A stretch of DNA of 64,000 nt, taken from contig NW_026919509.1 in NCBI RefSeq assembly GCF_032062105.1, positions 1 to 64,000 on the forward strand. Direction: 5' to 3'. The number at the start of each line of letters is the position of its first letter. Position 1 is the first letter of the stretch. Shown piece by piece: positions 1 through 64,000 of the stretch. The DNA comes from Saccostrea cucullata. Lineage: Eukaryota. The notes beneath the pieces are model-generated. The model saw only the letters and a program-made list of their open reading frames with translations. It was not told where the DNA came from and ran no database searches. Both the position numbers and the translations under genes were made by a program.

Positions 1-134
1 AAATGAAGGTCCTCACCAAAGATATGATTCAGTTTTCCAAAAGTCTTACAGCGAAGATTGCTGTAAATTGTGTTTTAATTTAGTTCCAGTACATCTGCTT
101 TATTTGTACTTCTAGCTCACTTGCAAATTCATAT

Positions 135-642
135 TACCGTGTACAGGGAATGTTTTTGGCTCCCACTTTTTTTGGCCCCATTTGCCCTTGTCACACGTGG
201 ATGAAGTTAAAGCAGGGCAAAAAAACGTTTCACAGCCTATGTACAATTCTCTGCCATGCTTAGATTTCATTAAGGTGTGGCATTCTCAATGCTACATAAT
301 TAGCATCACTCAAATGGGGAAAGAATAACATTAGAAAATTTAAATTGTTGTTAACAACGACGAGAGAACTTAAGCCCCACATCTTTGCTGTACAAAATGC
401 TATTATTGGATCCTTGGTAAATTCGTTGATATTCACCCAAATTTCTATCCCAAGTATATTTTAACAGTGAATGAAAGGTTGTGTATATTTCAGATGCTAA
501 TTTTGTAATGTTGAGAAGACCACGCCTTACTTAAAGTCCAAGGATAAGAGAGAATTGTACTATATCTTTGCCACAACTGAGTCTGGGCAAATTCAAAAAA
601 GACAAAAATAACAAACAGTGAAAATAACCCTGTTTATATGGT
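135..642. mobile_element. Degenerate MITE (TACCGT..ACAGGG / CCCTGT..ATGGT termini)
   Basis: Imperfect inverted termini 'taccgtgtacaggga' and 'ccctgtttatatggt'; non-coding interior. Confidence 0.45.
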
Positions 643-2223
643 GTAAATGTTATAAATGTATCAAGTCATACTTTAATACCTTTATAACCATCAGTTAACA
701 ATATTCATGTACAAATATGTGAATGTTAATTTCATTTTATGTGATTTTACGTTTATGTCTATGGATATTTTTTATCCATTTTAACTGTCCTGAGTCAAAG
801 GTTCAGTGAGAGAATCTTGTAAAGTTAATTCATTTTAAACATTGATAATTTGCTGCATGTTATATATGCAGCATATAAGGATGGAGAATACATGCATTTT
901 TAAAAATATCTGTGACTGCTAGATACTACACATTGAGAGAGTAAATCCTTCATCCATTTGCTCTATGAAAAAATAACTTTTTATTTATTTGACAAATTCT
1001 GCATTCTGTTGATGTATTAAAACTACACAGTTTTCTTTTTTTCAGTTAAATTATTTATACAGTAAAACACGGTTATAAAAGAGTGCTAGGGACTGATGGA
1101 CAATTTTGCTTCATTATAATTTGAAGTTGTTATATTCGATAAGTTTATATATAAGGAATTAAAATCATTTTGCTGTAAGCATCAATTCATTATAAGCATG
1201 TTTTTTTTCTATAATATTTTTGGTAATTTCTTGTTTTGCTTACCAGTAATGCTCATGGCATTACCAGTAATACATGTGATACCAATACAAATTTGCTGTG
1301 TGTACAATACAAATTTGTTGTGTGTCTATTTTCACAAATCTGTTACATGTATCCGACCAGACCACTTTGAAATGTTTTGTGTAATACGTGTATCTAGAAA
1401 TGTCTTCATTCAAGTAAAATACATGTGCAAAAGGGCTTTTTTTTTATTGGAAATAATTGTTTTTCTCACCTTTTCAGTTAAGCATATACATGTAACATGC
1501 ATCTGAAATGTATTGTGTCTTAATAGTTTTTAAGAGTGCTATTCATGGACACTCTAAACAAAAAAGTCAGTAATCATGTGTTCAAATGGCAAATTTTCAC
1601 AAACTCAAAAATATCTTCTTTTTTTTCATATTTAATAATTTTTAAATCAAAAACTTTAATATACATTCAACATAAGACATTGTTTCCCTATCAAACAATT
1701 TAAAATGGGAAGGAATATTTGTCCTATATTTTGTTTGTTGTTGTTTTTTTTTTATTTTGTATCAGTAAGAACATTGAGTTGGATTAAACAGCAAAACCGT
1801 TCTATGGATTAAAATTGCTTTGTTTATACACCTAGTTGCCTATTTTCTTTGATTTGTATCATTTAAGTATATCCGAGATACAGTGTGTATATGAAAAAAA
1901 GCATAAGACTGAATATCCTATTTGATTTTCTCACACAAGACTGGGGGTTCATGTATAAAGTTACAATCGGGCAGCATTTCAGTCTTTAGATTTTTTGTTA
2001 GATGCTTCAGATCATATTTTGCAATGTTCAAAGCCTGCTTTATATTTAAATTCCTATTTTTAATGGTATTTAGAGAAATAAATCTGAGGAAAAGTGAAGT
2101 CATGTGATTCTTCATGTATCATTTTTGTGTGTTTTAAGGTGCTGTATTGAAAAATCAAGGTTTTGTCAAGTTTGTGTGGAAATGGAATTATGTACTTTAA
2201 AGAATTGTTTTTCTATTTTTTTT

Positions 2224-2612
2224 TTTAGGTCACCTGAGTAACTCAGGTGACCTATTGCTATCCGTTTTCGTCCGTCGTCGTGCGTCGTGTGTTAACATTT
2301 GAACATTTTCAGCTTCTTCTCTGAAACCACTGAACCAATTTCAACCAAATTTGGTATACAGCATCTATGGCAGGAGGGGAACAAAAATTGTGAATTTCAT
2401 GGTCCCCGCCCCCCTGGGGCCTGAGGGGTGGGGCCAAAACCACTAAAATTAATGAAATCTTTAAAAATCTTCTTCTTTACTCCTGGACATCAAGCAGGCA
2501 AACTATTGGCATGAATGTAATGAGCATTGAGTCCTCTACCAAAATTGTGAAATTCATCGCCCCAGGGTCAGGGGTTCTAGTGCTAGGGCGGGGCTCTATA
2601 GATTATATAGTG

Positions 2613-2646
<34 letters not shown>

Positions 2647-2780
2647 GCTCCTGGGTATTAAATAGACTAACTAAGCACATAGTTATGATGAGCAAGAGTG
2701 CCTCTTCCAGAGTTGTGAATTTCATGGCCCCAGGGTCAGGGGTTCTGGTGTTAGGGCGGGGCTCTATAGATTATATAGTG

Positions 2781-2811
<31 letters not shown>

Positions 2812-2947
2812 CCTGCTCTTGGGTATTAAATACACTAACTAAGCACATAGTTATGATATGCAAGAGTGCCTCTCCAAAACTGTGAATTTTATGGCCCCAG
2901 GGTCAGGGGTTCTGGTGTTAGGGCGGGGCTCTATAGATTATATAGTG

Positions 2948-2981
<34 letters not shown>

Positions 2982-3115
2982 GCTCCTGGGTATTAAATAC
3001 ACTAACTAAGCACATAGTTATGATGAGCAAGAGTGCCTCTTCCAGATTTGTGAATTTCATGGCCCCAGGGTCAGGGGTTCTGGTGTTAGGGCGGGGCTCT
3101 ATAGATTATATAGTG

Positions 3116-3149
<34 letters not shown>

Positions 3150-3787
3150 GCTCCTGGTATTAGATTAACTAACTAAGCACATAGTTATGATGAGCAAGAG
3201 TGGCTCTTCCAAAATTGTGAATTTTATGGCCCCGCGGTCAGGGGTTCTGGTGTTAAGTCGGGGCTCTATTGATTATATAGTAAAAATACATTTATTCTTT
3301 GTAAATATTTTTCTTTGCTTCTGGGTTTTAAGCCAATGATCCAAGTATATATATATTTATGATGAAGAAAGGTGCATTTAGCAAAGTGGTTTTTAATGCC
3401 CCCAGGGTCAAAGGGGGGGAGGGGGTTACATAGCCTGAAAATAAATTAATGCTTTGAAATCTGCTCTTTGGTATTAATCAACCATTTTATGATAAAATTT
3501 GCAAAATTTTGAAATATATGGCCCTGGGTCAGTGGTTCCTTTTGGGTGAGGTGCACAACTGGTTATAAAGTGGAAGTGCATTTTCTCTTTGTTACTCTGA
3601 TCTACCTCTGGGTATTAAGTAAATAGAGTAAGCATGCTAAGTTAATAATTATGATAAGCAATGGTGCCTCTTTCAAAATTGTAAATTGTGAATTTCATGG
3701 CCTCTGGTTTAAACACAAACCAAATTTAATTGTTTGAAAGTTGTTACACAATACTCAGGTGACCTATAAAGCCCATGGGCCTCTTGT
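2224..3787 (+). mobile_element. Non-autonomous Helentron-associated element (HINE) with internal ~168-bp tandem array
   Basis: 5' 'tttaggtcacctgag..ctcaggtgacc' hairpin, then a GTC-rich microsatellite, then at least 5 monomers at 167-168 bp spacing (2593, 2761, 2928, 3096). The 3' end has subTIR 'ctcaggtgacc' and palindrome 'gcccatgggc' followed by 'ctcttgt'. Confidence 0.85.
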
Positions 3788-5959
3788 ATTGTTTTCTTGT
3801 GTAATAAAGTTGTCGATAAAAGAGTTGGTGAGCATATTTTCATTTTGATAACTCATGCTGTCGTATTATTATGGTTTATAAATACATTTGCGTGTAAAAG
3901 TCAAGATTTTTCTCAAATTTGTATACTAGAGTATTGAATCAAATTCAAAAAATACAGAAATAATTTATCTGGTTTTGTCAACATATGAAATTAATCAAAT
4001 TTTGTTTGAAATGACTTTATTTGTTGTCTTCTATGATGGAAAAATGTTGTTATTTCTTTATTTCACAGTAAATCATATGAGGCCTTTTTTCATTTTTATT
4101 TTTCACCAAAGTAACAAAAGTTAGTTTACCTGAAAGACATCAAAATTCAATGTCTTTAAGCAGGAAAGGGAGGGAGACTAAAGCCATGACTGTAGGCCCT
4201 TTAATTTAATGTTGCTTTAATCCTTTTACCTGGTACTCCCTCCTATCATTTGATAAATATGAATAAATAATGGTTTTACATGTATCTCTTCATTAGATTC
4301 CTCCGTATTATTTCATATCTCATGCCAATATTATTTCAGAAAATATGTAAAAGTATTTTTATAAAACTAAAAACTTCAGTTCTAAGAAGAGACTGTCTAC
4401 AGAAAATAACTAGATGCTGTCATGAGACAGTAATACCCGCACTAAGGTGTTTGCCTCTAAATGCACACTCCTCTAAAATTAGGCTTTACCAAAGAAAAAG
4501 TCAATATAATTTAATAATTTACATAATAGGGCCTCCAATTGTATTCATCAAATTGAGCATAATATTCTCAAGTGAACATGTGACCCATGGGCCTCGATCT
4601 TATAGGTACATGTATTTCATATTCATAATTCATTACCAGTCTGAAATTAAACAACAGAATTCAATTAATGATGTAAATTAGGTTTGAAACAAGGGGGGGG
4701 GGGTAAAATTTTTGGCCCATAATTGGAACTTTTTAAATCTATTTTCTCATATAGATCAACAACAAATATTATTCAAATTAGTTTAAAGCGTTTTTGATGA
4801 TTTTTTCCAAAATGTACAAACTTTTTTATACTTGATTAGGCAGAAACACCTTGAAAGCTGCCATATACCATGTATACCCAATCAATTTAGTCAACCCCCA
4901 CCCTTCTCCCATCAACACACACACACGCAAACACACCCTATTTTCCTGTTTCTGGAAATAGGCCTAGATGGCAAAGTTAAGATAAAACATCTTTTGTAAA
5001 TAATAATTTTAAATTTGTTCTTATACTGTAAATGTATCTGAAGACCTGCATCACATTGGGCTTGCGTCACGTACCTAACTTAAGTACTAGTTTTACCATT
5101 ATCATTTTTAGATAGCACTGCACGTGCAGTACTAGGCCTAGTGTTGTGTACACATCATTGCATGTATGTCAGTTGGAATTATTTTGTGTTTAATTGGATT
5201 ATATTTCATGAAGTTGGAGCTATGGCAGTCGGTAAGTACATGTTTTGGTATAGAGTTGGGTAAAATAGTCTGAAATGCAACTGGTTAGGTTAAAGTTTAA
5301 AGGATCAAAGGTCATCCGATGCTGCAATAAGACGAATTTCACATCCTACAGAGTTATCGCCCGTTATCGACGTTATATTCAGTTACAAAATACAGAATTT
5401 TTTTCTGAGAGGGAGGGGGGACTTCCAGACCAGAATTTCCTGAGAAGCAAATAAAAGGAGAAGTTATGGTGGTGTCTGTTTTCTAGGGTGGAGGGCATCC
5501 AAAGTCTTTTTTATATTATAGTCCTGCAAATTCGGGGGGGGGGGGTCTCAAGATACACTTCCAGTCCCTGTAAACAATGTGCAAATGATTATGTGACTCC
5601 TAATTAGTGGGAAACTTTTTCCATTTCACCATACATAATTTTGCGCTTTTTGTGTTATTATGGTAAGTAAATTTAATGGTATAAAGGTTTTGAACCCCCT
5701 GGAGGTCATCCCCACTCTCCTAATGATTCTAACTGGAAATGTTCACAATATGACTGCATTAAATGAAATAAAAGTGCATCAATGATAAGATTGCTTGACA
5801 TTTCATTCATCAACCTATCCTCCTAGAATTAGGAATGAAAATCATTCAAAGAGATGGACCACATTAAAGTATTTGTATATAGGCTATTAACATATTTTTT
5901 TTAAATGTAAAACAAGCAGTAGTTTGCATACTTGTCATGAATATAAACAGGGGTCTGGG

Positions 5960-6130
5960 ATGGGGTGAGGGGAAGGATCGAGTTCCTGTCTCTTAACGTC
6001 TTAATGGTTGAAAACTCCTAAAATGAATGTTGACCTCAAATCCGACTTGTCCTCATTATTTTTCAAGTGGGGGTGTCTCCATTTGAGTGAAAAATTCCTG
6101 AGAGGGATGTTTAACAACAAACAAACAATT
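5960..6130 (+). mobile_element. Probable SINE 3' fragment
   Basis: Ends 'tgagtgaaaaattcctgagagggatgtttaacaacaaacaaac', resembling the (CAAA)n-tailed SINE ends common in oysters; recognised from memory only. Confidence 0.4.
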
Positions 6131-6218
6131 AAATGACATAAAAACACAATATTGATTTGCGTTAAGAAATATGCAGGGGATTTTTTCCATCATAAATCTT
6201 CTTCTCAAGAACAGCAAG

Positions 6219-8418
6219 CTCCCTTACCAAAGTAAAATTATTGCAGCAATATTGCTGCTATATTGCGGCAACATTGCGGCAACACATTTTTGTCACCAGA
6301 AACAAGCTTTTTGGGTTAGTGAAATATCACCGCTAGCGGCAACAACTTCTGGTGACATTCCGGCAATACTGTGAGAAAAAATGAAATATCACCGCTAGCT
6401 GCAACAACTTCCGGTGACATTCTGGCAATACTGCCAGAAAAAACTTTCTGGCAACATCTAGGATTACCCATGAACCATTTGTTGAGCATGCTCAGTCATT
6501 TACTTCCTCTTTTTAAATAAAGTGGAGGGAATTCAAAGGCAAGCATGTTTTGCTTCATTACTGACTTGTATCAAGTTGATTAGAGTTGTTAATTGTGTAC
6601 AGTGGGATTAGTCAAGATGAGTAGTCATTTACTTCCTAAGAAGGGAATTCAAAGGCAAGCATTATGTGGACTAACTAGAAAAACAGAATTTAAGCAGAAT
6701 TATAGGAACAAACCCAGAAAAAAGAATTTGTATAGGAATGACTTTGTATACTCTAGCTGTTTCCATATCATCAGACTTGGTGAGTCAAAACCAATATTCT
6801 TTTTGAGATGTCAATGATTCAATGGAGATAAAAATTGGAAAAATTATATGTGTTTCAATTAGTGCTTGTGATGCATGCATACTAGACTTGTATGTCTATA
6901 TATCCTAGAGTAGCAGGAAAAGATGAATTAAAGCATGTTATTTGAAAATAAATGCAGAGTTGCTGGACATTTTCACAGTGGCATATTAATATTGTTTCTA
7001 TAAACATTTTTATACCTGTCTCGATAGATCGGGGGTACATATTGTTTTTGTCCTGTCTGTCTGTAAACTTGAACCTTCACCATTACTTTTGAACCAATGA
7101 GAGATAAAGATTTCATATTTGGTATGTCTACTCCACTAATTATGTTCTTTCAAATGACATCAAGGTCAATGACCTTGTGAACTTGACTGTGACCTATATG
7201 ATAAAAATAGCTTTTTTGAATATTCGTCATAACTTAAAATTAATGAAAGATAGAGACTTTATATTTAGTATGCATAATTCACTAATTAAGCTTTTTCAAA
7301 AAACACCTGAAGCTGAATGACCTTGAGACCTTGGCTGTGACCCACATCCTTAAAATAGATTTTTTGAATCTTGGACATAAATCTTGAGCAATAAAAGATA
7401 GAGAACTTGTATTATGTATACACCCTTCATTAATTAACCTCTTTCAAATAACACCAAGGTCAATGACCTTGGGACCTTGACTGTGACCATATACTTAAAA
7501 TAGATTTTTTGAAACTTCGACATAACTTTTGAGTCATAAAAGATGGAGAATTCAAATTTGATATGCACCCTTCACTAATTAAACTCTTTCAAGTAACACC
7601 AAGGTCAATGACAATTTGACCTTTACTGTGACCCCTATGCTAGAAATAGCCATTTTGATCCTCTGCCATAAATTTTGAACTATAAGAGATAGAGACTTCA
7701 TATTTCGTATGCATACTCCACTTCAATTAAGTTCTTTCAAATGACACCAAGATCAATGATCTTGTGACCTTGACTGTGACCCATATGCTATAAATAGCTT
7801 TTTCAAACTTTATTGCCACAAGGCGCACAGTGTTTCACAAACATATCTTGATTTTCATTATGATGATCAATATAATTTTCTATCTGTTCAAAGAATAGCA
7901 GAAGTAGCTATTTCTTATTGACCCTGTGGCTTGCTATTGTTTAAATTGTTATATTCCTCAGCACAGTTTGTTAATTGTTAGATTGATAGATCATTATTTC
8001 CATTAAATACCAATTGATATCTTAACTTACATACGAAAAACGATATAGCCGCAATATTGTGGCAATAATGCCGGAAGATGTTGGCAGAAGATCAATATTT
8101 TGGTCATGATTTGCAGCAATATTGCTGCAACCCCTTTCTGGCAATATTGCCGCAAAACTAATTAACATACGAAAAACGATATAGCCGCAATATTGCGGCA
8201 ATAATGCCGGAAGATGTTGCCAGAAGATCAATATTTGGGTCATGATTTGCAGCAATATTGCCGCAACCCCTTTCTGGCAATATTGCCGCAAAACTAATTT
8301 ACATACGAAAAACGATATAGCCGCAATATTGCGGCAATGTATTGCCAGAATGTTGCTGCAATATTGCGGCAATAAAATCAGAAGATGTTGCCAGAAGGTC
8401 AATATTTTGGTAACGGAG
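6219..8418. mobile_element. Non-autonomous DNA transposon, CACTA/EnSpm-like, with palindromic subterminal repeats
   Basis: TIR CTCC(C/G)TTACCAAA at both ends; many GCAATATTGC palindromes near both ends; 136-bp tandem units at 8031, 8167 and 8303. Absent at the homologous site of copy 2 (63250-63275). Confidence 0.7.
7008..7851 (+). mobile_element. HINE, ~146-bp-monomer family (diverged copy nested in the CACTA-like element)
   Basis: 5' 'ttttatacc..tcgatagatcgggg', (GTCT)n, 'caaggtcaatgaccttgtga' monomers, 3' 'gtgtttcacaaacatatcttg'. Confidence 0.8.
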
Positions 8419-9274
8419 GGCATTATTGTCCCCCGTTTTGGGGGAAAGGGAGGGAACATTAAATCTTATTTGTCTGTCAGTCTGGCCATCTTTGACAGTA
8501 TGTGCATCTGTCACAATAAATTTAACCTTGATCATAACTTTTGAATAATATGAGATAGGGCTTTCATATTTTACATGTACATTACCACAAAATTTTCTAA
8601 ATGTACTATGATTTTTTAACCCAAGTGAGACCTTGACCTCAAAATTTTACCTACTTTCCAAAAAATAACATTTTAAATTAATCATTTTGAAAGAGAAAAG
8701 ATATGGCATTTAAATTATACATGTATATTACATGTGAAAAGACTTTTCTAAATATATCATGACTTTTGACTTTCTGATCTTGACCTAGAAGTTTAACCTA
8801 CTTTTCAAAAATATTATATTATATATTTATATATTTATATATAACTTTTGATTGAAAAGAGATGGGTCTTTCATATTTGACATGTACTTTACCTGCAACA
8901 AAATATTTCGAGCATGCGATGATTTCCCCCCTTTGACCTAATTTTCATAAAGTGACATATGATAGGGATGCATATTTGATACACAATCTGCCATAAACTA
9001 TGGCATCCCATTCACTAAAACACAGAAAGCAAAGGACCACAATTCTTTGAATTTGCATGTATAATCTTGATATGGAAACATCCTCATATAATGTATATTC
9101 AAGTTTTTTATGCTACGCCATGATTAGGAATACATGTATTAGTTTTTGTCATGTCCGTCCTCCACCCTTCCATCTGTCTTTCCATCGAGCTCAAAGAAAT
9201 TACTTTCTAGATATTTTATCAAAGTTCATATGCTGATGCATATACTGATGTAAACTATCCAACTGTGGCAATAT

Positions 9275-10138
9275 TTTTTATGCGCCCGGATCGATAGATC
9301 CCGGGCATATATTGTTTTTGTCTGTCTGTTTGTCTGTTTGTCTGTTTATCTGTTTGTCTGTTGTCAACTTTAACCTTGGCCATAACTTTTGAACAATAAG
9401 AGATAGAGACTTCATATTTGGTATGCATACTCCACTATTAAAGTCCTTTCAAATGACATCAAGGTCAATGACCTTGTGACCTTGACTGTGACCTATATGC
9501 TAAAAATAGCTTTTTCGACTGTTTGTCATAACTTTTTAACCATAGGAGATAGGGACTTGATATTTGGTATGCATACTCCTCTAATAAAGCCCTTTCAGTT
9601 GACAACAAGGTCAATGATCTTGTGACCTTGACTGTGACCTATATGCTAAAAATAGCTTTTTACACTTTTTGCCATAACTTTTGAACCATAGGAGATAAGA
9701 ACCTCATAGTTGAGATGCTTACTTCACTGATTAAGTTCTTTCAAATGACACCATGGTCAATGACCTTGTGACCTTGACCGTGACCTAGATGCAAAAAATA
9801 GCTTTTTACACTTTTTGCCATAACTTTTTAACCATAGGAGATAGGAACTTCATATTTAGGATGCATACTCCACTGATTAAATTCTTTCAAATGACACCAT
9901 GGTCAATGACCTTGACTGTGACCTATATGCTAAAAATAGCTTTTTACACTTTTGGCCATAACTTTTAAACCATAGTAGATAGGGACTTCATATTTGGGAT
10001 GCATACTCCACTGATTAAGTTCTTTCAAATGACACCACGGTCAGTGACCTTGTGACCTTGACTGTGACCAATATGCTAAAAATAGATTTTGAACTTTGTT
10101 TCCGCCGGGCGCATAGTGTTTCACAAACACATCTTGTT
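9275..10138 (+). mobile_element. HINE, 146-bp-monomer family
   Basis: subTIRs ATGCGCCCGG / CCGGGCGCAT; monomers at 9455, 9601, 9747 and 9893 (146-bp period); 3' hairpin 'gtgtttcacaaacac' followed by 'atcttgtt'. Confidence 0.9.
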
Positions 10139-10948
10139 TACCTTTACTTTCCTTTGACCTTTACTTAACTTTTCTTAAAATTAGTGTTTAGCTTTATTTT
10201 AGAGAAACCATAATGATTCAAGTTGTGTAATGAAACTTCACATGATGATACATACTGATGTAAGCAATTAAAGCTTTACAATGCTTCACTCTTTTTTACC
10301 TTGACATTTCCTGTGATCTTGACCTCACTGTCTTAGACTAGATCAGTTTTGAATAAACAGTTCAAGATATATTAATCAAACTTCATATGCTAATACATAC
10401 TGATGAGATTATTGCATTAACTTATTTTGACCTTGAATTTTCTTTTGACCTTGACCTCACTTTTTAAAATATGTGTTTATCTAAGTTTCAAATAAACCAT
10501 TAATTATATTTTTATCAAAATTCATATGATAATAGTAAATTCACACTGATGTAAGCTTTTCAGCTAGAACAACATTTTGACCACAACCTTTCCTTTGACT
10601 TCTCTTTTCTTAAAACAAAGTGTTAAGCTCAGTTTCATTAAATCATTCAAGATATTTTTATCAAACATAATAAGCTAATATGTATTAGTGAGAGCTATTC
10701 AGCTGCATCAAAAACTTCATCTTGCACATTCCTGTGACCTTGACCTCCCTCCTCTTTAATATGTATTTTGCTTAGTTTTTAAGAAATAATTTAAGACATT
10801 TTTATGTTTAACATGCACTTATACATAATTTGATGAGAATTTATTATCTATATCCAATTTATTTATATTTTAGTTTCAATTCTGAAAAAAAAACTATTTA
10901 AGATATTTTCATCAAACTTTATACACAAATACAAATTTTAGTTTTTAG

Positions 10949-10994
<46 letters not shown>

Positions 10995-11049
10995 TATTTT
11001 GTCCGGCGTCTGTCTGTCTGTCTGTCTAGCTGTCTGTAAACTTTTCACC

Positions 11050-11081
<32 letters not shown>

Positions 11082-11097
11082 TTTCAACCAAACTTGC

Positions 11098-11138
<41 letters not shown>

Positions 11139-11961
11139 ATGAAGGGCCATGCCCTCATTCAAGGGGAGATAATTGGGAATTAATGAAAATTTGGTGGCAT
11201 GTTTTAAAAATCTTCTTCTCAAGAACCACTGTGCCAGGAAAGATGAAACTTATGGGTTAACATCCTCAGGTAGTGTAGATTCAAATTTGTTCAAATCATG
11301 ACCCCCGGGGGTAGGGCAGGGCCAAAATGGCCGACCAAAGTTTTATATAGAAATATATTGGAAAATTCTTTAATAATCTTCTTCTCAAGAACCACTGTGC
11401 CAGGAAAGATGAAACTTATGGAGTAACATCCTCAGATAGTGTAGATTCAAGTTTGTTCAAATCATGACCCCCGGGGGTAGGGCAGGGCCAAAATGGCTGA
11501 CCAAAGTTTTACATAGAAATACATAGGAAAATTCTTTAAAAATCTTCTTCTCAAGAATGACAAAGCCATAATTCATCAAATTTATATGGAAGCATCCTCA
11601 GGTAGTGAAGATTCAAGTTTGTTCAAATCATGACCCTGGGGGTAGGGCGGGGCCAAAAAGGCCGACCAAAGTTTTACATAGAAATTTATGGGAAAATTCC
11701 TTAAAAATCTTCTTCTCAAGAATGACAAATCCATAATTCATCATATTTATATGGAAGCATCTTCAGGTAGTGTAGATTCAAATTTATACAAATCATGACC
11801 CCAGTGGGTAGGGCGGGGCCAAAATGGCCGACCAAAGTTTTACATAGAAATATATGGGAAAATTCTTTGAAGAAAAGCAAATCCATGATTGATCATGGGA
11901 TTACTTTTGGATTTTAACTTTTCAATAATAAAGCAATTTCTACTTTTTCTTAGCTTCAGTA

Positions 11962-11996
<35 letters not shown>
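10949..11996 (+). mobile_element. HINE carrying Cg170-like 166-bp satellite monomers
   Basis: 5' 'ttttagctcacctgagccgaaggctcaagtgagc', (GTCT)n, monomers at 11211, 11377, 11543 and 11708, 3' 'ctcaggtgagcgatgtggcccatgggcctcttgtt'. Confidence 0.9.
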
Positions 11997-11998
<2 letters not shown>

Positions 11999-12439
11999 AT
12001 GTACCATTAGTAATACACATCTGTCCTATAGACATATTTCTAGTTTTTCAAATCATCACCTCAGGTTAGGGTCAGGCCACAATTAGGGATCAAAGTTTTA
12101 TTCAGGAATAAAAGGAAACACATCTTTAAAGTTCTTCTTTTCAGGAACACCAAGAGCATGATTAATATGGAAATATTCTCAAGAGGTGTAGATTCAAGTT
12201 TGTACAAATCATGACCACCAGGGTTAGGGAGGTGCCATATTTTTCCAGCCCCTTTTTGCCATCCATATGAAAATTCAAATTTTGAAACCATTTTACACAT
12301 ACACAAAACAAACCAATCATTTTCTAAATGATCATGGTTTAAAGCTATTGCAGCATAAGATATTAGGGAAGTTCTTGAAAGCAGGGTGATTAAACATGTC
12401 AAATATATGTAAAAAAAAAAATATATATATAAAAATTCT

Positions 12440-13314
12440 ACCTCGATTTGATCCCCATCCCCCCCACCCCCCGGGCAAAATGAAAATTCCGAAACCTTAC
12501 TGCACATCTACATGACACCACCAACCATCTCTTAAAAGATGATAAGGCTTCTGAGTAAAATGTAGAAGGAGTTCAGGGAAGAAGGGGCTTTTTGTATAAA
12601 AAACGTCATTTTTCGACCCCCATTTGATCCCCCGGGGCAAAATCAAAATTCCGAAACCTTACTGCACATCTACATGACACCACCAACCATCTCTCAAAAG
12701 ATGATTAGGCTGCTGAGTAAAATATAGAAGGAGTTCAGGGAAGAAGGGGCTTTTTGTATAAAAAACGTCATTTTTTGACCCCCATTTGATCCCCTGGGGC
12801 AAAATCAAAATTCCGAAACCTTACTGCACATCTACATGACACCACCAACCATCTCTCAAAAGATGATAAGGCTGCTGAGTAAAATGTAGAAGGAGTTCAG
12901 GGAAGAAGGGGCTTTTTGTATAAAAAACGTCATTTTTCGACCCCCATTTGATCCCCCGGGGCAAAATCAAAATTCCGAAACCTTACTGCACATCTACATG
13001 ACACCACCAACCATCTCTCAAAAGATGATTAGGCTGCTGAGTAAAATGTAGAAGGAGTTCAGGGAAGAAGGGGCTTTTTGTATAAAAAACGTCATTTTTC
13101 GACCCCCATTTGATCCCCCGGGGCAAAATCAAAATTCCGAAAACTTACTGCACATCTACATGACACCCCTAACCATCTCCCAAAGGATGATTAAGCTACT
13201 GTGAAAAATGTAGGAGGAGTTCAGGGAAGAAAAGTGTGACAGACGGACGGACGGACGGACGGACATGAGTAACAGCAATATACCCGAACTTTCTTTCGAA
13301 AGTGCGGGTATAAA
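12440..13314 (-). repeat. 162-bp tandem array (x5) plus (GGAC)n and 5' hairpin: head of the large composite element
   Basis: Near-identical monomers at 12489, 12651, 12813, 12975 and 13137; the same monomer reappears at ~63820-64000. Confidence 0.9.
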
Positions 13315-13417
13315 GAATAGGGAATTAGTGAAGGGTATCTTCGACTGTCTCAATCATTAGAACTTTATTATGTTAGTATGTACATAAAATATGTCCATAG
13401 TTTTTACTGTGTTATGT

Positions 13418-15703
13418 TCAATCCTCTATTAGACCCAGACTGAAAAGAAGAAATGAAGAAATAATAAATAAATTATAGCAATGCTCAGATGAAACCTTTT
13501 CTAACCTTTTTCTCTATATGTAGGTCATCTTTGTTAATTGCAAAGTGTTTTTTTTTTCTTTTTGTATGAGGACATTAAAAATACATGATTATATACATTA
13601 CGTATATGATTTTTTCTCATAAAAGGAGTTGATCCCTACACTGTTCATAAGAATGATAGAATGTTACGGACAGCTGATACGTTCCTCAATAATATATAAT
13701 TTTTTCCAAGGTTTTGTCATTGAAGTATTGCTACTTTAATATGTTTACTCACAAAAAATTGAGGTACCTTACCAGACATTTGTGCAAGATATCAGAGGGT
13801 AGTGTGTTTAGATAATCCTTAAACTTATTTTTTTTAAATCAAATTTTTTGGTGTTTCAATTTTTTTAAGACGATTAGAAATAGAAATCAGAATGTACCTA
13901 AAATTTCTGAATATTTTTCATACATTACAAAAATATAGAAAAACAGACATTTGAGGAACGTTATAGTCTGCCCTTAAGGCAGAAAGTATCTACCTCTTTT
14001 TCGTCACGTTACCTGTCCTCACAAATGGCGTGCAGTAGTGCACTACACGGCCAGTCCCCGTACAGAAATCCACCCTCAGCCCACAGTCCCGCGCAGTCCT
14101 CGTTAGGGTGGTCGTCTGGTTGATGTGGACCCCACTTCACGTACGTAGCCAGCTCGTTGTTGGGGGAGTCCTGCGGTGCGTTCAGTCTTGTGTTTCCCAT
14201 CCACATCCACTCTCCCTGTACAAGGGCGTCTGACAGGTTAATCCAGTACTCCTTTACATCGAAAGAGGCTAACAAAAAAAATAGTCAATTTCAATTCACT
14301 GAAAAAAATGCTAAATACGCTTCAAAATTTAAATAATTTGAATAATGAAGACAGGTTGTTGTTCCTTAATTGTTCTTACTGTCATTTGCTTTTAATTGAT
14401 TTGCTACTTGAATCAAAAAGTTGTGCTCTGCGGCTGACTCGATTCGAACAAGTTCGCCTCCAAGTGTTGCACAGTACGTCTACAAAATCAGGATTTGTAT
14501 GTGTATTTTCTGTAGGTGAATGTAACAAACAACATACATTTACATTGTATTAATTGCCATCGATAGGGCACACTACATTGCACACCTTGTTCAATTGGTA
14601 CTCTGGGTTTTCAAACTAGTATATACTTACGATAGCTTCTGGCCAACTGAAATGTTCATGCACAAATTTGTAGCATGACTGGTGAAAAGTATAAGTGTTT
14701 GATCCCAGCTGACAATTCGGTTGGCCTTGACACGATATTACGAATGCTAGAGCTACATGTATTGCAATACCTAAAAGAAATCGACAAAAACGAGCAATGT
14801 ATTACAAAATCCAAGCAGAATCAAGATGTGTTTGTGAAACACTATGCGCCCGGCGGCAGCAAAGTTCGAAAAAGCTACTTTTTAGTATTTTTAGCATATA
14901 GATCACAGTCAAGGTCACAAGGTCATTGACTTTGGTTTTATTTGAAAGAACTTGATTAGTGGAGAATGCAATTCAAATATGCAGTGTCTATCTTCTGTGG
15001 TTTAAAAGTTATGGCGAAGTTACAAGAAAGCTTTATTTAGCATACAGGCCACAGTCAACGTCACAGTCATTGAACTTGATGTCATTTGAAAGAGCTTGAT
15101 TAGTGGAGTATGCATACCAAATATGAAGTCTCTAATATCTTTCATAGTTCAGAAGTATATATATGGCGAAGGTTAAATTAAGTTTGCAGACAAAAAGCTA
15201 TTTTTAGCATATGGGTCACAGTCAAGGTCACAAGGTCATTGACCTTGGTGTCATTTGAAAGAGCTTAATTAGTGGAGTATGCATACTAAATGTGAAGTCT
15301 TAATCTTTCAAAAGTTATGGCGAAGGTTAAACTTTGCAGACAAATAGACAGACAGACAGGACAAAAACAATATACGCCCCGGATCTATCGATCTGGGCGC
15401 ATAAAAATCGGTTAACATTTATACATCTTCGCTAGCCAAGGATTTCTGATACGCTTCTCTCATTTATGAGGGGAGTAGCGTATCAGAATCCTTTGGCTTC
15501 TAGCGAAGATGACATTTGTAAAGCTAGGGCTGTCTTAATTCATCTTTTCCTCTTGCCATACATAGAGGATATATTAGTATTATTCCACAACTGTTGAAGA
15601 CGTTAGGTCAATTTTTGATAGAACAAGTGTTAACAAAATTTTGATTTTATTTATAAAAAGAATTTTAAAAAACTATGGAAATGTACTTACATAGAAGTAA
15701 CAT
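13418..15703 (-). CDS. Secreted single-domain C-type lectin (perlucin-like), ~176 aa, QPD motif
   Basis: Exons 15703-15691, 14770-14631, 14479-14380, 14268-14013 and 13439-13418, all GT-AG and in phase (531 nt). Signal peptide MLLLCIAIHVALAFVISCQG; CTLD motifs SCYKFV..SWPEA..YCATLGGELVRIES..WINLSD..GEWMW..WGPHQPD..EDCAGL..YGDWPC..ICE. AATAAA on the minus strand at 13364-13369. The last exon is less certain. Confidence 0.85.
13664..13977. mobile_element. Degenerate TTAA-flanked (Kolobok-like) MITE in a lectin intron
   Basis: Imperfect inverted ends 'ttacggacagctgatacgttcctc' and 'gaggaacgttatagtctgcccttaa'. Confidence 0.4.
14822..15407 (-). mobile_element. HINE, 146-bp-monomer family, in intron 1 of the minus-strand lectin
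   Basis: Reverse complement of the termini and monomers of the 9275-10138 element. Confidence 0.85.
15424..15511. repeat. 88-bp palindromic mini-element
   Basis: 'catcttcgctagccaaggatttctgatacgct' pairs with 'agcgtatcagaatcctttggcttctagcgaagatg'. Confidence 0.75.
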
Positions 15704-15810
15704 GTTTATCAAAGCGGCTTTTATTGCATTAGTGTATGAAATTATACACTCTCCTTTCCTTATCATAGACTATTAGATAAGAAACTATATGGGGAATAAT
15801 TCACTTACCG

Positions 15811-15878
15811 ATGACAATGAACAAATGTGATTTATTGGGACTTTTTCTCTACTTATTTTCAAGTTAGTAAACAAAAAA

Positions 15879-15909
<31 letters not shown>

Positions 15910-17141
15910 CAGCCTTAGGCATGCGTTGTGTGAGCCTATATAATTGTTGTCTTGTAGTCCAGGTCACAGAATCTATAGAAGTCTGTCCTGATGGATTCAT
16001 CAAACATCACGGTTCCTGTTACAAGTTCCTACACCATCATCTCAGCTGGCCGGAGTCTATTGTCGGTTTTACACAATATTACAAAATTACACACTCCTTT
16101 ATGTTTTTGATTCCCTAAAGAGCAAGGCCTGTAAAACTCAAATTCATCGACATTATAGTCAATATTTTGGTTCATACCCCAATGTACTTTCAAAAATAAA
16201 GTTAATTACTTTCTCTAATCGAGTAATTATTACATGTACACCGAGTTAACGTTAATTGAACACGTTTAGATTACCAACATTATAACGCAGGTTATTATCA
16301 TAGCCTTTGAGACTCCAAAATGTACAATTTTTTCTTATAAAATATATCTCAGAATACTTGTATTTTAAAGAGTGTACTAATCTTTCTAGACTTTCTGTAA
16401 AGTGATTGGTGCTCACCTTGTTACCATAGAAACAGAAAATGAACACAATTTTCTGATACAGAAAATTCATGAAATCGAAGGTATTATCTTCAAATATACA
16501 TGTAAATACACATTTGATACATGTATATACTACTACCAAATGTATTATCTTATTCTCATTTTTTATCTCTAAATTTGAAAATGGCGTACGATGCTAATTA
16601 GTGTATTGAATTATTATTAATATTCAAGAATACGTGATCCAGTTATTTACATATAGCCTATACATGTAGGTTCTTTCGATGTCAAGGACTTTTGGATTGA
16701 CCTAAACGACGCAGCAGACCAGGGTACATGGATGTGGAGCCTAACCCACACACAGGCCACTTACCTCAAATGGGGAGGGGGTAACCCCAATTATTTCGCC
16801 CGGGAGGACTGCGGGGGGCTGTTTCACGGTGGTCAGTACTTCTTTGGAGACTTCGTATGTGACCGGAAACAACACCTTATCTGCGAAATAAAGTACGTGG
16901 TTGTTAGATTTTGATATATTTTTTCAATATATTATTAAGGAAGATTAATTTTTTGGAAAAATATTTAAGAATTTCAACAATGTATACATTTTTCAATAAT
17001 TAATAAGTTTCTCTCTCTATATTCAAAAATAACTGAGTTAAAAGTTTTACCAGATTGAATTTTATTAACTTCTTAAAATATTAATTATCAATTTTTTATG
17101 TAATTTTCAGTTTAAACTTTGGAGAGGCAATTATTGGATAA
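15811..17141 (+). CDS. Secreted single-domain C-type lectin (perlucin-like), ~166 aa, NPN/FGD motifs
   Basis: Exons 15811-15862, 15958-16061, 16390-16480, 16670-16892 and 17111-17141 (501 nt, in phase). Protein MTMNKCDLLGLFLYLFSIQVTES-IEVCPDGFIKHHGSCYKF..SWPES..FCKVIGAHLVTIE..FWIDLND..GTWMW..WGGGNPN..EDCGGL..FGDFVC..ICEI..AIIG*. AATAAA at 17187-17192. Confidence 0.85.
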
Positions 17142-17366
17142 AATTGCTGCTGTATACAGAGGATTTCATTCAAGACATATAAGAAAAATAAAGCATTGTA
17201 TGACAAGCCAGCACTGGTGTCTTTTTTTCTCTCTCGGGAAATAACATAAATTATCATTTTTTATCGAAAAATGATATAATAATATTAAATTTTTACCATT
17301 TTTAAAGTGATAGTGATTAGACTTGATCTAACTCTGTTGTGGTTAGTATTTTTGTCAAACGGCATT

Positions 17367-17490
17367 TTTGAATGACGCGTTGCCGTTTGGTAAATCTTCT
17401 CCCCATTCGATTGACGCTCTTTTGCGTTATGAATAAGAAAATCAAAAGAACGACTTATCTAGCGCCCACGTGACTCTGTCATTTCCCGCC
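17367..17490 (+). promoter_or_regulatory. Candidate MCMBP proximal promoter (E2F site, E-box, CHR-like and ACGCGT motifs)
   Basis: TTTCCCGC at 17482-17489, CACGTGAC at 17467-17474, TTTGAA at 17367-17372 and ACGCGT at 17375-17380, all within 170 bp upstream of the ATG at 17533. Confidence 0.5.
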
Positions 17491-17532
17491 ATAATTCATC
17501 TCTTTGTAAACATCAGAAGGAAAAGGATAACC

Positions 17533-20500
17533 ATGCCTGGCGTTGAAGATTGGACAACTAACCCTTTAGGAATCGTTCAGAGTATTTATGGTAGGCGTCA
17601 TTTTGATGATTATTTTATTAGAAATCAGCAGCACCTACGGACGTGTGTTTAAAGTCGCACATGTGCACACTATATGGCACGTCCAATCGCTTGATTCAGC
17701 TTTATAGCTTTAATGCCATCAATAGCCCCAAAACTTATAGAACTTTGAGTACAAAGTCTCACAAGGAAACGCAATTTAGTGACTGATTTCTGTATATATA
17801 TACTTCACATATAAAAATACACAAGGGAAGAATCGAAAGTAGCACACGATTTTTAAAAAAAGTCAAAAAACTTACTTGAGAAAAGTTACACAAATCCTGA
17901 AAGGAACTAGCGTAAATAATGTCCTAGAACTTATCCAGGCTAAAATATTCCAGATATATCCATCGAAAATAGCTTTATCCAACTAAAACCCCAGCTTTCT
18001 GCACAGTGTGAAACTCTTCGCCCAAGAAAAGATAACTCACCCGGATGACAATAGAGTAGTACCCGAAGTCTTCCAATGGCACTCGGAAGGCCTCGGGTCC
18101 TACCCTATTGTCATCCGGGTGAGTTATCTTTTCTTGGGCGAAGAGTTTCACACTGTGCAGAAAGCTGGGGTTTTAGTTGGATAAAAGCTATTTTCGATGG
18201 ATATATCTGGAATATTTTAGCCTGGATAAGCACTAGGACATTATTTGCGCTAGTTTCTTTCAGGATTTGTGTAACTTTTCTCAAGTAAGTTGTTTTTTGA
18301 CTTTTTTTAAAAATCGTGTGCTACTTTCGATTCTTCCCTTGTGTATTTTTATATGTGAAGTAGAGAACAGAGTGGATAAGATGCCCCTGTGCTTTGAACT
18401 TCAAAGTAGAATATTATCAGTACACTTTTTGTACACGCTGAGAAAATAACACATTTTGGAAAAAGTGTAATGAAATAGCTTAATAAAGCTATTCTGAATA
18501 GCTTAATAAAGCTATATAGCTTAATCAAGAGATCGTGCCGGACCTGACTAATAAGTGTTGCAGCTTGCATGTGCTTAGATCTGTAAAGTGTGAGTAAATG
18601 TGAAAATGATAGATGTTTGTCAAGACTCAAGACCACTTATTCTGAAGTTATTCATAAACATTCCATTATTAAATGATTTTGTTTATTGTAGACAAGCATG
18701 GATCAGCAAGTTCTGAAAAGGTCCAAGAATACTTTCATAGCAAAACAAACTCAGAAACCGCTCGCCTATGGGTAAGATTAATTTTAAGACGATTTTGGTT
18801 AGACCTTGAAGGTGAGAATTATTTAAGATTGGTGAATGTTATATTTTCTATTTTAAATGTTTAATAAAGTACAACAACTGAACAAACTTTAACCAAACAC
18901 CCCCCCACCCCCCACCCCCCGACAATTATTTAAAAAGCAGATTTAAATATTCATACCTGTTTTGATGTTTCAGATACCCAGTTTAAATGACACACCTCTT
19001 CACTGTCTCCTGCCCAATTCCTTGGTGCGATACCGGTGTATGGTCCAGGACATGTTTGACCCAGAGTTCTACATGGGGGAGTATGAAGTGTCAGATGTCA
19101 ATACAAAGGCTACCTCCATGAAGTCGGGGAAATACAAGGATATAGCAGAATGTGCTGTATGTAATATACACACTACATATTTTATTTAAGAAATATTTTT
19201 TTGTCAGGCATTTACAGAAAAAGGCCTGCAGATTAAGTTTCAATATGATTCAAAACATATTAGACCTAGCTGCAGAACTGTAGCATTATGGTTATACATA
19301 TATGTATATATTAGTATACATATATGTATATATTAGTGAAGTCTTTGACCATAAAACTACAGTTCTCGTAATGCAAAAAATGTGCAATTTACGGTGCAAA
19401 ATTTTTTGCGCACTGTTTGTGATTATGTCTCCTCTTTCCAACTTTGGTAAATCATCTACCTTTCACTCCCTAGTTCCAGACACATTCTTAAACCAATTTT
19501 TATATTTTATACAACCCTTTACAGTCGCCTCTACAGGTGATTTGAATTTTCTGAGGGATTACAGCTAATTCTAGTTCAAGGGAGTTTATCGCTTCTAGAG
19601 ACCATTATGAAATATATATATAAAGGTAGATGATTAACCAATGTTACACTGCGCAAAAAATCTTGCGCCCTAAATTGCACTTTTTTTAGCATTTCGGGAT
19701 CTGTAGCGTTATGGTCAAAGACTAACATTTAAAACCATAACGCTACAATTCTGCAGCTATATTAGACCATGAAAATTCCCATACTTTAGAATAGGACAAT
19801 CTTGTTAAAATAAATTGAATACTAATAAAGAAAGAAATGGTAAATGTCACTCAGCAGAGCAAAAAAAAAAAATGCTATGGATGATGTGATTGTGAATTGT
19901 AAAAGAAAAGATTTACCTTTTTATGTTACTTTGTAGAAGCATCAAGAAATCAACATGGATTCAGATAAAAATGTTACAATGGAGAGACAGACTCTGTACT
20001 GTGTCCCTATTCCAGGAGAAACTGAATGGGTCAAGTCAATATCCTTTTGCAATAATATTAGTTAGCTGTAGCCGCATGCTGTCTCCACATTAGCAGCCAT
20101 GGCATGCACAATAAGTTAGTAAAATTACTCTCAAGTTTGTGAAAAGTTCATTCCAGCAAGCTCAGTGGGATTCAGATTATAGTACAAGATTCCTTAACTT
20201 TGTAACGGTTACTCAGACAAAGCCGGGAAGAAGAGTTTTCCCACGTCCTCTGTGTCCTCCGGTAGGACCAAGCGAGGACTGGAGGAGGAGGAGCCTCGGT
20301 CTGATACTCACATGGAGGAGGAGTCTGAGGGGACAGGGAGGAAACCCGAGGACACCACCAATAAAAGACCACGGCCAGATAGTGGGGAAGGTGAATAACT
20401 CAAATCCTGTACAACCTCTGTAACAATTGCACATGTAGTATCTAATCTGTAGCCATTATTTATAATACTGTAGATTCCTAAATATAAGCGTGGAATTAAT

Positions 20501-20809
20501 TATCGCATAATTTCGCATGAAGCACAACACGCCAAATTAAATTACTTGCCTTTATTTTTATGGTGCTGAAATCTATGTTAAAACTCTTGATCAACCGCCC
20601 ATTCGCGAATTCTTATTCTCGCGATTTGCTGTTGAAGAGCTCATTCGCGATAAAAAGTACTCGCGAACAATAAGGAATCTACAGTAATTGTCATCAGGTT
20701 TGTAATTCTGAACTTATATAAGGTGATTCGTTCATTGTGTTAGTTTGGACTCCCAACAAATTTTCTCTATGATTCGTGCACAATGTAATTACACAAATGG
20801 TGAAAACAC

Positions 20810-20844
<35 letters not shown>

Positions 20845-23800
20845 CTACTGAGTCTGTTGGTAAAGATTATTAAGGTCTTCCGTCTTCAGCGGAAGACCTT
20901 ATTGTTTTTCTTAGGTTTCTTTTCCACTATTTTTATTATTATTGTTTTTTTTTCTTACCGATTTTGTACGCGCGATTTCTCGAGAACGGCTCGATCGATG
21001 TTCATGAAACTTTCAGGTCTGATAATACATCAAAAAATCTAGACATATATTTTTTTATTTTGATGACGTCACTTCCGGTTCGGAGTTTTCTGCGATTTAG
21101 TGATTTTTAGAGGGTCACTTTGTCCGGCAGTTTTCTCAAAAAGCACTGAACACAGAAGCTTGAAATTTTCAGTGATGCTAGAGCAACCTTTGGAGAAGTG
21201 CACTAAGTATATCACAACTACCGGAAGTACGAAGCGCCGACGCTCGCTATGGCCCGAAAATAGTCCTATCAAGAATTTCAAAATTTTAAGCACCTTTTCA
21301 ACGATAACTTTTTACCTAGAAATATTTTGTTAAAGCATGTAGAACAAAAATGGTTTAGAATTTAAAGATCTTTCAAATGACATCTCGAAAAAAGGGCTGG
21401 CCCCTTAAATCAGGGGCCTGGTGGGGCCAAAAGTTTTTCCTTTATATCTCAAAAAGTATTGAGAATTTGTGATGCGTCAAAGAAGCAAAGTTGTTGAAAA
21501 TGTCAAGCTTAATCTATTGAAGTCGTCAAAATACGTCCGGCGTCGTCACTTCCGGCCAAACCGGAAGTAGTCGGAAAACGCGTATTTTTGCCGTTCTTGA
21601 CAAGTTTTTTGGTTACACATGTCTCTGGGAGCATTAAAATTAATTTTCCGTCCGTTGTCGTCACTTCCGGTCAAACCGGAAGTAACAGAAAATGGCTTGT
21701 TTTTGCAATAATTAACATGGATTTAGAGGAATCAAACAATTTTTGGACGTTATTTCTCATTTTTGTTAAAAATGAAAGCCACTTCCGGTCAAACATGACG
21801 GAAGACCTACTCGTTGCTTTGCAACGAGCTTTGCTCTAGTTATTCTTTTTTTTTCTTCTACTTCCTAGACGCCAACTTTGAAGCCTCGTATCTCACTCAT
21901 TTCTCAATAGATTTCGCTCAAAATTTCAGAGTTTATAGACGTTGCTAAACTCTATTAAAATATTGTCTATTATTTCAAAAATTCACTTCCAGTTTTGAGT
22001 TATTTCCCTTTAAACGAAAATTTATAGGCTTTCATTTCCAGATAAAGGCTCAGAGACCACAAGGGCTGGAACAGACATTTTACTTATTTTAGATAATAGA
22101 AGTATTGAAGTTGTGCACATCAGTTTTTGTTTCTCGATTTCTCTACTGTAAATCACTTTTTATTCGCGAGAACTTTATTTTCGCATAATTACGCGAGACA
22201 GTGTACTCGCCAAAATTTAATTCTCGCGTATAATAGTATTCCTTAAGAATATATAGAGCAATAACCACAATTCGCGAAAATTTTGTCTCGCTAATCAAGA
22301 GTCAATAACTATGTCACAAAAATAAGGTGTCGCGAAAATTTAGTGATCTACAGTATTCAAAATGGCGCTATATAGGGGTAAAAAATTAGAACGCCTAAAA
22401 GAGCGAAAATTTACACATATTTTCCTTTTTATCTTCTAAACTAAATATATTTTGTTAAAACATATATAGTGATGGGGAATCGGAAAAAAATCAGAATCGA
22501 TTATCGGTAATAATCGGCTGGGCATAATCGATTAATAATCGATTATAATCGAAATTTTGAACTTTAATAAAATTAATATAGAAAAGTTGAAACTTATTCA
22601 GATTTCTGTCAGACTTTTACAAAAAAAAAACAAACATTTACTTACATAAAATATTCAAAAATGTTATTTAAATTTCTTTTATAAAAAGTGGAAAATAATA
22701 TTTTGTTTACTTTAAACAATATAGGACTATATAAGACTATTGAAACAGAATGGGAATTTATTTTTTTTTTTTATAAAGTCCATGCAATGGGTATTTTACT
22801 GATATTAGTCCCACCTTTCATTTAATACATGTATATTTTTCTTAAAATTAGTTTTAATTAGTTAAAATAATAAAATTGCAAGTCTTAAAAGTAAATATCC
22901 AGAAGTTAGACTTGTATTTATGATAATGATTACGTTTAAAGATTGACTAGACTAATTATGTTTTCCTTTGTATAGTAAAACCTTGCAATATTAGCGTTTC
23001 CTGGTATTAGTCTAACCACATATTTAATCATGGCGGTAAAAGTATCAACAAGACACGGAATCCTTCCATGTTTTCAACGTTCATCACTACTTTTATGCTC
23101 TTTGCGCTTAAATTTGGTAATAAAATTAAAGTATGACAATTTTATTTTTTGTTAGCGATGTCGGCGACATTTATTTTATAATCGATTAGTAGCATCGAAG
23201 AGCTTCTAACGACCGACAATCGATTGTCGGCGACAATCGTTCCATCACTAAAGATATAGAACAAAATTTGTGCAGAATTACAAGATCTTTCTAATGATGT
23301 CTCAGAAAAAGGACTGACCCCTAAATTAAGGGATCTAGAGGGGCCAAAAGTTTTTTTTCAGATATCTCAAAAAATATTAAGAATTTGTCAAACATCAAAG
23401 AAGCAAAGTTGTTCAAAATCTTTAGTAAATTCTATTGAGATCATCAAAATACGTCCTGTTATGTCACTTCCGGCCAAACCGGAAGTAGTCAGAAAATGCA
23501 TATTTTTGCCGTTTTTGACACGTTTTTGGGAAATATTTGTCACTGAAAGTATAAAACTTAATTTTCCGTCCGTCGACGTCACTTCCGGTCGAACAGGAAG
23601 TAGCAAAAATTGCTTACTTTTGCAATTATCAACGTAGATTTGGAAGATTTAAATCATTAGAGACGTCATTTTTCTTTTCTTTTTTTTTTTAATAAAAGTT
23701 ACTTCCGGTCAAACAGGACGGAAGACCTACTCGTTGCTTTGCAACGAGCTCGGCTCTAGTGTTTAGTTTTATAATAATATTTGGTTTTCTCTGATTATAG

Positions 23801-26800
23801 GATCAGTGCCAAGAAATAATACAGATCTAAATTTCCCTTTGCATGGAGAAAAAGGAATGCCATGTTTAGTGAAGGTATTTCCAAGATTTATGTTATTTAG
23901 TAAAATCTTTCATTCGTTTAATCAAATATTAAAAATGTAGAAAGATGATGCATGAACAATGTTTTCAACATTTATTTTGTTATTTGTATATACATTGCAA
24001 ATAAAAGGGGTGTTATCAGTGTATACTATTCTATCTACAGATTTATGAAGATATGGATGGATTTGCAGTAAATGATATGGTGGAATTTATAGGGGTTCTT
24101 TCAGTTGATCCATCATTGGCTCATTTCCATGAAGAAAACAGGTACATATAAGAAGCAGTTTGAATTAGATATATGATTCTAGCATTTATTTCATATAAAG
24201 AATTTTTACAGAAAATTAACTTACTAGTGGTGAAGTAATTTCTTTTGATTTTATGTTGGAACAGGTCAGATGGCATACAGAGCAGTATAGAGGGTTATGA
24301 GGAACCCATGGAAGAGAAGGATGCACATGCCCCGCCCCCTTCTCTGGTGCCCAGACTTCACGCTCTGGTTCACCACAAACTGAAGCACAATAACCCCCAT
24401 GTATCCACAGAGAAAGACAAGTTAGAGTCAGGTAAAGGGGATCCTTTATGTGCCGTGCTCTTGTGCATTGTAAAAGAATGTGAATTTTTATACTTTAGCA
24501 TAGTTAATTTTTAAAGACAAAATACCACATCAAAAGTATTGAAAAGAAATTATCTCTCTCTCAAATATGGTTAAAGCAGAGAAATAGGAAAGATGTATTT
24601 AAGGTTTAAGCTAAATGATATATATCTGTGACTCTGTGTAATTCCGTTGTGAATAGTATTGATATGATGTTTTTCTATGGGTTTTACAGATGTGAGTTCC
24701 CTTAGGACAGAGATCTTCACGTTACGACGTCAGATCCTGTCAGCCCTGGAGCAGGTCATGCTGGGAGATTCTCTGGCAGCCGAGTACTTCCTGTGTCATT
24801 TGATCTCCTCTGTGTAAGACAGTCATTGATTTATTGCTTATTCTTTCCCATTATAACATAACAGTTGTGTTATCTTCAGAAAAGTATACTGTTTAGGTAG
24901 AATTTTTAGTAAGGATTCGATTCTGGTATTAACAAAGGTTCTGAGATTTCTAATATAAAATATAGCATTTTAATTTGTTCCTTATTGGTTATTATAGCTT
25001 TCTCTATTGACTTTTTAAAATCCCTTAAAGATTCCAATTTCATTTTAAATGTACTTTTTGCATTCAGGTATGGAAGAGCTGATGTGATGCCTTTAGGAAA
25101 GTTTAGTTTGAATATCACCCACTGTCCCCCAACTAAAGAGTATGGACAACTAATACACACTTTTATGGAAGCACTTACCACTAAGGTAGCAATTTGATGA
25201 TTGGATAGAAAGAAGGGCATTTAATATTTATATTTGAAATTTTTTTTGGAAAAAAAATGTTCAAAATAATCTTTCAAGTTAAAGAACATCTGATAAGGGA
25301 TAAAAGGGGAGGGGAAATCATTTTTTTCGAAGTGTTTTTCAAGTAATCTTACAATTCACAGTGCCACTTTCTTCCCTTGTCCATTGAAAACATGAACAAC
25401 TTGAGGCTGTGTCCAGAGAAGGACTACACAGCTAACCGGCTGAAGAGTGGGGTGTTACAGCTGTCTGCAGACACCTCCCTTATCATTGACGAGACACAGC
25501 TACAACCAGGACAGCTGGAGGCAGTAGGTCAGTCACAGTGTAAAACTTAAAAGCTGAAGAAATTGAAAATGTTTAAGAACATGAAAGGGGTTCATGAGGA
25601 TCCTTATCTGACACTGTTTTAAAAGTCAAGAATATTTAGTTTTAGTAACTAATGCATAAATCAAACTTGTCAAATACATGTGATGTAATATTCCACTAAT
25701 ATCTGTGTAGTAATTTCATGATTCATGGCATAGTTTGTACTTCATGCATTCATTTCAAAAAGGCCAGTATTTAGGCAGGATTTCAATGTTCCTGCACATT
25801 TAAAAAATCAGATCCAAATATTATTTGGTTGTACCAGTAATAGATAGTTAACTGTATTTTCTTATCTTCTCAGGTGTGAGAAACATCACAGCTCTTGGAA
25901 ACCTCATTAGTTGGCAGAAGGTGGAATATGATTTTCGTTTCCATAGACAAGATTTCTTGTCCAATGTTTCTGTTCTGATTTTATCTGAAGCAAAGTCTAT
26001 CTTACCAGTAAGTATCAATTAGGCAACATCCTCTACAAGATGTCTCTCACAAAAATAATCAAATTTTGGAACTTCACTCCCCCTCTTATGAATTGTTCTT
26101 ATTCTACATGTAAACTTGCTTAAACTTGTATGTGAACATAGAAATTACATAATTTTGGGGTAACTTTCACTGTATGAAACTTTGCAGTTTGGAACTGTTC
26201 TTTGTATTGTTGATGTAAACCAAAAGCAAGTTTGATAAAATCCATGAAAAATGATCCTTCACACCACTCTTCAGTCTGTTGTGAATTTTAAAATTAAAAT
26301 TAATAATCAATGTGTCCAAAATCATGAATATTTGTCACTTGTGAATAATTAAACAATTATCATTGCAGAGTGATTGCCTGGTGCCTATGAACCCAGCCTG
26401 TAAAGTAGAAAATCTCCAGCGACATTTCTCACAGCTTGATGTACTTCTCACCCCAGAGTTTCTGGGTCGTCTGAGGAGCTATCTGACCATCTGTAAACTT
26501 TTGGAATACACAATAGATGACACCATGCAAAAGGTAAACTAAATGATAAGGAAGAAGTAAGGACTCTCTGCTAGCATTTAAGAGTTTCTTAGAAGTATAT
26601 AGGTTGATGCTAATTTTAATTTTATCATTTCAGTCAATACAAGATGACTTTGTAGAAATAAGGAAGACCGATCCAAAGTCCATGTCTGTGGATGACTTTC
26701 ACACATTGCTAAATTTAGTCAGGTATAGATATTTTTAAACATTTATTACAAGCCTTTGCTATGGCCTTGAATTTGTCATTTAGGTCTCTGTTTCATCAAT

Positions 26801-26943
26801 TACTATTTTCTTTCTCATTTACTAACAGGTTGTTATCATTGAGTGCTATGGAAACTGCCCCAACACAAAGTACATGGGAGAAAGCTAAAACCATGGAGTC
26901 GGAAAGGAAAAGGAGAATTCTAATGATGAACAATAGTCAGTGA
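17533..26943 (+). CDS. MCMBP: Mini-chromosome maintenance complex-binding protein, 15 exons, ~619 aa
   Basis: Exons 17533-17590, 18692-18771, 18974-19156, 19937-20038, 20207-20390, 23801-23874, 24041-24141, 24265-24431, 24690-24813, 25068-25185, 25362-25527, 25874-26007, 26369-26533, 26634-26722 and 26829-26943 give 1860 nt with no internal stop. Diagnostic motifs: [96 protein letters not shown]. Confidence 0.97.
17803..18360. mobile_element. 558-bp almost fully palindromic MITE with TA TSD (Tc1/mariner type) in MCMBP intron 1
   Basis: Arms of ~270 bp are near-exact reverse complements around a ~10-nt loop near 18075-18084; TA at 17801-17802 and 18361-18362. Confidence 0.9.
19267..19759. mobile_element. 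Mutator-like non-autonomous element with 9-bp TSD in MCMBP intron 3
   Basis: Long imperfect TIRs starting TAGCTGCAGAA; direct repeat TATTAGACC at 19258-19266 and 19760-19768. Confidence 0.8.
20039..20206 (+). other. U12-type (minor spliceosome) AT-AC intron, MCMBP intron 4
   Basis: 5' splice site ATATCCTTTT at 20039; branch point TTCCTTAAC at 20190-20198; terminal AC at 20205-20206. Splicing joins ..WVKS to GYSD.. in frame. Confidence 0.93.
20466..20686. mobile_element. MITE with TACTGTAGATTCCT termini (TA TSD)
   Basis: Perfect terminal inverted repeat; an inverted sister copy lies at 43234-43453. Confidence 0.85.
20867..21840 (+). mobile_element. Inner Helentron-like element of the same family, nested in the outer copy
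   Basis: A second 5' end at 20867 and its own 3' hairpin and CTAGT ending at 21840; the body is homologous to 21841-23760. Confidence 0.75.
22144..22355. mobile_element. MITE with TACTGTA(A/G)ATCACT termini
   Basis: 'tactgtaaatcact' and 'agtgatctacagta'; rich in TCGCGA motifs like the 20466 family. Confidence 0.8.
22467..23250. mobile_element. hAT-type non-autonomous transposon with 8-bp TSD
   Basis: TIR TAGTGATGG / CCATCACTA, AATCG subterminal repeats, TSD AACATATA / AAGATATA; empty homologous site at ~21325-21350. Confidence 0.85.
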
Positions 26944-27275
26944 TTCTGGGTCTATGACAGTTGTTTAGAGTTTGTGAGAGAAAAGGGACATTTCCAGGAA
27001 TGGAAAATGGCATATGCAATATTATATATACAAGTATATTACTTTGTTTACAATATTTACTTCTTGCATGTATATACATGTAGTTTTGTACATTTTGTTT
27101 ACAAATAGTACCTCTATTTTTCAAAAATTGATTTTACAAATATGATACCTACAAGTATAATAAATTATGGTAATGGATTTGCCAATGATTAATTGTAAAA
27201 TGTCAGAATAGAGAAGCATCACTGGAGATCACAGCAATCATGTTGTATTTTCCAGTCAGTGCATTGAACACCTGA

Positions 27276-30200
27276 TTATTTTTTCACCATCTTTTTTGAT
27301 GCACTTTTGCTTGTTTTCTTCTGAATCTTGGTATTTTGAATTCCTCCATTTTGTGTTGAGTAGGAATGAACTGTTATTTCGTCTACATTGAAGGTGACTA
27401 TCTTTGGATGTAGAGATGTAAAGGAAGGTTTGTTGACCGTTTCTGCAGGACAAAAAAGTTGGTTGATTTCGCATTTATTAATGAATAATTGAATGCTTAT
27501 AGATACAGAGTGAAGGCTTTAAATATTATTGAATAAGAATACACTTTAAATATTCTCGAGTTAAAATACAAACTGTTTGTTAAAGAGGACTTCTCCCTTT
27601 TTAGTGCAGGGACTGGTAATGAGTCTTTTTCTGGAGAGTTGTTTAATGTCTTCTTGTCAGTTGGTTTCTCTGTATCAAGGCATAAAGTGAATAAATTAAA
27701 AATAAAGTTCCATTGTTGAAAAACACCCCTTTTAGCCAAGAATTGCAAATATTATGGTCAGTAATTCAGAATGTCATTTTTGAGTCCATTCCCGAGTAGC
27801 TATAACCTTCTTGGACCAAACTTGCATGATTGATGCATCTAAGAATGTAGGCCTACTAAATACATTTGGAAGCAGCATGAAACCTACTATTAAAGGCTTG
27901 GAAATGTTATAGGTTTGGAGCAGGTCAGTTCATCAGTATTATATCAACACCATTCTTCGTCCGAAATATCTGACGTTTTCCTGGCATGTAAAATATGAAA
28001 ATCGTAAAAAAGTCTGGAAAACGTCAATTTTTCGGACTAACCATTCTCAACAAACTCGGCTGGATGTTGCCTTCAAGTTTTAGATGCTCACTACCACCCT
28101 AGCTTAAATTGGATGTTTATTCCAACTTTTAATACGGCATTAGTTGTCTATCCCAGAGCTAAGCCACCACAGTTTAGCACTGCCAAGTTCGAGTTGGCAG
28201 GTTGCAAAACGGTCTTGGACTGAAATATCTTGCAGAACATACTGAGAGTTCATTCTTGACACAAAGTTTGTGTACTATGTATGTCCTAATCTTGACTGAC
28301 AAGCACCATTTGGAAAGGAATCTAGCAGAAAAATGTACGGACTTTCATATAATAGAGAAACTAAGAAATCTACTTGATAAGATAATAAAACTAAAGAATG
28401 TGATGTAACTTGACAAGAAATGTTGCACAAATCAATATTGGAATGGAAGAGGGTGGGTATGCTTTCTCACAAGCCCAGTTAAGATACTGGTTATGATGTC
28501 CAAAAGGTCATTTGATGAAGATCTACCTCGACCAAGGTAAAAATCGGAAGTAATCTTGTAGAAAGGTAAGTACTTAACCAACCTTTCTTCAGTAAGACGG
28601 TTGAAATCCGAAAATTGTAGACGTTGTGCTTCCTCTGGGTATAAGTTGTAAAGTTCTTGTCACCTGCTAAGAAAAGTCAGATGTAATCTTCCACTGCAGT
28701 GGATAACAAGCCAACCAAGATACTAGCACCTAATGCCTCAATCTACTTAAAATTAGCGGTAGCGGATTCGGAACCCGCAAAATAATACCTGGGCACTTGC
28801 AGTCATATTCTGTAAGCCCGGTGAATGATGTTATGGATCTAGTGACCTTACTGAATCTGTCTAGAGCCGTGTCACACTCCAGCACATGTTTGAGGAGGGC
28901 CTGGGGTGTTCTGTACTGCCCCCTGCTGTCTTTGTAGTTCGTGTGATGTGAGTGACAGGGCGGGTCAGTGTAGTCAAGGATTCTCACATCTATTTCATCG
29001 CGAACCTCCTCGTAATTCTTCAAAATAGTTCTGCGCTGGCATTCTGTAATAAGATTATATAAGTTGTATAAAATTTTAGGTAGATAATTTAATTTTCATG
29101 TTTGATTTTTTTATAAATTGAACACATTTAATGCTAGTATAGTGACGAAAAACTAAAGCAAAATACATACAACAAATGGTGATTACTCTACCTTTGCACT
29201 GAAAAGTTATGGGTGTTGAAGGAAAAAGCTGCTCCAATAGAAAAGTTTCTTTTGACATTTTTAGTTCGTCCACGAAGACTTCCAAAGCAGGTTTTCTCTT
29301 GACTTGCAATAAACTGAGGAACCCTCTTGCTCTGCTTCGCCTACTACCCAGCCCCTTAATCCAAGTTACCTCTTTTTCTGAAAATATGTCATCTTGTTGG
29401 AAGCGTGAGAGAAAATCGAATGGTTCTAACTCGTCTTCTAACAGCGATCTGTTGTCTGCTAATAGCTCGACCAGAGAACTTCTGTCTACTTCCCATTGCT
29501 CTCCTTTCAATCCATAAAAAGAAATTGAATTTAGACTTTATTGTCTTCGTTTTATTTTGAAAATTCTTTTCATGAATGCAAATGGAACACTTGGGTAGTG
29601 TTGATATTAAATTTTAAAATCATGACCCCGGGGGTAGAGCGGGCCCACAGTAGGGAATCCAAGTATTACATAGAAATATATAGAACAAATCTTTAAAAAT
29701 CTTCTTCCAATATCTTCTGGAAGTCTTGGGTAGGAAATAATTAACCTACAATGTTCAGAAATTTAGAACAAATCTTTAAATATCTTCTTCTCAAAAACAC
29801 TGGGCCAGTAAAGCTGAAACTTATGTGGAAGATCCTGCATAAAAGTGTTAAAATCATTTGGGGAAGACCATTAATTATAGGCAAATGCCTCTTGTTTTTT
29901 TTTTTTTTCATTGCCACTTTAGCAGGAGACAATTTCCCGGAAAATGTCTAAAAGAACCACGAAAGTATATATCTGTAATCATTTTATAGGTTTGCCATTT
30001 TGTTTGTCATACGTTATTTTTGTATAGCAAAATGGTGGAACATAATTTTGTAGGTAACTCTACGCTGTGCATTCATTGATTCAATACGTTTGCAAAATAA
30101 CGGTGGCTGAGGGCGACTGAATGACCAACCAAATCCACGAACATTGGACCCCAACGAACAAAGTAATGATATTTCCTCAGTAATAAACATGATCGAACCT

Positions 30201-32913
30201 TCCATGAATCCATTTGTTATTGTTTCTACTTGAAGCTGGAGAGTTCCCAATGGCAGGATCTCCGAGATTTGAGGATCCTCTAGTATCTTCTGGATAAACA
30301 TCTTCAGACTGTTTTTGTCCAGATTCTCTGCTGCAGTGCTTGTCAGGGCTTTCAAGTATAGAACTATGGACCCGGCATGACCATCCTGTATGCTCATATG
30401 CATGAATCTATTGGCCAGTTCGTCTAGTTTTGAATCCTTGTTTTGGATTCTGCGAACAAACGTCTTTTCTAATGCGTGTATTTTCCGCAAATGTTGATTT
30501 CTGAATTTGAAAATGATCACATGGTCTCCTTCGTCATCTTCACTGTTAACTGTAAGTAAAACTGTGTAATTAAAGTAAAAAGGTTTTAAAAAGTTAGCAA
30601 GAGAGCAGATTCAACCCAAATATTACATGCAAAGCCTTGGTAATATGTTTCATCATTCCAGTGTAATGTTTTTTTGGTTTTATTACATGTTAGAGATCAC
30701 CAATCATTCATGAAGCTTTAAGTTTTTTTGTGCTACGTAATATTTATGTTTGTGTTTCATGCTTAGATAGACCTATAGTTTTGAAGAAGTTCGACGTAGT
30801 AAACGGTTTAAGGGAAAAATTCTATATCCTATGTGTGCTCGTTAGTTAAAAGTGTTCTCCCAAATCTGGTGTTCTTTACTTTTTAATTCTCAATAGACAA
30901 TAGACACTTTTAGACAGCAAGTCTATACCTATCTGTATGTCTCTTGGTTTTAATAAAATCTGAAAATTGTCTTTTAGAAAGTTTTTGGAGAAAAATCGTT
31001 AACTTTTACACGCATAAGTTAAGAAAACTAATTGTCTTACCATCGACCACTTTCAGCAAATGCTCATCTTGGAATAACACTCTAACATGTTTTTCACGTA
31101 CATCTGTGTGATGAAAATAAAATTTTATTTGTCAAATAACGCATCATGGATATGATGTAATTATTTTATTCATTTTCTATATGTTTTCGTAAAGTATTAG
31201 TGTTCTGACAACCTCTCTTGGATTCATAGTAATTAAGCAGACGTTTACACTTGTACCTTTTGTCTTGCTGAGGTCTGCTTTCTTTAGATTTTCGACGACA
31301 GACACACCGGGTAAAACATGACGTAAGCAGTCGACAGCGCAAAGGAAACAGTTCAAAACGTCAATATCATCCTTCATAACCTTCTTAAGAAGTGCTCTAG
31401 CCCGCCTCGATTTGGAGTTCTCATTTTGGATCTCGTCATGGTCATAAGTAGAGAATTTGTCATCCTCTAGCTCCTGTAACAAGAAATCAGCGGTGGAAAC
31501 TGCTTCAATGGTTTTGCACAGGAAAGTTTCTTTCATGTTTACATGGTCTATTGTTATTTCTCTTTGCCACTGCGACCAATCTGTGTGTAAAAGGAAATGT
31601 GTTTATAGTTGTTTGATAGAACTCTATAAAGAATTCTTATATACCTTACAATTTAATGAGAAAGACTAAATAACAATTTAAGAAAGACTAATTTTCATAT
31701 ACCAAAAATCATTACAATGTACCTTCTTTAGTTTTTAAGTCTTTGTATTTTTTAAAGTATGAAGAATGTAACCATATCCATTGGCTGATAACATGTTGAT
31801 AAATTTGTTACATGCAGATCTTCCCTGACGAAGAAGAAGTTTTAGCAGGATATCTACCTGCGCACACCTGGGGTTGGGATTACAAGCAACATTTATTTCA
31901 AGTTCAGATAGGATTGCTTCCTGATACAGAAAAGGCCAGATATATCCAACTGACAGCTCCTCTTTAAGGAATATGTAATTTCTGCGGACTATGATGTCCT
32001 CTGAGGGTAAGATAAAAATATAACCATAGTATTGTCAATAAAATAGCAAGTTAAAGAAACTGAAGATGTATTCGTGCATATAATAACTGGCAAATAATTA
32101 CATTTTATTTACCTGGTAATATAGATATAACTATTTTAGCTTCGTTTCGTATAAGTTCATTTTGTTCTTCATCAGTTTCATCTGAAAAAAAGAATGTTAT
32201 CAGTATTATCACTTTAATTTTTTTAATGACTTTAACAGATTATCAATTACTTTATAACAAAATCTCATAAACCGCTCCACACAATTTTGTCAAACTTTGC
32301 CTTTAATATCAATGTGTAAAAACATATTCAAAGAAATTCCGATTCCTTCATATTTTCGGGAATTTTTCAAACTAGATTTTTGCTATATCTTGAAATATAC
32401 AGTTTGTCAGCACAAAAAAGCTGCACACAATTTTTACAAATTTACAAAGTGACACAAATTTACATGTATATTCAAAAAAATCCGATTCCTTTATTTTTTC
32501 CACGAATTTCAGCACTCCGACTTTTGAGGGAGCGTGGGGTATGTGAGCATTTTTTTTTATGAATTTAACAGATTATCAATTAATTTATAATAAAATCTGC
32601 CAAGGTTCCGTTTTACAAGAGAACTTACGACACTAAGACCAAAACTTTTGCTTTTAATATCATGCAAAAATAACCTGTTCAAAGTACTAGTACTTGAATA
32701 AAACGTCTTCTGTTTTTTTAAACGATTAAATTGACAACAGAAAAGGAAAAAAAATTAAATTCTTTTGAAAATGAAATATACAATTTTTAGAAAAGAGAGA
32801 CAGAGAGAGATAGAGAAATTGTAAAAGCACATGTATATTGAACATTTCCTTCACCTTTCTCTTCTATGAAAGAAATAAACGTGATTCATTCTCATACATG
32901 TAAAAATATACAC

Positions 32914-32982
<69 letters not shown>

Positions 32983-33362
32983 GGTAAAAGTGCATGTATA
33001 TTGAACACATGAACATCAGAAATATAATCTTTTTGTAATAAAAACGAAAATTGATGTCAGCTCAAGAAGTGAAACTGTATTCATAGAAGATCATTATTTT
33101 ATTTTTAAACATTAAAAAATGCATTAGTGCATTATACTCATGCATTAATGAGTATATATGTAATACAAATATTTCCAAATATGTGTAAAAGAAAAGAATA
33201 TGATTGTTTTAATCTTAAATGCCTGCCACATAGGGGGAAAAATATCAGTTACTTTGTAATTATGACAAATAAACCAGTTTTAAAGATTTCTACTCCAAAA
33301 GCTTTACCATAAAATCCACTGGAATAGGTTACACCTCGTTCAAGATCTATCAAAGGATCCAT
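27276..33362 (-). CDS. Multi-CARD/death-fold protein with a TRADD-N-like domain (~650-680 aa); frameshifted in this sequence, possibly a pseudogene
   Basis: Predicted exons 33362-33308, 32181-32113, 32000-31723 (CARD-like: IVRRNYIFLKEEL..QVDILLKLLLRQGRSACNKFINML), 31580-31257 (CARD-like: ADFLLQE..EIQNENSKSRRARALLKKV), 31103-31041, 30549-30199 (GSIVLYL motif), 29503-29192 (CARD-like: LLADNRSLLEDELEP..SRRSRARGFLSLL..ALEVFVDEL), 29043-28789, possibly 28663-28583, 27669-27574 and 27442-27276. Introns are GT-AG and phase 1, except that exon 3 is 1 nt short. First and last exons are tentative. Confidence 0.7.
29560..29865 (+). repeat. Fragment of the Cg170-like satellite/HINE in an intron
   Basis: 'aaatcatgacccccgggggtagagcgggcccac..aaaaatcttcttc' matches the monomers at 11290-11560. 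Confidence 0.75.
32918..32978 (+). repeat. (GA)n microsatellite
   Basis: About 30 uninterrupted GA units. Confidence 0.95.
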
Positions 33363-33874
33363 TCCTTCGGCATCGTAAGGTGCAGCATAATTTAATCTGC
33401 GGTTGACATATCCTTAATTAATTTGTCGACTTGGTATTGAAATTCTTAAAGACACTTCTTTTACTATTTGAACTGTTTAAAAGTTTTTAACTGTATATAG
33501 TACAATGAGCAAACATCTCAAGGCTTTTTAAACCATTTAAAATCATTGTTTTAGTACGTTATTTAGAACAATATAAATGTACTTCCACGTAAACGCTTTC
33601 TCTTTAAATCTTAATGTAATAATACTTTATGGTAAAGACTAAATCATGTAAATAAAATGATAAGCTTGAAAAAAGGGCATTATTATTAATGAAAGCAGAT
33701 ATAACGAAAATATCTGTAAAGCAAATAATTTAATGTCATATTTACAGTATTAATAATAACATCAAAGATAAATAGCATAATTTACAAGTTGTACATTTAA
33801 AGGTTTAACACTGAAATGACATTCATTTGTATTTGTCCCTGTTCATTCTTTAAAATTGAAATTTTGAAAGTATT

Positions 33875-34260
33875 TTAACAAGCATATTTCGTCTCCACCC
33901 GGAAGTGGCCCTGGTTCGTGTCGGCTTTTACATGCTCCATGATAGGTTTGGGAACATCGACTTTTGGATTACAAATGAAGTAGACATTTGAAGAATACTT
34001 TGTCGGGTGGTCGATCACACTGCCATGGAACATTTGTAAAAATACTCCTTAAAAAGAAACAAACAATTCGCTATAGCCAAGTTGTTGGATTTACTCACCT
34101 GAGCCGAAGGATTATTTTTTGTCAAAATTTTCCGTAAACTGTCGTTGTCGTTGTCGTCGTCGTCGTCGGCGTAAACTTTTCACATTTTCATCTTCTTGTC
34201 AAAATCACTACCAAATTTAACCAAACTTGGCAAAAAGTATCCTTGGGTGAAAAGATACAA

Positions 34261-34298
<38 letters not shown>

Positions 34299-34641
34299 AA
34301 ATTGAATTTATTAAAAATTAATGGCACTTTTAAAAAATCTTCTTATATACCACTGGGCCAGGAAAGATGAAACTCATGTGGAAGCATCCTCTGGTAGCGA
34401 AGATTCAAATTTGTTCAAATCATGACCCCCGGCAAGGGTGGGGCCAAAATGGCTTCCCAAGTTTTACATAGGAATGTATAGGAAAAATCTTTAAAAATCT
34501 TCTTCTCAAGAACCACTAGGCCAGGAAAAATGAAACTCATGTGGAATCATCCTCAGGTAGTGTAGATTCAAGTTTGCTTAAATCCTCCGGCAAAATTCAA
34601 AATGGAACCCTAGTATTACATAGGAATATATAGGGAAAATC

Positions 34642-34675
<34 letters not shown>

Positions 34676-45698: not shown

Positions 45699-48386
45699 TT
45701 ATTGTTTTTTACTGTCGAACAGAACACCGCTAGTTCTGGAGAAGCTAACATTGGGAGTAAGTGCTTGATTTCCTGTAGAAATGGCTTGTTCATACAGCGG
45801 GGGAGCCGAGGGCCACTGATATTGAGTCCTCTGTGCTGCTGAAAAAAAAATCGGCTCATGAAGATTATTTTTCATTTTCAGTCTTTATTTGAAAAAAGAT
45901 TCGGGTTATTTTACATAAAATATATTTGTTATGTAAAAGTTTCAATTTCAATTCATTTAGGGAGAGGGCTAAAAGAGGCTTTGCCTGCTGCCCAATCCCA
46001 TTCACTTTTATTTGTGAATAAAATTTGTATGAATAATCAAAAAAAGTTTCTATTGCAATATCCCTTTACATACTAACCTAACATTTGATTGTGCGACTCT
46101 GGACTGATTCCGACGATGACGTTCTTTTTGTTGTATTTATGGATGCAGCAACATGAGACTGACACGATCAATACAACCAATACAACGGTAGCTGCAGCGA
46201 TTCCAACATATAGACCAATGCTGTTTAAAAGGTGCTTTGGTTTTATTATGCCCATTTTATTCATTAAACATTTATCTTAGACATAAATATATTACATGTA
46301 TCATCTTTTTTTCTGCTTGACTTGTATAAAAATTAAAGAAATCTCATGAAACCTTCACTTCGGTGCATTTTTGTGATGCCTTTATTTTTATTTTTTTCAT
46401 ATAAAATTACAAAGCAGTTTTCAAATTTACACCATTTTTTACCACAAAACATGACAAATAAACTGTCGTTTGTTTAAATATTTATGCATCACAAAAGTAT
46501 AAGTATTAGTTTTGCATTTTGTCCATTGTTGTATATTCACTAAGTATTTTATAAGGCTTTAATGATAATTTAAATATTGGAAACAGAAAAAAAAACATAT
46601 ACAGTGACAAAAATAACCTCGAACGTGTATATTTACTTACATATTTTTCTTAACTATTTAACTATTTTTAGATTTAAGGTCCTTACTGGTGCTTAGTTTC
46701 ACAGCAGTAGTGGTTATCCCTGACACCACAACATCCAGTAGAGCAATAGATGTATGACGTCATCGGCCACTTGAACCCGAAACTGTCTGTCCGGTAAGAG
46801 ACTTGTGGACATTCGGCTCCCTTGGTAAGTGCTTCTAAATATTAATAAGAATTTTTTAAAAATATATATATATTTTAAATTATAGAAAAAAAGGATTTTA
46901 AAAACTTCTATCATTGCGAGAGAAGATTCAAACCAGTGATGATTATATACATGTAACATCGTCTTACAACATTATAATACCGATGTAGTTATACCATTTG
47001 CATTACATAGTTTACTTTTATATAAATGAATCATCCGACAAAATTATTTCGTTTAAATAGAAACAAGAGATCTATCAAAGCACATATACTACATGTATAT
47101 ATTGATGGACAATAGACAATAGAATATACTAGTACTCTCTTCTTCTCCCCCCTCTTCCCCCCTCCCCTTTCCCCTCCTATTTCTCTACACAGACCTCACT
47201 CCTCTTCTCAATTTTACTTTTCCTCTGATACCCTCTCCCTCAAAATAACTTAAGATTCATGCAAAAAGTGTTGTTACACTACATATCATACATGGTTATT
47301 ATGGTCTTGGTTTTGAGAAAATATTAAGTTTATCTATGAATCTGTATATGGTACATTATTTACTAAAATATGGAATTAATGTCTTTAAGAATATTAACAT
47401 TTTTCTAACCATTAACCACCGGTTTCTGACAGCTGTAGGAATAACAGTCATTGTCACAGCACTTCTCCTCCCCCTCGCAGTCATAGTCTCCCGTACAGAA
47501 ATAATTACAACTCCCTGTCAGGGACGGCGAAACAGCAGGGCATGTACCCGGCTTCTTTAAATGGTCTGCTTCTACAAATTATATCTCAATATGGTCTGAA
47601 TTTATAGTGATATAGCTAAAAAGTAACAAAGAACTAAATAGCTTCAAAGATTGCAGTTTGCAGTGCTTTGTCCGATTTAAAAGCAATACATGTAAATATT
47701 TTTTATAAGGTTTGTTATATCTGAATTGTTGTGATAACTAAATTAGTAGCAGTATTAAAAAAAACTTAAAAGAGTAAATTAAAGTGATGAAATACATGTA
47801 TACATATCTTTAAACCTTATATTATAATAGTGGTATATCTGTAAATACTAAGGAAAAGAGGCATATTTTCAAGAATTCCTTAAACATGAAGCATTAAAAA
47901 TAAGAAGTTTATTCAAAGTCCTTCCAACCGTCAATCTTAAAAACAAGGAAAAATTATCTGTTTAATAGATTTTCAATCATTTTTGTTTGTACACAGCTCT
48001 CTTTAATGACGAAAATATTAATGGTTTGTTAGAAGAAATACGATCCAAGTAACCAGAAAGAAAATCGATTGTCTTTGTTATTTTTATGTCGAGGTGATGT
48101 TGTGATGCAGAATTATACCTTTTGTACATAAAAATATGTGTTTATTCAGATATACAATTGAAATAAATAAATGAATATATTATTTATATTTATTTAAATA
48201 TATCCATATTTATTTGTATACAATGAAAAATACAGATTTTCTGATACAGAAATCACAAATAAGAGAAAGAATCACTTATACCTAACATACTAATGTTTGA
48301 TAAGGTGAAAGAAATATCGTACCTCCAAATCCGTTCCAAATTATCCAAAGCAGACAACTGGTTTCTAGATAAATGACGGCTTTCAT
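45699..48386 (-). CDS. WAP-domain plus CYYR1/Shisa-like single-pass membrane protein B, ~218 aa, PSAPPLY tail
   Basis: Exons 48386-48323, 47571-47410 (WAP: KPGTCP..GSCNYFCTGDYDCEGEEKCCDNDCYSYSCQKP), 46834-46687 (ECP..YCSTGCCGVRDNHYCC), 46220-46078 (TM plus CCC) and 45838-45699; 657 nt in phase. Confidence 0.85.
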
Positions 48387-49169
48387 TTTGAGTTTCGTGT
48401 TTTTTTTTCAAATAATGGTGGAATCACAAGACTTGATTTTCCAATAACTAGTCAGGCGAAACAAATGTACCCGAGAACACGACGTAAACAGCGCTTACCT
48501 TGCATCTGTGTTTTGCGGAGGCTTAATTAATAGGGTTTTATATCTCTTGCTCATTCATGAAAACATTTGTATATAATTATAATTAAGAAATTTTAGTGTA
48601 AGGTGGTATTGAACAGTTTATTACCCAACACAAATATTAAATCTCACTTTGCTCAACGGTCTAGGAAGTTACTTTCATCTGTAAGAGAAAATGTATTTTT
48701 AATGAATTAGTTTTTGAACCAATCAATTCTCGTTTTTCCTTTATGTACCCATAACTTTAACTCGGCAACCTGTATCGTCCTCCTATCATAAACTTACATG
48801 TACGTGCATCGTTTATATATATATCTTTGATTTACTTTTTTTCAAAATACAATTTTTACTAGTAATAACTACAATCAAAACCTTTTGAGATTTACCCGAC
48901 AAAGGTAGGTCCTTATTTAAAGTACATGCACATACACATTAACTAGAAGTACCCATGAACTCTCATTTCAGATATTATTTCGATTAAAAAGCCATTCAGG
49001 TGCATACAGATAATTGCTGTTTATCACATTTATGCAGATTTTTTTTCATTTAATTAAAAAATGAAATGGGTGCATAGTCTGAGCAAAACAACTCAATGAC
49101 ATGTTTACATACCTGTAGATATTTTGATATAATTGTAATTTGTGCATTGCAACAAACTGCAGAATGAAA

Positions 49170-49890
49170 CATATGGAGATAGCAAACAGTATTCAGGCTC
49201 AAAAGTCCATTAAACAATACAAAATAGGAGCAGAGCAAACACAGGCCTCCAAAACATTAGAGGTGGGATAAGGTGCCATGGAGGAGTGAGCATCCTCTGC
49301 CGACCGGTCACACCTGCCTTGTGCTCCTTGTCATGATCGGGAAAAAATGGGAAAATCCATCGTCAATTCAATGTATAAATACTGTAAAATCACATATTTT
49401 CGAAGGGTCAAATTTTCGTGGTTTGAGGAAAATATATTGGATCATGGGAATTTGATTTCGTGGTCGAAGAATTGTTCAGTAGTAATACATGCGTAAAAAT
49501 CGCATTTCGTTGTGGACATAAATTCGTGGGTCTCTTCATACCTTAAAAACAACGAAAATTAAACCCCCACGAAAATTAGTGATTTCACAGTAATGGACTA
49601 ACTTTAAACGAGACTGCTTATATTCTTGTTTCATCAAATTGTTTGTCAATAATTTACATCTTTTAGGAATTGTACATACATAGAACATGCTCTTGTGTTT
49701 AGAATCAACTGAGAGAAATCAACTCCTTATGCAGGTGATGAAGGTATATTGCTGCATAGGTAAATGAAGTTGACAATTAAAAAGTTGAAGTCATCACGTT
49801 TATCATAGAGCTTGGTTGTTGGATTACCATTAACGTCCTTTTCATGTAAAATATCCAAATATGAGAAAGATGTTAGACTCTGTGGTATCT
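49170..49890 (-). mobile_element. Penelope-like element 3' fragment interrupted by a MITE
   Basis: Collinear with 41290-41850; minus-strand remnant DKRDDFNFLIVNFIYLCSNIPSSPA. Confidence 0.75.
49380..49592. mobile_element. MITE (TACTGT(A/G)AAATCAC termini) with TA duplication shown by an in-window empty site
   Basis: Filled site: tgtataaa-TA[..]TA-atggactaac. Empty site at ~41469-41488: tgtataaataatggactaac. Confidence 0.85.
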
Positions 49891-50329
49891 TTGTATCGGT
49901 ATTACAAAACAGACTATGTTATGACTGCAAAAGGATTTAGGCATGTTCCCTGACATAAGTATATCTCACTTTTATATACTCTAAAACTGTCATGTTTCAC
50001 CTTTCTAAAATGATGACAATGTCATCAAATTGTGTTCATGTTCAATTATTGGAAATCAAAAGTAACGAATGTCCGAAAAAAAGTAAAAGTTTACAAAAGC
50101 ACTTTGTAATACATGTTTCCAGGACTTAATAACTCTTACATTAAGGTCCCTTAAAAGACCCTGTCCCAGTTGAAAATGTAATCCCCAACCCACCCCCATC
50201 GATATAGGCAAAATTCCTAAATGACACAGAGAATTATTTATATGGTTTTTTTTTTTACATTTAGTAAATAATTTTGAAAAAGTTTAATTTTGGAATTTTC
50301 ATGACTCATAAGGATGTGGACAAGTTCTT

Positions 50330-53300
50330 AAATAAAAGAGATAGATTTATCTTATAGTTGGGCTTTATCATCTATAGTCAGTCTGTTGTCTCTGTTTATT
50401 CAAGTTGAATGGGATATGACGAATTGACACATGAATGCGCCTACACATTATAATTCGAGTTGAAAGCCCCGGCTGGTGTTTTCTTCCTCTCATATAGGAG
50501 AAATTCTGCTTCAGAGGAATATAAAAACAGGTCGGCTAATAAAGGAGCACAATTGTTGCCCATCGGAATTCCATCAGTTTGATGGAAGACTTTCTATATG
50601 AAAACTACACAAAGTTTGTCAATGAGGAACACCAGCATCATTTTAATATCAATTTCAGGGTGCTGCTTGTGTGTTAAATCAAAATCATTTTTAACAAGGT
50701 AATATTGGTGATTGCCAATCATAAGACTGGAAAATTTATCACTTCCATTTATGTTGAAAGGGCAGCTGCGTATGAAATCAGCAAAAAGATTTATCGTGAG
50801 AAATGGTTGTATAAAATGTAGAAAATGAACATTATGGTGCTACTGATTTTTGTAAAATTTGTCTTCAATTTTCTTAAAGTCCTTTGGATTTTTTTCAGAA
50901 TTTACCTCTGATTTTCATCATTTATAAAATATCCTGTAGGATAATACGTCTGAAGTTTCTCCTTTACAGATATTAATATGTTTGTTAGTAAGGATTGTTT
51001 GTTGCAATCTATCTATTTGTAAAGATTTTCTGAAGGTTAGGAATTCAGTATAGGTAACCTTGGTTGCAAAACTAAAATGTGATTTTCATATTTAGAACGT
51101 GAATTGCGAGTTTAAATTGGATTTCCAAAAGTAGAATTGAAACCAAGTTCTCCTGAAACACATGCAGTTATAAAAATGAGCCTTGCAAACAAAGACGATA
51201 TTATTATAAGCCTTCTCGGTTGGAACCATAACACATGTTGTTTTTGTAATCTTTCTAATTCTTTCATCACCGACGATTTAGTAAAAACGTTAAGATGGAT
51301 GGTGCACATATTGCCTTTTAATTTTTTTTAATACGATTCTTTAAAAGATTTCTGAAACATTCACCCGTTCTGACAAAAGGTTCATATCTTCCTTTATTAT
51401 ATTAAGCCCAACGTCTAGCATAATCTAAGACAGACTTCATACATGTAATTCAACAGTGTTTTGAACTTTAGACTAGATAAATTTCTTCAAGAACATAATT
51501 TAATTCATCAATCTCAAATGGGTTTTACCAAAAATGCACGAACATCTGATCACCTATTTGTTCTAAAATGTCTAATTGACAAATACTGTAGCACAAAAGA
51601 AGGAAGACTCTATGCATGTTTTGTTGACTTTCATAAAGCTTTTGACAGTGTTATACATACAGGATTAAAGCTAAAATTACTTAACATGAATGTTGGATCT
51701 AAATTTTATAATATCATTAGTAATATATATAAGAATAGTCAAGCATGTGTGAAAATTGGGAGATTCTTCTCAGATCCATTTCAAATAGCTATAGGCGTCC
51801 GTCAAGGGGATAATTTGAGCCCCTCCTTATTTAAAATATTTATCAATGACTTTCCTTCATATTTAGATTCATGTATTGATGAAGTATCGCTTCAGACACA
51901 AACTGTTAATTGTTTAATGTATGCAGATGACATTGTTATTTTATCCTCATCAGCTAAAGGTATACAAGCAAGACTCGCTAAACTTGAAAAGTATTGCTCT
52001 GATTGGTGTTTAAAGGTAAACATTCAAAAAACAAAAGTCATGATCTTTAATAAGGCTGGTCGTAATATTACACAAAAACTAATATTTCAAAATAATATGA
52101 TAGAATGTGTGCCCAGCTACAAATATCTTGGAGTCCACCTGAGTGTATCTGGAAGCTTTCATGTAGCAAGATTAGAGCTTTATAAAAAAGCATTAAAAGC
52201 ATATTATAAATTAAGAAAGGATTTTATTGATTTGAACCCTGGGATTAAAACCAGTATACATGTATTTGACTCTACCATTAAACCAATTCTTTTGTATAAT
52301 GCAGAGGTGTGGGGTGCAAGTAATATAAATACTAAAAAATTCCTAAACAGTCAAAATTTAACAGTTGAAGATTGCTTTAAAAATCTACCCTGTGAAAGAA
52401 TACACCTTAAATTCTGTAAATATATTCTAGGCGTTCATAAGAAAAGCACAAATTTTGCAGTACTGTCTGAATTGAAAAAAGGTTCCCCCTGCATTATGAT
52501 ATTGCCAGGTTGTTGATTAAAAGTTGGTATAGATTTGAGAATTTGTCCATAGAATTTCCTTTACTTAAAGATGCCTATGAATGTAGTAAAAAGCTTTTTG
52601 CGAATGGAAAGAACTCATGGTTTGCATTTATACAGAAATTAAGAAAATTACTGAATATTAAAGATGAAGTTATTTGTTATGGAAAATATAAATTTAAGTC
52701 ATTCTGTCATAAAATTTTATTAGATTATTATGTGAAGAAATGGTATACAAGTTATAAAAGTTACACCAATGGCAAATTATCCACATATGTGAAACTCAAA
52801 CAAAATTGGGGTTATGAGAATTATTTATCAGTTGTTAAAAATTTTCATCACAGAAAATCTTTATGTAAATTAAGAATTTCCTGTCACAGATTACAAATTG
52901 AAGTGGGAAGATTTACCAATATTCCTCGAGAAGATCGATTATGTAATAGATGTAATTCTAACAACATAGATGATGAAACTCATTTTTTAATAACATGTAA
53001 AAAATTTGATCATCAAAGAAAAGAAATGTTTCAGTTAATTAATCATAAATTTCCACTATTTTCAGCTTTAGATGATGAACAAAAACTTTATTGGTTACTC
53101 AATACAGAAGATAAGGAAACTCTTAATTTTGTGGGCAAATTTATAAATGATAACATGTTATAGTACCATTAGTCTTTTACACATACATGCATATTTGATG
53201 TATTCCTTTTAGACAGGATTATTGTTGAAATCATTTATGTCAACTGCTAATTGTATAATTGTTTTGCTATTCATTGGCTTATCTTTTCCTTATTATTGTA

Positions 53301-53950
53301 ACAATTTCATACTTGTCTGTTATGGGCTCTAAATTAGAAATAAAATGTTCTGTTCTGTTCTGTTCTATGTTGTAATAGAAATAAAGTTCTGTCGCCAATT
53401 GAAAGATCCGTGTTCCCTGTAATTAGAACATTTTAAGATGATTGCTCAAAGGTCTTTACTTTCAACTTTATTGGCATCACGACGTGTGATTGACGTGTCC
53501 AGCGGGACTGTAGATGAAGGAAGACGAAGAAGAGCAACAACAGAGAGAATTTTCCCTGAAATATAGATATCTAGGCTTTGTAATGTTTGTGTATAACTGA
53601 AAAAAATTGTGAAAAAAGAGGCTTTAAGGGTACAGAGAAAAAAATATAAAGAAATGTTAATTCTGGTCATGCGTACTGCTGAGAAAGATTCTAAGAATTT
53701 TGGAATAAATATCTGGAAATGTAAGGATGTAAAGGTTATTTTCAATGATGGTTCAAAACCTGAATGTATGATTATAAAAGGCGGATCCATACAAACGCAA
53801 ATCTTTGATGTACGATAATTAGTGTTCAAGGTTTTTCAGCATCTTTGAAGGACCACAATTAGTATCGTTTCAAAAACAAAACAAAAACACTCATAAACAT
53901 TATAATTTCAGAAGAAGGACAACAAACTCAAGAAAAACAATTTATAGACC
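50330..53950 (-). mobile_element. Old Penelope-like retroelement body, split by a LINE insertion
   Basis: Minus-strand remnant GIPMGNNCAPLLADLFLYSSEAEF at ~50505-50575; similarly decayed coding-like sequence continues beyond the LINE tail. Confidence 0.6.
51449..53366 (+). mobile_element. 5'-truncated non-LTR retrotransposon (LINE, RTE-X-like) ORF2 with reverse transcriptase
   Basis: ORF 51461-52516 has QMGF, CFVDFHKAFDSV, GVRQGDNLSPSLF, YADD and YKYLGV. A frameshift near 52480 leads into ORF 52510-53163 with the C-terminal motif RLC..C..DDETHFLITC. AATAAA and a (GTTCT)n tail lie at 53339-53366. Confidence 0.92.
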
Positions 53951-55101
53951 AGGAAGATGCTGCTGGTAAATTAATGTAGGAAAGCACATTAAGTCGAACA
54001 AATTTCCTCGGAGACTCTCCGTGATGTCTCACTAGCTAATGGAAAGGAAGTTATTTATGTTCTTCGTTAATTACTCTTTTCGTCTTAAGACCATGGCATT
54101 TAATAGCCGTCAACGAATAGAAGAATCTTATTTTTTGTATTTAAAAGTCTGAAAAAGTAATTAAATTAGGTTACGAAAGAAAGAGGACAAACATTTTACA
54201 TTGACAAAAATAACACTACTCCAGACTTTTTTATTATTAGTGAGTCAACAAAGATAATACAAAATATTATTCAGTTCTGTCATTCTACATGACTAAGATG
54301 AAAACAATATCTTTCATTTGCTCTGAAGCCTTAATGAAACATTTCATCATGAATAAATGAATTCAAATACAAGGCTAAAAACTTCAAGTTCTATATTCCA
54401 TTGTGTTTTTTCTTGCAATGTCAAAATTGTAGGCCTATATATAACATCGAAAAGGAACAAGAAATAATATAGATCAGTAATAAAAAAGTACACACAAAAT
54501 TAAGCATTTGATACTGAGCATAGTGTATATAAGTTTAAGTATTTAAAGATGTTTAAATCTGTAAGCTATTGTTAAATACATATATGTTTAATGGCAAACG
54601 TGTGTAAAAAAGATCTCAGAAATATTTAAAAATAAGCGCTTTACATAAATTATTGTTACTAACATTGCATTTAAATCTTGCACTTTACATGCGAACGTAT
54701 TTTCTAACCTGCAATGCATCCTGATAAAGTACATTGAAACTTAAGTACATAGAAATGGGAGAAAAATGAATAAAAAAACACAACTTCTGTGATGAATTTT
54801 AGAAAAATTATGCGTCTTAATAAAAGAGCCAACTTTGGACGTACATATATGTAACGAAGTGCAAAGAAAATTTATAACTAACAATTAACTTTAAATTGCC
54901 GTACATGTTTATGATCAAGCATATCAAAACAAAACAATTTTTAAATGAAATTAAATAAGCTTTTAAACAAATGTACAAGCATGCACTAAAAAGATTTAAC
55001 GTAGAAATAAAACTTTAATACAGAGTGTATCTCTTATCCCCATATCTTAAGTAAGCTACTACGTTTATCAAAAACTCTCCAAAAAGGGGTAAAGTCGATT
55101 T

Positions 55102-55698
55102 TTATGTGGAAGTGAACAACTTTCCACTAGTCCTGGTATATCTGACAGAAGTGTCACGTGGTGCAGTGGGCGTGGCAGCTGGAGAGACGGTGTGTTCATA
55201 CGCAGGTGGAGGGGACATCACTCTGTCCTCAATATCCTGAACTAAAACCACATCATAATTCAATTCATATGTGATGAATATTGATTTTGAAATACAATCT
55301 AACGGTTATTTCTACAGGAGTTAGGTTTTTTTAATTTTATGTTTCAATCTAAAATTACACCAAATTAAGGAATTCTATGGGTAAAAATAAAAAAAAAGAA
55401 AAAAGAAAACAAAATCAGATAAAAACATTTCAGAAATAATAAGGTATATATTTTTTATTTTGTCAGATTGTCCATCTATGCACTACTAACACAACATGAG
55501 TAAAACATTATTACTAGACAATAAAATATCGGCTTTCTACCTGTCAAAATTCGGGCTCGAGATCCATCTGACCACCGAGGGTCTACTCCAACAGTGACAT
55601 TCTTCTTATTGTATTTACTAATACAGCAGCAAGTGACGGAGATGATACACACAATGGCTACCACAGTACCAGACACGACTCCAAGGTACAAACTGGCA
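55102..55698 (-). CDS. CYYR1/Shisa-like membrane protein C: last two exons (5' exons probably beyond the window end)
   Basis: Exon 55698-55541 (ASLYLGVVSGTVVAIVCIISVTCCCISKYNKKNV..) and exon 55241-55102 (..PPPAYE..PTAP..RTSGKLFTST*). Intron phases and the 140-nt last exon match gene B. Confidence 0.8.
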
Positions 55699-55719
55699 CT
55701 GGAGAAGAAAGTTATGAAA

Positions 55720-57965
55720 AAGTCTAAGGATAGGGGAAATAATACAAGAGTCTAAGGATCAGATATGGTACACAATATACTAGTAATAAGAAGCTTGGGT
55801 AGAGGAAATAATAATCCGAATGGCAATGTAGGAGTCTGAGGATGAAGAAAACAATAAAGGGGTCTTGGAATGAGGGAAAGTATAGATGTTTTAAGAAAAC
55901 GAGTCAATGTAGTATGTTAGAATGAGAAAACAGTGTGTGGATGAAGAAAATCTTGAAAGAGTATATAGATGAAGAAACGATGAGTGTGTCTCCGCATTCG
56001 ATAACAATAAAGGAGGTTTGGAATGAGAAAAGCAACGTAGGAGTGTAGGTGTAAAGAAAACAATGTGAATTGATAGAAAAAGGAAAAATGATCTAGGTGT
56101 TAAAGTACGAGGAAAACAGTAGAGGTGCTCTTAGATTAAGAAAAAAACGTATGTGTCTAAGGATGAGGAAAACTTTATTTAAAGGGAATCTTAGAACGAA
56201 CTAAACAATGTAGGAGTCTTAGGATAATGAAAACAATGAAGGACCAATGGGGAAAACGATGTAGGTGACCTAGGATGCAAGTACATGTATCTTAGAATGT
56301 GGAAAACACTGGAGGAATCTTAGGATGGGAGAAAACTGTAGAAGTCTTAGGATGATCAAAACCAAAGCAACGGCAAAAAAGAGATATACATATGTAAGTG
56401 CCCTAGAATGAAGAAAACAATGAGGAATTCTTAAGGTGAGACTTACAACCTAAGAGTATAAGAATTAGATAAACAAAATCAAAGTTTAAGGATAAAAAAA
56501 ATGCAAGAATACTGAGATGAGGAAAACAATATAAAATTCTTCAGATGAGGACAAAAATTTAGGAATTGTAAAATATGTTCACGATTGAGAAAAAAAGTTC
56601 TAATGTCAATAAAATAAAACTCTTAGAAAATAAGGTAGGTCTATTTTGATGAGCCAAACCATGAAGGAATCTTGGGATGTAGAAATTAAAACGAGTATTA
56701 GGGTGAGAAAATTAATGAAACAGTCATAGGTTCAGACAAGTGATGAAGGAGTCCTAGGAAATCAATATAGGGATCTAATCTTAGGATAAGGAAAACAATG
56801 TCATGAAAAAAATGGAAGTCTGAAGGTTAAAAAATAAAATAGAAGTTCTATTATAAATAATGTCAGACTAGATTGTGACGAACAAAGAAGAAGCATTCAA
56901 CGAGGAAAGAATATAAACGCCTTCGAAAGAGGAAACTAACGGAATAGTTTTAACATAAGAAAAATTTTATAGAAGTTTGAGGATGAAAAAAAAAATCTAA
57001 GGTGAAAAATAGAGAAGTATTATGGTGAGAAAAAAAATGAAGTACGACTTCTTGGATTTGGCAAACGCTGTAGGTTATTAGGATGAGGAAAACAATTCAG
57101 AAAATCTCAGATGAGGAAAACAATATAGGGGTCCTGTGATGAGACAAGACAAGAGGTTAAGGATGATGTAATCAATGAAGGGGGTTTTGGGGGAGAAAAG
57201 AAAGGCTGAAGTCTTAGGCTGAGGAAAGCAATGTAGAAATTTTAAGATAAGATAAGAAAAACAATATAAAAGTCTTCGGATGAAAAAGAAAATGTAGGAG
57301 ACTTTAGGAGAGAAAAATAGAAGCGTGAGGATAAAAACAATAAAATAACAAATGGTGAATAATGTAGAACTATTGGAATGAAACAAATAATGTAGGCGTC
57401 TTTGGATGAGGAAAACAACGAAGATGTTCTGAGATGAAGAATACAATGTCAGAGTCTTAGAATTGACAAAAAAAATGTAGCAGTTTTAGGACAAGGAAAA
57501 CAACGTTGAAGTTTTAGTACGAAATGAACTATGTATCAGTTTTAGTAGAAAAACAACGTTACAGTTTTACGGCGAGGAAAACAATGTATCAGTTTTAGTT
57601 CGAGGAGAACAACTTTGAAGTTTTTAGACGATGAAAACACTGTAGCAGTTTAAGTACGAGGAGAACAATATAGCATATTTGTATGAAGAAAACACCGATA
57701 AAGATTTCAGTTGAGGAAAGCAATGAAGAGCAGTTTTAGGATGTGGAAAATAGTGTATTAGTTTTGGTTGAGGATAACTCAGGCACCTGACGTTACTTAT
57801 TTTTCTTTTAATAAAAAAAATACATGTATACCCATACCTTATTAGGTATGGGTATATTTTTTTCTATTAAAAGAAAAATATATAAGTAACGTCAGGTGTC
57901 TGTGGAGGATAACTACGTTGAAGTTTTAGTACGAGGAGAACAATGTAGCAGTTTTAGGATGGAGA
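55720..57965 (+). repeat. Degenerate ~28-bp purine-rich minisatellite (~2.2 kb)
   Basis: Recurring unit ~GGATGAGGAAAACAATGTAGGAGTCTTA, drifting to ~GTACGAGGAGAACAATGTAGCAGTTTTA at the right end. Confidence 0.85.
57778..57904. mobile_element. 127-bp palindromic MITE with 8-bp TSD
   Basis: TSD GAGGATAA at 57770-57777 and 57905-57912; arms 'ctcaggcacctgacgttactta' and 'taagtaacgtcaggtgtctgtg'. Confidence 0.8.
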
Positions 57966-58866
57966 AATTGTATTCGCTGGATGGGCATAAACAATTCATT
58001 ATTCCTTCATATTTATTTGTTTATTTTATGTATATGGATTCCACTTATAGTGAAAGCTGGGGCTGTGTTATTACATACTTTATACCCTTTGCCAACTGTG
58101 ATTTGTTTTCGTTTTTGTTGGATAATTCTGATTGATTTAAGAATATATCACTCTCTTAATGGACTTTCGCGAGAAGCTCTGACTTCTACAGTTGAGGCTT
58201 ACCTTTACACTAGAACAATGGACGGAAACTCTTTAACGATGTAAATATCTAGCTCAACATTTAATTCAACGAAAACAGAGGGTTATTTCAAAGCACGAAT
58301 CAGTTGTCCTTAAAGAAAACGACAACCACCCTACCCTCAACTCCCGGCCTTCACACGTTAGTGCCCCCTAACAACATTTGGGGCACTACCTATGACCTCA
58401 AGCAAGGGTTTCTTTTCTTTTATCAATTCTGTACCTTCGTACATGATACTTGTAGGTTGAAATGTCAAAGTAAATGTCAACTGTAAAAGTAAGAGCTTCT
58501 TACAAAATTCAAAAATAAGACGTGATCAAGTATTCCGACTCTTCTCTAATTATAGTAACTCTCACTGGTCTTTGGTATCATGTATTCAAAATTTCTTTCG
58601 TGGTTTCCAAATTTATGGTCTTTTGGACATAAGATAAATGTACGTTTACTAAAAAGAAACGATTTTATAGTGATTTTGCCACACCACTTCCAGAATGACT
58701 ACAGCCTAGAAAGAAGCTTATTAAATTTTCTAAGAACGCATCGTCGTCAGTTATAAGGGAATGTGCAGCTTTGTAGTTAATTTATTTATTTGTAAATGAA
58801 TATTCAAAACTAGATGCTGTCATGAGACAGTAATACCCGCACTATGGTGTTTGCCTCTAAATACAC

Positions 58867-59034
58867 CGCTGCATTTCATTTCCGGAAATATGCATAGCAT
58901 TTCCGACAATTTTTTATTTCATTTCCGACATTTTTTGTTTTCATTTCCGACATAATATTTCTTTCATTTCCGGAATTTACCTGTGCGGCAATTCAATGTT
59001 TTCTTAAAGTATTTATACCAAAATATTGATACAA

Positions 59035-59079
<45 letters not shown>

Positions 59080-59403
59080 CAGCTTTACATTTATGCATAT
59101 ATGTAGAACTAAGTCTAGGTAAAGGAGTTCAATGAGCATAAAACTTTTTCAACACATTTAATGTGCACCAAATAAAATGTCAGTGACAGCAGCATACTCA
59201 TGTCCAAGTCTTTGATAGATTTACAAAACTGGATTTCAATGATTTATTTCTGATTTATTCCTTAAAAATTTTCATAAGTTCAGTTATCAAATCTGTTACT
59301 ATAGGTACTATATATGTATTTGAAAAATGTCGGAATGAAAACAAAAAAATGTCGGAAATGAAAAGTTGATAATTACCAAAAATTCCGGAAATGAAATGCA
59401 GCC
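58867..59403. mobile_element. 537-bp TIR element with 8-bp TSD (Merlin-like or unclassified)
   Basis: TIR (G/C)GCTGCATTTCATTTCCGGAA; TSD AAATACAC at 58859-58866 and 59404-59411; empty site at ~4455-4470; internal (AAT)n at ~59035-59074. Confidence 0.85.
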
Positions 59404-59848
59404 AAATACACACTCCTTCATATTGGACTTTCCAAGGAAGAAGTCAAAATAATTCTATAATTATCACCGTACACGTATTCGTCAAATTGAACATGAAATT
59501 TTCAGGTGACCATATGATCTATGAGCCTCACATATGTATTTTGAATACTTAATTCATTACCAGTCTGAAATAACAGAATTTAATTAATGATTGAAGTAAA
59601 TTACTTAATTAGATTCAGATAAATATTTTGCCCATAATTTGGAACTTTTTAAATTTACTTTCTCAACGACATATTATTTTAGTACAAAGCGTTTTTGATG
59701 AATTTATCAAAATGTGCAAACTGATTTTAGTACTTGGTCGGGAAAAAAACCCATTGAAAATACAACCCGATTAATTTGTCAATGCCTATCTCTCTCTCTC
59801 TCCCCCCCCCCCCACACACACTCTCTCTCTCTCACTCTCACATTTTTT

Positions 59849-61501
59849 AACCAGAAGTCTCTGTCGAGACTGTAGCTCTACTGGTTTGTACTTATACCAA
59901 AGGATGAGAAAAGAAGCCACTGCCATCAGACCAAAACTATAGAAGGAGTAGCGTTTTAAAAGAATTTCACAGACATTTCTATTCTTAGTAACAATTGAAC
60001 ACTGTTCATCGAAATCAAAAACCGATGCATTATTTTATGTATCTTAGTGTAGTCTACTTGTGTGCCAAGTAATACTGAAATCAGACCAAAACTGTAGAAA
60101 AAGTAGCGTTTTAAAGGAATTTCACAGAAAATTCTATTTTTAGTAACCATGGCAACACCGTTCATCGAAATCAAAAACCGATGCACTATTCTATGTATCT
60201 TAGTGTAGTCTACTTGTGTGCCAAGTAATATTGAAATCTAACCAAAACTGTAGAAGGAGTAGCATTTTAAAGGAATTTCACAGAAAATTCTATTTTTAGT
60301 AACCAAGGCAACACCGTTCATCGAAATCAAAAACCGATGCACTATTCTATGTATCTTAGTGTAGTCTACTTGTGTGCCAGGTTATATTGAAATCAGATCA
60401 AAACTGTAGGAGAAGTTGCATTTTAAAGGAATTTCACAGAAAATTTTATTTTTAGTAACCATGGCAACACCGTTCATCGAAATCAAAAACCGATGCACTA
60501 TTTTATGTATCTTAATCTAGTCTACTTGTGTGCCAAGTAATATTGAAATCAGATCAAAACTGTAGGAGGAGTAGCGTTTTAAAGGAATTTCACAGAAAAT
60601 TCTATTTTTAGTAACCATGGCAACATCGTTCATCGAAATCAAAAACCGATGCACTATTTTATGAATCTTAGTGTAGTCTACTTGTGTGCCAAGTTATATT
60701 GAAATCAGACCAAAACTGTAGGAGGAGTAGGATTTTGTAAAATTGTTTACAGACAGACGGACAGACAGACAGACAGACGGACGGACGACGGACACCTTAC
60801 TATCGCATAAGCTCTTCTGGTCTCTGACCAGTAGAGCTAAAAACCGATACACAGAATTGTGTATCTTAGTGTAGTCTACTTGTGTGCCAAGTTATATTGA
60901 AATCAGTCTAAAACTGTAGGAGGAGTAGCATTTTGAAAGAATTTCACAGAAATTTCTATTTTTAGTAACCACGGCAACACCGTTCATCGAAATCAAAAAC
61001 CGATACACAGAATTATGTATCTTAGTGTAGTCTGCTTTTGTGCCAAGATATATTGAAATCAGACTAAAACTGTAGGAGGAGTAGCATTTTGAAAGAATTT
61101 CACAGAAATTTCTATTTTTAGTAACCACGGCAACACCGTTCATCGAAATCAAAAACCGATATACAGAATTATGTATCTTAGTGTAGTCTACTTGTGTGCC
61201 AAGTTATATTGAAATCAGACCAAAACTGTAGGAGGAGTAGCATTTTGAAAGAATTTCACAGAAATTTCTATTTTTAGTAACCACGGCAACACCGTTCATC
61301 GAAATCAAAAACCGATACACAGAATTATGTATCTTAGTGTAGTCTACTTGTGTGCCAAGTTATATTGAAATCGGACCAAAACTGTAGGAGGAGTAGCATT
61401 TTGAAAAATTGTTTACAGACAGACAGACAGACAGACGGACGGACGACGGACGCATTACTATCGCATAAGCTCTTCTGGTCTCTGACCAGTAGAGCTAAAA
61501 A
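59849..61501 (-). mobile_element. HINE with 156-bp arrays, two 5' ends and one 3' end
   Basis: Monomers at 60011, 60167, 60323, 60479, 60635 and at 60989, 61145, 61301. The 5' hairpin 'ctcttctggtctctgaccagtagagctaaaa' ends at both 60843 and 61501; the single 3' end is at 59849-59886. Confidence 0.9.
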
Positions 61502-62319
61502 TAGACCTAGATGGCAAAGTTATGTTAAAACATAGTTTATTATGATAGTTTAAAATTTGTTCTTGTACTAAACAGTTTTACGTGTGAACATCTTATTTTC
61601 TACATTCACATTGGGTTTGCGTCACCCATTATCATATTTATAGATATCACCTCTCGGCACACCTCGGCCGATTCATACTGGCAACGGAATCAGCAAAGGT
61701 TTGTCGAATAAGATTATTTAGCACATGTATGCTGACGATGCAGTGTGGTCAGTTAAAATCATTTGTGTTTTAATTGGATTATATGGATTATATTTCATGA
61801 ATTCGTTGTCACGACCTATGACATTCGGTAAGTACAAGATTTAGTATAGATTGCATAAAAATAAATAAATGCAAATGGTTAGGTTGAAGTTCAAAAAGGG
61901 TCAAAGATCATCGCATGCCACAGTCGACAAATTTCACATTGTCAAGTTATCTCCCGTTGCGGACATTCAGTATATACAGGCGCAGATCCAGAATTTTTTT
62001 TTCAGAAAGGGGAGGGGGGGGGGGTGTCACACCTCAGTCAAAAAAATCAGCCCAAGATTTCCTGAGAAGCAAATAAAAAATAATAATAATAACAATGATG
62101 GTGGAGTCCCTGTTTTCTAAGGGGGAGGATGTCCAAAGTCATTTTTATTCTCTACAGTACATAGTCTTATTTAAATAACTGGGGGGGGGGGGGGGGGGGG
62201 GGGGGGGGTCTGATCTCCCTAGCCACTGACTCCCTGTACCTGAAATGACAATTGATCTTATGACTCCATAATAGTAGAAAATTTTTTCATTTGACTATAT
62301 ATACATATTTTGTTTCCTA

Positions 62320-62830
62320 TGTTTATGTATGTTTGTCTGTCCACAGAAACTTTAACCTTGCCCATAAGTTTTAAGTGGATTGGGCTATACACATGGCTTC
62401 AATATTTCATAGGTAAATTTCTTTTGGCAAAACCTTTTAATGGGTACCACCAATTTTGACCTCTTAATCTCTTGACCTTGGAGTTTGACCCACTTTTACA
62501 AGAAAAATACCTTAAACTTGGCCTAAGTTTTGAACAGGCGGTGCTAGGACTTTCATGCTCTAACAATTTTGTGTAATCATTGTGAACTTTCAACAGGTAT
62601 AATTATTTTTGACCTAGACCTTAGAGTTGAACCCAATTTAATTTTAACCTTGGCAATAACTTTTGAACAGGTGAGGAAGTTCTAGGGATTTCTCTCTTTT
62701 TTCACATGTGTATTCCTTGTGACAAGACTTTCCCTTTGATACCAACAATTTTGACCCTTTGACCTTGACCTTGGAGTTTGACTTACATTTGAGAAACTTC
62801 AACCTTTGCCAAAAGCTGCCATAACAGTTG
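62320..62830 (+). repeat. Degenerate HINE-type repeat fragment present only in copy 2
   Basis: 'tgtttgtctgtcc..aactttaaccttg..gaccttggagtttgac' monomers. Confidence 0.55.
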
Positions 62831-64000
62831 CTGTCACAACAAACAAACAAATTACTAAAAAAACACAGTATACATGTACATATTTTATATTCAACAGATA
62901 TACATCTGGTCATATCTCTAGTTCTCCCTTGAATGAGACACGGTGATATAAATTTTAAAAAATAATTATGATAAGAGTTGAAAAGGTTGTGCATATTAAA
63001 ATATACTAAGCTCTGCGGATGAATTAGATATACCAGTTTAGATATACCAGTTTAGCTTAATTTTGCTACCCAAAGCACCTTGATTAACTATTTATAAGCA
63101 TACTGTTTTCTGAAATGTACTGATTTCTGTTGTCCATCTGTTTGTCTGCAAACTTTTCACATTAACTTCTTAAGAACCACTGGGCCAATTTCAACCAATT
63201 TACATTTAAATATGCAGGGGACTTTTTCCAACATAAATCTTCTTCTCAAGAACAGCAAAGACATTTATTGTCCCCCATTTTCGCTAAGGTAGGGTACATT
63301 AAATCTCATTTGTTTGTCAATCTGCCCATCTGTCACAATAAATTTAACCTTGCAATTGGTCATCATGGTCGTATATTTTGAATGAGAAGAGACAGGACTT
63401 TTATATTAAACATGTGTATTAGTATTAAATGGGACAATACCATTCTAAATACACTATGATTTTTATTACCCATGACCTTGAAGTTTGACCTAATTTCATA
63501 AACAAATTAATTGCTTTGAATTAATCATTTTGAAAGATAAATGAAAGGGCATTCATATTACCTGTGATAAGACCTTTCCAAATGTATCATGACTTTTTGA
63601 CTCTGTGACCTTGACCTTGAAGTTTAACTTAGTTTTCATTAATGTTGTATTTCCTTTTCATTGAGAAGAGATTCGACTTTCACATTTCAAGTGAACATTA
63701 CCCATAACAAGATCTTTCCCAACATGCTATGATTTTTTACCCCTTGACCTTGATGTTTTAACAAAATTTCAAAAGAGTGAACTCTCCCAAAAGAGGATAA
63801 GACCACTGTTTAAAACGAAAAAGGAGTTTAGTGAAGACTGGGCTTTTTCCATAAAAAACGTCATTTTTCGACCCTCATTTGACCCCCCGGGCAAAATCAA
63901 AATTCCGAAACCTAACTGCACATCTACATGACCCCACCAACCATCTCCCAAAAGATGATTAGGCTGCTGAATAAAATGTAAGAGGAGTTCAGGGAAAAAT

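Follow-up and report, generated by a model that had tools for sequence, protein, structure and literature searches.

A probable 8.9-kb non-coding HINE with nested transposons in the oyster Saccostrea cucullata

The element and its termini

The window analyzed here (64,000 nucleotides of contig NW_026919509.1 of Saccostrea cucullata) contains, at 4410–13313 on the minus strand, an 8,904-bp sequence that has the form of a complete non-autonomous Helentron (HINE), delimited by its termini, an empty-site contig and its interior depth, and bordered by T-runs on both sides (element strand). A C-type lectin gene adjoins this sequence, hereafter copy 1. A second, related element (copy 2, minus strand) starts at 58810 and runs to the window edge at 64000, which cuts it inside a 162-bp array (63783–64000), so that its 5′ end falls beyond the window.

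The 5′ terminus of copy 1 (13238–13313, −) consists of TT, a subterminal inverted repeat (subTIR, 13301–13311), an inner repeat (13279–13290) and a (GTCC)n microsatellite (13238–13265). The inner repeat, one mismatch away from ATACCCGCACT over 13280–13290, is complementary to the 5′ subTIR and forms a hairpin with it, which in the predicted fold was matched in stability by 0 of 200 shuffles (z −5.3). The 3′ terminus (4410–4466, −) carries the subTIR (4433–4443), a hairpin with a 5-bp stem (4417–4430) and a terminal CTAG; the predicted fold includes this hairpin too, but it is weak, its stability not exceeding that of shuffles (z −0.9). Exact occurrences of ATACCCGCACT in the window number three, at 4433–4443 (+), 13301–13311 (−) and 58833–58843 (+). 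An earlier note on this DNA had recognized the 3′ terminus of both copies but placed it at 4408 and 58808; CTAG begins at 4410 and 58810, and the AA in front of it corresponds, on the element strand, to the TT target. Copy 1 has this TT at either end, and copy 2 has it at its 3′ end. A central array belonging to the element itself (12467–13231, −) comprises 4.7 units of 162 bp with 96% matches and is a distant CL11 homologue.

Every HINE landmark is thus present at 4410–13313: a 5′ subTIR with inner repeat, microsatellite and tandem repeats, a 3′ subTIR with palindrome, a T-rich TT site, and an interspersed, multi-copy, non-coding nature (depth 70–330 fold, 17 distinct flanks, 0 of 81 ORFs at the Pfam cut-off). 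No Rep, helicase or endonuclease remnant was detected among these ORFs, and sub-threshold matches in four of them (Cas9_PI2, DUF2650, UL11, zf_topless, Ssr4_N) were taken as noise. By definition, canonical Helitrons (HLE1) begin with TC at the 5′ end and insert between an A and a T (PMC4067079), neither of which applies here, as the 5′ end is TT plus subTIR; their 3′ CTRR after a hairpin was found, both copies, like loci L023 and L030, having CTAG 7 bases past a 14-base palindrome.

Related 5′ ends were recovered from 18 of 38 metagenome loci (34–42 of 45 positions identical, 17 distinct flanks), 16 of them preceded by TT; the other 20 did not fit a stricter family pattern and were discarded as chance matches. 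The core (4470–6160) had no match in any of the 38 loci, a search of metagenome and viral contigs with the 3′-end pattern gave 0 loci, and the 5′-end pattern gave 0 matches in genome and viral contigs.

The closest match to these ends is Cg_HINE_11_12 of the Pacific oyster, equivalent to Repbase Helitron-N17_CGi/N17B_CGi (PMC7492417). The terminal motifs of copy 1 equal those listed for it in Table S2 (subTIR TATACCCGCAC, inner repeat GTTCGGGTATA, (GTCC)n, stem CTGTC/GACAG), exactly except for one base of the hairpin loop (TCAT against TAAT), and both have 162-bp monomers, a TT site and multi-kb length. The monomer of copy 1 is about 66% similar to CL11 (107/162, ungapped, by eye, against one CL11 row), which falls outside a cluster cut at 70% similarity; of four window motifs, one occurred in the array table, in three CL11 rows. 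The second, 138-bp CL12 array is absent, two CL12 motifs having given 0 and 3 chance-level matches. The family size on record is 4.1–4.45 kb (a 4,104-bp example and a Repbase right end at 4390–4449; PMC7492417 supplement), so multi-kb length is no novelty for it. What sets copy 1 apart is its 8.9 kb, 46% of which is intact nested elements, although a Repbase entry for its subfamily may exist; most Cg_HINE families are far shorter (0.9–2.6-kb consensus). With HINE/DINE-1 elements (PMC4067079) and the HLE2 class (PMC11417382) copy 1 shares subTIRs, a 5′ inner repeat, microsatellite, central repeats, 3′ stem-loop, T-T insertion and the lack of coding sequence, but unlike HINE/DINE-1 it ends in CTAG as canonical Helitrons do; mixed features have already been recorded in C. 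gigas (PMC7992393). Copy 1 is therefore an unusually large addition to a known family and no new kind of element.

Two diverged copies

The 3′ termini of the two copies are 96.6% identical over 4408–4466 and 58808–58866 (55/57 positions from CTAG inwards, 0.04 substitutions per site). Collinear blocks follow at 4452–4939 vs. 59397–59826 (67%), 4956–5656 vs. 61499–62323 (63%), 6167–6217 vs. 63208–63258 (96%) and 8423–8939 vs. 63265–63750 (67.5%), and the 162-bp arrays are 85–91% alike. Three interior blocks scored 196–254 against a maximum of 34 in 100 shuffles, while the 600-bp left flanks scored 24, a value reached by 45 of 100 shuffles (mean 23), from which it follows that homology starts at the terminus. 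The earlier note's description of collinear but diverged copies with a common array, with homology beginning at the terminus, was borne out, as was its preference for transposition over segmental duplication. Same orientation, a distance of 54 kb and collinear blocks are what a local segmental duplication starting by chance at a HINE end would give, but such an origin is scarcely credible, with no flank homology, ends at 0.04 vs. an interior at about 0.22–0.24 substitutions per site (55/57 vs. about 79–81% in aligned interior columns, binomial P 1e−4 to 1e−3), copy 1 much more similar to other copies seen in the sequencing runs than to copy 2, and a related genome that lacks the element at the copy 1 site.

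Each copy does hold its own nested inserts, as had been proposed, yet these are not the whole difference: no homology was found between 5660–6110 and 62320–62830 (score 20, reached by 69 of 100 shuffles), and between 8941 and 12465 copy 1 has about 1.6 kb, inserts not counted, with no counterpart in copy 2, so the copies differ beyond their inserts. Copy 2 alone carries a 537-bp TIR element (58867–59403; 21-bp TIR with one mismatch, 8-bp TSD AAATACAC) and a HINE with a 156-bp array (59845–61500, −, the strand of its host element), both where the earlier note had put them; the latter is a head-to-tail dimer with two 5′ ends (60843 and 61501) and not a single element. A decayed HINE-like array of copy 2 (62315–62830, +) faces unrelated sequence in copy 1. 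The shared 3′ end, unshared flank and interior divergence of about 0.24 make copy 2 a sister subfamily and not a local duplicate; the two copies are old sister subfamilies and not one element with two later histories.

Empty site, depth and nested inserts

Four of 24 public runs were analyzed (DNA runs X1, X4 and X8, RNA run X22); run shares, 0.42 at most, were not counted as evidence. The site of copy 1 is empty in a related genome: a 1,125-bp contig (run X4, record 9) reads 13645–13345, then 22 letters, then 4410–3784, at a depth of 6.27, which is the single-copy level of that run. The evidence is a single contig from a single run, about 89–91% like the copy 1 flanks, with its right breakpoint placed only within 31 bases; in a check for target-site duplication, the flanks shared only A/T runs, and the 22 letters lie at the junction. 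Since the contig joins both flanks without the element, the two ends belong to one insertion, and an empty site elsewhere, which the earlier note had proposed looking for, is thereby found. If the contig is sound, it contradicts at this locus the notion that each terminus is from a short HINE of its own and that the DNA in between is the host's, which we regard as highly improbable also because a terminus search found a single end of either type in the region and the interior is multi-copy.

The whole interior of copy 1 is covered in the DNA runs at roughly 70–330 times single-copy depth, a summed contig depth that is inflated by overlapping short contigs and does not equal copy number. At 15 listed core positions the median was 2,328 in X1 (single-copy 7–12.5, hence 186–330 fold) and 439 in X4 (single-copy 6.3, about 70 fold). 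Right of the TIR insert, six positions gave 4,042 (X1) and 474 (X4), bin 10506–10879 gave 3,198 and 703, and bin 12002–12375 gave 4,945 and 2,028. The interior thus belongs to a repeat family, and the earlier claim of one giant Helentron-like element between two termini stands on this depth and the empty-site contig. Low-coverage X8 contigs (records 17, 18, 19 and 21) are 97–99.5% like the interior, and one bridges 8940; none of the listed contigs spans the entire element or bridges 6219, 8419, 9273, 10141, 10946 or 11998.

From the 3′ end inwards, copy 1 begins with a non-coding, multi-copy stretch (4467–6166; no Pfam match at cut-off), of which 4467–4940 and 4956–5656 are common to copy 2 and which includes a decayed group-1 HINE 3′ end (4561–4595). 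It seems improbable that 4956–5656 was taken from a host promoter or first exon and is spread by the element. Both copies hold a GTAAGT donor-like word and CCAAT-like and CRE-like words in the alignment, and bat Helitrons carry promoters and UTRs. Against this, 0 of 81 ORFs had a Pfam match at cut-off, and one RNA sample (X22) gave 3.5–15 reads per mate direction on the core, equal both ways, with no start or end sites, no core joints among the 15 listed and no sign of a transcript from the interior.

Next to a 51-bp Cg170-like block (6167–6217, +; 49/51 identical in both copies), which forms the left side of the insertion site, lies a non-coding 2,200-bp TIR element (6219–8418) that is absent from copy 2. 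It has a 13-bp TIR, CTCC[C/G]TTACCAAA, 11-bp subterminal repeats (6239–6282 and 8315–8374), and 62-bp and 136-bp arrays, the latter (8023–8338) rejected as CL12 by motif search. CACTA/CMC elements have TIRs starting CACTA or CACTG, 2–3-bp TSDs and short subterminal repeats in both orientations. The last were found; both ends, however, start CTCC, and the flanks are AG and GG without a clear TSD, the matching empty site in copy 2 being too diverged for a decision. The private 2.2-kb insert of the earlier note is thus confirmed, but subterminal repeats are the sole ground for its CACTA-like label. An older HINE (7008–7856, +; 146–148-bp array) is nested within and is part of the TIR element's multi-copy form, one X8 contig (record 18, depth 95.7) bridging its edge at 7855. 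Further along follow a decayed HINE-like segment (8423–8939, +) common to copy 2 (63265–63750), a nested HINE (9273–10141, +; 5 × 146 bp, 3′ palindrome as in Cg_HINE_8), decayed HINE-type tandem repeats (10148–10805, +; copy 1 only, self-BLAST 66–69%, core-level depth), a nested Cg_HINE_1-type element (10946–11998, +; 3.7 × 166-bp Cg170-like monomers) and decayed Cg170-like monomers (12038–12238, +; nhmmer E 1.9e−7 and 7.7e−18, none in the reversed control). The subTIR, inner repeat and palindrome of 10946–11998 match PMC7492417 Table S2, and its depth is very high, with loose ends at 10949 and 11997. Three HINEs are therefore private to copy 1 (7008–7856, 9273–10141 and 10946–11998), as had been noted. 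A multi-kb element that accumulates other transposons was likewise foreseen, but the ordinary-looking genomic DNA that it was thought to move has no coding match and consists to a large extent of decayed HINE sequence.

Cargo or pile-up

Taken together, it is probable that 4410–13313 is one 8.9-kb non-coding HINE-ended element, absent from a related allele and multi-copy at full length, which a Helentron Rep/helicase likely mobilizes in trans by rolling-circle copying of a single strand, with nested transposons likely riding along as cargo. No autonomous partner was seen in the material analyzed, and no Cg_HINE was linked to an autonomous element in the Pacific oyster study (PMC7492417). Following steps described for a canonical Helitron and not for a Helentron (PMC4778049), the enzyme would nick copy 1 at its 5′ end and displace one strand, replication would halt at the 3′ hairpin, and the copy would be joined into a TT site without duplication. 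As the ends alone would be required, the interior would be free to grow: over a long time other HINEs and the TIR element would have inserted into a source copy, older inserts decaying, and the enlarged lineage would have kept amplifying. Nested ends, being from other families and on the other strand, would not stop replication. The lineage of copy 2 would have split early and inserted independently 54 kb away, near-identical ends likely being kept by the need for enzyme recognition.

Joint amplification of copy 1 and its inserts (46% of its length) is suggested, and we lean towards the three intact ones having been present in the source copy, not added at the locus. A less probable but serious alternative is that the mobile unit is a 4.8-kb HINE on which the TIR element and two intact HINEs landed later, the 8.9-kb form being a dead, locus-specific pile-up without cargo transport. 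The stripped length of 4,782 bp is near the 4,104 bp and 4,449 bp recorded for the related family, all three inserts come from families deeper than the core, and oversized single-copy predictions are often nested TEs (PMC11417382). The TIR element itself has 2.0–2.6 times core depth in three runs, so it exists outside copy 1 too and could have inserted here alone. Core-depth joints skipping the inserts (thousands in X1) would, however, outrank the listed maximum of 485, and the 15 joints listed include none that leaves out the TIR insert or one of the two intact HINEs; this absence is weak evidence, because those 15 are a small part and 3,914 more exist. Copy 1 also differs by only about 1–3% from consensus-like contigs, in core and TIR insert alike, a short span in which to fit three insertions into 4.8 kb. 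Dating the inserts from 40 listed sequence differences was dropped, as tandem arrays map to several places and a further 1,527 rows lie beyond those 40.

Rolling-circle amplification with secondary insertions inside is known from bat Helibat Helitrons, which carry DNA transposons, retrotransposons and nested retrogenes (PMC4224331); those are canonical mammalian Helitrons, whereas copy 1 is a HINE with other rolling-circle elements and a TIR element as cargo. Helitron parts within Helitrons also occur in the composite self-inserted elements of Fusarium (PMC5148889) and shuffled C. gigas loci (PMC12628747), unlike which the nested form of copy 1 appears multi-copy, with an empty site, and its inner elements come from other families. 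For such composites it was proposed that the enzyme halts at a 3′ end nested on the same strand, while nesting on the opposite strand preserves the outer ends (PMC5148889, review PMC12628747). A tentative and rather doubtful extension is that this HINE lineage is a carrier that amplified the TIR element (with its HINE inside) and two HINEs to hundreds of copies, up to half of the TIR element's copies, under a strand filter by which nested HINEs are kept in mobile form only if antiparallel, as replication would end at a 3′ terminus on the same strand. Of the seven recognizable nested HINEs, six are antiparallel (one-sided P 0.06, a lead only); L023 and L030/L004 were excluded from this count, since the search favours detecting antiparallel cases. 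The one exception is the young dimer of copy 2, which may have inserted late and in that copy only. No direct experiment on which strand or hairpin terminates Helentron replication was found in the literature searched.

Current views are not overturned by copy 1, as the family, multi-kb HINEs and TE-carrying Helitrons were already published. Rolling-circle elements cause 43–58% of TE-related 2–4-kb structural variants in Crassostrea (bioRxiv 10.64898/2026.02.10.705023), and a 9-kb member means that they also make large presence/absence differences near genes. Repeat annotation splits copy 1 into about ten fragments, so that insertions are miscounted. If the cargo reading is true, some dispersed satellite arrays and TIR elements would have spread as passengers, which would affect their dating and copy counts; if the strand filter is real, oyster genomes would offer a natural test of which strand and hairpin terminate Helentron replication.

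Extent, ends and family of the element

Copy 1 is a real, correctly bounded mobile HINE (non-autonomous Helentron) of a known lineage, about twice the recorded length. It occupies positions 4410-13313 (8,904 bp) and is read on the minus strand in the order TT, subTIR, inner repeat, (GTCC)n, 4.7 x 162-bp array, 8 kb of interior, subTIR, hairpin, CTAG, and TT. A window-wide motif search placed the 11-mer ATACCCGCACT at exactly three sites, 4433 (+), 13301 (-), and 58833 (+), with its inner repeat at 13280 (one mismatch). Of the two hairpins, the one at the 5' end is strong (z -5.3, matched by 0/200 shuffles) and the one at the 3' end weak (z -0.9). The earlier note's description of the paired termini was borne out. 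HINE anatomy and T-T insertion have been described (PMC4067079, PMC11417382), as have Crassostrea gigas elements with CTAG and subTIR (PMC7992393), nested and shuffled Helitron loci in the same species (review PMC12628747), and the predominance of HINEs among 2-4-kb variants of Crassostrea (bioRxiv 10.64898/2026.02.10.705023).

Several terminal motifs match the C. gigas table of PMC7492417 exactly, which makes an oyster the likely source of the window, and the subTIR, inner repeat, microsatellite, and palindrome stem of copy 1 are those of its family Cg_HINE_11_12, while the hairpin loop differs by one base. This family corresponds to Repbase Helitron-N17_CGi, whose right end lies at 4390-4449; the example given for an empty site measures 4,104 bp and, with at most 4 kb of flank taken, a right end was located for only 31% of arrays (PMC7492417), so that a multi-kb length was already known for the lineage. 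However, the window monomer is only ~66% like one listed CL11 row (107/162, counted by eye), and a motif search found the CL12 array absent from copy 1, which rules out Cg_HINE_11_12 itself and places copy 1 in a sister family. In the open literature, we found no description of a multi-copy oyster HINE of 9 kb that carries nested cargo; Repbase, subscription papers, or supplements may list one. 'Helitron-N17' gave 0 full-text literature matches, and the accessible parts of PMC8268682 and PMC12001565 held nothing specific to this element.

A metagenome scan returned 38 loci; in 18 of them the 5' end of the family is present (identical at 34-42 of 45) at 17 distinct flanks, with TT preceding 16/18; the remaining 20 were excluded as chance matches. 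At two of the 17 distinct sites (L023:1217-1923 and L030:5013-5308, the latter also seen as L004), an opposite-orientation 5' end lies inside another member's 3' end, ~620 or 265 bp inward, which may reflect self-insertion or inversion.

Insertion site and neighbourhood

Four of 24 listed runs were mapped on 3400-14600 at 85% likeness. One 1,125-bp contig (record 9 of public DNA run X4; depth 6.27, the single-copy level) shows, in order, a match to 13645-13345, 22 letters, and a match to 4410-3784, so that the flanks of copy 1 are joined without the 8.9 kb, the right breakpoint being ambiguous over 31 bases. This single contig argues against the termini belonging to separate short elements, the third refuting condition of the earlier note; at ~89-91% likeness to the window, it originates in a related genome. 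A Cg_HINE_4-type element with a 167-bp array lies at 2222-3787, and matching stops near its end both in this contig and in record 2 of DNA run X1, alleles that, as read from the matches, may lack this element too.

To the right of copy 1 lies a divergent pair of C-type lectin genes (14009-14284 (-) and 15980-16900 (+), Lectin_C matches). The exon on the minus strand runs up to a donor-like site, so that copy 1 may sit in an intron or just downstream. Exons of an MCM-binding protein gene follow (17533-24500 (+), MCM_bind E 1e-24), with a near-perfect 562-bp intronic foldback (17801-18362, 95% self-complementary), and then a gene with CARD-like exons (28400-32100 (-)). Free HINEs of families nested in copy 1 occur at 14820-15405 (-) and 34090-35144 (+), another 80%-identical repeat pair at 21331-21840 and 23249-23760, and a two-frame LINE reverse-transcriptase remnant at 51449-53163 (+) (RVT_1 E 2e-28). 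One dispersed repeat is represented within 35421-49873 by several fragments at 65-87% identity, lying in either orientation; by eye, some frames resemble a retroelement C-terminus.

Divergence of the two copies and abundance

Copy 2 begins at 58810, and the window end at 64000 falls within its array. The blocks common to both copies are collinear; three interior blocks align at scores of 196-254 (shuffle maximum 34), whereas for the left flanks the score is 24 (shuffle mean 23), confirming that homology starts at the terminus. No homology was seen between 5660-6110 and 62320-62830, where alignment was at chance level. The 3' ends are 55/57 identical and the arrays 88%, while identity over the aligned columns of the interior blocks is 79-81% (K2P 0.22-0.24), compared with 55% for unrelated flanks under the same aligner. 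Copies 1 and 2 are sister subfamilies whose ends remained alike, and not a local duplicate. Copy 1 is much closer to other copies in the runs than to copy 2: low-coverage DNA run X8 holds contigs 97-99.5% like it (records 17, 18, 19, 21) alongside 90-93% variants (records 16, 20, 22). A 51-bp Cg170-like block (6167-6217 and 63208-63258) is 49/51 identical in ~80% surroundings (P ~4e-4 to 3e-3) and, in multi-copy contigs, also follows the end of a different HINE (joint 10136 to 6185); constraint or conversion is possible.

Against single-copy depths of 7-12.5 (X1) and 6.3 (X4), the core has median depths of 2,328 and 439 over the 15 positions listed (186-330 and ~70 fold), which, because summed contig depth is not a copy number, denotes the order of a hundred copies and not a count. 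The 2.2-kb TIR insert (6219-8418) reaches 4,763 (X1) and 1,132 (X4) over 15 listed positions, and the region to its right 4,042 and 474 over six; depth is similar in bins 10506-10879 and 12002-12375.

Interior, inserts, and probable cargo

Copy 1 contains three intact inserts totalling 4,122 bp (46%) and measures 4,782 bp without them. With profiles derived from the HINEs of the window, additional remnants were detected both in copy 1 (4561-4595, 8524-8888, 9066-9107, 12038-12238) and in copy 2 (62315-62772, 63129-63303) (reversed control: two weak microsatellite matches in nine profiles); ~2.4 kb of interior was assigned to no repeat. None of the 81 ORFs of at least 45 aa in the element reached the Pfam cut-off, whereas 5/6 control ORFs from the window did. 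RNA run X22 covered the core equally in the two mate directions, with 3.5-15 reads in each, and showed no RNA start or end sites. The TIR insert, previously called CACTA-like, has subterminal repeats and 13-bp TIRs; these begin CTCC and there is no clear TSD, so that CACTA is not established. In copy 2, the 537-bp element has an 8-bp TSD, and the reported 156-bp HINE is present, not as a single element but as a dimer joined head to tail, as has been described for rolling-circle elements (PMC7492417).

We consider it somewhat probable that the inserts of copy 1 were amplified along with the element. This is supported by multi-copy sequence flanking each insert on both sides, by core and TIR insert being equally close to consensus-like contigs, and by the lack of an insert-skipping joint among the 15 joints listed, which peak at 485, while such a joint should reach core depth and exceed all. 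On the other hand, 3,914 other joints exist besides these 15, and depth over the TIR element exceeds that of the core by a factor of 2.0-2.6; none of the pieces listed, which for X1 and X4 are a subset, bridged an outer insert junction. Helitrons amplified together with DNA transposons, retrotransposons, and nested retrogenes have been described (PMC4224331). The only experimentally tested Helitron needs its 5' end, uses its 3' hairpin as the terminator, and forms circles (PMC4778049); if a HINE were copied analogously, inserts would be copied along because only the ends would be needed. No autonomous partner was seen in this analysis or in PMC7492417.

Of the nested HINEs that can be recognised, six of seven run antiparallel to their host element (one-sided P 0.06), an excess that we treat as a lead rather than a result; according to one proposal, an inner 3' end on the same strand halts the enzyme (PMC5148889). 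That this HINE lineage acts as a carrier whose cargo is filtered by strand is a tentative and rather unlikely reading.
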